64,000 bases of DNA, taken from positions 39,122,001-39,186,000 of the forward strand of contig OX597822.1 of the NCBI GenBank assembly GCA_951406725.2, read 5' to 3'. The translations under genes were made by a program, and so were the position numbers. Numbering within the stretch: the first letter of the stretch is position 1; each line of letters starts with the position of its first letter. Below the pieces are notes generated by a model. The model did not search any database. It had not been told where the DNA came from and worked only from the letters and a program-made list of their open reading frames with translations. The DNA is from Octopus vulgaris (Eukaryota). Below, one piece after another: positions 1-64,000 of the stretch.

Positions 1-86
<86 letters not shown>
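1..86. repeat. (TA)n microsatellite
   Basis: Direct read. One of dozens of (TA)n tracts in the window. Confidence 0.99.
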
Positions 87-87
<1 letters not shown>

Positions 88-277
88 TTTATTTAAAATC
101 ACCAGAAATTCAACAAAACCTGTTACTCTGAGTTTCAACTGTCCGACGAACGGGAACGTGAAACTCAGAGTAACAGGTTTTGTTGAATTTCTGCTGCTTT
201 TAAATAAAGCATATTACTCTACCCCTGGTATTTGAGTAATTTTTTTCCACCTTGTTTCACATTTATGTGTTTACTCC

Positions 278-279
<2 letters not shown>
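87..279 (+). mobile_element. Penelope-type short element with inverted partial terminal repeat
   Basis: 51-bp inverted arms 87-137 and 159-209 (2 mismatches), (TA)n on both sides, contains a hammerhead motif. Same family as 17618-17695. Confidence 0.7.
139..176 (+). ncRNA. Minimal type I hammerhead ribozyme (U4C variant)
   Basis: Stem I ctgt/acag; core CCGACGA; stem II acg-ggaa-cgt; GAAA; stem III ACTC-a-GAGT; cleavage triplet GUA. Confidence 0.7.
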
Positions 280-345
<66 letters not shown>

Positions 346-494
346 TATGTATGTGTGAGTATATGTTTGTGAGTCTGTGTTTGTCCCCCCAACATCGCTT
401 GACAACCGCTGGTGGTGTGTTTACGTCCTCGTAACTTATATTCACATATATATGCGTGTATATTTATGCATATTATGTATATTCTTTATTCTTT

Positions 495-702
495 TCTGTT
501 ATTCTTTTGTTTGTTTCAGTCATTTGATTGCGGCCATGCTGGAGCACCACCTTTAGTCGAGCAAATCGACCCCAGGACTTATACTTTGTAAGCCTAGTAC
601 TTATTCTATCGGTTGCTTTTGCCGAACCGCTAAGTGACGGGGTCGTAAACACACCAGCATCGGTTGTCAAGCGATGTTGGGGGGACAAACACAGGCACAC
701 AA

Positions 703-748
<46 letters not shown>

Positions 749-916
749 AAGTATACGACGGGCTGCCTTCAGTATCCGTCTACCAAATCCACTTCCAAGG
801 CTTTGGTCGGCACGAGGCTATAGTAAAAGACACTTGCCCAAGGTGCCATGCAGTGGGACTGAACCCGGAACCATGTGGTTGGTAAGCAAGCTACTTACCA
901 CACAGCCACACCTGCA
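495..916 (-). mobile_element. tRNA-derived SINE, family A (CORE-like), near full length
   Basis: Head GGTGTGGCTGTGTGGTAAG...GGGTTCAGTCCC (A/B boxes), ACCTTGGGCAAGTG core-like block, internal microsatellite, tail ...GACTGAAACAA. More than 10 further copies in the window. Confidence 0.85.
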
Positions 917-982
917 CCTATGTCTGTCTGTCTGTATGTATGTAAGCATGCATGTATGTAAGTATGTATGTATGTATGTATG

Positions 983-1013
<31 letters not shown>

Positions 1014-1041
1014 GCATGCATGTATGTATGTATTATGTATG

Positions 1042-1075
<34 letters not shown>

Positions 1076-1198
1076 TGTATGTATGTATGTATGTATGTAT
1101 GCATGTATGTATGTATATATAAACACAAACACATACATATACATGTATGCCTACATGCCCATGTCCATACATATTTTGCATTGATATATATTTATATA

Positions 1199-1425
1199 CA
1201 GGGCGCGGCAGAACGGTTGTCCTGGTTTCAAAGGTTAAGGAAAAAATAAACGCATGAAGATACAAGAAAAAGCAATGCTCTCCACTCCAGGCCATGTTTG
1301 GTACTACCTGAAACAGAAAAGAAAATGTAATGGCATTTAATGAAGTTCATAGAAATACAAAGTTTTTTCATGCATCTTCTTTTTATTAACCTTTGAAATC
1401 GGGGTAGCCTTTCTGCCGCACCCTT
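1199..1425. mobile_element. Tc1/mariner-type MITE
   Basis: Imperfect ~40-bp TIRs CAGGGCGCGGCAGAA.../...TTCTGCCGCACCCTT, flanked by TA. Confidence 0.7.
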
Positions 1426-1623
1426 TATAAATGCGTACATATGAATGTTCTTCATAGAAGTGTTTCAGATCTGTTGAAGTTAAGCCGACATAATTTTCCA
1501 TACCATTAACTTCAGGGTATGAGTGTGCGTGTGCGCGTGTGTATGCAGAGACTGTGTTGAGTTTACATCTTATTTCCACGTACACACACACACACACACA
1601 CACAAACGCATATACACACAGGT

Positions 1624-1897
1624 GCAGGCGTGGCTGTGTGGTAAGAAGGTTGCTTCCTAACCACATGGTTCTGGGTTCAGTCCTTCTGTGTGGCACCAAA
1701 GGCAAGTGTCTTCTACTATAGCTTCGGGCCGACCAGAGTCTTGTGAATGGATTTGGTAGACGGAAAATGAAAGCCCGTCGTACACACACACACATGGAGG
1801 GGCCAATTCATTCGCGTAAAAAAAAAAACAACCTCTTCAAAAACATGTCCCAGCATGGCCGCAGTCTAATGACTGAAACAAGTAAACGATAAAAGAT
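1624..1897 (+). mobile_element. SINE family A, internally deleted copy
   Basis: Head and tail match 495-916. Confidence 0.75.
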
Positions 1898-2265
1898 CGT
1901 AACACCAGCATTCAATCCAATTGACCTGATTAAATTTTCAAACATACAAGATATTCCGTTAGAAATAAATAATCTCAGAGAATCTGGTATAGGACACTTG
2001 CATAAAGGGGCCGAAATTTAAATGATCGTATTTTGCCGTAAAATTTCTTCCAAGCGGACGACATACGTTTTCCAAGTATTCGGTCATCCTATAAATAATG
2101 CGATTTTTTCAATTGCATGAATTAAAAGACGGAGGGGGGGGGGGGGGATAAACTACCTGCATCAATTTGCTATAAAAGCAGGTGGTAACTTTGTCTTGTC
2201 CTTATTCTTAGTGCAAGTTTTTAAGAGTGCAGTTCGATTTTAAAAGTTATAGTTTTTAAGCTATA

Positions 2266-2909
2266 ATGGAAGTGACAAAAGAGCATATTCGGCATATTTA
2301 TAAGTTCAATGAAGGCAACAATGCAATGGAAAGTGCGAAGAATATTAATGCAGTATATGGGGATCGGACAATAAGTGTAAGCCAGTATCAATGGTAGTTT
2401 CAGAAATTCCGAGCCGGAAGCTACAGCCTAGAAGACAAGCCTCATCCTGGAAGATCTGTCGAGCTCGACGAGGATGTCCTGCAAATCCTTGTAGAAGAAA
2501 ATGCCATCGCAACTGTTGAGGAACTAGAAGAGAAGCTTGGGTTTGGTCATTCAACAATTCATTGACACCAGCACTAGAAGAAAAACGACCATTCTTTGGT
2601 TTCAAGACGAAAGGTGTTCTTCTATCAGGATAATACTCGGTCACACAGCAAGGATGACATTCCAAAAGCTGGAGCAATTTGAATAATAAACGATTCCCCA
2701 GCCACAAGATTCGTCGGACATTGCCCCATCTGATTATCACTTATTCCGCAGTCTTCGAAACTATTTGGGCGGAAAAAATATGAATTCTGAAGACGAGGTG
2801 AGAACAGTACTGGAGGAGTATTTTTCGTCATGGACAAGTGAATTTGGGAAGAGGGGCCTTGGATTGGAAGAGCATGGTAAAAAATGAAGGAAAGTATATT
2901 TTAGATTAA
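2266..2909 (+). pseudogene. mariner transposase pseudogene (internal deletion, stops)
   Basis: Translates MEVTKEHIRHI..GNNAMESAKNINAVYG...FQKFRAGSYSLEDKPHPGR (HTH region), then QDNTRSH...DIAPSDYHLFRSL (mariner HDNARPH and YSPDLAPSDYHLF-like motifs). Confidence 0.9.
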
Positions 2910-3406
2910 AAAAGAACTTTGTTTATCTTAATTTATCGACTCCGAAAGGATGAAAGGCAAAGTCGGCCTCGGCGGAATTTGAACTCAGAACGTAGCGACA
3001 GACGAAATACCTATTTCTTTACTACCCATTTCGCCCAGCGTGCTAGCGTTTCTGCCAGCTCAACGCCTTATGACCCAATATATTGCTGTCGTGCAGTGGT
3101 CCTCGGCTGCTGTCCACATGACCCTTGCGGGTCCAGTTAAGATTTTGTTGTTAAAATGTATGGATAATAAATTGCATTTTTTTACTATAATATCTTTTAT
3201 CTTTTAATTGTTTCAGTCTGTGGCCATACTGGAGCACTGCCTTGAAGAATGTTTAGTGGAAGGAATCGACCTCTGTACTACTTTTTGCTTTTCAAGCCTG
3301 GCACTTATTCTATCGGTCGCTTTTTCCGAACCGCAAAGTTACGGGGATGAAACACACCAGCACCAGTTATCAAGCAGTTGTGGGGCGCAAACATAGACAC
3401 AAAGAT

Positions 3407-3440
<34 letters not shown>

Positions 3441-3506
3441 GCGCGCGCGCACACACACACACACATACACACACACACGCACGTACACTCATATACAGAT
3501 ATACAG

Positions 3507-3561
<55 letters not shown>

Positions 3562-3564
3562 TGT

Positions 3565-3900
3565 GAAGGCGCGTGGCTCAGTGGTTAGAGCATCGAGCTT
3601 ACGATCGTGAGGTTGTGAGTTTGAATCCCGGACCGGGCTGCGTGTTGTGTTCTTGAGCAAGACACTTTACCTCACGTTGCTCCGGTTCACTCAGCTGTAG
3701 AAATGAGTTGCGACGTCACAGGTGCCAAGCTGTATCGGCCCTTGCCTTTCCCTTGGACAACATCGGTGACGTGGAAAGGGGAGGCCGGTATGCATGGGCG
3801 ACTGCTGGCCTTCCATAAAAAACAACATTGCCCAGACCTGTGCCTCAGAGGGTAACTCTCTAGGTGCAAACCCATGGTCAGTGTCTGACCGAAGGGGGTC
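3565..3900 (+). mobile_element. tRNA-derived SINE, family B
   Basis: A box TGGCTCAGTGG, B-box-like GAGTTTGAATCC, block GTTCTTGAGCAAGACACTT. Second copy at 15137-15467. Confidence 0.85.
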
Positions 3901-3911
3901 ACCATATCACC

Positions 3912-3945
<34 letters not shown>

Positions 3946-3947
3946 GC

Positions 3948-3984
<37 letters not shown>

Positions 3985-4115
3985 CTGCTCGCTTAGCCAG
4001 CGGGGTGGCGTCATTTGAAGGCTAAAACAATGCGAAGCGCATTGTGACCAGCGATGTGTAGCAACATCTGATAGCCTGGTCGGTCACGGTGATCACGGTG
4101 ATATATATATGTATG

Positions 4116-4193
<78 letters not shown>

Positions 4194-4194
<1 letters not shown>

Positions 4195-4522
4195 TAGACT
4201 TACTACCCAGCGTTGCCCGGTAAAGTATTCACGGAATTACTTGCCAGTTTGTAGAATGGGAATTCACGGCACTTATGCCTGTATATCTATTTAACCTAAC
4301 TTCTGGACTTATTTAATTGAAACTATCCAAACAATATTAATCAATGAGTAGAAGTTTATTTTAAACAATTTTTATCTTGAAAATCACTTTTTACTTTTGA
4401 GGGAGAAAGCGAAAGCTGTATGAAAGTGTATATGAAATGGACGTGTGTGTGTGAGAGAGAGAAAAAGAAAGAGAGAAAGTGCCACTTACACATACACAAG
4501 AACACTCACATTCATTCACTCA

Positions 4523-4556
<34 letters not shown>

Positions 4557-5180
4557 TGCACACGTACATACAAAAAAGATGTACGTATACATGACAACGC
4601 ACCCCTTCACTCACTCTCTTTCTCTTCTCCCCTCTCTCTCCCCCGCTTTCACACACACACGTCCATTTCATATACGCGTACATATATCTTTTACTTTCTC
4701 CTCTCTGACTTTAAAACAAAAGTAATTAAATAATTTTTTTTTCGGAAATGAACGAACTCCGGATGATGAAATCACATCCAGTTAAAAATATTTTTAAATG
4801 ATTAAATAATTGTGTACGTTAGAAAGCCGACGTTTCTTTTTCTCAGAGAGCACGAGGACAATGTGTAGGTATATGTCACAGATAATGAACGTGTATTTGT
4901 GTTGACTGACACGCCATGACATCCATTGTATGTGTATGTATTCTGTATGTGTATGTGTGTTGACGTTACGGAAGCAATGTTTATTTTTTCGACAAGAAAT
5001 TACAAACAGAAATTGTGTTTAATCGTTATCCTTAATAAATAGGGTCCTAAATATCACAAAAATGTGTACTGCACTGCCGAAGGTATGTAAATAAATGTTA
5101 AAAAAATTAAGATAAAATTTACTATTTCTGAGATATTTCAGTTACACACAAACATCCCTATAGTTTTAGCATTATCAAGA
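4194..5180 (-). mobile_element. Non-autonomous Helitron
   Basis: On the minus strand it starts TC (5180), ends with hairpin CCGGGCAACGCTGGG then CTAG (4194), and sits between A and T. Confidence 0.65.
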
Positions 5181-5526
5181 TATATATATATATACACGAC
5201 GGGCTTCTTTTCTATTTCCGTCTACCATATTCATTCACTAAGCTTTGGTCGGCATGAGGCTGTAGTATAGGACACTTGCGCAAAGTGCCACGCAGTGGAA
5301 CTGAACCCGGAACCATGTGGTTGACAAGCAACCTCTTTACCACATAACCACGCCTGCGCTTGTAATATACAAATTATTTTTTAAATGATTTTAAATACTA
5401 TTCTTAATGATGTTTAATTTAATAAAAATTTAAAAAGGATTTCTTTTTAAACATGTACATGATATGAGGGTCCATTTCTATTTAGGTGTCAACGATCCAT
5501 ATGTAAAAAATGGTTTGAAATCACTG

Positions 5527-5564
5527 CTAGAGAAGGCTGTTTAAAAATCTTTGCAATATAAGTT
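5527..5564 (-). CDS. C-type lectin gene, probable terminal coding exon (KLILQRFLNSLL*)
   Basis: TTTAG acceptor after a ~530-nt polypyrimidine tract. Phase 1 compatible, stop TAG at 5529-5527. The gene could instead splice to an exon elsewhere. Confidence 0.55.
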
Positions 5565-6020
5565 CTAAAGAGAGAAAGAGAGAAAGAGAGAAAGAGAGAA
5601 AGAGAGAAAGAGAGGGAGACAGAGAGAGGGGGAGTGAGAGAGAGGGTGTGAGAGAGAGACAGAGAAACTCAGAGAGAGAGAGCGAGAAAGAAGAAAGAAA
5701 GAGAGAAAGAGAGAGAGGGAGAGAGAAAAAGCGATAAAGAAAGAGACGGAGAGAGATGGGAGAGAGAAAGAAAGAAAGAGAAAGAGAGAGAAAGAGAGAG
5801 AAAGAAAGATAGAGAGGAGGAGAGAAATGGGGAGAGAGGGGTAGAGAAAGAAAGAAAGAATGAGAGTGGAAGAGAGGAAGAAAGAAAGACAGAAAGAAAG
5901 AGAGGGAGTGAAAGAGAAGGAGAGAGGAAGAAAGAAAGAGTGAGAGAGAAAGAAAGAGAGAGGGAGAGAGAAAGCGGGAGAGAGATGAGAGATACTGAGG
6001 GAAAGACAAGTAAAGAAAGT

Positions 6021-6078
<58 letters not shown>

Positions 6079-6090
6079 GAGAAAAAGAGA
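5565..6090. repeat. GA-rich low-complexity tract (polypyrimidine in lectin intron 3)
   Basis: Direct read. Confidence 0.95.
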
Positions 6091-6119
6091 AAATCGGGAA
6101 AATAGGGGGTTGAGCATAC

Positions 6120-6331
6120 TTGATTCGCATACGACTTCCCCATAAGCAGTAGAACATCCACGGTCACGCCATGACTTGCCGGCTTGAACTTTAGATGTGG
6201 AGCATGGTTCACTCGATGAATCGGATATCTCCCCGCTCATCCAGTTTCGCCAGGTTGTCGTTTCCTTTGTCATCCACGTCCAGCCACCAGCTCTCTGAGT
6301 TGTGAGGAAACCCATCCAAAATTCAGCTGAC
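6120..6331 (-). CDS. C-type lectin gene, coding exon 3 (C-half of CTLD: SAEFWMGFLTTQRAGGWTWMTKETTTWRNWMSGEISDSSSEPCSTSKVQAGKSWRDRGCSTAYGEVVCES)
   Basis: Acceptor CTTCACGCAG|, donor A|GTATGC. Motifs: WMG (WIG-like), WxW, NW..GE, C, WRD..C, VCE. 212 nt; phase 2 in matches exon 2 (AG+G = Arg). Confidence 0.9.
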
Positions 6332-6369
6332 CTGCGTGAAGGATCATGGCGAAGAGAATAGTGAATTGG

Positions 6370-6506
6370 ATGACGATAATGACGATGATGATGATGAGGA
6401 CGACGATGATGACGATGACGATGACGATGATGACGATGATGACAATGATGATCACGATGATGATGATGATGATGATTACGATGATGATGATGATGATGAT
6501 GATGAC

Positions 6507-6538
<32 letters not shown>

Positions 6539-6817
6539 CGACGACGACGATGGTGATGATGATGATGATGAGGATAATGATGATGATGATGATGATGATG
6601 ACGATGCTGATGATGATGATGACGATGATGATGATGATGGTGATGACGATGAAGATGATGATGATGAGGATAATGATGATGATGATGATGACGACGACGA
6701 TGATGATGACGATGATGACAACGACGACGACGATGATGATGATGATGATGATAATTGAAGATGATTATGATGATGATGATGATGGTGACGACGACGACGA
6801 CGATGGTGGTGGTGGTT
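6370..6817. repeat. (GAT/GAC)n microsatellite
   Basis: Direct read. Gives spurious poly-Asp, poly-Met and poly-Ser ORFs. Confidence 0.97.
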
Positions 6818-7027
6818 TATGAAAAGAGTGAAAAGTTCTGGTATTGCGGAGGTTATGCGCATTGTTTAGCTGTAGTTGATGTGAAAGATGAAAGACGTTT
6901 CCATTGTGACCACCTTGGATATCTATAAAGACTTCATCCTGCAGTGGTCCGTACGGTTCCTATAATAAGTTGCTAAGATATCCGGTTGTAAGTATTTTGC
7001 CGCCATTTCTAGTAGCGCGAACGACTA

Positions 7028-7126
7028 TGTATGTGCGTATGTGTGTGTGTGTGTATGTATGCATGTGTGTAAATATGTTTGTGTTTGCATGTGTGTGTGT
7101 ATAATATATGTATGTGTATGAATGTA

Positions 7127-7171
<45 letters not shown>

Positions 7172-8340
7172 CTATATGTATGTATGTGTGTATGTATGTA
7201 TGTATGTATGTATATGTATACGTATGTATGTAAGCATGTGCATGTATGCATGTATGTGTGTGTATGTGTGTGAATGCATGTATGTATGTGTGTATGTATG
7301 TTTGTGTATGTATGAATGTATGTGTGTGTGTATGTATGTATATATGTATTTGTGTGTGTTTGTATGCATGTATATGTGTGAGTATGTATGTATGTACGTA
7401 TGTGTGTATGTCTGTGTATGTACATTTGTATGTGTGTGTATGTATGTATATGTACATTTGTATGTGTGTGTATGTATGTATATGTATATGTGTGTATATG
7501 TATGTATGGATGTGTGTGTGTGTATGTATGTATGTGTGTGTGTATGTATGTGTGTATATGTATGTATGCGTGTGTGTGTGTATTTATGTATGTATATATG
7601 TGTGTGTATGTGTATGTATGTGTGTGTATATGTATGTATGTATGTATGTATATATGTGTGTCTGAATATGTATATATATGCATATATGTATGTGTCTGTA
7701 TGTGTATGTATGCGTGAGTATGTGTGTGTACAAATGCATGTATGTGTATGTATGTGTGTGTATGCATGAACGTGGGAAATAAAGAAATAGTACGCATGAA
7801 CGAGGAAGTATGCATGTATGTATGTAGGTATGTATGTATGTATGTATGTATGTATGTATGTATTTATGTATGTATGTATGTGTGTGTATGTATGTATTAC
7901 TGATGCATTATGTAGTTACGTACGGCAATGTACCGAAACTCGTCTATGTTTTACAAAGTATTGAATACTATACCTGCTTTCTATCTTTTTTTAATACTGG
8001 GCCTACATACATACATACATACATACATACATACATACATACATACATACATACATACATACATACATACATAATACATACATGCATACATACATTCACA
8101 CATCCGTACGTACATCCACACACGTATATACATGTATACATACAAACATACAGACACACACATACGTACGTAGATACATGCATACATACGTACATACATG
8201 CACACATACGTACGTACGTACATACAGACACATACATACATGCATACATTCATACGTATGCATAAGTATCTTTATGTATGTATGTATGTATGTATGTATG
8301 TATGTATGTATGTATGAAAGAATGTATATGTGTGTATGAA
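7028..8340. repeat. Degenerate (TATG/TG)n and (CATA)n microsatellite field
   Basis: Direct read. Confidence 0.9.
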
Positions 8341-8635
8341 TACATGATAAAGTTACGAAAGACACAAGATGCATTTTATACCATTTGTTTCCATATTTAT
8401 ATCACTGGTTATGGTATATCTCTGGTGAAAATAGTTGCAACGGTTTCATGTAGACTATTGCGCTCGGTACTATTGACCACTCTTCGGACACGGTAGTTGG
8501 AAGCGCATAATCTCTTATATGCTAGAGGTAAAGATACTGTCCACGTTTGCCTTCTGATGACAAACGAAAAAGTGCTGAAATATTTCACAGGAGAAAAGAA
8601 GTTGCCTTCCGCTCTGGTTGGAGCATGTCCGCTGT

Positions 8636-9385
8636 CTATGTGAATATACTTTTCTGTCTCTCGTCTGAAGAACAAGACGACGACAACGTTGCTAAAGCGA
8701 CTTTCACTCGATAAGAATAGTAGCGCAATAATTCACTTTCTGAGTTCAGTAAGATATCTGGATCATGTGAATATTTTGAGACTGATTCTCCTCTCATCCA
8801 AGCAAGGCTTGTAACTTCTACTTCCATTTAGATATGGCCCCGGCTGTTCTCGTAGGATGGCCCTCAATAAGCATAACTAAAGAGTATCGTTCAGCTGTGC
8901 GCCTCGTATGAAAAAAGGTTTTAGTGAACTCCCAAAAGCCTCGCGAAGAGTTTAATGTGTAACGTTAACAGTGAGTGCCCAGTTCAATGGAAAACAACAG
9001 ATGGACGCACATACGAAAAACGTTAGGTCAGCGGAGGGTCTCTTTAACGCCAGGCTAAACAATAACAGATCCTCTTTCAGATTCCAATTGGAAAGCGTTG
9101 TTATAATATTAGTCAGCTATATATGACGATTAAAAGAGAAGGGAACGCTGTATAAAATCAACTGTAAACTGCTGGGACAGCCTGGGCTATATCTGAATGG
9201 AAGTATACGTTATAAACTTTGCTTGGCCGAGAGGAGATCAGTGTAAAGATTTCACATGATACGAGTGACTTCCTGAACGTTAAAAGCGAAATATTTCGTT
9301 ACTATCCCCATGAAAAGAGATTCAGTTTGCAACGTGGTCGCTCCCTTATTTTTTTTTTAACAAGAAACAGAAAAAATTTATACAC
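8636..9385. mobile_element. Old, diverged foldback/MITE-like element
   Basis: 8636-8855 is an imperfect reverse complement of 9172-9385 (e.g. CTTCCATTTAGATATGGCCCCGGCTGT vs ACAGCCTGGGCTATATCTGAATGGAAG). Confidence 0.5.
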
Positions 9386-10093
9386 ACGGACAACACACAA
9401 CATGTTTTCGTTCTGGTTCTGGTTCTTTTCTGTTTGGTTACTGCTCGAATTGATTTCATATTCGGTGTAATGACATAGTTTTGTCTGCTAATCACTCCCT
9501 TGAAATTAATTTTCGCAACAAATCAATAAATAAAGAGTTATTAGCTTTTAAAGTTTGGAAATTTTGGTAATTTTAGCCAATCGTAAGCCACAGACACATT
9601 CATGCCTGTTTCCACAGTAAGAAGCCAAGCACGAGAATTCTTTTGTCTGCGAGGGAGCACGTGTTGACAAATATATTCCACTCATTAAGGGAGTCGTCAG
9701 ACGTGCTAAAAATAACAGCCAAATAGGCCTTAAATCCCGCACCAAAAATGTTCTGTTTATTTTTGGATAATCGCATGAATTCCTGTGTGTAGAATACAAA
9801 TAATGCAGATCGATAGTTTGTACTTTTACTTCGTTATTCAATATTGAACTACTTCACCAGGAAAACTGCGGAGAAATGGTATCATAAGCTAATTTCTCTA
9901 GACAGAGAGACAGACAGATCGCTTGCTCGATATAAGAATGATAGAACAGCTTGGATGTCATGTTACTCCTCCTAAGTGTGTTAAGTGCCGCTATCTTTCT
10001 TTTCTGCGCTTGGATGATTTAGCGATTCGCTAATGTGTATATATAAAATAAATATAAACAGCAGTTGGCAATGTTTCACCAAAATGGAGAATT

Positions 10094-10385
10094 ACAAATG
10101 TCCCTAAATGTGACCAAGGTGTTAGGAAACACCTACACTATTAGAAATAAGAGTCCGTAAAGAGTCAAACAATCGAGCGGTCTTAACTGATAAGGCAACG
10201 GAAATTGCCGAAACAGACTCGTCAGAATTAAGAATTCTCGATCGGCACTTTTCGTACGATTATGGTCCCTATTAGTGTATATGTTTTCATTCATGTGCTT
10301 TAACTATAGCATTAGAGCGGTTTAGTTCTTATTTCTAGCAATGTAGGTGTTTCCTAACACCCTAGTCACATTTAGCGACATTTGT
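10094..10385 (+). mobile_element. Penelope-type element with 59-bp inverted arms and decayed hammerhead (10181-10233)
   Basis: Arms 10094-10152 and 10327-10385. Motif tcttaa-CTGATAA-ggcaa-cggaaa-ttgcc-GAAAC-agactc-GTC-agaattaaga. Confidence 0.65.
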
Positions 10386-10390
10386 GTGCG

Positions 10391-10422
<32 letters not shown>

Positions 10423-10423
10423 C

Positions 10424-10647
10424 TTTATTTGTGTATTAAGGTTACCATTAGTTTCATGTTAAGAAAATATCTTAATATCATAACAATTTTTCAAGCCGAT
10501 CACATGAGGGAATGATATTCCGGCCTGAAAATTTGTTCAGATATTAAGGTTTCTTAATATGAAGCCAACGGTAGCCTTAATACACAAATAAAAAAATTTA
10601 TTCACCAATGCAGTGTTCAGCACTCATTCTTGTCGTTCGACGTTTTC

Positions 10648-10648
<1 letters not shown>
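10424..10648 (+). mobile_element. Penelope-type foldback with decayed hammerhead
   Basis: Imperfect arms 10424-10498 and 10521-10592. Motif ggc-CTGAAAA...GAAG-CCaacGG-TA-gcc. 3' part is similar to 59170-59265. TA-flanked. Confidence 0.55.
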
Positions 10649-10718
<70 letters not shown>

Positions 10719-10721
<3 letters not shown>

Positions 10722-10781
10722 GAGCTGACGAAAGAAATGCTGATTTTATTTGGCTAATCTTGAAACGTTGACGTACTCAAA
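10719..10781 (+). ncRNA. Type I hammerhead ribozyme, intact core
   Basis: Stem I tttgag/ctcaaa; CTGACGA; stem II aaga...tctt; GAAA; stem III ACGT-tg-ACGT; predicted GUA cleavage after 10775. Confidence 0.85.
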
Positions 10782-11283
10782 CGATCTATGTACTTGTGAT
10801 ATTTTTCTGTATTTACCTCCAAACCTTCGTGAGCTGTCTGGAGTAAACATTATCTGAGAGAAATTTTCTTTAAGTAGTAGAAATGGCTAAAAAATTTTTT
10901 TTTTTTTGGCTGCTATTTCTACTAAGTCCAGTATGTGGCAAAGTAATTTATTTTACTAAGCCCTAATTATATAATGTAATATTTTGAATTCGCCTTAAAT
11001 GGTCCTTTTACATACTGAACACTTGGTGAAATTGATTAATTAATTTTACCCTCAATTGTTGATATTATAATTCATTTCTCTCTGTCATACTGCCTTGGTT
11101 CTCGCGGTTAAAATATAATGTTTGCTAGATAGACCACGTGGGTGGAAAAGGTTTGCAGAGATTTACGCCTGCGCATTTTGAATTTGTTGGCACTAGCAGT
11201 TGGAGCTGGTTCATTTGAAGCGACAAGTTCGCCAAGAGGTAAAGTTCCTTCTTTTTAGTGTTTCCAAATCCAAATTAATAAAT

Positions 11284-11346
11284 TTTGAGCTGACGAAAGA
11301 AATGCTGATTTTATTTGGCTAATCTTGAAACGTTGACGTACTCAAA
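11284..11346 (+). ncRNA. Type I hammerhead ribozyme, intact core (identical second copy)
   Basis: Identical to 10719-10781. Predicted cleavage after 11340. Confidence 0.85.
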
Positions 11347-11529
11347 CGATCTATGTACTTGTGATATTTTTCTGTATTTACCTCCAAACCTTCGTGAGCT
11401 GTCTGGAGTAAACATTATCTGAGAGAAATTTTCTTTAAGTAGTAGAAATGGCTAAAAAAATTTTTTTTTGGCTGCTATTTCTACTAAGTCCAGTATGTGG
11501 CAAAGTAATTTATTTTACTAAGCCCTAAT

Positions 11530-11600
<71 letters not shown>

Positions 11601-11829
11601 TATAAAGGAATTCAAAAAATGGGACAAGAACGCAAAAGATCCAGACATCTAGATGATACAAAAAAGGGACAAGAAAAAACACGGACGGGTCATTTGAAGT
11701 TTTCTTTCCTCAGTCGAGTTCCAGACTATTTTTGCAATTTCGGCTGGTTATACTTGAGATTGATCTAATCTGGCCAGCCCAAGGATAAACTAAGCTAAGG
11801 TACTAGATTCTTTGGAAGAAAGCAGCGAA

Positions 11830-11904
<75 letters not shown>

Positions 11905-12122
11905 GCATATATACAGACACACGCACTACACGCACATGACATTTACAAGTGACGCATGCAGGGGTACACCCTAACATACTGTTTGTCAATCTGGGAAGAA
12001 AATCTCAGAGGACCTGAGTATTGCACTATTTAACCTATGCTACATAAGGGGGAAAATGGCTACATTAAAAATGATATCGAGAGAAAGGAAAGAAAATATG
12101 ATGAACGTATTTAGTAATTTAC

Positions 12123-12282
12123 CTTGGTGCAAAGAGTGACCGGACGAATTTCTCTTCTGCCTCGGATCGGATGATCGCTGGCACGCCGTCACGTTGCTGC
12201 AAACAGAGACTGGCTGCCTTACTGAATTTCACCTTCCCTGCAGGAACGACTGTGTAACATTTACCATTGTACCTAGTGCACT
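12123..12282 (-). CDS. C-type lectin gene, coding exon 2 (N-half of CTLD: CTRYNGKCYTVVPAGKVKFSKAASLCLQQRDGVPAIIRSEAEEKFVRSLFAP)
   Basis: Acceptor TTTTGTCTTTAG|, donor AG|GTAAAT. Matches the CTLD pattern C-x-YNGKCY...F..A...C......A.I.S..E..FV. 160 nt, phase 1 in and phase 2 out. Confidence 0.9.
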
Positions 12283-12293
12283 CTAAAGACAAA

Positions 12294-12347
<54 letters not shown>

Positions 12348-12351
<4 letters not shown>

Positions 12352-12544
12352 AATGGAGTTTAACGCAGGTATACATCAAATACTTTTACTTTCGACACAT
12401 GTTTCGAAGATTTCACTGATATTATTCAAAAGAATAAATGGTATAAAACAATGCAATCTTCTCTTCAGGAAAGTGATTTTTTGCTACCCTGGTAACTATT
12501 TATTTATTTTTTCCGTGTTAATTGTTAACAAGGCAAAAATACAC

Positions 12545-12546
<2 letters not shown>
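12348..12546 (-). mobile_element. Penelope-type short element carrying a hammerhead
   Basis: Lies between (TA)n and (CTAT)n. A related copy with an internal deletion is at 15497-15627. Confidence 0.65.
12388..12474 (-). ncRNA. Type I hammerhead ribozyme, intact core, sense to lectin pre-mRNA
   Basis: Minus strand: actttc-CTGAAGA-gaagatt...aatcttc-GAAA-CAtgTG-TC-gaaagt. 6-bp stem I, 7-bp stem II base, GUC site. Confidence 0.85.
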
Positions 12547-12640
<94 letters not shown>

Positions 12641-14932
12641 GGCGAATGGCACCGCGAGTGTTGCGTTGCTCTCAAGCAACTATGCCGTCCCGGGTCGACC
12701 TTGAGTGACTTCAACACAACCCAAGCATTCTATAGGGGATTAGTGGAGGGGAGGTACGTCGACGAGCTCGGGGCGAACCTGGACGTCGACGAGGAATACC
12801 TGACCCGCCTGTTCAGGACGACTTTCGGGCCAAGGCCCATGGACAACTTCCAGAGATCCCTGGCCTGGCAGTGCTACCGAGAAGCGCTACCCGTTCGGGA
12901 TAAGCTCTACAGACACGGCTCGGGAAACACAGGGCCGACCTGCCCGAGATGCGGTCAGAGCGTCGAAACCGTTCTGCACGCTCTCGTGCAGTGTCCAACA
13001 ATTTCGACCTGTGGGCTTATGTCGAACAACTGCTGTCACGTGTGGGACGACTCGGTTTATCAGCCGAGTCTATCGTCAATATTGTCACGCCTCCTTCCTT
13101 CAAACGTATCCTGGATGATGGTGATGCTGTTGACATCGTTTTATTGGACTTTGCCAAAGCTTTTGACTCGGTAAACCACCGCCTATTACTTGTCGAGCTT
13201 CAAGCATATAGTTTCCATCCGGATATTGTACGATGGGTTGGTGCCTTCCTCTCAGATCGCCCCTTCCAAGTCCAAGTTAATGGTTCGCTGTCCGACGTCT
13301 CCAGTGCGAGCAATGACGTGCCTCAAGGTTCAGTGCTTGGGCCCTTATTGTTCTTAGTCTTCATAAATGACTTGCCCGACGACCTCACGCAACACACCCT
13401 TCTATTTGCCGATGATGTCAAACTGGTCGCTCCTCGCGGTGATATAGATGATCTTCGTCGATGCTTCCACCAAGTTTGGAGATGGTCTAACGAATGGGAC
13501 CTGTGTCTGAACGTGTCAAAGTGCTGTCATCTGCTTGTTGGCTCTTCTCCTGCAACTCACCTTGGTTTCGAGCCGGATCGTCTGCTGCTGGAGAGGACCG
13601 ACCAGGTAAAGGACCTGGATATCTTGGTGGATTCTTCCTTTTCGCCTTCGGCTCAGTGCGTCCATGCTGCCAACAAAGCACACGGAGTTCTGTTTTTGAT
13701 TCGACGGTCATTCGGAATGCTCGCAGCAGCCATATTCCTACCGCTCTATGTCACGCTGGTGAGACCCAGATTGGAGTACGGGATTCAAGCCTCTTCTCCT
13801 TATCTCCTCAAAGACATACATCATCTCGAAAGAGTCCAGAAGCTGGCTACCCGCATGGTTCTTGGTCTCAAGCATTTGTCTTATGAAGAAAGGCTGAAGA
13901 CGCTCGACCTTTATTCTCTAGAAAAAAGAAGACGCTCGACCTTTATTCTCTAGAAAAAAGAAGACGCCGTGGTGATCTCATTCTTGCTCACAACATCATA
14001 AGCGGAAAGTGTAACCTCTCGAAAGAGCTGTTCTTCACTCCTGCTCCAGAGCGTCGGCTGCGGGGTCACTCCGAAAGCTCTATCTGCGACGATTTCATCT
14101 CAACCGAAGGAGAGGGGCTTTCTCCGTCCGGGTTGCAGATCCGTGGAATAAGCAGCCGGACGAGATAGTGAAGATGCCGACGACCGCTCGGTTCAAAGTC
14201 TCCCTTGACCAGAAATGGCCTGAACTCTTTGCATGAACACCACTCTGTACATAACTCCATGTCCCCCTACATGGCCTTGCTTTTTGCTTTTTGAGCCAAA
14301 AAATTAAGTTAACTTAACTTAACTTAAACAGGAAGGAAGAGCTATTTTCATCATCCTTGTGGCTATGGCGAAAGAATGTATCTGGTGGACGCGTCTGAAA
14401 GGATTGGAGACAAACACTTTCCTGTCTGGTCAATCTCTCATCAACTTCTTCAAGTATCACTTGAAAAGGAAAGTGAAAATAGAGAGGCAAGTTTTGTCTA
14501 GCGAATGTTTAAAAAAAAGATGGGTGAATGTAGCAAGGATGGCACGTATGAATGACGAAACCACCTTCATAATCCTATGAACCCGGAAATTTAAAACAGA
14601 GGGTTACCTACTTGCAAACAAATGTGGTAACATGTAACAATAATGACCGAGATTACCGTGGTCTTTTCCGTAGGCTTTTCTTCCCACGGATAAACCTTAT
14701 CTACTTCCCCCTTACACCTTACATCATGACACTGTGATACACGATCCCTATTGATCGTTTTTTTTCTTTCCTCCTTTGATTCTTTTCCCTTTTTTTCTTT
14801 CTTCTTTCCCTTTTACGATCCCATTTGATCGAAAACCTACCCCACCTATATATTTCTTTTCTTTTTTTTCTCTCCCCCAAAGAGAAAAGCTGTCCCGTCT
14901 GTGTACAGCTCTCTGTGGCTAATAAAGAAACA
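12641..14932 (+). mobile_element. 5'-truncated Tx1/L1-clade LINE (C-terminal zinc-knuckle region plus 3' UTR), interrupted by another LINE
   Basis: GEWHRECC...CPRCGQSVETVLHALVQCP matches 48122-48844 and resumes at 14326 (MAKECIWWTRLKG). (CTAT)n on both flanks. Confidence 0.9.
13106..14325 (+). mobile_element. 5'-truncated CR1-group LINE (RT and thumb) nested in Tx1
   Basis: Motifs LDFAKAFDSVNH, VPQGSVLGPLLFLVFINDL, LFADD, YVTLVRPRLEY. (TTAAC)n tail, short AAAC duplication, and a 32-bp tandem duplication frameshift near 13897-13960. Confidence 0.9.
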
Positions 14933-15103
<171 letters not shown>

Positions 15104-15136
15104 AAGGCGCATATATATATATATATATATGTAGTG

Positions 15137-15466
15137 AAGGCGCATGGCTCAGTGGTTAGAGCGTCGAGCTTACGATCGTGAGGTTGTGAGCTCGAATCCC
15201 GGACCGGGCGGCGTGTTGTGTTCTTGAGCAAGGCACTTTATTTCACGTTGCTCCAGTTCACTCAGCTGTAGAAATGAGTTGCGATGTCACTGGTGCCAAG
15301 CTGTATCGACCTCTGTCTTTCCCTTGGATAACACTGGTGGCGTGGAGAGGGGAGGCTGGTATGCATGGGCGACTGCTGGTCTTCCATAAACAATCTTGCC
15401 CGGACTTGTGTCTAGGAGGGTAACTTTCTAGGTGCAATCCCATGGTCATTCATGACCGAAGGGGGT

Positions 15467-15467
<1 letters not shown>
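15137..15467 (+). mobile_element. SINE family B
   Basis: Colinear with 3565-3900. Confidence 0.85.
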
Positions 15468-15496
<29 letters not shown>

Positions 15497-15502
<6 letters not shown>

Positions 15503-15627
15503 GGAGTTAAATGCAGGTGTTATTCAAATTCTTTTACTTCCGACACATATTTCGATTTTTTGCTACCCTGGTAACTATTTATATATTTTTCCGTGTTAAT
15601 TGTTAACAAAAGAAAAATACACACATC
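15497..15627 (-). mobile_element. Deleted copy of the 12348-12546 element (hammerhead core lost)
   Basis: Shares both ends with 12348-12546 but lacks ~70 bp holding CUGAAGA and stem II. Confidence 0.75.
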
Positions 15628-15643
15628 TATTTATGTGTGTGTG

Positions 15644-15694
<51 letters not shown>

Positions 15695-15871
15695 TCTTAA
15701 ACTCAACAATGCAGGAAGTATTACTCATTGTGTCTACAAGATAAAGATAGAAGATAGATAGATAGATTACTACATAGAAATCCAAACAAACACATATACA
15801 TACGTACATACGTACCTACGTTACGTCCAAACAAATATACATACACACATACATAAAAAAAATTCCCTTAC

Positions 15872-15944
15872 TTAGTGATGTCGAACTTCCAAACCTTGCT
15901 GTTACCAATAATAAAAGCAACGGTATATCAATCAGTTGTTGCAT
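15872..15944 (-). CDS. C-type lectin gene, coding exon 1 (signal peptide-like MQQLIDIPLLLLLVTARFGSSTSL)
   Basis: ATG at 15944 with an upstream in-frame TGA. Hydrophobic core LLLLLV. Donor A|GTAAGG is phase 1, matching the next exon (A+AG = Lys). Confidence 0.75.
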
Positions 15945-16381
15945 TGCTGTAGGTTGTTGTTGTTGTTGTTGATGTGGTTGTTGTTCCGCTTGCTGTTGTC
16001 ACGGGTGTTAAAGCATCCGCTGTGGGTTCTATTTCTTCAGCTTGTTCATTGATTGTAACATCTCAAAATCGCCGTTACAATTTCCCGCCCTGCCTGTGCC
16101 TGACTTCCATTAATTCCGTCCGTGGTTGTGGCGGCGGCGGCGATGATGATGGTGGTGTTTCAATTGGAAATCGATTTTTGTTAATTTGTTTTCATAATTT
16201 CATAACTGAACGTAGTCACTCTATTTGTTTAATTGCTGTTATTGTTGTTGTTGTTGTTGTTGTTGCATAGCTGCTGGTCAGACCTGTGAAAGTAAAGATA
16301 TCATTAGCAATGATGGCGGCGGTGGTGATGGTGGCGATAATGGAAATAGCGATGGTGATAGAAACTTTACACACTTCATAC

Positions 16382-16491
<110 letters not shown>

Positions 16492-16643
16492 GTATGTGTT
16501 GATATATGTATAAATATATATGTATATAAATATATGTATATATATGTATATGTACATATATATATATATATGTATATATGTATATATGTATGTATATATA
16601 TATATATGTATATAAATATATGTATATATATATCTATACATAA

Positions 16644-16729
<86 letters not shown>

Positions 16730-16769
16730 CTATGTATATAAATATATGTATATATATATATGTATATAT

Positions 16770-16814
<45 letters not shown>

Positions 16815-16821
16815 TATGAAT

Positions 16822-17160
16822 TTGTGTGCAACACCCTTAGTGTGAAATCGTGTGTTGAAACAGATATTGCTGTATTTCGGAATGGTCATTATTATTTGTC
16901 AAATAAACACACGCACTGTATATTCGTTCTTCACTCGTTTATTACTGTTCTTATTCTAACTCATGTCCGTTGTCCGGAAATCTTAGCAAACACGAAAACA
17001 GAAAGTGTCGCTGAAGAGGTCACAGATGTGTGAAGAAAGATTTCCGGACAAAGGGCATGAGGAAGAATAAGATCAGTAATAATAAACGAGTGAAGAAAGA
17101 ATATACAGTGCGTGTGTTTATTTGACAAAAAGGAAAAATAAATGACCATCCCAAAATACA
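16822..17160 (+). mobile_element. Penelope-type foldback with truncated hammerhead
   Basis: Imperfect arms 16871-16984 and 17037-17160. The loop holds CTGAAGA-ggtcacagatgtgtga, cut off by the inverted arm. Confidence 0.6.
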
Positions 17161-17215
17161 TAGATATACCTTCATGTACATACATATATAGATATACATT
17201 CATATATATACGTAC

Positions 17216-17280
<65 letters not shown>

Positions 17281-17548
17281 CATATATATATACATACATA
17301 TATCAAACTAAAATCATTGAACAAGCAAATACAAAGTCAACCGCATGTCATTTCATAATTCGAACATTTAATTATAGAATAAACATATAACCCGCAAGAT
17401 GGAACAAAATTCATATGTACAGCACGTAATAATAATAATATGGTATGTATCGATATACATACATATATACATACACACACACACACACACATATATATAT
17501 GTATGTATATATATATATGTATATACATGCATTTATACATATACATAC

Positions 17549-17618
<70 letters not shown>

Positions 17619-17650
17619 TTTATTTTAAGCAGCAGAAAATTCAACAAAAT

Positions 17651-17688
17651 CTGTTACTCTGAGTTTCTCGTTGCCGTTCATCAGACAG
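17651..17688 (-). ncRNA. Minimal type I hammerhead ribozyme (same family as 139-176)
   Basis: ctgt-CTGATGA-acg-gcaa-cga-GAAA-CTC-a-GAG-TA-acag, with one stem II mismatch. Element 17618-17695 is TA-flanked. Confidence 0.75.
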
Positions 17689-17813
17689 TTTTTGCTATAT
17701 ACATACATATATACATACACACACACATATCATCATCATCATCATCGTCGTTTAACGTCCGTTCTCCATGCTAGCATGGGTATGTATATATATATATATA
17801 TATATATACATAC

Positions 17814-17890
<77 letters not shown>

Positions 17891-18001
17891 TATAAATACG
17901 AAGTAACTCCGAACCCTCAGAAACCGCTGTCGGACTTCTAGCGGCTCCCCCTAATTCTTTGAGCCTATGTAATCTGAGAAAGTTTGCTCTATTAAATACA
18001 C

Positions 18002-18121
<120 letters not shown>

Positions 18122-18439
18122 ATATGTATCTCATTGATTGTTTATCATCTGAACATTTTGAATTTGCCTTCTCTTTTTACATGTATACATGTATGTTTAT
18201 ATTTTGTACATCAAATCCCAAGATTTTTATCTGTTTATTCGAATCATTGTCTCTGTCTGTCTCTCAATATATGTATATATAATTGAAATTTATAGAAAAA
18301 TGAAAGACCATTATAGGTGTAGGAACAATAAGCAAGTGTAAAAGTTTGACGCTCGGGAAAATGAAGTCTTTTACGCTCTTCAACAGAAATAAGAGAAAAT
18401 AAACAGAAAGAGAATGAAAAAACTTGTATATTTCAGCGG

Positions 18440-18494
<55 letters not shown>

Positions 18495-18681
18495 GTCTGT
18501 CTATCTGTCTGTCTGTCTGTCTGTCTGTCTTCTATCTGTCTGTCTGCCTGCCTGCCTGCCTGTCTGTCTGTCTGTCTATCTCTCTTCCTCTTTCTTTCTC
18601 TCTCTCTATATAAAAAGGTCCAACTTACACAGAATACAAATAATATAGAGAATTAAAGGTGTTGAAGAAATGTATTATTAA

Positions 18682-18772
18682 TCCAACAGCTGTTTCTGGG
18701 GTCTCCGTGGTCCATAATAATGTTTGTAGATTAATTCCATCATAGGATGAGACCAGTCCCCGTCTTCAGGGA
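18682..18772 (-). ncRNA. Type I hammerhead ribozyme with long stem II
   Basis: tcc-CTGAAGA-cgggg...cccca-GAAA-CAGCTG-TT-gga. Palindromic stem III ACAGCTGT, GUU site, C.A mismatch closing stem II. Confidence 0.65.
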
Positions 18773-19067
18773 AGAGATCTTACATTTCAGATGTTAAAGG
18801 AAAAAGTTCAAAGATGGTCTCCATCTGTGTGAGTGTGTGAGTGTATCTATGTTTGTACACCTCACCGCTAGAAAGAGGTGCCGGTGTCTATAGGTCCTCG
18901 TAACTTAACAGCTCGGTAAAATAGAATGATAGGATACGTACCAGGTTTATCGTGCGACTATAAATTCATCAAGGCGGTTCTCCACACTGGTCGCAGTCCA
19001 ATGACTGAAACAAGTAAAGGGAAAATAAAAAGGAAAGATGAAACTGTGTGTGTGTGTTTGTGTAAGT

Positions 19068-19157
<90 letters not shown>

Positions 19158-19259
19158 GTGTGTATATGCATATATAGGTAAAAAATTGATGAGTGTATGC
19201 GTTACATAAATATTTTCAGGATCAAATAAAAAGACAACAAACGGAAAATATGACATACC

Positions 19260-19417
<158 letters not shown>

Positions 19418-19513
19418 ATCAATATAGGGTGGCAAAATTTTGTAGAATTCTTTTGGCACCAGCGGCCTAGTGGGAAAAAAATTAAATAGTCATAAACCAT
19501 TTTTAAGTTCAAC

Positions 19514-19702
19514 ATCGCAATCAAGGAACGGCCATAATAGGCCATTCACCCACTAGAAATAACAGCCAAAAGCTTTAACCGCAAAATAACATTAATTCCG
19601 TTAATTTTCTCCTGGTTTACGGAATTAATGTTATTTTGCGGTTAAAGCTTTTGGCTGTTATTTCTAGTGGGTGAATGGCCTATTATGGCCGTTCCTTGAT
19701 TG

Positions 19703-19706
<4 letters not shown>
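19514..19706. repeat. Perfect 88-bp inverted repeat with 17-bp spacer
   Basis: 19514-19601 is the exact reverse complement of 19619-19706 and abuts (TA)n. Confidence 0.95.
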
Positions 19707-19755
<49 letters not shown>

Positions 19756-21020
19756 TAGGTAAGCTGTATCGGCCGTTGCCTTTCCTTTGGATAACACTTG
19801 CTGGTCTTACATAAACAACCTTGGGATCTTTTCAGTTTGAAAGCCAGATTTTCCTAGTTAACTAAACAATTTGAAACTTCGTATACTGGTAGAATGTGTC
19901 AAAAGAAAACATAATTGTAAACCAAAATGAAAACGGAATTGTAATTTCTAAGTTTAACGTTGTTTAATAATTCGAATTTTAACCATTGGTATTCTTTCTT
20001 TCGACCTCATATTATTTACTGCCTCTCAAAATATTGTTACTGTGACGTAAACAGCTATTTTGTGACGTAGTTAACGTAAACATGTAAACAGACCTACAGA
20101 TTCGTTTGTAACGTAAACATCCGTTCATCGTAAATAGCTAAATTCGCTTGGCATCGTACACAGCTTTTTCAGTTCCCTAGAATTATATTTGAAAGAAAAT
20201 AAAACGAAAAAGATTCATACGCATAAATATCCATCCTTAGACATCAGAAAATGAGTGTTTAAATTATTTTCCATTGTTTGCATTGCTTACACACACACAC
20301 ACATACATACATACACACATACTAAAATTACATCGTTGGAGCAGTAATTTATTTATGTATTTTTTGTTATACAATTTATTTTAAAGCTGAATCCCTATCC
20401 TGCCATTAACCCCTTTCTTATAAAATAGTTGAAGAATCTGGGGTGTAGGTATTGGGCCAGTATTGGAACTTTTAACTTCTTGCTCCCTATCTTATGATCT
20501 CCGAAATTTAAGAATCTTGTGTTAACTGGGCTCTTATTATTTACTCTGACTCTGCCACCACCTCAATGCAAAGACTATCAATATCAGAATCATCTTCACA
20601 ACCACCACTACAACGATTACTACAACCTCCAATGCCACCACCACAACCATCTTCTGCAACCACAACCCCAAGATCAATACCAGCATCATATTCAAAATCA
20701 CCAATTTCACCACCACTACACTCTGCAATGTCTTCAACACTACCATCCATGAGACATCCTAACATAATCAATGCTACTACTACTATCATCATCATTATCA
20801 TTATCATTATCATCCACTGCCGCCACCACCTCTACAAAAACACCAACACTATAATTGCTGCCATCATACACATCCACTGTCACCACTACACCACCACCAC
20901 CACCACCACCACCACTGCCATGATAACCACATCTACCACCTCCAACACCATTGCCACCACTATCTATGAGACATCCTAAGTTAGATACTACTTTCACTTT
21001 CTAGTTGCTCTTTGAGTTTA

Positions 21021-21416
21021 TCTTTATATATAAAAGAGAGGTTGTGTGTCTGTCTCCTACGATTTAGATTCCTAACTACTCCCACATTTTGCGGTGCAGT
21101 TTAACCAAAACCGGGTATCTTATAGTCGTGATTCATATCGAGCCCTTCTGGGTATTAGCGCGCGTCTACGATGAGTCTACGATTTTAAAAAAAATTTACC
21201 ATAATTTTTTCCATTTTAATGCATTTTTTTGCTATTATATAAGGGAAGTAACTCTCTAAAAATGTCTACGATGAGTCAACGATTAAAAAAAAAATTTACC
21301 ATCATTTTTTTTCCATTTTTAATGCATTTTTTGCTATTTTTTGGCTATAACTCTCTAAAAATGCTTATATAGTTATTTCCCTTACAAACCCGAGCAACGC
21401 CGGGCGATACTGCTAG
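21021..21416 (+). mobile_element. Non-autonomous Helitron
   Basis: A|TC...CCCGAGCAACGCCGGG hairpin...CTAG|T. Confidence 0.85.
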
Positions 21417-22474
21417 TTATATCTAATCTATCTCTCTAAAAGATGCAAACCAAGCAGCATTAAATGGAGAATGGATGTGAGCAGAAAGAGAGTAAGTTCC
21501 ATTTCAGTTTACAACAATTATAGACTTATTCTCAAACCATAAATGAAGGGTGGAGAGGAGTGAAGGAGGAGTCATGTTTCCTCTGAGAGGTTACAAAAGT
21601 ATTGTTACACTGTTGTTAGAATAGCTGTGGAAAATGTAAGTTGAAATCAAATTTGATGCTAAATTCTTTTATAGTCATGTTCCCAATGAAATACACATAA
21701 TCAATTTGAACAGTCTTAGTAAAATAGCTACTTTCTTTAATTATTAATCAGGTGTTTGGATCAACAAAATTATGAAATAAAGGTGAGAAGGTCAGAAGAG
21801 TGTCTATCTGCTTGTAACTATGTAGACTATGCCTTGTTATGGTTTATGTTAGGGTTAGAGCTATGGTCTAGAATTGGCAACAGATAGCATACTAAATTGT
21901 AAATGGCCACGTTTACTGTATGCTAAACTGGCACTAGAGATTTAATGAAACAGTTTACCTATCAGAATTTAAGTCATGAAAGGGTTAGTTAGCATTGTCA
22001 ACACACTTCACATTTCTCTTTTTTTGTGGGCAATGAAATAAAACACTAGATAAGGAGTGGGTCAATATAGTTGACATTATTTCCTCCTATAAAACTTTTG
22101 GCTATGTACCTTTGTTAGAAATTCTTATTTGTATTAATATAAAGTGCGAGCAAGAGAACATCTGCAGGCTTTCCTAAACTGTTAATGTGAATGTAGATGA
22201 TGTCTTTTTTCAACTTGTGTAAATTAATGTCTGATGAGAATGTGATTCCATGTAGAAGCTGCCATTCTGGAGATAAATGACTGGATAAAATATTTAGTAA
22301 AAGGTTCTAGCTGTGAGACATGTTAAAGATGATGATGTGGGCTCAGTTTACTACCACACCCTCAGCAATATCGCCATTGATGCTGTTGGCAGAGACGATG
22401 CTCCTATCAGATTTCTTGTTCCTAGGATACATCCGGTTTAAACGCCTTCTTTTCAGACCAGACATTTTTACGAT

Positions 22475-22536
<62 letters not shown>

Positions 22537-22689
22537 CTAGCATTCCATCGGTTATGACGAAGAGGGTGCCAGTTGATCCGATCAACGGAACAGCCTGCTC
22601 GTGAAATTAACATACAAATGGCTGAGTACTCCACAGACCCGTGTACTCTTAACATAGTTCTTAGCGAAATTCAGTTCGACATAGAATAT

Positions 22690-23478
22690 TTTCTACTCGA
22701 GGTACAAAGTCCGAAATTTTGTGGGAGAGGGCCAGTCGATTAGATCGACCCCAGTACACAACTGGTACTTAAGTTATCGACCCCGAAAGGATGAAAGGCA
22801 AAATAGACCTTGGCGGAATTTGAACTGAGAACCCATAGACAGACAAAATACCGCTAAGCATTTCGCTCAGCGTGCTAACGTTTCTGATTTCTTTATTGCC
22901 CACATGGGACTAAACATAGAGGGGGACAAACAGGGACAGACAAAGGGATTAGGTCGATTACATCGACCCCAGTGCGTAACTGGTACTTATTTGATCGACC
23001 CCGAAAGGATGAAAGGCAAAGTCGACCTCGGCGGAAGATGAACTCAGAATGTAGCGGCAGACGAAATACCTATTTCTTTACTACCTACAAGGAGCTAAAC
23101 ACAGAGAGGACAAATAAGAATAAACAAACGGATTAAGTCGATTATATCGACCTCAGTGCGTAACTGGTACTTATTTAATCGACCCCCAAAAGGATGAAAG
23201 GCAAAGTCGACCTTGGCGGAATTTGAACTCAGAACATAACGGCAGACGAAATACCTATTTCTTTACTACCTACAAGGAGCTAAACACAGAGAGGACAGAC
23301 AAGGAGATTAAGTCGATTACATCGACCCCAGTGCGTAACTGGTACTTAATTTATCGACCCCGAAAGGATGAAAGGCAAAGTCGACCTCGGTGGAACTTGA
23401 ACTCAGAACATAACGGCAGACGAAATACCGCCAAACATTTCGCCTGGCATGCTAACGTTTCTGCCAGCTCGCTACCTT
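22690..23478 (-). mobile_element. Tandem concatemer of SINE family D (probable Meta/MESC domain)
   Basis: Four ~180-bp units containing GTCGACTTTGCCTTTCATCCTTTCGGGGTCGAT on the minus strand. Confidence 0.8.
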
Positions 23479-23584
23479 CATCATCAACTTCTATTCCTGC
23501 TTAGCGTTTTGTTTAAATTTTTTGTTGACTAAAATTTATTGAAAAAAAAAAAAGCCGCAATAATTATGCACCAACCTAATACGA

Positions 23585-24237
23585 ATAGCATTGGATATTT
23601 TGATTTTTTGTCAATCATCTGCCATCCATCAGTATGTAGTGAACGTGGAGGCGCAATGGCCCAGTGGTTAGGGCAGCGGACACGCGGTCGTAGGGTCGCG
23701 GTTTCGATTCCCAGACCGGGCGTTGTGAGTGTTTATTGAGCGAAAACACCTAAAAGCTCCACGAGGCTCCAGCAGGGGATGGTGGTGATCCCTGCTGTAC
23801 TCTTTCACCACAACTTTCTCTCACTCTTACTTCCTGTTTCAGTTGTACCTGTATTTCAAGGGGCCGGCCTTGTCACTCTTTGTGTCACGCTGAATATCCC
23901 CGAGAACTGCGTTACGGGTACGCGTGTCTGTGGAGTGCTCAGCCACTTACACGTTAATTTCACGAGCAGGCTGTTCCGTTGATTCGGATCAACCGGAACC
24001 CTCGTCGTCGTAACCGACGGAGTGCTTCCATGTTCTCAGTGGAGGCAGTTTCAGGACGTCCAGAAGCTGGATCATCTCCAAGACTCTCCCTTCTCCTCCT
24101 AAATTTAGCTGCCCATTTTTACATTGTTGATAAAACTAGAGCATCATCCCCTAATGTAGCAACCATGACAGCATGAGTGTTGTTTGAGGCTAAACTCTTT
24201 TTCTGCCGGTAATTGTCAACAGCACGACACCAAATTA
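23585..24237 (-). pseudogene. mariner transposase N-terminal relic, interrupted by a SINE
   Basis: RAV..Y.QKK.L....HAVMVATLGDDA...STM*KWAAKFRRRRESLGDDPASGRPETASTEN continues past the SINE as VHYILMDGR*LT. Confidence 0.8.
23646..24030 (+). mobile_element. tRNA-derived SINE, family C
   Basis: A box TGGCCCAGTGG, B-box-like GGTTTCGATTCC. Near-identical copy at 26633-27014. Confidence 0.85.
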
Positions 24238-24290
24238 GAAAATTACTATTTGTAAATCTCACAACGAGAGATATTCAGCAACAGTACTTA

Positions 24291-24697
24291 GGAATAAAAA
24301 TCATTTGCCAACATAACATGGCAGTCCTAGTTTAGGACGAATGTTGCTGTAATTTAGCCCCAGGAGACATCGTCTCCAGCTGGCTGTACGACACGATCTG
24401 TGTCCTTATATTTTCGAACAAGGGAATCTAGCACCACCCCCGCCACTCAGCTCAAAACAATATCTGTGTATTGCGATTTCCGGGTTATTTCCCTTCATTA
24501 GCACAGAATAATTGCTCGGCTAGAGGTGGCGCTGCCAAATTCGCGATACACAGATATTGTTTTGAGCTGAGTGGGGGGTGCTAGATTCCCTTGTCCGAAA
24601 ATATAAGGACACAGACGATGTCTCCTGGGGCTAAATTACAGCAACATTCATCCTAAACCAAGACTGCCATGTTATGTTGGCAAATAATCTTTACTCC
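24291..24697. mobile_element. Foldback MITE with long TIRs
   Basis: 24291-24478 vs 24538-24697 are inverted, with one ~25-bp indel. No clear TSD. Confidence 0.8.
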
Positions 24698-24789
24698 ACG
24701 ACATCAAATTTTGTCTATTTTCAAGAGACACCGCTACTAATAACTTTTGAAGTGTTCTTTGAACAGTCAGATGTCAGTTTACTCTTTAA

Positions 24790-25170
24790 TTTGTTTCAGT
24801 CATTTGACTGTGGCCATGCTGGAGCACCGCATTTAGTCGAGCAAATCGACCCCATGACTTATTCTTTGTCAGCCTAGTACTTATTCTATCGGTCTCTTTT
24901 GCCGAATCGCTAAGTTACGTGGACGTAAACACACCAGCATGTGAAATGATGTTGGGAGGACAAACATATACTCACACATACATATATATACATATATACA
25001 TATATACGACGGGCTTCTTTCAGTTTCCGTCTACTAAATCCACTCACAAGGCTTTGATCGGCCCGAGGCTATAGTAAAAGACACTTGCCCAAGGTGCCAC
25101 GCAGTAGGAATGAACCTGGAACCATGTGGTTGGTAAGCAATCTACTTACCACACAGCCACTCCTGCGCCT
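24790..25170 (-). mobile_element. SINE family A, near full length
   Basis: Colinear with 495-916. Confidence 0.85.
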
Positions 25171-25328
25171 ATGTTATTATTGTTAATTATTTTTTCAGTT
25201 ACCCGCTTCTAATGTCGAAGTTTGACTCCGACAGCTTCTCATTGACTCCTCTTTCAGGCGGCTCAATTTAAGTTCAAGAGATCTCTTTTCGATACTTTCA
25301 AGAATTTTCCTTCTATTTCTTTTTACTT

Positions 25329-25330
<2 letters not shown>

Positions 25331-25360
<30 letters not shown>

Positions 25361-25538
25361 TGTATGTATGTATGTGTGTGTGTATGTATGTGTGTGTATG
25401 TATGTATGTATGTATGTATGTATGTGTGTGTATGTGTGTGTATGCATGCTTGCATGTATGTATGTATGTATGTATGTATGTATGTGTGTGTGTGTGTATA
25501 TATGTATGTATGTATGTGTGTATGTATGTATGTATGTA

Positions 25539-25569
<31 letters not shown>

Positions 25570-25923
25570 ATGTATGCATGTATGTATGTATCTGTATGTA
25601 TGTATGTATGTATGTATGTATGTATGTATGTGTGTGTGTATGTATGTATGTGTGTATGTATGTATGTATGTATGTGTGTGTGTGTATGTATGTATGTGTG
25701 TATGTATGTATGTATGTGTGTGTATGTATGTATGTGTGTATGTATGTATGTATGTATGTATGTATATATGTATGTATGTATGTTTGTATGTATGTATGTA
25801 TGTTTGTATGTATGTATGTATGTATGTTTGTATGTATGTATGTATGTATGTATGTATGTATGTATGTATGTATGTATGTATATGTGTGTGTGTATGTATG
25901 TATGCATGTATGTATGTATGTAT
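25331..25923. repeat. (TATG/TG)n microsatellite
   Basis: Direct read. Confidence 0.97.
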
Positions 25924-26029
25924 GAGTTCTAGGTAAATTCTACCACGGAAAATTCCACCAGGTAAATTTCACCATAGGTAAATTCCATCACGGTATATTT
26001 AATCTGTCTGTCTCTCAAGTCTTAAGAAA

Positions 26030-26072
<43 letters not shown>

Positions 26073-26168
26073 TACCCACACCGCCATCACCACCCATAAC
26101 ATCAACGACCCGACATTAACATTGTCGCCGCCGCCGCCGCTACCAGCACTGCTACTACTACCACCACC

Positions 26169-26227
<59 letters not shown>

Positions 26228-26279
26228 CGCCAACACAACAGCCACCACCACCACCACCACCACCACCAATACTACAACA

Positions 26280-26346
<67 letters not shown>

Positions 26347-26354
26347 TTACCGTT

Positions 26355-26512
26355 GCTCGCGATACCAGAGGGCGCACACTCTCCTACCCTGATGTAATCT
26401 CCAGAGATACAGGCATCCAGCAACAGGACCTCCATAATGCTATGATGGACCGTGAAGTCTGGCGTAACATAGTAAATTCGATTGTCTCGACCACGGTCGA
26501 ACAATGATTATG
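26355..26512 (+). mobile_element. 3' end of an RTE-type LINE
   Basis: RGRTLSYPDVISRDTGIQQQDLHNAMMDREVWRNIV resembles the RTE C-terminus (GR...Y.D....D.G.....L...M.DR..WR..V). Confidence 0.6.
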
Positions 26513-26632
26513 ACTATTACTACTAACAACAGCAGCAGCAGCAGGAACACTAATCAGCAACCACAAGATCACTAATCGTTGCATAGAAACTAGATTTCAT
26601 TGCCTATTGATGCAAGCTGTCATTTCTGAGAG

Positions 26633-27014
26633 TGGAGGCGCAATGGCCCAGTGGTTAGGGCAGCGGACTCGCGGTCATAGGATCGCGGTTTCGATTCCCA
26701 GACCGGGCGTTGTGAGTGTTTATTGAGCGAAAACACCTAAAGCGCCACGAGGCTCCGGCAGGGGATGGTGGTGATCCCTGCTGTACTCTTTCACCACAAC
26801 TTTCTCTCACTCTTACATCCTGTTTCAGTTGTACCTGTATTTCAAAGGGCCGGCCATGTCACTCTCTGTGTCACGCTGAATATCCCCGAGAACTACGTTA
26901 AGGGTACACGTGTCTGTGGAGTGCTCAGCCACTTACTCGTTAATTTCACGAGCAGGCTGTTCCGTTGATCGGATCAACCGGAACCCTCATCGTCGTAACC
27001 GACGGAGTGCTTCC
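26633..27014 (+). mobile_element. SINE family C
   Basis: Colinear with 23646-24030. Confidence 0.85.
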
Positions 27015-28009
27015 AATCTTTACCAACGGATTTTCTTCTAAGAAGGACCCTTTTATTTTTCCGCTGATAGTAGGTGGGATTTGAACTCAGAATATAGGGA
27101 TCCGAAATAGATACTGCTAGATGCTACTAGATTCCACGAATCTTCTCTGTATTGTTATTTTGAGAATATGAAGATGAAATTAACTTAGGCGTGATTTGAA
27201 CTCACAAAGCAAAGAGGCGAAATAAATAACCCAAGTTAACGACTGTGTCAGTTGAACACACCCACACTCGGTCGTGCGCGCAGGGAGGTATATTACAGGA
27301 GACTTGGGATAAAATAATCCAGGCGCTTGCCTAGGGAAGAAGTGCTTCTACGGACAATGACTAAATGGGGAAAAGACCCCCAATAAGCTGGTAACCACGA
27401 CCACCACGACCACCACCACCACCATCATCACCACCCCCACCACCACGACGACCACCACCAACAACAAAAACAACACCACCACCACCACCACCACCACAAA
27501 CACGACGACCACCACAACCACGACCACCATAACCACTACCAGCACCACCGCCACCACTGCTGCCACTACCACCGCCTCCACCACCACCATACTATGCCTC
27601 TGCTCTCTCCTTTTGGCTACTAAATCCATTACCATATTTCACAAGTACCATCGCCATACAATATTGCCTTCAAAAGTTTGTGTTTGGATAATATCTTTTA
27701 AGTAAAAGTTGTGCAACAACTATAACATTCGGTTGTGCAAATTATTTGTACGGGAAACCTTCCCTGTGTGGAGTGTTTCCCGATTTTGTAGAATTTGCTT
27801 TCGGGCTTTCTTAGCCATTTCTGTTTTGGTGTCTTCAAGCCATGAAGTCGTTGTTCTAAAAGAACGCTGGTCTCCTTGACAACGCTTTACGACGTTGATT
27901 TCCTTACACTCCCTTTCCCACAGCTTCACGAAGGAGGGAAGAAGGGGGAGAAGCAACACAGGTGCAGGTGTGAGCATGGACGCCAACTCCGCCGCCTTCC
28001 CTTTATTTA

Positions 28010-28228
28010 AAAAAATATGCGTTAAAATGGAAAAAAATTATGGTAAATTAATTTTAAAATCGTAGACTCATTGTAGAGGCGCGCTAATACCCAGACGGGC
28101 TCGATATGAATCACGACTATAAGATACCCGAATTTGGTTAAACTGCACCGCAAAATGTGGGAGTAGTTAGGAATCTAAATCGTAGGAGACAGACACTCAC
28201 ACAACTTCACTTCTATATATATAGAAGA
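28010..28228 (-). mobile_element. Helitron 5' fragment (family of 21021-21416)
   Basis: Reverse complement of the first ~210 bp of the 21021 element. Confidence 0.8.
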
Positions 28229-28400
28229 TATTTCTATTATATGTAATTTTCTAGATGGTGTAATTTAATTGTTCATTTTGAATTGATAAAAGGTGTTTTT
28301 TTCTAATTTTATATATATATATATATATTATAATTTGTGAAATTTGATTTAGTATTTCTAAATTGAATTTTTCCCTGTAAGTTATGAATAATATTCCCTC

Positions 28401-28437
<37 letters not shown>

Positions 28438-28443
28438 TGTATA

Positions 28444-28480
<37 letters not shown>

Positions 28481-28486
28481 TGTATA

Positions 28487-28549
<63 letters not shown>

Positions 28550-28564
28550 TGTACATATATATGT

Positions 28565-28625
<61 letters not shown>

Positions 28626-28628
<3 letters not shown>

Positions 28629-29028
28629 TTATATATAAAAGTGAAGTTGTGTGTCTGTCTCCTACGATTTAGATTCCTAACTACTCCCTCATTTTGCGGT
28701 GCAGTGTAACCAAAAGCGGGTATCTTATAGTCGTGATTCATATCGAGCCCTTCTGGGTATTAGCGCACGTCTACGATGAGTTTACGATTAAAAAAAAAAA
28801 TTACCATCATTTTTTCCGCATTTTTAATGCATTTTCGCTCGGTTTATATAAGGGAAGTAACTCTCTAAAAATGTATTATTAAATCTCAGAATGTAAAAAA
28901 GCTACAGTAACAACCCCCCCCCCTTTGTGGTTAGCCACATTGAGATGGCTATTATACTTTACATTTCTAAAAATGCTTATATAGTTATTTCCCTTACAAA
29001 CCCGAGCAACGCAGGGCGACACTGCTAA
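28626..29028 (+). mobile_element. Non-autonomous Helitron (family of 21021-21416)
   Basis: A|TC...CCCGAGCAACGCAGGG...CTAA|T. Confidence 0.85.
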
Positions 29029-29732
29029 TATATATATATATATATACTCTTTTATTCTTTTATTTGTTACAGTCATTTGACTTTGGCCATGCTGGAGCAC
29101 TGCCTTTAGTCGAGCAAATCGACTCTAGGGATTATTCTTTGTAAGCCTAGTACTTATTCTATCAGTCTGTTTTTGCCACACACACACACATACATATACA
29201 CACACACACATACATATATACACATACATATATACACACACGTATACACACACACATCTTGTTGCTTCTTGGGAGGGTCATTATGCCAATAACGATATGG
29301 TTACACATCTGACCAACTTCGTAATCGATCGTTTGTTTAACATGCTGGTTAAACAATCAAAGTTTTATTTCTTCGTGAAAGTCCGTTCGTCGCTATTTTT
29401 CGCGACCTTTTCAATAGCTTGTCCTTTCTCTTCAACGTCTGCCCTGAATTTGGCCGCGAATTAATCTTATGTCTGCGTGCATCATGCCTTTCTATGTGTG
29501 TGTAGATGTGTGTTTGCTTAGAAGAATAAGGGTGAGAGGAAAGGAGATTATGTGCGTGCGTGCGAGTGTGTATGTGTGTGTGTGTGTGCGTGCGTATGTG
29601 TGTGGTTGTGTGTACACTCGTGTGACTACTTGCATGTGTATGTGTACGTGTGTGTTAGTGTGTGTAGCCATCCATGACTAGGTATGTGTATGTATAACTG
29701 TGTCTATATACGTACATAGATTTATATGCAAG

Positions 29733-29965
29733 AGGCGGCGAGCTGGCAGAAGCGTTAGCACGCCGGGCGAAATGCTTAGCAGTATTTCGTCTGCCGCTAC
29801 GTTCTGAGTTCAAATTCCGCCGAGGTCGACTTTGCCTTTCATCCTCTCGGGGTCGATAAATAAAGTACCAGTTTCGCACTGGGTCGATGTAATCGACTTA
29901 ATCCGTTTGTCTGTCCTTGTTTGTCCCCTCTATGTTTAGCCCCTTGTGGGTAGCAAAAGAAATAT
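29733..29965 (+). mobile_element. SINE family D monomer
   Basis: GGCGGCGAGCTGGCAGAAGCGTTAGC head, GAGTTCAAATTCC B-box-like motif, Meta-like block. Confidence 0.8.
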
Positions 29966-30222
29966 ATATCATGTATATATGTGAATAGAAGCAGGCGTGA
30001 CTGTGTTGTAAGCCGTTCCGGGTTCAGTCCAGCTGCGTGGCACTTTGAGCGGGTGTTTCTACTATAGCCCTGGGTCGACTAAACCCTTGTGAGTAGATTT
30101 GATTGACGGAATCTGAAAAAGCTCGTCATATATGTGTTTATCAATATTTAGCAGAAGCAACAGAGTGACTCGGGGGGCGAGAGTTTCGTGCATTGACACT
30201 TGTCAAACTACACACAGACACA

Positions 30223-30267
<45 letters not shown>

Positions 30268-30630
30268 GCATGAGTGGCTGTGTGGTAAGTAGCCTGCTTA
30301 CCAACCACATGGTTCTGGGTTCAGCCCCATTGCGTGACGCCTTGGTCTTCTACTAGAGCCTCAGGCCAACCAAAGCCTTGAGAGTGAATTTGTTAGACGG
30401 AAACTGTGTGTGTGTTTGTGTTTGTCCCCCCCGATGGTGGCATGTATATACATATTATTGTTCTTTCTTGCGAAATATATAGAATTACTTTAAAGAAGTG
30501 TTCGGATCGAAACAAGTAAAAGAATAAAAGAAAGAAAAGAAAGAATATATATATATATATGTACATTTTTACTTTTATATACATATTTATATTTATTGCA
30601 TATCTTTAACTTTTTTATATTTATATATAA

Positions 30631-31930
30631 CTAGCAGTTGCCCGGTTACATTCAATTGGAGAATTAGACTTTTCTGTTATATCTTCTGTGATGAACTGGA
30701 ATATCTATGTTTCGAATTTCATCAAAATTGCAGATGAGGGTTATTTCAATCTTTACACACCCTAAAAAATTGTAATTGTGCCACATGTATCCCATAATCC
30801 TGATTTTTATGCGCATATTCCAAAATTCCAGTCTTATTTAACTTGTTAAAAAGATTTTGTTTCTGAAAAATGAAGGTCATGGAGCTCTAAAATGTGAGAG
30901 TTAAGGCCCCTGTTGGGGGTGGGCATCTTAATGTCAACCAGAGAAGTTGAATTGTTGAAAATCTTTTTAACTTAGGTCTTATATCTATTGTTTGAATTTC
31001 TTTGAAATAGGAAATATATGTTCACTGGGTTTGTAAAAGAGAGCAAAGCTACAGGAAACCAAAAGACGAATGATCACAATAAGCAGTCAGTTGCCCTACC
31101 CTAGTCGTTACCACTCCTAATGTAGGATTCCTCACAATTCAGGTGACAGGCACAGCCGTAAGATGCGATACGAATCTATAGCAATTGGAAGGGCGTAACC
31201 CAACTGAAATCAACATTAACAACTGTTTGACGTGAGAGCTAAGGAGAAATGAAAGTGTCACCTCTGTAGTTTGCAAATGACCACTATACTGATACGTAAC
31301 TGGACAGAAAAAATTTAAAATCTATAAATGTCTTCGAATAACCAGTCACTCATCTGGGAAGGCCTTGAAATCAATGTTACCATCTGGGGACTATGTGTGA
31401 ACGAGTGATAATAAAAAGACTGAAAGGAGGTCTGCAATCAAATAAATTTTACTCTACACTTTGCAACTGAATCAGTGGAGGCAAAGATGCCTCTCATTTA
31501 CTTGACAGTTTATGCAGCACATTGCAGAAATCACAATATAAGTGTATGTCAAAGCAAACTGTTACACTGTTGTACCATTGAATTACAAATAATGCTCATC
31601 TTTTATGCTCGGGTAACCCTACAGCTTCCAAGAGCACAACTGTATTCATTTTTGCTTAGATAAAATGACAAAATTGTAGATGTTAAGTCCCCATGGAGGG
31701 GTCTTTCTTACTTTGTAAGATGAAATTTTATAGATATTACTTCATTTGTGTCTAATGTCTATGGTTAAAATTTCATCAACAGCAAAAATATATGAATTGT
31801 CATGGGCGTTATGGTCCTTATGCATAGAATATAATTTCCAAATTTCATAAAGATCCATTCAGTACTTTTGACCAAGTTTTGGATCATAAAAGAAATTACT
31901 AAAATTTGGGATTTAAGGCTCCCATTAGGG

Positions 31931-31935
<5 letters not shown>
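30631..31935 (-). mobile_element. Probable old Helitron
   Basis: CTAG end at 30631 with partial CCGGGCAAC hairpin. Extent is approximate. Confidence 0.35.
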
Positions 31936-32002
<67 letters not shown>

Positions 32003-32299
32003 AAAAGATACACACACACATGCACACATACAAAGATAAATTGATAGATACAACTGAGTGGGCAAACAAAAATATGAGACACAGCCTAGTGCTTTTTTAT
32101 GTTGATAAGCCTAGTACTTACTCTATTAGTTTGTTCTTGTGAAACCAGTAAGTTATGTGGATGTAAATAAGTGAACAGCAGTTGTGAAGCAGTGATGAGG
32201 GCGAAACACAGAGACAAAGACACACACATACACTTACATATATACATTTATATATATACGATTTATTTGTTACAGTTCCTGTCTACGAAATCCATATAT

Positions 32300-34570
32300 A
32301 TTGTTGTTGGCATCCTTTTTGTCTCAGGAGACAATGGAGTTGCGCATAAAATAATGTAGTCCGGCTTTTACATTTCATGTCCTAATACATCTCTTGCTGT
32401 GGCTGTGTAGTCCTATCTGGGACAAACACTCCCTCTGGCAGGTGCCGTAAATGTAGCGAAGACTTTGCCTGACTGGTCTTAATGTCATAGTTTCTTGTTG
32501 ATGTCTTTTCTTGTCTTTCCATTTCTCCTTTCTCACTATGTCACTCCTTTATGTTCCCTCTTTTACGATACATCGCCAATCTCCACAGTTGCTGGCAACT
32601 GCTTCCCAGTTGGTAATATTGATGTTGCAGGCATTCATGTCCCTTTTGCAAACATCCTTGTATCGTAAGAACGGTCTTCCCACAGACCTAGTACCCCTAG
32701 CAAGCTCTCCGTTGAGTATGTCCTTGGGGATTCTGCCATCTTCCATACAGCTAACATGTCCAAGCGATCTCATACGTCTTTGTGTGAAGAGTGCAAACAT
32801 GCTTGGTATTCCTGCTTGCTTGGGGATATCTTTGTTAGGGACATGATTCTGCCATTTGATGCGATGGATTTTCCGGAGACAGCGCAAGTGAAAGATATTT
32901 AGGCGACGTATGGCGTCGTATGGCGTGTGTATGGCGTCAAAGTCATACAGTAGAGTGCTAAGTACACATGCCTGGTAAATCTTCATTTTTGTGGTCTTGG
33001 TCAGCTTATTGTTGTCCCATGCGCGTTTGGTGAGTTGGGCCATCACAGCAGCTGCCTTGCCAATACGTATATTGAGCTCAGCATCAAGGGATAGGTTGTA
33101 GATGACGGTAGAGCCAAGATAGGTAAACTTCTCCACATCCTGTAGTCTGTGGTCTCCAATTTGTATGTTTGGGATGTCCGATGTAGCCTGACCCATGATG
33201 TTGGTCTTCTTGAGGCTGATAACTAAGCCAAAGTTGCCAAATGCTTGCTCAAAACAGTTGCTGAGCCTTCGTAGGGCTTCTTCTGTGTGTGATACCAGAG
33301 CGGCATCATCAGCAAATAGCATCTCCTTGATCAGGACGCTTCTGAGATTTTGGTCTTGGCACGCAGACGCGAAAGATTAAACAGTTTCCCATCACTTCTA
33401 CTGCGCAGAAACACTCCATCATCTGATGTCTCAAAGGCATGTGACAGCAGCAGCGAGAAGAAGATGCCAAATAATTTAGGAGCAAGGACACAACCTTGCT
33501 CTACCCCATTTTTTATTTGGAAGGCGGCTGATGTTGAACCATTGTGCTGTATGGTGCCTTGCATATTAGCATGGAATGATTTGATGATCTTCAGCAGCTT
33601 TGGTGGACATCCGATTTTTTGGAGCAGGATGAAGAGGCCTTTTCTACTTACCAAGTCAAAGCCCTTTGTCAGATCAATGAAGGCCATATATAATGGCATG
33701 TTCTGCTCTCTGGACTTCTGAAGTTGGCGTATGGAGAATATCATGTCAATAGTTGATCTGCTTCTAAAGCCACACTGCGATTCTGGATAAATTCGAGAAG
33801 CAATTAGTTGCAGCCTGGACAGGATAATGCGAGCAGAGGCCTTTCCAACTGTGCTTAGAAGAGATATTCCACGGTAATTGTTGCAATCATCACGGTCACT
33901 TTTATTTTTGTAAAGCGTAATGATGTTAGCATCCCGCATATTCTGAGGGACTACCCTCTTACCAGCACTGACACAGAAGCTCATGAATGTGCCGAAGCAG
34001 GATAGTGTTTTTTCCGGTTTTGATGATCTCTAAGGGGATGCCGTCTTTTGCCGGAGCCTTGTTACTTGCTAGGGAGTCAATAGATTTGGTGAGCTCTGCT
34101 ATAGATGGCAGACTGTCAAATTCACACATGGCTGGCAAGATCTTGACACCCTCGATTGCAGCCTCAGCTACCTCTCGTGAGTAGAGATCCTGGTAGTACT
34201 CCATCCATGTATCCATTTGCTTGCTTTGGTCCTTGATGAGATCTCCAGTAGTTGATTTCAGAGGGGCTGAGGTGGTTGCGGATGGACCGAGGGCCTTCTT
34301 CAAACCGGCATACATCCCACGGGTGTCGCCACTGTCAGCAGCTGACTGGATACTCTGACAGATTTCCTGTCAATACCCATTTGCACAGCGTCTGGCAGTG
34401 AGTTGGGTTTTATTTCTTGCCTTTCTGAGTTCTTCGAGTGACTTTGTAGAAGAAACACTCTTGTATTGCATCAGAGCTGCACGCTTTGCTTCGATAACTG
34501 TTTCCAGCTCTGAGAGCCCAGCACTGAACAAAATCTGGGTTTTACCTTTCTCTCATTCCGAAAGTATCTA
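32300..34570 (-). mobile_element. 5'-truncated RTE (BovB-like) LINE, frameshifted
   Basis: Motifs NYRGISLLS, ESQCGFR, FIDLTKGFDLVSR, GVEQGCVLAP, DMLFADD, FTYLGS. 3' end CCATTGTCTCCTGAGACAAAAAGGATGCC plus (CAA)n. Confidence 0.92.
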
Positions 34571-35791
34571 TTGATGTGGTATACGAAGCTTCCCTGATAT
34601 AATTCCACCTACTTTCAGCAGAGGAGGTTGGGCAGCTACTGAGGGCAACCTTGATAGAAACAGCAAAACATTGTCGCAGTGTAGGGTCCGAGGTTCTGGC
34701 AGGAGCCGAGCCGAGTGTAGGGTCGGAGGTTCTTCAGGAGCCGAGCCGAGCCGAGCCGAGCCGGACTCCTTATACCCTAAGTAAGTTATATGTAAAATGT
34801 GAATGAAATTGGTTGTGTAGTTCTCAAGTTTCATGGAAACACACATTCTCAGATACATAAAAGAATGAGAGTGGGTGATGTTTTGTTTGTTGGACCAATG
34901 TATTAAGGTAGTATTGTTTTAAAACGAAAGAGGCAATGTGTTTGTTTCAAAAATAAAAAAAAGTCAAACGTCCGCCAATGGGAAGACAGTTCATATTCGA
35001 TTAGAGCACTCTGGGTATAATCATAAAAGTGAAAAATGGAATTTTTAGGCATATCAAACAGTGAAAAACCAAAAACAAATATATTAAAAAAAATATAATA
35101 TAGAAAATATAAAATTGAAAAATTTAAATTAAATTGAAAATAAAAATTATTAAATTATATTTATAATTTGTTTAAAAATATATATAACTATGAAAAAGTT
35201 TAATATACATAAATACAGATATATACACTTTGTATATATATATTATATATACATATTTATATATAGAACACACACACACACATACATTAAATATACATAT
35301 CTATATATAGAACACACGCACACACACACATACATTATATATACATATTTATATATAGAACACACACACACACACATACATTATATATACATATTTATAT
35401 ATAGAACACACATACATATAAATGAACGCAAGAATATCTGATTCATAATATTTGTTCTCATGCTCGTGTGTTGTTGGTGACAGACAGATACGTGAAAGAA
35501 CGCCGATGTAATGGGAAGGTAAGAAACAGAGTGAGTGAAAAAGAGAGGAAATAGCGAGAGTGACAGATACTTTAAATAACGGTAGTGGACTTATCAAAGT
35601 TATTCTTGAAGGGGAGTGAGAGGGTACTGGAGGAAATAGCGTGAGTGAGGAAGATGGCCCCTAGCAACCACACCTTTTAAGATAGGGATTTCTAAGGTAG
35701 CCCACGAGCTCCGTCACCTATTTCTACATGTCCCTGTAAATTTTGGAGCGAATCGGACGGGACGTAGTGGCATTGAAAGCGATCCAAGCGG

Positions 35792-35873
<82 letters not shown>

Positions 35874-36130
35874 CTGAAGTTGTCTGGATATATGTATGTA
35901 TGTGTGTGTGTGTGTGTGTGTGTATACGTATGTATGTGTAGAGACCTATTTTGGCCCCACCTGAGTTTTGAAACTGAATGGGTAAATTTCCCCCTAACTA
36001 TAGAGCCTTATTGTTCTGTTGAGGAACAATGTTGTTTTATTCAACCGATGGCCTTCCCAACATTTGATTGATGTATTTTCCTCTTGACTCATAACCCTTC
36101 TAGTTTAAATAAATAATATAAATAATATAA

Positions 36131-36245
36131 GGGATCTTTACCCTTTCAACGGCAGATCGAGAAATATATTTTTTGTAACTAAACACTTTCAACCTTCGGA
36201 CCCTAACCCTAACCCTAATGTGTCATATAAAACATATTTTACTTT
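36131..36245 (+). mobile_element. Diverged GGATCTT-type terminal repeat with (CCCTAA)3 inside
   Basis: GGATCTTT...AACTAAACACTTTCAACCTTCG...ATGTGTCA resembles the 19824 terminus. Confidence 0.5.
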
Positions 36246-36257
36246 TAATGTTACTCT

Positions 36258-36580
36258 TGACCGCGGCCATGCTGGAGCATCGCCTTTAATCGAGCAACTC
36301 GACCCCGGGACTTATTCTTTTTGTAAGCCCAGTACTTATTCTATCGGTCTCTTTTGCCGAACCGCTAAGTAACGGGGACATAAATACACCAGCATCGGTT
36401 GTCAAGCAATGCTAGAGGGACAAACACAGACACACAAACACACATACATACATATATATATATGACGGGCTTCTTTCAGTTTCCGTCTACCAAATCCACT
36501 CACAAGGCTTTGGTTGGCCCGAGGTTATAGTAGAAGACACTTGCCCAAGGTGCCAGACAGTGGGACTGAACCCGGAATCA
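36258..36580 (-). mobile_element. SINE family A
   Basis: Colinear with 495-916. Confidence 0.85.
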
Positions 36581-37057
36581 GCTACTCCAATATTTTTTAA
36601 ACATCTGGCCTGTAAAACTTAATATTCCTCTAAATATTTTATAAGTCATCATACTATTTTTATCTTAGAAAAACAATGACCGAAGGAGTGAGAAGATTAG
36701 ATTATTCATGAAGCGTCTTCATAAAAACAAAAACACAGAACTCCTTTGGCATCTTAAATAAATACAATATCAATTCCAATAAAAGTAAAAAGACCGGTTT
36801 TCCTTGACCAACTTTACTGACGTCAGCATTTGAATGGATAGGTATAGGGGTGTTTACAACTCTGTTTTATTACGATTAACTCATTCTATTGGGCCCTGAA
36901 AGATAAGACAAAAACCAGCCGAGCAGGATTTGAAATGATTATTGTAAAATAATGCAAATGTCGGTTTACCTATACATGTGTGCCCCTACCCGACCGACTT
37001 TGTTGCCTCACAACTTCCAGAAAATGTAAATTTTTTTAATGAAATTTTCAAAAAATA

Positions 37058-37569
37058 CCGTTAATCCTCGAGTATAGTCTGCCCTTGAGTATAATACGCA
37101 GGGGATTTTTAGGGGGCTGTACCTCTGGAAAACCTAAACCTTGTGTATAATACGCACCACTTCTCTAACTTCAGTCAAGGAGGTGTATATAACGTCCTTG
37201 GTTTCTAAAAATGTATACGGTAACGTCCTTTATTATTATTGTATATATAACATAATGTAAACGTGTAGCTTTTTTGTGCATTTTGTTTGCAGAAAATAAA
37301 GAAATAACAGTAATAACGTTTAATAAATGTTGCTTATTGCAAGTTATGGATGATTCTTTTATGACTTCATTGCTTTCAGGCTTAGCTTAAGGTATTTTCG
37401 AGCCCGACATCACAAAATGCCTCTGAATAAACATTGCCTGACAGCAAATAGAGACTTGGACATTGCTTAGAAAATAATTTCCATTTTTAACCTCATATAT
37501 AGTACGCACTAGGGATTTTGACCTTTAAATTTTGGGAAAATAATGCGGATTATACTTGAGGATTTACGG
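37058..37569. mobile_element. Tc1/mariner-superfamily MITE (CCGT termini, Tc2-like)
   Basis: TA|CCGTTAATCCTCGAGTATAGTCTGC ... GCGGATTATACTTGAGGATTTACGG|TA. Confidence 0.85.
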
Positions 37570-38050
37570 TATGTTTTAGATTGTGTATATTCCGCTTACA
37601 TAGGAATTTGATATTTAAAAAGATTCTGTGGTTAGGAAGAGGGGTTTCGGGAAATTCACATGAGTTGACTTTGTTTCCTCATAACTTGGGTATTTTTTAA
37701 TGAAATTTGCTACAAATACTTTTCAGAATGTATATATTCAGATCATATTGTAATTTGATGTGAAAAGGAAAATAGTGGCACACATCACAATTTCTTTCGA
37801 AATCTCAAGTTTCATTTTGTACATATATATGATATCCATTAGTACATAAAAGCCCACCATTAGTGCATAAAAGCCCACCATTTTTGTATTTTCTTTTGTC
37901 ATATTAAAACCCCAGCGTTTTCGATAGCCGCTCATGAAAAAGTGAAAGTCTTTCTTCGGCAATTTCTTGATTTCAGCAACTATTTTCGGAAAAAAATTTT
38001 TGCCCCCTACCCCTCCACTTCCAATTTCTTCATTTCTCGCTTGTTTCCGT

Positions 38051-38175
38051 AACTCTAATCCTAAATCCCAACCCTAACCCTAAAACCCCAAACCTAACCC
38101 TAACTCTAAAACCCTAACCATAAAACCTAGCTCTAAAACCCTAACCCTAAAACCCTAACCTTAAAACCCAAACCC
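38051..38175. repeat. Degenerate telomere-like (CCCTAA)n tract
   Basis: Units such as CCCTAACCCTAAAACCCTAA end exactly at an internal GGATCTT terminus. Confidence 0.8.
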
Positions 38176-38860
38176 GGATCTTTTCTTTTTGAAAGCCAGA
38201 TTTTTCAGATTTTTCTAGTTAACTAAATAATTTGAAACTTCGTATACTGGTAGAATGTGTCAAAAGAAAATAATAATTTCAACTAGTTTTTTTGACAAAA
38301 ATATATTTTATAAGTTTAAACGTAGTTTAAATCTGCGAATTTTAACCAATCATATTGTCTGTTTTCATTTGAAATTATTAGCTGCATAGTGTTAATGTGA
38401 CGTAGATAGCTATTTTGTGAGTGGGTAAGCAGTAAGCAAACAGCTGTGGTAGATGTGGTTATCATGGCAGTGGTGGTAGTGGTGACAGTGGATGTGTATG
38501 ATGGCAGCAATTATAGTGTTGGTGTTTTTGTAGAGGTGGTGGTGGTGGTGGTGGCAGCAGTGGATGATGATGATAATGATGATGATAGTAGTAGTAGCAT
38601 TGATTATGTTAGGATGTCTCATGGATGGTAGTGTTGGTGTGTGTGTGTGTGTGTGTGTGTGGGTGTATGTATGGATCAAAACAGTTTGATTCAAATTCTG
38701 TGGTACTTATATATTCATACATACATATACATGTAGATGTATATAACATATATATATTGTATGTAAACATCTTTTATATATATAATGTATGCATCTATAA
38801 TACACACACATTATAAATATATACACATATATGCATATGCATTAGAATATGTGTGTATAG

Positions 38861-38911
<51 letters not shown>

Positions 38912-39280
38912 TATGTTTGTATACATGTGTGTGTAGCTATTTAGGATCTACACAAATTTTATATAAACTCCACGAAGTTTATGATAAGCGGAGATGTTTA
39001 CATTTTAGTTAGCTATTTACATGTTTACGTTAACTACGTCACAAAATAGCTGTTTACGTCACAGTAACAATATTTTGAGAGGCAGTAAATAATATGAGGC
39101 CGAAAGAAAGAATATCATTGGTTAAAATTTGAATTTTTAAACAACGTTAAACTTAGAAATTACAATTCCGTTTTCAGTTTGGTTTACAATTATGTTTTCT
39201 TTTGACACATTCTACCAGTATACGAAGTTTCAAATTGTTTAGTTAACTAGGAAAATCTGGCTTTCAAAAAGAAAAGATCC
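38176..39280. mobile_element. ~1.1-kb GGATCTT...AAGATCC non-autonomous element (right module of the composite)
   Basis: Inner TIR at 38176 (first ~95 bp near-identical to the outer TIR). Internal block 38446-38634 is the reverse complement of ~20739-20939. It has no TSD of its own. Confidence 0.75.
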
Positions 39281-39333
39281 CAACCTTGCCCGGACTTGCC
39301 CGCAGGTGTGTCATATTTTCCGTCTGTTGTCTT

Positions 39334-39426
<93 letters not shown>

Positions 39427-39429
39427 ATG

Positions 39430-39477
<48 letters not shown>

Positions 39478-39478
<1 letters not shown>

Positions 39479-39770
39479 CACGTGATCACGTGACCGACCA
39501 GACCATCAGATGTTGTTACACATAGCTGGTCACAATGCGTTCGCATTGTTTTAGCCTTCGAATGACGCCACCCCGCTGGCTAAGCGAGCAGGCCAACAGA
39601 AGAAAGAGTGGGAGAAAGAGTGGTGAAAGAGTACAGCAGGGATCACCACCCCCTGCCGGAGCCTCGTGGAGCTTTTAGGTGTTTTCGCTCAATAAATCTT
39701 GCTGGGAATCGAAACCGCGATCCTGCGACCGCGAGTCCGCTGCCCTAACCACTAGGCCATTGCGCCTCCA
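39478..39770 (-). mobile_element. SINE with family C head and a different tail
   Basis: Head matches 23646. Tail GCTTAGCCAGCGGGGTGGCGTCATT...CACGTGA also occurs at 3985-4102. Confidence 0.8.
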
Positions 39771-39901
39771 CACACACACGCACGCACGCACGCACGCACG
39801 CACATACATACATACATACATACATACATACATACATACATACACACATACATACACACACACACACACACATACATACATACATACATACATACATACA
39901 C

Positions 39902-39971
<70 letters not shown>

Positions 39972-40895
39972 GTGTGTGAGAGTGTATATATATATAAATA
40001 GCGTTTCTGGATTTGGTTTGCAAGATCCTTTATGTGTGTGTGAGTGTATATATATAAATAGCGTTTCTGGATTTGGTTTGCAAGATCCTTTATGTGAGTT
40101 CGTGTGTTGAAGCATGTTCTGTTGTGTATGTGGAGAGTCATTCTTTTTTAGAGCCTTATAATTTAACACACACACCGGTAAAATTTTCGTTGTGGCTTGC
40201 AACCTTTTCAATAGTTTTGACTCTGTCCGTTATTCACACCTTTTTGTTTGTTTGTGTGTGTGTATGTGTGCCTACACATGCACGCATGCTTGTATGTATG
40301 TGTGTGCGTATGTATGCATGCATGTGTGTGTATGCATGAATTTGTGTGTGCATATGTATATATGTATGCATGTGTGTATATTTGTATGTATGTATTCTGC
40401 ATATTCATGTGTTTGCGTGTCCGTGTTTGTTTGTTTTTATGTATGTGTGTGTGCATGTGTGTGTGTGTGTTTGTATATGTGTATGTACCTCTGTCTCCTT
40501 GTTTGTGCATGTCTGAGTGTGTATGTGTGTGTGTGTTTTGCAACTATGTACATGTTTGTATGTATGGATGTGCACCTCCATATGTGTGGACTTGTGTCTC
40601 CATATGTGTCCTTGTGTGAAGTAAAGTGTGTGTGCGTGTGTGTGTACATACGGCCATGTATTTTAGTCTTCATTTGTGTATGTGTGCGTATGAGTGCTTG
40701 TCTGTTCATATAACTTATGTATCTATTCATCTGCATGTTGATCTGTTCACTTTCATATTCATATACTTATATATATGTGCATATACATATATATACATGC
40801 ACTCCCCCCACACATACATAAAGCTATCTACATAACAGCCCACTAACTATTCTACACTACCTGTGTAAACTGTAGGTATGGGGTTATGATATCTA

Positions 40896-41038
40896 CTATG
40901 TATATTTCCTACTTAGTATTGGGGAAGTTTCATTCATGATGACATACTCTTGTATTTGTCTGAGGGTTGGGTCCTTTGGGTGCTTGGATAAGAGACGGAT
41001 GTCATGTTGACCCAGATTGACTCCATGCTGGTCCTTGG
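40896..41038 (-). pseudogene. Probable Penelope-like element ORF C-terminus (GIY-YIG end)
   Basis: KDQHGVNLGQHDIRLLSKHPKDPTLRQIQEYVIMNETSPILSRK* resembles the PLE pattern H...IL.......RQI.E...I....P.LN.K. Confidence 0.5.
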
Positions 41039-41262
41039 TATGTAATACATATAGTGACAATCGTCGCCGTGACTCAATTATAAAGAAACAATGATGTTCA
41101 ATATATTAACTGTTTTTATGGTGGATATATTTCTTAAATAAAGAACAATACATTGATTGTAATTTTGCCTCTCATCCGCGGTTTATGTGTGACAGTGTAT
41201 ATGTGAGCAAGTGTGTATGTGTGACTGGGTGCTTGCTTCTGCGTACGCTTGCACACACACAT

Positions 41263-41324
<62 letters not shown>

Positions 41325-41499
41325 TTATATATATATACACCCACATGTACATATTGTAGCTCATCGCCAGTACATTTCAAGAGAAAAATCTATTTATGAT
41401 TTTTTTTCTGTTTAATTACCTCCCTGTGTGTGTGTGTATGTGTGTGTATATATATATATATATATACATATATACGCATATATATATATACACATACAT

Positions 41500-41530
<31 letters not shown>

Positions 41531-41631
41531 CACGTATACATATATATAAGTATATGTATGCTCGTGTGTGTGTTTGTACAGAGGTGTGTACAGAGAGTTT
41601 GCGTGAGTATGTATATAACACCATTTATACA

Positions 41632-41662
<31 letters not shown>

Positions 41663-42397
41663 GTATACACACACGCACAAATTGATATAGATACACGTAT
41701 ATAAATTCATTCGTTCATATACATATAACTATACACTCACACACAGCTCTTTGTCTCTCCGCGTATCTATTTACCTGTCTATCTATATGTGTGTGTGTGT
41801 TTGTGTATGTGAAGATTCCATAGGTATTTTACATGCCAATGTTTCAAGGCAGCCATCTGGAAATTCATTATAAGCAGGTTAGAGCAGATTCCACAACTTC
41901 ACTAATCCACCATTTTAATGACATAAAACGTATGAAAGAAACAACAACAACATTAACAACAGCAGCAGCAACAACACCAACAGTAGCAGCAGCAGTAGCA
42001 GCACAACCGCATCGATCTTGACGTTATAGCGTAGAGAGCAACCCAATAAAACAGAACAGGTTGCATTGTAGTTTCTACTCCAGCTTGGCCTGCTACATTC
42101 ATTTAGTTTTTAAGGCGACACTTGAATGCTGAAAGAAATGGCGACCCAAGAAGCATACTCCAGTGAACAAGAAAAATATACGAAATTAAAAGAAACAAAA
42201 CAAAAATAAAAACGAAGAAGAAAAGCAAATAGTAAAAACGGAAGGCAAAACTATAAAAAGAAAAATAAAGGCAAAAAGGAAAGCGAATACCGCCATGATT
42301 TATTTAAAGTACTCAATACCTAATATAGAGTATATGTAATAATTTGTTGAAAGTAGTCAATACCTAAAATAGAGTGCGTGTGTGTGATAATTTGTTG

Positions 42398-42550
42398 GAG
42401 TGGCTGTGTGGTAAGAAGCTTGCTTTCCAACCATATGGTTTCATATACAGTCCCACTACGTGGAACCTTGGGCAAGTATCTTCTATTATAGCCTCGGGCC
42501 AATCAAAGCCTTGTGAGTGGATTTGGTGGACGGAAACCGAAAGAAACCTG
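42398..42550 (+). mobile_element. SINE family A head
   Basis: Matches the family A 5' half. Confidence 0.8.
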
Positions 42551-42669
42551 TTGTATGTGTGGTATATATATGTATGTATGTGTATATATATATACGTAAA
42601 ATGCGGAAAAAAAAACGTACCAGAACCACAATCTCCTGATTATGTGAAACCGTGCAAAGTACCGTGTGA

Positions 42670-42731
<62 letters not shown>

Positions 42732-43210
42732 ATGTATGTATGTATGTATGTATGTATGTGTGTGTGTGTGTGTGAGTGTGTGTGTATGAGTGTGTGTGTG
42801 TGTGTGATCCAACAGTTGTTCAGTTATACGTCCAATTCATGTCTATTCATGATTAAGACAATCCTCCCTTATGTACATCCAATATTCGCTGTTTGTGATG
42901 TAACAGATACACGTATGTACACGACTTTTGTAGATATTACACTAGATATATTTTATATCCTCAATAAACACCGGTAAATTATGCAAAAATCAAGAAAACT
43001 ATACTTGCATGACATATACTCATTAATTTATAGTGAACTCACACATCGTTGTTATGGTTCAAAAAGTCATTATTGAAGGTGTTTATTGATAAATATACAC
43101 TCTTAGCTTTGTGGTGAAAAATACCCACCAAAAACAAGCAAACAAAAGAACACGAACGAAATGATTAGGTAACAGATTTTGTCTATCTGTGGGCAGAAAA
43201 GCGGAATCAA

Positions 43211-43249
43211 TCTGACTAATTTCTTGTCCTTCTAGGCCTTCATCAGAGA
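43211..43249 (-). ncRNA. Decayed minimal hammerhead
   Basis: tct-CTGATGA-aggcctagaaggacaa-GAAA-tta-GTC-aga; stem II is disrupted. Confidence 0.45.
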
Positions 43250-43796
43250 ACGAATACTCGTTATCTGCCATCTGACTACTCTATAGCTATTTGCAATTTC
43301 TATTCATTATTAATAAAGAATGTCGTTAACGCATGCGCTTTTGTGCTTATAATGACCAAGCCTTTTACCTACCCGATGTTGTATGTATTGTACTAGCGAG
43401 AAGCTATCAATACATGTCTGGACAGGATATAGCCAACCTTTCTCTGATGGTTTAATAAGGCTAGAAGCTAGTTACATAGAGCCCACCTTTTTTGTTCAGT
43501 GAATGATAAAACCGGTGGCGTAATCTGTTTATTTTATTGGCTGAAGCTTAAATTGTAGGCTCATAAAAAAAAGGTACATCAAAGAACGTACACATAAACA
43601 GACAAGGCATTTTTCACTGTTTTGAAGACAATTATTACTTTTCGGTGATATTTAAAGCAAACACTTCGTTCCACTGTGGCCAATATTCCATAGCTTCTTT
43701 AGGTGGTATATTTCAGTTCCATTCTTCTCCCTTAATTCACAAACTATTATAGCCATGGCCCCGATTACTTAATGAATCGTTATGTACTTTCAGTGA

Positions 43797-43915
<119 letters not shown>

Positions 43916-43960
43916 ACTGACTGACTGACTGCTCTCTTTACAACCCGTGGACAAGATTTA

Positions 43961-45358
43961 GTGCTGCATACACCTCAACATATAAAGCAAGAAATAGAAA
44001 ATAAGACAATTGTATATAAAATTATTAGAAAAAACAAAAATCTAAATGAACAGATTACAAAAACTGATGTGGAAAAATGTTTAAAAAACATAATGAAAGA
44101 AAAAGAGTATATAAACTGGGGTCCCCAGTTTAACACAGTAGTGGTCCGCTTCCCTAACCAGGAAGTGGCAAAAGCTCACTCTACTGAGTCTCTGGGAAAT
44201 GATGAAATCATCATGGTCCCATACTACAAAAACCAGAGAGTGAGTCGAATCACAATTAAAAATGTACCCCCCGAGCTTCCTAACAAATGGATAACAGGGG
44301 CAATCTGTTACCATTTAAAAAATATTAATATTTTGGAGACCGCCGTGTACCCTGGCGACATTTGGGGTGGGAAAACAATAGTGGTGACCATCCAGATTGA
44401 GGGGGCCTCTATCGAGAGCCTACCGGATAAGATCCACTTGGAGAATGGGCAATGCCTATATGTTGTGGCAGAAGGCAAAAAGCCTAGATGCTACAAATGT
44501 GGCAGCCCCGAACATTTGATTGCCAAGTGCGATCTGGTACAGAAAAAACAAGAAAGAACAAATCAGAAAACAAATAAAATCCCTTTGTTGCCAACACCAA
44601 CACACTCAATTATGGAACAATGCCAAGAAAAACAACAAACCAGCAAACAAACCCCAACATCACCAAGAAAAGAAACAGTACCAACACAATCACCGTTGAC
44701 GTCACAACCAATTAAACATGTTGAATTTAAAAAAAATGGACCCACACCCACACCCAGGACGACAATTAAAAAGACAGAAAACACTGACGAGAAGACAAAT
44801 GCTACCCCTAACACCACAACAACGCAAACACCGCACAAAACATCAACAATTTATACAAGCATACATAGTAATGCAAATGCTTTGCCTCTACCCCATACTG
44901 ATACGTCGGACGACGAAAGTTCGACGGAATGGCAAATAGCCACAGGGGGTAAAAGAAAAAGATCCAAAAAATCCACCAAACAAGGAAGTAAAGCAGGGAG
45001 ATATCTAACTCAGGACAACATCCCCCTAGACAATCAAAAAAGTAATGAACCCGTAAAACCACACACACAACTAACTGCAATAGACACAGACAATAAAGAA
45101 TTAATGGACTACATCAAATCTAACATGGTCATCTGTGAAGATGACTTTAAGACAAACAATCATCCGCACACCACACCACCGAAACACATCAGAATTTTAC
45201 ACATAACACAAGCACAACACCACATACTGAAAACAATATTTCCGAATGCGGTAGGCGGGTATCAACGATACCTGTCGAAAAAACTATACAAACACCTCAT
45301 CAAAAACAATACAAAAGAAGAAGAAGAAAAAAATGAAACTTTTAAAATGGGTAAGTGA
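43961..45358 (+). CDS. Tx1 ORF1 (gag-like nucleic-acid-binding protein), probably 5'-truncated
   Basis: 465 codons without a stop, CYKCGSPEHLIAKC knuckle, TIKNVPPEL motif. The frame stays open upstream toward the microsatellite and starts at GTG, not ATG. Confidence 0.85.
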   Translation: MLHTPQHIKQEIENKTIVYKIIRKNKNLNEQITKTDVEKCLKNIMKEKEYINWGPQFNTVVVRFPNQEVAKAHSTESLGNDEIIMVPYYKNQRVSRITIKNVPPELPNKWITGAICYHLKNINILETAVYPGDIWGGKTIVVTIQIEGASIESLPDKIHLENGQCLYVVAEGKKPRCYKCGSPEHLIAKCDLVQKKQERTNQKTNKIPLLPTPTHSIMEQCQEKQQTSKQTPTSPRKETVPTQSPLTSQPIKHVEFKKNGPTPTPRTTIKKTENTDEKTNATPNTTTTQTPHKTSTIYTSIHSNANALPLPHTDTSDDESSTEWQIATGGKRKRSKKSTKQGSKAGRYLTQDNIPLDNQKSNEPVKPHTQLTAIDTDNKELMDYIKSNMVICEDDFKTNNHPHTTPPKHIRILHITQAQHHILKTIFPNAVGGYQRYLSKKLYKHLIKNNTKEEEEKNETFKMGK

Positions 45359-45415
45359 CCTCACTTCTTGCCTCTTGTCTCTTCTAATATAGTGTGTAAA
45401 ACACATTTTTCGTAA

Positions 45416-48400
45416 ATGTCAAGTATGCTTAAATTAGGTTGTGTGAATGCGCGTGGCTTGGCGTCGGCTTGGAAGCAATGTTACCTTCTAAACGACATCA
45501 AGTCACTGGACGTGGATATAGTAGCTATCAGTGAAACCAGACTCAGTAAACCGCGGGCCCTCGAGTCCATGTTTGGCAATCAATTTGACATTTATTTTTC
45601 TCCCTGTCTGCCGAACATGGGTGGTGGAGGTACTGCGGTGCTTTTTCGAAAGAGTCTAAAGGTAAAAGTAAGAGCAATATTCCTAGACCCGGAGGGTAGG
45701 CTGGTTGTCTTGGACGTGGATGGCAGAAATGGGTGTGCATTCCGTCTGATGGCAGTTTATGCACCGTTCTTAACGGGTCGGGCGGATTTCTTCAGACGTC
45801 TAGAGGTTTTCCTGGGTACGTCTAGACCTTTACTGTTAGTAGGGGATTGGAACGCTACCTTGGACACGCATCTAGATTATGTGGGAAGGGATAGGAATAG
45901 AAGGGGGTGTAAGAGCCTCAAAGACCTGCTCAGACGTTTCCATTTGTCTGACAGGTTCCGACTCGACCATCCGCGTCGGATCGTCGAGATCTTATCTAGA
46001 TAGAATTCTATGCAGGATAGCGGATAGGGATAGTGTAGGATGTCCACAATTTAAAATAGTCAGCTACACAGATCACAAATTTGTTACGTGTACGCTCGAC
46101 TTAGATAAAACACATAGGCAGGGTCCCGGTTACTGGAAACTGAACACGTCGCTGTTAGCGCGACAGGTTTACAGGAACCGGATTAGCGAGTTAATTAAGA
46201 GGGCGCTGACGGGAGCGGTCGTTAACAACCACTGGTGGTACGCCCTGAAAATGGCAATAAAATCGGAATCAATTAGGTTTAGCAAGGAATTAGCGATAGA
46301 ACGAAATAGAGTAGAGGGAGACTTAGTTAAGAAACTAGAAGAGGCACTTACCACTGGCAGCGCAACCAACGTGCTGGCTGCGAGGATGGCCCTCGACCAA
46401 CACCTCAACGCCAAGCACGAAGGTTGCGTCGTCAGAGCTAAGGAACGAAGGGATTGAAGCTGCGCGAGAGGCCCGGGTAGCGGAGGCGCAGCGTGGCAAC
46501 AGATCCACCATTCGGTCTCTAATAGATCAACAGGGATGCAGTTTACTCGAACCCGAAAGGATGTGCGAGGCCTTTCAACAGCACTTTGCTCGACTGTTTG
46601 GTGCGAGTGGTGGGTCGGAACGCGGGATGGATTTCAGTGCCTACCTGACCGACCTGCCGCGGCTCTCGGCAAGAGAAGCGGAGTGTTGTGAAAGTCCCAT
46701 CACAGCCGCTGACGTGTGGGATGCGATGGCGGGCTGCGCGAGGGATAAGTCGCCTGGATTGGATGGTTTTCCCTACGAGCTGTATTGTCGAATGCCAGAC
46801 TTGTTTGGCGACCTCTTGGCATCAGTCTACTGCAACTGGCAACAAAACAGAAGAATTCTCGGTTTCGTGAGCCGAGGTGCAGTGACGTTGCTGAAGAAAG
46901 ACTCAAACAAGGGGAATTTTATAGATAATTTCCGGCCCATCACTCTGCTCAACGCAGATTTGAAAATTTTGGCCAAAGTAATAGCCGAGAGGTTGGCGCT
47001 TGTCATTGGTAAACTGGTCGACAGGGCGCAAACATGCGCCGTGCCGGGCAGAACCATACATGACAACCTCCATCTGATGCACTACATTGTGGACAGGGTA
47101 GTTAAGGATCCTGGCATGGGTGGGGCGCTGATAAATTTGGATCAGTCTAAAGCCTTCGATAGGGTCGACCATCGGTACTTGGCGGCCGTCCTCAGGGCGG
47201 CTGGCTTCGGTCCCGTCTTCCGCGGTTGGATCGCTGCCTTGTATAGCGGCATCCGATCGGTGATTCGGGCGAACGGTCACCTGTCGAAACCGTTTGACAT
47301 CACGCGTTCGGTCCGTCAGGGGTGTCCCCTGTCGGCGCTTCTGTATGTATTGACTCTCGAGCCGCTACTGCGGAAGCTGGCGACACTGAGGGGCATCCCA
47401 TGGGAACTGGGTTGCGGGACGAGCGTGTCGGCATATGCGGACGATGTCACCGTCATAGTGTCGAGCGACAAACACATCAAGATGATAGGCGAGACACTAA
47501 GAAAATACGAAACGGTGACGGGAGCAAAGATTAACCCGGAAAAGTCAGTGGGTTTGCTACTCGGCACCTGGAGAAGCAAGCCCATGCCGTTCGACTGCGG
47601 CTCAGTAGTGGGACGCTGGACGGACGGACCGGTTAAATTGCTCGGGGTCTGGTTCAGTCCGGACCTCCAAATGGATAAGAACTGGGACGAGATCACGAGT
47701 AGAGTGGTCGCTCTCAGCCAAACATGGGCCGAGAGAAAGCTGTCTCCAAAAGGCTGGGCGGAGGTGGAGAACGCGTACATCGCATCCGTCATCGATTACC
47801 GCCTGACCGTCGTACCTTGTCCAGACGCCACCATCACCAAACTGGAACGCATACTCTTCCGCTTCCTGTGGAAGGGTGGCGTTCCGATGGTGAGGAAGTC
47901 CATTTGCTGTCAACATCCGTTGAATGGAGGACTGGGCATGCCGTGGTTTATGATGCGCAGGCATGCGCTGAGACTGCGACATCTCTGGAAATTCATCGAC
48001 GACGGTGAACAGGCGCGACTTTGTGAGGCGCGACTTTGTGAGGCGCGACTTCCCGCAGCTCGTCTCACAGCTCGTCTCACTGACCGAACTGCAAACGTGG
48101 ATCAAAAAGAGACCGAAACTGGGCGATTGGCACCGAGAGTGTCGCCAAGCTCTACAGCAGCTCTGCCGACCGGGGTCAAACTTGTGCAACTTACAAACGA
48201 CTAAAGCGTTCTATAGAGGACTAGTGGAGGGGAGGTCCGACGACACACTTGGGGCAAACCTGGGCGTCGACGAGGAATTCCTAACCCGCCTGTTCAGGAC
48301 GACGTTCGGGCCGGGGCCTATGGATAACCTCCAGAAATCCCTGGCTTGGCAGTGCTATCGAGACGCACTACCTGTTCGAAAGAAGAGCTACAGACACGGT

Positions 48401-48844
48401 TCGAAAACCATCACCGGACCGACCTGCCCGAGATGCGGTCAGAGCGACGAAACCGTTCTGCACGCACTCGTGCAGTGTCCAGATATTTCAGAGTTGTGGT
48501 CCTTCGTCGAACAGCTGTTGTCACGTGTAGGTCAGGCTCGCCTATCGGCCGAGTCTATCGTGAATATTGTTCCACCACCTTCCTTTAAACGGGAAGGGAA
48601 AACGGTTTTCGTTACGCTGATGGCTATGGCGAAAGAATGTGTGTGGTGGACGCGTTTGAAAGGACTGCAAACAAACACCTTCCTCTCTGGTCAGTCTCTC
48701 GTCAACTTTTTCAAGTACCACTTGAAAAGGAGGATGAGAATAGAGAGGAAGGCTTTGTCGAACGAATGTTTTAATAAAAAGTGGGTAAAAGTGGCAAAAA
48801 TGGTCAGTATGAAAGACGACACTATTTTAAGCATAAATCTGTAA
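45416..48844 (+). pseudogene. Tx1 ORF2 (APE endonuclease-RT), frameshifted near 45975, 46445 and 48010-48050
   Basis: Motifs NARGL, ISET, VGDWNA, TDH, PGYWKLN, FRPITLLN, LDQSKAFDRVDH, VRQGCPLS, AYADD, CPRCGQSDETVLHALVQC. Confidence 0.93.
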
Positions 48845-49126
48845 CCAAAAGAGACAACGAGAAGTAAGGCGACTTACTCATGTGTTCTTTTTCGAATTGT
48901 CTGAGGTGACCTTGGTCTTTTTTGTAGGTTTTTCTTTCCAAGGCTACACCTAAACTGTGAACCTTATATATATATATTGCTTTTTTATACACCACACAAC
49001 CCACAGATCCCTATTGATCAAACGTTTTTTTTTTCCCACCCATCCCACCTCGAAAAGAAAAAAATTCTACATTGTATTTCATCCATTTTTATTCTGTGTT
49101 TAGCCTTGTGTGGCTACAATAAAAAG

Positions 49127-49204
<78 letters not shown>

Positions 49205-49289
49205 CCATCCATCCATCCATCCATCCATCCATCCATATACCTGTCTCTCTGTCTGTCTATTTATAAATCCATCCATCCTTCCATATAAA

Positions 49290-50716
49290 CTTAGATATGT
49301 TTCGACCAATGATTGGTCCAGGCCATGTCTAACTTAATAGCACCACCTGATAGGATTATTTGAATCCTGTTTAAGTCACGTTTTGTTTATGGTCCATTCA
49401 AGTAGTGAGTTTTTGTTGGGTGAGTTGTATGCAATTATGGGTGGCTTATCTGGTATTCCTTGAAGGAATCTATCCAGACTCCGTTTAAAGTTGATGGGAT
49501 CCTGTTCCTCTTTGATCTCTTTCGGGACAATGTTAAATAGGGCAGGGCCTGTTGAGGAAAAGAAATTATGTTGTAGTGTACATGTGTGCTGTGATCTTGA
49601 ATTGGGCAGGGAACGTATGGCCCGTGGTCCCAGTCTTGGATGAACCTTGAAGCTAATGTTCAGGGCAAAGTTGGCGGTATATTCTCCACATCGTACAAAT
49701 GATGTACCGCTCACGGCGACGCTGGAGAGAGTAGAGTTTCAAGGCTTTAAGGTGATCCCAATAATCGAGAGCAGCCATGCCTTCAATTCGTTTAGTGAGT
49801 GCTCTCTGGGGTGATTCAATCCTCGAGATGTTTTGTCTTGTATGGGGAGACCACAGTGGGCAGCAGTATTCGAGGTGTGGCCGTACAAAGGAGGAGAAAA
49901 GTGGTATGATGACACTTTGTTCTCTGGACCGGAAAGTTCTTAAGATCCAGGAACTCATCCTACAAGCTATATCGACCTTCTTGTTGATGTGTGCACTCCA
50001 ACTGAGATCGGCATCAACAATTACGCCCAGGTCTCTGATATTGTTAGAGGCTGTGAGCGGTTCCCCTGAAGGAAGAGAGTATGGCTGTTTTAGTGAGGAA
50101 TTTCTTCCAAAATGCATCAGCTCAAATTTTCCCTCGTTCAGTTGCATTTTGTTTCTGTCTGCCCATTGACTCACAGCATATAGATCAGACTGGAGTTGAG
50201 TTCGGCCTGCTTCTTCATTGACGATTTGCTGGAGCTTAGTGTCATCAGCAAATATTTTCACTTTGCAGTAATGTACGACACTGGAAAGGTCGTTTATGTA
50301 GATTATGAAGAGTAGCGGACCCAAGACAGTCCCCTGGGGGACACCGCTGATGACTTTTGCTGGGCTTGAGTGGACTCTATCAACTACAACATGTTGTGTT
50401 CTATTCGCCAGGAAATACTTGATCCAGTGAAGAACTTTTTCACGGATTCCAACATTTGCCAATTTTGAGAGTAGGATATTATGGTCTACCCTGTCGAACG
50501 CTTTACTGAAGTCAAGGTATATGACATCAGAGTTCGAACCTGTTCCCAAGGCTTTGAGTACATCTTCAATGTGGTGTAAGAGCTGTGTTAGACAGTCCCT
50601 GCCACAGCGAAAGCCATGCTGATTTGCATTTAGGAGTTTGTGGGTCTCCAGGAAGTCAGCTATCCTTGATCTTAACACTCTTTCAAACACTTTGATGATG
50701 TGGGAGGTGAGTGAGA
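49290..50716 (-). mobile_element. 5'-truncated CR1-group LINE (RT)
   Basis: Motifs QHGFR, YLDFSKAFDRVDH, GVPQGTVLGPLLFIIYINDL, IFADDTK, VRPHLEYCCPLWSP, LYSLQRRRER. Confidence 0.92.
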
Positions 50717-50727
50717 TATATATATAT

Positions 50728-51135
50728 TGATTAAAAAATTCTATTTATTTATGCAGTTGGGGATAGCCCTGCATTCAAATTGATGTAATGGTTGCATTGT
50801 TCAATTAAATGGAGCCGCTTGAAACGATCGTACTGGATCACTTCTTGATATCCTGTTGCTTACTATATATGTATATATATATATATATATATATGTATAT
50901 AGCGGCTCCATTTAATTGAACAATGCAACCATTACATCAATTTGAATGCAGGGCTATCCCCAACTGCATAAATAAATAGAATTTTTTAATCAGTTGGACA
51001 CATTAATATAATTTTACTTAAATGCTCTAATAGAGCAAGAAGAGGGAAAAGTCCATGTTGCTACTTATAAAGCTCAAATTAAATGGAGTCACTTGAAACG
51101 GTCATACTGCATCACTCCTTGATATCATGTTGCTT
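50728..51135 (+). mobile_element. Penelope-type element with perfect 92-bp inverted duplication and decayed hammerhead
   Basis: Arms 50728-50819 and 50901-50992 are exact. Motif atgcag-TTGGGGA-tagc...gctt-GAAA-CGATCG-TA-ctggat. A diverged direct copy lies at ~51077-51135. Confidence 0.65.
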
Positions 51136-51264
51136 ATTTTGATTTTATTCACCTTACTTTGAGTAGTACGGACAATACTGCACTGTCTTGGTGCTTTATA
51201 TATTCGGTAGCCACTACATACATTTTTCTCTCCTTTTTACTCCCCTTTTTTTCTCTCCTTGTTC

Positions 51265-51400
51265 CTTTCTGTGGAAGAGCGTAGGTTCGAAACGTTAAAG
51301 ACTTTTTTCAATTCCCGAGCGTTATGCGTTATACTAATATATCTATTTGTTTTCTACACCATCTGTATTCGTCTTTTGTTGTTTTCGTGAATTCTCTCCC
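51265..51400 (+). mobile_element. Short TA-adjacent element with non-canonical hammerhead-like motif (related copies at ~18281-18400 and 63880-64000, minus)
   Basis: cttt-CTGTGGA-a-GAGC-gtag-GTTC-GAAA-CG-TT-aaag. Confidence 0.4.
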
Positions 51401-51491
<91 letters not shown>

Positions 51492-51494
51492 GGT

Positions 51495-51920
51495 AGTGGG
51501 TAGCTTTGTTTCTTCACTACTTCAGAGAGTGAGGACGCTGCCTGACACGAGTCCCGGGCTCAGCTGGCTCCGGCTGACAGTACCCGGTATGGCCCCTATC
51601 CAGGGTTACAGAAAGGGTATAACCTTCGAAGAAATCCGGAGTGGAGCCCCGTAGGCGGTTTAGTGTTCGACTCGACACTCTTCCGGCAGCTCCTGCAACC
51701 AAGCTGGTGCCAAACATAATGCGCTGCACTCTTTTGGACTACGTCAGCAAGGTCAAGAGAGGAATTCTGACGATTGGGCTATCCAGGATTTTCTTACATC
51801 TAACCTAGACCTGCTTAAATTTGGAGAGGACACTTCAGTGCTGCTGTATTTTATGCGCAACTCCATTGTCTCCCGAGACAAAAGGATGCCAACATCATCA
51901 TCAACAACAACAACAACAAT
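51495..51920 (+). mobile_element. RTE 3' end preceded by a GC-rich segment (possible internally deleted RTE)
   Basis: 51850-51895 matches the 3' end of the RTE at 32300-32355 and is followed by (CAT/CAA)n. Identity of the upstream part is inferred. Confidence 0.5.
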
Positions 51921-52324
51921 AACAAGAACAACAATATATATATATATATATATATTAAATGTGACATGCTTGTGTCGTAGTACGTTGAGAGGTAGTTGAT
52001 ACTTAGACACCCCCCGCACCCACACATACACACAGATGCACACACACATACATACACACGCACTCTCTCTCACACACATACACTCCTGTCATGAGACATT
52101 GCCTCATCGATACACATCCCTCTGTCAGAGAACGTTGACATTCGCATAGACATAACTCTGTCGTAGACCTGCACTATTGTCACATATTTTTTCTTATTTC
52201 AGTCATTGGACTGTGGCCAAGCTGGGGCACCGCCCTGAAGGATTCATTCGAACAAATTTGCCGAACCGCTTAATAACGGGGGCCCACACCAACCCATACC
52301 GGTTGTCAAGCGGTATTGCGAGAT

Positions 52325-52401
<77 letters not shown>

Positions 52402-52694
52402 ACGGTCTTCTTTCAGTTTCCGTTCACCAAATTCACTCATAAGGCAAATTCACTCGTAAGGTTGGGTCGGCACTGTGGTAGAAGATACTTGCGCAAGCAT
52501 CCACGTAGTAGGACCGAACCCGAAATCATTTGGCTTCGAAGCAAACTTCTTACCACACAACCACGCCCACGCCTATACATACATACATGCATACATACAT
52601 ACATACATACATACATACATACATACATACATACATACATACATACATACATACATACATACATGCATACACACACACATACACACATATACAT

Positions 52695-53320
52695 AATAAA
52701 ATATAAGCACAACAGACCTGATATAATAATTTGGGATAAAGAAGAGAAACTGTGTACAGTTGTGGAAATTAGTTGTCCAGCGAATGTGAATATAAAACTG
52801 AAGATCAGTGAAAAAGAGAACACCTATGCTGAACTGTTGGGAAATCTGCACTTACACTATCCAAATTAGAAGTTCAGATTTATACCTGTGATTATTGGGG
52901 CCCTGGGATATGTAACATACTGCCAAAATACCAATCTTGAGAAATTAGTCTCTCAAAACCAGAAAGGAGAAAGCTAATTCAAAGGCTACAGATCCAGTCC
53001 ATCACTGGAACTGTAAAAATCTGCAAAACTTTCCAGAAGTTTATCATTTAAATATATACATATGAGAATGTCTAGATATGTAACTCTATGCATGAGAATA
53101 CCTAATAAAATATACAAATCTGCACAAACATGCATGCATACATACATACATACATACATACATACATACATACATACATACATACATACATACATACATA
53201 CATACAAAAATACCCTGTTGTTGATGTTGAAATTCCAATGAAGGAACCTTGGATCTTGGTTAGAAACAGATTCTTTCTCTGTTGGCAAGAAATCTTGAAA
53301 TAAACTGAATAATGACATAC
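52695..53320 (+). mobile_element. 3' fragment of a restriction-like endonuclease LINE (R4/Dong-like)
   Basis: HNRPDIIIWDKEEKLCTVVEISCP...KENTYAEL...IPVIIGALG (PD-E-K RLE domain). 3' UTR ends in CATA repeats. Confidence 0.75.
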
Positions 53321-54198
53321 ATAATACACATACATACATACACACACACACATACATACATGCATACATACACACATATTTATATATATATTTATATATA
53401 TATACGCACACATAAGACGGGCTTCTTTAATTTTCCGTCCATCGAATTCACTCATAGAAATTTAGTCGGCCCGAGGCTATAACAGAGGACATTTACTCAA
53501 TGCAACGTACAGTGGGATTGAGCTCGAAACAGTGTGGTTGGGAAGCAAAACTTCTTACCACATAGCCACGCTTGCGCCTATATATGTCTGTATATTTTCA
53601 AATCTAGCAGCATTATAACTAAATATACAGCTTGTGTAAACAAGTGATAGTTTTAACGATCAACAACATTTAATGCATAAGGGAACGGACTGATAGTAGA
53701 CTTCATTAAACATAAATATTGCGGCATAAAGACAATCTAATATTTCGGCTGTTGTCGATTTCTCACTTCCGACGAAGTGTAAAAGTTCGAAACGTTAAAT
53801 TTTTTGTACATTTTACGTCGCGTCAATTATATTATATGAAATTCTTTGAGATTCTTACAGCAATGATACATCCCACCTCAACCTGGTTACTTCTGTTAGC
53901 TCATCTGTGAACGTGAGTGACTGGATGAGACATCTCATTTGGAAGTATTTGTAAGATAGACTGGAGAGAGAACGTATTAGATGAAATATTTAATAAGGGA
54001 AGGAAGGATAACGAAGTGGGGACATACTGGGATGGTGAGTGTTTGGGGTTTGATAATGTTGGAAGTGTGATGTAAGGGATAATATCAATGTGGTTCTCGC
54101 AACTAACATCCCTTTCACTTTATACCTTGTTTCAGTGACCCTTCGATCTGAAGGGAGTGTAGTAGTCTGTGGTCTGTAGCTAAAATAGCTACATAAAT

Positions 54199-54217
54199 TG
54201 GTGACCCCGACGTGATT
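54199..54217 (+). other. LTR-retrotransposon primer-binding site complementary to tRNA-Trp
   Basis: TGGTGACCCCGACGTGATT is the reverse complement of the eukaryotic tRNA-Trp 3' end AATCACGTCGGGGTCACCA. It lies 5 bp after ...CTACA, a plausible LTR end. Confidence 0.8.
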
Positions 54218-55309
54218 GGGTAAGAGTCTAGTTGACTAAGAAGCAAACAGCAGGGCAAGCAAGTTGTTTTTATTAATGGAACGCTAGACATCCTAGAAAC
54301 TTCCAAGAGAAACGCGAAGCTTCTTGAATAATTAAGAATTACTTCTCATGAAGAAGAATCTTCCGAAAATCTTATCAAAGAGAGATTACTCAATAACATT
54401 TCTTGCAAAACAGATCATTCAACTATTTTAGCTATAGACCACAGACTACTACTGGAGTAACACATGCTTGAGGACAATCAAGCTAGGAATTGCTAGAAAT
54501 AGGAGTCAAACTGTAACAAATAACACTGTACCGTTTTGAGGAATATATGGGTTGTGTAATTCCTGAGATTAGAAAAAGACAGAATGATCACCATTGTGAC
54601 ACATTTCATTTTATGTATGTTTGATCAAAACTGCCCTGGGTTAAACAAGAAACAATACCACTGAAGAAAGTCTGACTCAAGAGGCTAGCGATAGCATCAA
54701 TGCGTTTTTAAGGAATACCTATTAAGGTCCTCTTACATTACGTCAACGTTCCCTAAAACTGTAGTAAGTTACACTTTGTGAAGCCCCACAAAAGAGTTGA
54801 AAGTGCAATACTGGTAGGTTGCATATGTAAGGCTGAATAACTGTCCTGGTTTCACTCAGGTATGTAGATGAATGTGAGGTTTATTTTCCTGGTAATGTAA
54901 TCAATAACTCTTCTAATTACATTAATAATTAAATACAACTGCTAAGTACATGTTAGTCATGGAGTATACTTGGCCTCATTAATTATGAATCAATCAATGA
55001 ATTGGTAAATTATAAATCTCCAGTCCATTATCACTACTAATCTACTGCCCTCACGCAAGTTCATCCAATTCACACGTCTCTTCTTTCCTTGTATTTTCTG
55101 TCATGTTTCACGCTTCGGTTCAAAACATGAACCAATTATTTCGACCGATCTTTACCCCACAAATGTCCTGCAAATCTGGAATTCTCTTTCGGTTCATGTT
55201 TTCTCTTTTGTGGCCCATCGCAAAGGATCGATGGGCCACGCTTTCGCGGTCCGTATTCGTACTGAAAATCGAGATCGAGCAAGCTTTTGCCAGCTAAGCA
55301 TTCCGCCCG

Positions 55310-55865
55310 GCGTGCTTAATGTTTCTTTTCTACTCTAGGCATAAGGCCCAAAATTTTAGGGGAGGGGGCCAGTCGATTAGATCGACCCCAGTACACAACT
55401 GGTATTTAATTTATCAACCGGGAAAGAATGAAAGGCAGAGTCGACCTCGGCGGATTTTGAACTCAGAACGTTGCGGCAGACGAAATACCTATTTCTTTAC
55501 TACCCACAAGGGGCTAAACACAGAGAGGACAAACAAGGACAGACAGACGGATTAAGTCGATTATATCGACCCTAAAAGGATGAAAGGCAAAGTCGACCTC
55601 AGCGGAATTTGAACTCAGACGAAATACCTATTTCTATTTCTTTACTACCCACAAGGGGCTAAGCTCAGAGAGGACAAACAAGGACAGACAAACGGATTAA
55701 GTCGATTATATCGACCCCAGTGCGTAACTGGTACTTAATTTATCGACCCCGAAAGGATGAAAGGCAAAGTCGACCTTGGCGGAATTTGAACTCAGAACGT
55801 AACGGCAGACGAAATACGGTTACGCATTTCGCCCGGCGTGCTTAACATTTCTGCTAGCTCGCCGC
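55310..55865 (-). mobile_element. SINE family D concatemer
   Basis: Three units like those at 22690-23478. Confidence 0.8.
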
Positions 55866-56815
55866 TCTCTTTACTAAACATAATATCGATGCTAATGACT
55901 TGTAGGTACGTGGCATTTCGTCATGCCAGCATTATATATTATAAAGTATATTAAACGTTTTTATAAGCCAATACCGCGTTCTACTGCGTTAGCAATGTGC
56001 TTTTACATAATTTGTTAAGGTTATCTCTGCAGATATTCGATAGAAATTATAGCCAGCACTGATTGCTGTTACTACGTTTCGTATATCGATGATGATGTGA
56101 ACGTAACTTTAGGGCATTGTAGCAGGAGAGTGAATGAGGGAGAGAACATGAGAGGGGGTAAGACAGACAGACAGACAGACAGACAGAATAAGAGGGAGAC
56201 AAAGGGAATTAAAGAAGGGTGCCTATAGCTTTTGCTTAGAAGCAATGAGTGGGTGAGAGAGGCTTTGTTTACGAAAGATAATGTTTACTACAGAGTGGCC
56301 TTGATAGCATGAATATAGATAAATAACAGTTTTCTCTCGATAATAATGCTGATGGCACCAAATTCCTCGCATTCACGCCATCAACAGACGGAAGCGAAAT
56401 ATGGCAAGACTTTTTTTCTTTTTTCTTTTTTCTTTTTCTGAAGTTCAGCATTTTATTGAATCGTTTCGTAGTTTTGTTTGAATTTCAACAAAACTAACAC
56501 CACCGACAACTTGGCATCATCTCCATCTTCTCATCGTCCTTCTCCTCCTCCTCCTCCTCCTCCTTCTTCTTCTTCTTCTTCTTCTTCTTCTTCTTCTTCT
56601 TCTTCTTCTTCTTCTTCTTCTTCTTCTTCTCGCTGTCCTCCTCCTCTTTATCATGTGTGTCTTTCTCTGTGTGTGTGTGTGTGTGTGTATGTGTGTGTGT
56701 GTGTATGTGCGCACGCGCACGCGTGTCTCTGTGCCTTCGCGAGTTCTTTTAAATCGGGCTGAGAAATATTTCAACAGTGTCTGTTGCAACACATTTTACA
56801 CGTGATGATATAGCG

Positions 56816-56870
<55 letters not shown>

Positions 56871-56891
56871 AACTACTACAACTACTACTAA

Positions 56892-56949
<58 letters not shown>

Positions 56950-57587
56950 GCCACCACCACCATCACTAGTCCTCGCTGGCCTGCTATGTAGACGCACACA
57001 CGCACACATATTTATACACAGACATATACATACGTACACACATATACACATCCAGACTCGCGTACACACACACGCACGCACACACATGCATGCACACACC
57101 AACACACACACACACACACGCATGTATATGTATGTGTAAATGGATGGAGATTTGCTGAAGCCGCATGATTGCGATTTATTTTTTAAGTGTAGCAAAGTTA
57201 GGTCAGCACTTCTCACAGAAGCTTCACAATTTACGGAACCAAATTCTTTGTTGAGATCAAAGGAAAAACCCATATATAGCAGCATGTTGTTACTGTATAT
57301 TTTGCTGTAACAAACGAGCACAGATCATATCAACAGTACTTCTCGAATATAGAAAACCAGATTGAAATTTGAATATGTGACCAAAGGATGAGTTAGAAAG
57401 TTTCCAGCATTTGACAAAAGCAAGATTTCTCAATGGTTTCTCCAATCTGATTTGTCTCCCTTGTTGAAACTGGCAATAATGCTTCTATTTTTGGTACAAT
57501 GCCAGAAATTTTAAGAGGAGGGGTAAGTTGATAACATCGATACCAGGACTTGGCTGGCTAGTTCAACACTGTCGGTATTTATTTTTA

Positions 57588-57822
57588 GCGGCGAGCTGGC
57601 AGAAACGTTAGCACGCCGGGCGAAATGCCTAGCGGTATTTCGTCTGCCGCTACGTTCTGAGTTCAAATTCCGCCGAGGTCGACTTTGCCTTTCATCCTTT
57701 CGGGGTCGATTAAATAAGTACCAGTTACGCACTGGGGTCGATATAATCGACTTAATCCGTTTGTCTGTCCTTGTTTGTCCTCTCTGTGTTTAGCCCCTTG
57801 TGGGTAGTAAAGAAATAGGTAT
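57588..57822 (+). mobile_element. SINE family D monomer
   Basis: Colinear with 29733-29965. Confidence 0.85.
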
Positions 57823-57841
57823 TTATTTTTAACGTCACACA

Positions 57842-57894
<53 letters not shown>

Positions 57895-58544
57895 ACACTG
57901 ACACACACACACACACACACACACACTCATACACACTCAAAGACACACATGATAAAGCTATAACGTGATGATGTTTCAGTTGACCCGATCAACGGAACAG
58001 CCTATTCTTGAAATTAACGTGCAAGTGGCTGAGCACTCCACAGACAGATGTACCCTTCACGTAGCTCTCTGGGAGATTCAGCGTGACACAGAATGTGACA
58101 AGATTGACCCTTTGAAATACAGGTACAACACGTTTGTGCTAGCTAAGTTGACGGGAGGAGTGTGAAATTAAGTGTCTTGCTCAAGGACACTGCACACAGC
58201 CAGCTGAACGAATTAGTGTTGACACTTAAAGGATGAAAGGCAAAGCCGACCTCGGTGTTATCTGAATTTAGCACGTAAGGATTCGGGAGAAATGCCGATA
58301 AGCATTTTGTTCCACGCACTAACGACTCTGTAAGCTCGCCGCTTGGAAACTGGTAATAATGGTTGATGTCAGCTTATATCTTTTGTGGTGTCCAAATTAA
58401 GAGAATCAATGTTTGATAATTTGCTGTTAGAACTCAGACAGAACTGACATTAATAAGCAGTCAACAAGCAGGACTCTGGTCCAGTCAATCAGGTACACAA
58501 ACCGATGACGGAGAATCTCGAGTAACATCTACGTATGCAGACAC

Positions 58545-58795
58545 CAATCAGAGAATGGAGATATTGATAAGGAGATCCTGTACAAGATAAAATGTGTCTG
58601 TGTAATATTTGGTCGTCTGAGAAGACGGATATATAAGGATCTAGACTGAAGACAATCAACGAAACTTAAGGTGTAAGAGGTACTTGTGCTATCCTTTCTT
58701 GAGCTTGAACTAATGGTGCATAAATCACTCGCGCTATCTTCGCTTCTCTTTGGCTGTGAAACCTGAACAAGATTTCGAGAGCTCCATAAACTGCG
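58545..58795 (+). pseudogene. Decayed RTE RT fragment
   Basis: NGDIDKEILYKIKCVCVIFGRLRRRIY...TKLKV...LFGCET*T. Confidence 0.6.
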
Positions 58796-58947
58796 AACAG
58801 GCGTGGCTGGTGAAGTTTGCTTCCCAACCAAAGGGTTCCAGGTCCAGTCCCATTACTTGGCAACTTGAATGAGTGTCTTCTACTATGGTCTCGGACCGAA
58901 CAAAGCCTTGTGAGTGGATCTCATACACGGAAACTGAAAGAAACCCG

Positions 58948-59019
<72 letters not shown>

Positions 59020-59138
59020 TGGATTAAGTGGGCTATCATTGCCTTTATACCGGGAATTCTCAGCTGTTAAAAAGCCTGCCGCATAGGATGTTGATATTTG
59101 TTTCCTTTTGGGATACGAATACCAACGTCCCATGTAGT

Positions 59139-59186
59139 AGGCCTGATAATTGCTAAGAATTCTCGGCATGAAACCAATGACAGCCT
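59139..59186 (+). ncRNA. Decayed type I hammerhead (family of 10521-10648)
   Basis: aggc-CTGATAA-ttgctaagaattctcggcat-GAAA-CCaatGA-CA-gcct. Confidence 0.5.
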
Positions 59187-59266
59187 TAATCCCCGAATAA
59201 AGAATATTTATCAACCAATGCGGTGTTAAAGTTGAAGCACTCATTGTTACTGTTCGATATTAACGT

Positions 59267-59417
<151 letters not shown>

Positions 59418-59596
59418 GTCATCATGTAGCATAAAATATATCATAAATTTATTTTATACAGTGCAATCATTATCTGAATTGAAAAGAATACGTTTATGAT
59501 GTTCTATTGAATACGTCTATCTTATGTAAAGTTAACAGTCTATTCCTGGTCTTGCCTCAGGCGCGACTGTTCCCAAACGCTCGGTTGTAAACAGCT

Positions 59597-59641
<45 letters not shown>

Positions 59642-59986
59642 GCGCATATATGTATGCGCATGTGTAAATATGTATGTAAGTGTGTGTGTGTTTATGTATA
59701 TATAAATGTGTGTATATGAATATATGTATATATGAATATATGTCTTTCGAAAGACTGTGAAATGATTCCTTTTCTTTTTGAACATTGGATCTCGAAGCAC
59801 ATCTAAAAAATCTATAACTAATAACATATAAACGTTGGGTCGAAAAGTTCTTTCGGATCAGGAGGTGTAGGTTCGTGTCTCACGAGCAGTTTTCGACTTT
59901 TTTCATCCACTGTTATTATTTCTAGCATTATGTGATGAGCTGCTGCAACTGTTGTTGTTTCTGCTGCTGCTACAACAACAACAACA

Positions 59987-60043
<57 letters not shown>

Positions 60044-60044
60044 G

Positions 60045-60079
<35 letters not shown>

Positions 60080-60305
60080 ACTACTACTACTACTAATAAT
60101 CTTTTCTACTTTAGGAACACAGCCTGAAATATGTGAAGAGGGGACTAGTCGATTACATCGACCCAAGTATTCAACTGGTACTTAATTTATCGACCCCGAA
60201 AGGATGAATTTGAACTCAGGATGTAGCGATAGCGAAATACACTAAGCATTTCGCCCGGCGTGTTAATGATTCTGCCAGGTCGTTGCCTTAATAATAATAA
60301 TAATG

Positions 60306-60462
<157 letters not shown>

Positions 60463-60472
60463 CATTGTTCAA

Positions 60473-61015
60473 CCAATAAAACATCTATTGCAATCACATC
60501 GCGCTTTTCGTATTGTCTATTTGTCTTTGTGAGAAGTTACGTCAGTCCTTTTAAAATATCAAAATGAAGTAGATTGAGATGATTGATTTTATATTTCACC
60601 GAATAAGAACTGGAATATTTAGAAATTCTGGAAGTTACCTAAACAGCCGAGTGGCTAAGGAAAATCATAATATATATTACATCTTTTGCGTTTTATGCCT
60701 TCTTATATTTGGCTTGTTAGCCCTGTTAGTTTCGCTAACCCCAGAGTTGAGCCCAATCCTGTGCCAATGGATTTTATACCATTCAAATACGAATCAGAAA
60801 ATGAGAAATCGACATTTCTATCAGTTAAAAAACTTAAAATTACAGACTGATGATGTCATTCTATCAACGTGGGAGCGCTGGTTACCTCGTTCAAATTTTG
60901 GATTTGAATTTCTGTATATCACTTTTCATTTTGAACTCGATAAAGACAGGGGAGCTGTTGAAATATCGTTCCGCCAATAAAACATCTATTGCAATCGCAT
61001 CGTGCTCTTCGTATT
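60473..61015 (+). mobile_element. Element with ~42-bp terminal direct repeats 501 bp apart and a decayed hammerhead-like motif
   Basis: CCAATAAAACATCTATTGCAATC.CATCG at 60473 and 60974. The motif CGATAA-a-gacag-gggag-ctgtt-GAAA-tatc-GTT lies just before the second repeat. Confidence 0.5.
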
Positions 61016-61067
61016 CTCCATCATCAGCATCATCATCACCACCACCACCACCACCACCATCATCATT

Positions 61068-61158
<91 letters not shown>

Positions 61159-61160
<2 letters not shown>

Positions 61161-62852
61161 ATATGTTTGACCTTTGCTTTACATTTGTACAAGTTGGCTC
61201 TAAGTCTCACCCGGAGACCTCAAGAGACAACATGTTGGAAGTTCACGCCGTTGTTATGCCTAGTGTGCCATATATTTGGTTGTTTTTTGTGTTGTGTTAG
61301 TGGATGTTTAAAAAAAAATGTTTGTTTTAAACCTTGAGATTACATAGAAAGTATTTTGCGTAGGATATGAGCAGTTCCCATGAGCACTATCTTTTGAATT
61401 TCTGCCATTTTGGGGTTTCCTGGTATCTGAGTTAGGTAGCAATCAGCTCCTTTTGCTATCATTCCCAGGGCACCTATGACAACAGGTATTGTTTTAGTCT
61501 TCAGGTTCCACATTTTGCTGATTTCTATTTCAAGATCTTTATATTTGCTCAGTTTTTGGTAGGTCTTGACAGACACGTTTATATCGATTGGGACAGTCAT
61601 ATCAATGAGGAGGCATGTTCTTTGTTTGAAGTCTTTCAATATGATGTCTGGCCTATTTGCATCTATCTTTCTGTCAATTTGAATGGTGAAGTTCCAGAGG
61701 AGTGAGATGTGGTCATTTTCAAGCACTGGGGGTAGTTTGTGTTCCCACCAGTTTTTTTTCACGGGGCAAATCCAGGTTTTTGCAGATTACCAGATTACCT
61801 CCCTCTTTTCTTGGCAGATAAAGTCGTTCTGTATCTGCCTTAGGGTGGTGCATTCTATGCATTGTCAACAGTTTTCGTATTTTTCTGTCAAGATTACATA
61901 TTTCAGTAATTGACCAGTTAACGATATTGAAACTGTAAGTCACGACTGGTATGGCTAATGCATTGATCGCTTCGATACTGTTTCTTGCATTCAGCTCTGT
62001 CTTGAGTATTGCTCTTACTCTTCGATAGCATTCTCTCCTGATCCTTTCCTTCATCTCTGAATGCTTTATTCCGTTCCCTTCAATTACCCCTAGGTACTTG
62101 TAGCTCTCCGCTGGGTCTAGTTCTTTTATGACATTCTGCTGGTCAAGGTTAACGTTAGATGTTTCTGTCATTTTTCCTTTGATAACGGTAGATTTTGCAC
62201 ACTTATCGAGGCCAAATTGCATTCTGATGTCGTCACTGAATTGTTTGACAATCGCTAGTAAGCCCTTGAGTTGTTGGTCATTTTTTGCAAAAAGCTTTAA
62301 ATCATCCATGTAAATGAGATGATTTATATTTTTATCAAACATTTTATATCCGTACTGCGCGTCATTGAGCAGGTTTGAGAGAGGTATTAAGGCTAAACAG
62401 AAGAGGAGTGGTGATAGTGAGTCACCCTGGAAAGTGCCACACGAATTTTTTACATCACCAGCATTTAGGGATTCATTGTCACTGTTCAGAGTTAGTGTGG
62501 TTCTCCATGATCTCATACTTACAGTCAAAAAGTTTCGCAGAGTAGGTGCTATCTTATACATTTCCAGGCATTTCCTAATCCAGCTATGTGGTAGGCTATC
62601 AAAAGCCTTTTTATAGTCTATCCAGGCTATTGATAAGTTTTTGTGTCGTTTGTGACAATCTTCTAAGATCATCTTATTGATGAGTAGTTGATCTTTACAG
62701 CCGTAGGATCCACGTTTACATTCTTTCTGTTCATTAGGGAATATGCTGCTGTATGTTAAAAAACTATAGGTATATTCCGTCAGGACAGATGTTAGCGTTT
62801 TGTACATAGTTGTTAAGTAGGTTATGGGTCTATAGTTTTTTGGTTTATTTGT
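61159..62852 (-). mobile_element. 5'-truncated R4/Dong-clade LINE (RT plus RLE) in (TAA)n
   Basis: Motifs YRPIT, AWIDYKKAFDSLPHSWI, FQGDSLSPLLF, HLIYMDDLK, then NRPDIILKD..LIDMTVP..KLSKYKDL..PVVIGALG. The CCHC linker is deleted. (TAA)n at the 3' flank and (TAA)n(AAG)n at the 5' flank. Confidence 0.92.
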
Positions 62853-63246
<394 letters not shown>

Positions 63247-63425
63247 GGAATGACAACGGAAAAGGATGGTGTAGGCACATCCCAGAAAAGATCTCAGAAA
63301 ATGAAAAAGCAACCATACTCTGGGATATGCCAATAATCACAGATAGAGAAATCAAGGCTAATAGACCAGATATAGTTATCGGAGATCATGAAGGAAAGAA
63401 ATGTCTTCTAATAGATGTATCACAA
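63247..63425 (+). mobile_element. Fragment of another RLE LINE
   Basis: HIPEKISENEKATILWDMPIITDREIKANRPDIVIGDHEGKKCLLIDVS. Confidence 0.75.
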
Positions 63426-64000
63426 TATCGAAAGATGAGTTACAGCACAAAGAAATTACAAAAACAAAATCATGTGGGTTTAGCATCAATCAAAGGAATG
63501 TATACCACATTAAAGGTTATAACAAAGGATATATAATAGAAATTAGAGAAATACCAGAGATGTGATTGTCGGTTGTTTGACTTTAACCAGCTGAGCATGT
63601 CCTTAGTGGCTGACGATATGTACATCTCTGATCAGGAGCGGAAGTAGTGGGGGAGCATCATAGTCATGTGTTGAGAGGAATTATTTAGGGCTTGGATAAT
63701 TTACCTCTGGAAACATGGGCGTTTTTTTCAACATCCTTAAACAAACCTTATTCTCGGACCTTTTGAGTGGGATGGGCTACTCGACCTGAAGAAAATTCTA
63801 ACTGGGTCCCACCTTGCAAGGTCATGTGCTGTTGATCTTGATGAGATCACCATGTCGGGTACGCATGCTTCTGATATATATATATAGTTGAAATTTACAA
63901 AAAAAAAAAAAAAAGACGAAGACAAATGTATAAACAACAAACTGGTGTATTAGTTTAACGCTCGGGAAGGTGAGAAAGTCTTTTACGTTTCAAGCCTATG

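Follow-up and report, generated by a model that had tools for sequence, protein, structure and literature searches.

The window analysed here, a 64,000-nucleotide stretch of Octopus vulgaris contig OX597822.1, holds one copy of a dispersed family of giant transposable units, the features of which are collected in Table 1. The near-identical inverted termini (TIRs) described in an earlier, sequence-only reading of this DNA were confirmed with exactly 8 mismatches across 265 positions, and the 8-mer CAACCTTG does lie directly outside both of them. That reading had labelled the target a SINE by sequence alone, and it is hence called a putative SINE here. The left flank matches 15374-15398 of an intact copy (23/25 positions) and the right flank extends the match to 15408 (14/14, overlapping the duplication); as both flanks are continuous on the intact copy, the target is a split putative SINE, as had been proposed. 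A 31-bp segment that recurs inverted in the other flank is also real (29/31), but as it belongs to a dispersed repeat, with further matches within some 20 copies of the family, it says little about whether the flanks were once neighbours.

Table 1. Features of the giant element and its target site (window positions)
Feature	Position	Strand	Remarks
Left part of target putative SINE with left copy of the 8-bp duplication (19816-19823)	19758..19823	+	Like intact copies 15298-15398 and 3727-3762
Whole element	19824..39280		19,457 bp; one copy of the dispersed giant family
Left outer TIR, type A	19824..20088	+	265 bp, GG terminus; 8 mismatches to right TIR; 79% to C4:95374810 TIR
Left arm	19824..22349	+	Without transposase; probably derived from a longer Merlin-clan element by 3' truncation
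Helitron-like insert in left arm	21021..21416	+	TC...CTAG between A and T; absent from L188-L193
Segment X	21829..22349	+	Putative part of the body of the parental Merlin element; 98% identical to G000:C4:95377291-95377811
Cargo	22350..38175	.	SINEs, microsatellites, Helitron-like and LINE relics, non-coding DNA; collinear with other copies
Broken LINE relic, passenger	32243..34702	-	RVT_1 on homologous ORF of copy C24a
Filler at internal deletion junction	34703..34764	.	Copy C8a has about 21 kb here
Degenerate telomere-like repeats	38050..38175	+	Same flank in 13/30 inner-TIR loci
Right arm, complete 1.1-kb MITE	38176..39280	-	Type-B inner TIR at 38176-38445; type-A outer TIR at 39016-39280
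Resumed target putative SINE with right copy of the 8-bp duplication (39281-39288)	39281..39298	+	

The right arm was correctly read as self-contained, with a second, 75%-identical TIR and no target duplication of its own. The left end, which had been taken for a partial copy of it, has only the TIR and about 200 bp in common with the right arm, and on comparison appears rather to derive from a related element of greater length. It has private pieces in common with free elements of 1.26-1.6 kb, continues at six other loci into 21602 and beyond without the internal insert that we take to be Helitron-like from its hallmarks, and parts from locus L198 after 22349. As five non-family loci checked (six places) have the same left arm, 21610-22470 was rejected as unique host DNA. 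The C4 counterpart of segment X lies 1.15 kb downstream of a match to the DDE_Tnp_IS1595 domain (PF12762), on the same strand. Segment X and its continuation at related loci were rejected as coding sequence, with no Pfam hit and no homologue among 28 candidates; one leucine-rich-repeat match there was spurious.

Within the cargo, the LINE relic, which is presumably RTE-like, carries a frameshift common to 9/9 copies, bearing out the suggestion that the cargo had decayed before it spread, and 27 of its best 40 genome hits fall inside a listed family end. About 21 kb of the centre of copy C8a is missing from this locus. Across the family, the only domains above Pfam cut-offs are those of LINE, Helitron, mariner and Tc1 elements (298 of 382 ORF-cluster representatives scanned, the other 84 being mostly the shortest single-copy ones), with neither a host domain above cut-off nor PF12762 among the 298 scanned ORFs of at least 70 aa. 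Probes from the interior matched family copies and relatives only, and a search for the donor junction gave a single hit with 2 mismatches, which lie in the TIR part. As no donor locus was found, we only infer that the cargo is host DNA caught between the arms.

Copy number and target duplications

The genome-wide survey of ends that the first reading had called for returned exact junctions at 57 left and 50 right ends in the 2.8-Gb genome, and reversed-pattern controls returned 0 matches. An inward-facing right junction lies within 100 kb of 28/57 left junctions, compared with 1/57 for any other arrangement, which excludes chance; for the other 29/57 no exact right junction lies that near, and this is counted against the composite origin proposed below. 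Thirty paired copies of 5.1-65.6 kb were examined (median 17.5 kb, 605 kb in total), giving a family size of at least 30. Their target duplications are exact over 8 bp in 20 copies, exact over 9 bp in one and have one mismatch in two; in all, nine copies are without an exact 8- or 9-bp duplication, five of them with damaged or unresolved ends. An exact 8-bp duplication also surrounds the largest copy (65,572 bp), and two further pairs, L002/L180 and L004/L166, have exact duplications. One of the 20 exact 8-bp duplications sits in a TA repeat; this and the nine copies without an exact duplication are likewise counted against the proposed origin.

Movement as a unit, first suggested from this locus alone, is borne out by the distinct exact duplications of 20 of the 30 copies. 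Copies from 12 contigs have an identical terminal TIR base, and their flanks are unrelated and their exact duplications distinct. Inside, the copies are collinear and derive by deletion and insertion from a single body of transposon relics, with 1-3% divergence. The supposition that the interior at this locus was unique did not hold, as the 29 other copies between them cover 91% of the element, leaving the stretches 25181-26463 and 27397-27799 uncovered. A one-off event is out, given the many junctions and the paired copies with their own duplications. Our verdict is an amplified non-autonomous Merlin macrotransposon family. The composite macrotransposon described earlier at this locus thus has composite ends and moved as one unit, but it is a late family copy and not the founding event.

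End lineages and the link to Merlin

The right arm also occurs free-standing, as 1.1-kb MITEs with exact 8-bp duplications of their own at five loci (L158, L164, L165, L182 and L185), and its inner TIR groups with the TIRs of these free MITEs, 1.9% apart. This inner TIR is retained in 6/30 giant copies and lost in 24/30. The telomere-like repeats beside it are likely the original insertion site of the right MITE. Among the outer ends, 18/24 right TIRs cluster with 7/7 short free MITEs, as against 0/30 left TIRs (support 95/89, from a bootstrap that had not settled), which indicates that the left and right ends descend from different free lineages. The free 1.1-kb MITE and the two TIR lineages support a composite origin. 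The right arm is mobile in its own right, the left arm has related free elements and no inner end, and one outer duplication surrounds the whole unit, with none at the inner end. The 8 TIR differences, previously used as a measure of age, for the most part distinguish the two donor lineages and give no date for the insertion.

Merlin/IS1016 elements (IS1595 family) are defined by GG ends, 8-9-bp duplications and TIRs of 24-462 bp (PMC8101967). Both ends of the octopus element start with GG, its 265-bp TIRs fall within this range, and the duplications of the family (8 bp in 20/30 copies, 9 bp in 1/30) and of the free MITEs are alike. In addition, the suspected Merlin affinity gained support from a homologous TIR beside a Merlin transposase (DDE_Tnp_IS1595) at C4 and at C18. 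The TIR at C4:95374810 (79% over 271 bp) points inward and lies about 220-290 bp before a Merlin reading frame that matches other Merlin ORFs of the genome at 27-48% and PF12762 with 58 bits (E 1.8e-12). At C18:64458882, TIR and transposase are aligned (77%, query 28-957) and adjoin another PF12762 hit. The C4 TIR is about 20% from the family TIR and both loci have stops, so that neither is pinned as the enzyme that moved the family; both points are counted against the proposed origin. Unlike described Merlin elements, the octopus family is 5-66 kb long, has ends from two elements and has no internal transposase, as was first noticed at this locus: tblastn of 20 + 2 Merlin peptides against the 30 copies gave no hit at E 0.01. 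No intact cognate Merlin copy was present among 40 candidates scored. The first 20 of 150 Merlin loci were rejected as sources, none being bounded by a type-A TIR, and so was a large Merlin family at C16, the TIRs of which are unrelated (alignment score 27, shuffled mean 25). Merlin locus L051 has a weak, unexplained TIR match.

Proposed origin and alternative readings

We consider it probable that the giant family arose from two inverted Merlin-clan elements, of which a Merlin transposase took hold by their outer ends, and that it has been moved in trans since then. The observations on which we build are the copy number, the duplications, the collinear interiors, the free right arm, the two TIR lineages and the homologous TIR by a Merlin transposase; the absence of an inner end of the left arm in every copy examined is counted against this explanation. 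A truncated Merlin derivative (the left arm) and a 1.1-kb MITE (the right arm) would have come to lie inverted some 30-40 kb apart, a rough figure made up of the 28 kb of C8a common to at least two copies and about 8 kb kept by the lineage of this locus. The transposase would then have paired the two type-A outer TIRs, so that the arms and the intervening repeat-rich genomic DNA moved as one, and repeated cut-and-paste with donor-site repair or replication may have produced the recent burst of copies that diverge by 1-3%. Gap repair would account for internal deletions, for loss of the redundant inner TIR in 24/30 copies and for TIR-TIR conversion, while new LINEs and Helitrons may have enlarged other copies.

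Alternatively, a long Merlin derivative could have grown by nested insertions until a MITE near its right end supplied a new right TIR, which would give composite ends with no one-step capture of host DNA. Two TIR pairs, C4:95374811-95393723 (with the transposase) and C5:19822610-19840964 (with the same left arm), are relatives without the right MITE and are maybe about 18-19 kb long, so that a long body could predate the MITE. Another Merlin family in the genome has 353-bp TIRs and is 9 kb long, everything identified in the cargo is debris of transposons, and three copies have a further related element inserted in the right TIR, common to all three. Against these points, the family departs after 22349 from the sequence that C5 and C1 have in common, no family copy matches the 2.3 kb that follow at C5, and the 1.0 kb after the C4 transposase is absent from the family, dispersed repeats apart, a short part of each relative having been compared. 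We regard growth by nested insertion as unlikely, yet as the most serious competitor to the joint capture by two Merlin-clan elements.

It is improbable that another transposase making 8-bp duplications (hAT, MuDR or similar) moves the family and that the Merlin link is a nested neighbour, since at each of two loci TIR and Merlin transposase are homologous and form one contiguous stretch. Of 66 PF10551 (MULE transposase) matches, 30 loci were fetched, and 0/30 had a related TIR within 1.5 kb. The cognate enzyme of the family is nevertheless only a candidate, two other Merlin families in the genome start GGC and not GGATC, and TIR pieces beside Merlin loci L050 and L061, tried as ends, proved to be neighbours. 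At C1, 1.5 kb past the homology to segment X, there is a DUF4371 match, hAT-like but weak (E 0.02, below cut-off). Other superfamilies with 7-8-bp duplications are hAT, P and KDZ; the genome transposase searches covered Merlin and MULE.

That two independent insertions, a segmental duplication or a misassembly produced the locus is barely credible, as the copies on 12 contigs share their terminal base and differ in flanks and duplications, and as the duplication splits the target putative SINE. In favour of such readings, the two right ends of copy C6e share one flank, and there is an assembly gap in its region. Three contig sets and one read set searched with 19758-20287 gave SINE and TIR family matches with nothing locus-specific among the ends listed (0 reads from the read set), and no locus-specific match to an empty allele.

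Comparison with known systems

Tn10 has inverted flanking modules of which the outer ends are used, with one outer duplication. The octopus element has the same arrangement, and the Tn10-like architecture originally proposed is upheld to that extent; it is not of the strict type, as its modules are without transposase, no selectable cargo gene was found and the left module has no inner end. Bacterial composite transposons are described in general terms in PMC6431247. Maize Ac macrotransposons are similar in that two nearby ends move the 10-28 kb between them, with 8-bp duplications and copy gain, but they are plant elements of the hAT superfamily and single laboratory alleles (PMC9910405). The octopus family is animal, Merlin and natural, with dozens of copies and a history of deletion and insertion. 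An animal composite, the foldback-flanked Ising TE of Drosophila, reportedly carries genes. There, too, two TIR elements move the intervening chromosomal DNA, although over hundreds of kb, cytologically followed in fly stocks and not by Merlin (work cited in PMC6431247), and the account in that source does not describe it as a dispersed genomic family. Pack-MULEs and animal Pack-TIRs are also non-autonomous TIR elements with foreign DNA aboard that are mobilised in trans (PMC8277862, PMC6431247). In a survey of 100 animal genomes, captured pieces had a median of 224 bp and were nearly all single-copy (PMC8277862); only 4/370 Pack-TIRs were multicopy, and capture occurs inside one element, from a known parent locus (PMC8277862, PMC6431247). 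The octopus family, by contrast, carries tens of kb between two elements, and no parent locus or gene was found. For Merlin itself, the main text of PMC8101967 contains none of the words 'composite', 'captured', 'MITE' and 'non-autonomous'.

The interest of the family is limited by a cargo without host genes and by the known precedents in maize and Drosophila. A review of giant eukaryotic transposons describes transposition as less efficient once the cargo exceeds about 6 kb, and natural barriers as a possible reason why elements stay lean (PMC6431247); in contrast, a gene-less unit with a median of 17.5 kb, both arms of which are traceable to free elements, has reached at least 30 sites. This suggests that cut-and-paste transposons can spread much larger loads than is usually assumed, and points to a Merlin transposase of interest for large cargo. 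A composite would here have become a family and then had its origin erased through inner-end loss. The family also inflates the counts and the apparent youth of its passenger repeats, and therefore matters for repeat annotation and dating. More tentatively, the Merlin clan may act in nature as a carrier of large cargo and give rise to dispersed segmental duplications, having repeatedly built units of 18-66 kb from pairs of ends, as the giant family, the C4 and C5 relatives and the end-swapped C2/C3/C18 lineage would illustrate; the 65.6-kb copy might then be a second capture of host DNA in one jump, and it has an exact duplication and 40 kb common to no other sampled copy.

Ends, target site and extent of the family

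The window, which is G000:C9:39122001-39186000 in a genome of 2.8 Gb and 227 contigs, contains many microsatellites, SINE-like repeats and LINE relics, and its giant element is a member of a real, recently amplified giant non-autonomous Merlin family with composite ends. The near-identical inverted ends described in the sequence-only reading were recovered with 8 mismatches over 265 bp, as were the 8-bp target duplication, CAACCTTG, beside both outer ends and the split SINE target, whose flanks, joined over one copy of the 8-mer, match an intact SINE. The right end was also confirmed to have an inner boundary without a target duplication of its own, and the inner terminal inverted repeat (TIR) starting there is 75% identical to the outer TIRs. 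The 31-bp segment said to recur inverted across the flanks is real (29/31) but also matches within about 20 family copies, and is therefore weak evidence.

A genome search with the TIR returned 1249 candidates, and the 40 that were scored were nearly all 98-99% identical. When the genome was searched for exact matches to patterns spanning the boundary between TIR and interior, 57 left and 50 right junctions were found (reversed controls, 0), with an inward-facing right junction within 100 kb of 28/57 left junctions and any other arrangement at 1/57; all family counts are lower bounds, from sampling that favours young copies with exact junctions. Exact left junctions were absent from C1, C2 and C5, all three among the largest contigs, whereas several smaller contigs (C6, C8, C24, C27, C30) have many of them; this unevenness could be genuine or could come from requiring exact matches.

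We examined 30 paired giant copies, the window's own and 29 fetched, which total 605 kb; the fetched copies span 5,133-65,572 bp (median 17.5 kb). An exact 8-bp duplication flanks 20 of the 30, one of these lying uninformatively inside a TA repeat, and a 9-bp duplication flanks one. The duplication shows one mismatch in two copies, two in one copy and three in another, and in the remaining five the ends are damaged or unresolved. The further pairs L002/L180 and L004/L166 have exact duplications as judged from their end loci alone. As the copies on C3, C18 and C2, whose true ends lie beyond the fetched sequence, share an insert in the right TIR, their lineage transposed after gaining a new right end.

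Coordinates of features in the window and elsewhere in the genome (C, contig; L, extracted locus; G000, this genome)
Feature	Location	Observation
Left and right outer TIRs	window 19824-20088, 39016-39280	
Inner TIR boundary	window 38176	
Intact SINE	window 15374-15408	
Helitron-like insert	window 21021-21416	in left arm
Merlin body segment	window 21829-22349	
LINE relic	window 32243-34702	
Filler, 62 bp	window 34703-34764	
Palindromic element, ~190 bp	window 19516-19704	self-inverted; a short way left of insertion
Palindromic element, ~400 bp	window 24291-24697	self-inverted; within giant element
LINE, presumably Tx1/L1-like	window 43925-48841	near full-length; first frame 477 aa, second frameshifted; close relative inserted in giant copy C24b
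Reverse-transcriptase relics	window 12353-13950, 49656-50744, 61343-62885	outside element; at least 3 LINE types
Neighbouring giant copies	G000:C10:76218051-76250411	two complete, same orientation, 920 bp between, duplications differ, suggesting local hopping
One left end, two right ends	G000:C6:99078861-99091930 (L143, L144)	right ends share 8-bp flank; region has assembly gap; tandem duplication or assembly error
Related element in right TIR	L099:1-345, L110:1-345, L125	copies on C3, C18, C2
C15 copy	L031:243-548, L033:214-365	nested in small MITE of same clan, at telomere-like repeat
Passenger Helitron	L041:695-4599, L062:5666-9369	long Rep and helicase frames (477-769 aa); within C24b and C4 copies
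Related TIR pair	C4:95374811-95393723	encloses broken Merlin transposase
Related TIR pair	C5:19822610-19840964	
PF12762 match	C4:95375753-95376136	58 bits, one stop
DUF4371 fragment, hAT-like	L197:1506-1679	weak match that misses the cut-off (E 0.02); 1.5 kb past old (83%) segment copy on C1
Different Merlin family	G000:C16:25033344-25042382 (L186, L045, L187)	~9 kb including 3.3-kb LINE insert

Two arms and a shared interior

The right arm is also found free-standing. Among 30 fetched inner-TIR loci, 13 carry the giant's flank, five are free elements of 1.07-1.4 kb whose 8-bp duplications are exact, a further two are free elements whose duplication has one mismatch, and five belong to a longer subfamily (1.26-1.54 kb) containing a 320-bp piece otherwise private to the left arm; locus L029 holds a 1,593-bp element of this longer type with a 9-bp duplication. 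In a tree of 82 TIRs, in which bootstrap had not settled, 18 of 24 right TIRs cluster with 7/7 short free MITEs (support 95/89) and no left TIR does so, and the window's inner TIR is placed among the inner ends of short MITEs. Six right TIRs are left-like, which we read as conversion or replacement. The eight TIR differences in the window's copy are therefore mostly marks of two lineages and give no date for its insertion. In 6 of 30 giant copies the inner TIR is kept. The right arm was itself likely once inserted at a telomere-like repeat, as the C15 copy is.

The left arm extends further than had been supposed, as six loci, all without the Helitron-like insert, continue it into 21602 and beyond, and after 22349 the family departs from the sequence that it has in common with these loci. 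Beyond the arms, the giant copies have collinear interiors, which derive from a single body by deletion and insertion. Sequence shared with one or more other copies makes up 91% of the window's copy, and mean differences between copies are 0.8-2.8% over ten backbone blocks. The window's copy is without about 21 kb of centre that giant copy C8a has, in place of which stands the short filler. The suggestion that the cargo decayed before it spread is borne out for the LINE relic, because its frame break lies at the identical place in 9/9 copies checked. The best 40 genome matches to this relic (self aside) are 96-99% identical, and 27 of these 40 fall within one of the listed family ends, with a chance expectation of about 0.001 per match. 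A Pfam scan of 298/382 ORF-cluster representatives (ORFs of at least 70 aa) returned, above cut-off, only reverse transcriptase, endonuclease, Helitron, mariner and Tc1-type domains, and no host gene was found in the cargo among these ORFs. LINE clade names such as RTE, CR1 and Tx1 are provisional labels.

Probable origin of the composite unit

These ends probably arose by a composite route, in which the outer ends of an inverted Merlin derivative and a MITE paired in trans and the whole unit moved. On this route, a MITE of 1.1 kb would have lain some 30-40 kb from a truncated Merlin derivative and inverted to it, a rough founder size that adds in the window-lineage segments. Transposase supplied in trans would then have paired the outer, type-A TIRs (~3% apart) and not the 21%-diverged inner TIR, moving the arms and intervening DNA as a whole, after which further rounds of transposition would have spread the unit and gap repair trimmed its copies. 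The main alternative, a rather unlikely one, is an end swap, in which a Merlin derivative that was long from the outset exchanged its right end alone; related inward-facing TIR pairs 18-19 kb apart on C4 and C5, possibly sister giants of the family, speak for such a history, but the short parts of these relatives that were compared did not match the cargo. With regard to the composite route, a donor-locus search gave one match, with 2 mismatches. Around the 65.6-kb copy the duplication is exact, and 40 kb of this copy is common to no other sampled copy; it may stem from a second capture, have been a long master or have grown in place.

Among known precedents, maize Ac macrotransposons of 10-28 kb undergo excision and reinsertion (PMC9910405). 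In Drosophila, foldback elements flank the Ising TE, with which hundreds of kb were moved, and natural cut-and-paste cargo is said to seem limited above ~6 kb (PMC6431247). Animal Pack-TIRs are small and seldom multicopy in PMC8277862, a paper that leaves Merlin unmentioned, and PMC10175614 names macrotransposons in the reference list only. No composite or giant Merlin family came up in full-text searches of mainly open-access literature, and a repeat library for the species may already hold the family's ends.

Merlin affinity and candidate transposases

Merlin elements are described in PMC8101967 as starting with GG, duplicating 8-9 bp of target and having TIRs of 24-462 bp, and we file the family as non-autonomous Merlin, with a putative Merlin transposase as its mover. 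In agreement with the sequence-only reading, which saw no transposase for the family inside the element, Merlin peptides had no match in the 30 giant copies. This TIR bounds none of the 20 PF12762 loci checked (the first of 150) and none of the 30 MULE loci checked out of 66.

The Merlin body segment has a 98% match at C4:95377291, 1.15 kb downstream of the C4 PF12762 match, with no TIR between transposase and segment. Upstream of the PF12762 match lies a frameshifted Merlin reading frame, preceded by an inward-pointing 271-bp TIR that is 79% identical to the window's. The DDE core here is read from the PF12762 profile match, and the fetched N-terminal pieces had no Pfam match of their own. 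The C4 TIR-plus-transposase query aligns with C18:64458882 over query 28-957 at 77%, adjoining another PF12762 match with two stops, and found transposase pieces on C14, C23, C16 and C3; a further copy of the segment follows one of the C14 pieces after ~2.5 kb. Because the TIR is ~20% away and the genes are broken, the linked C4 and C18 genes are not equated with the mover. In the different Merlin family on C16, a candidate active Merlin, the TIRs are 353 bp long and start GGC, and the 8-bp duplication is exact. Its transposase frame of 308 aa is open, and L045 and L046 have it in identical form.
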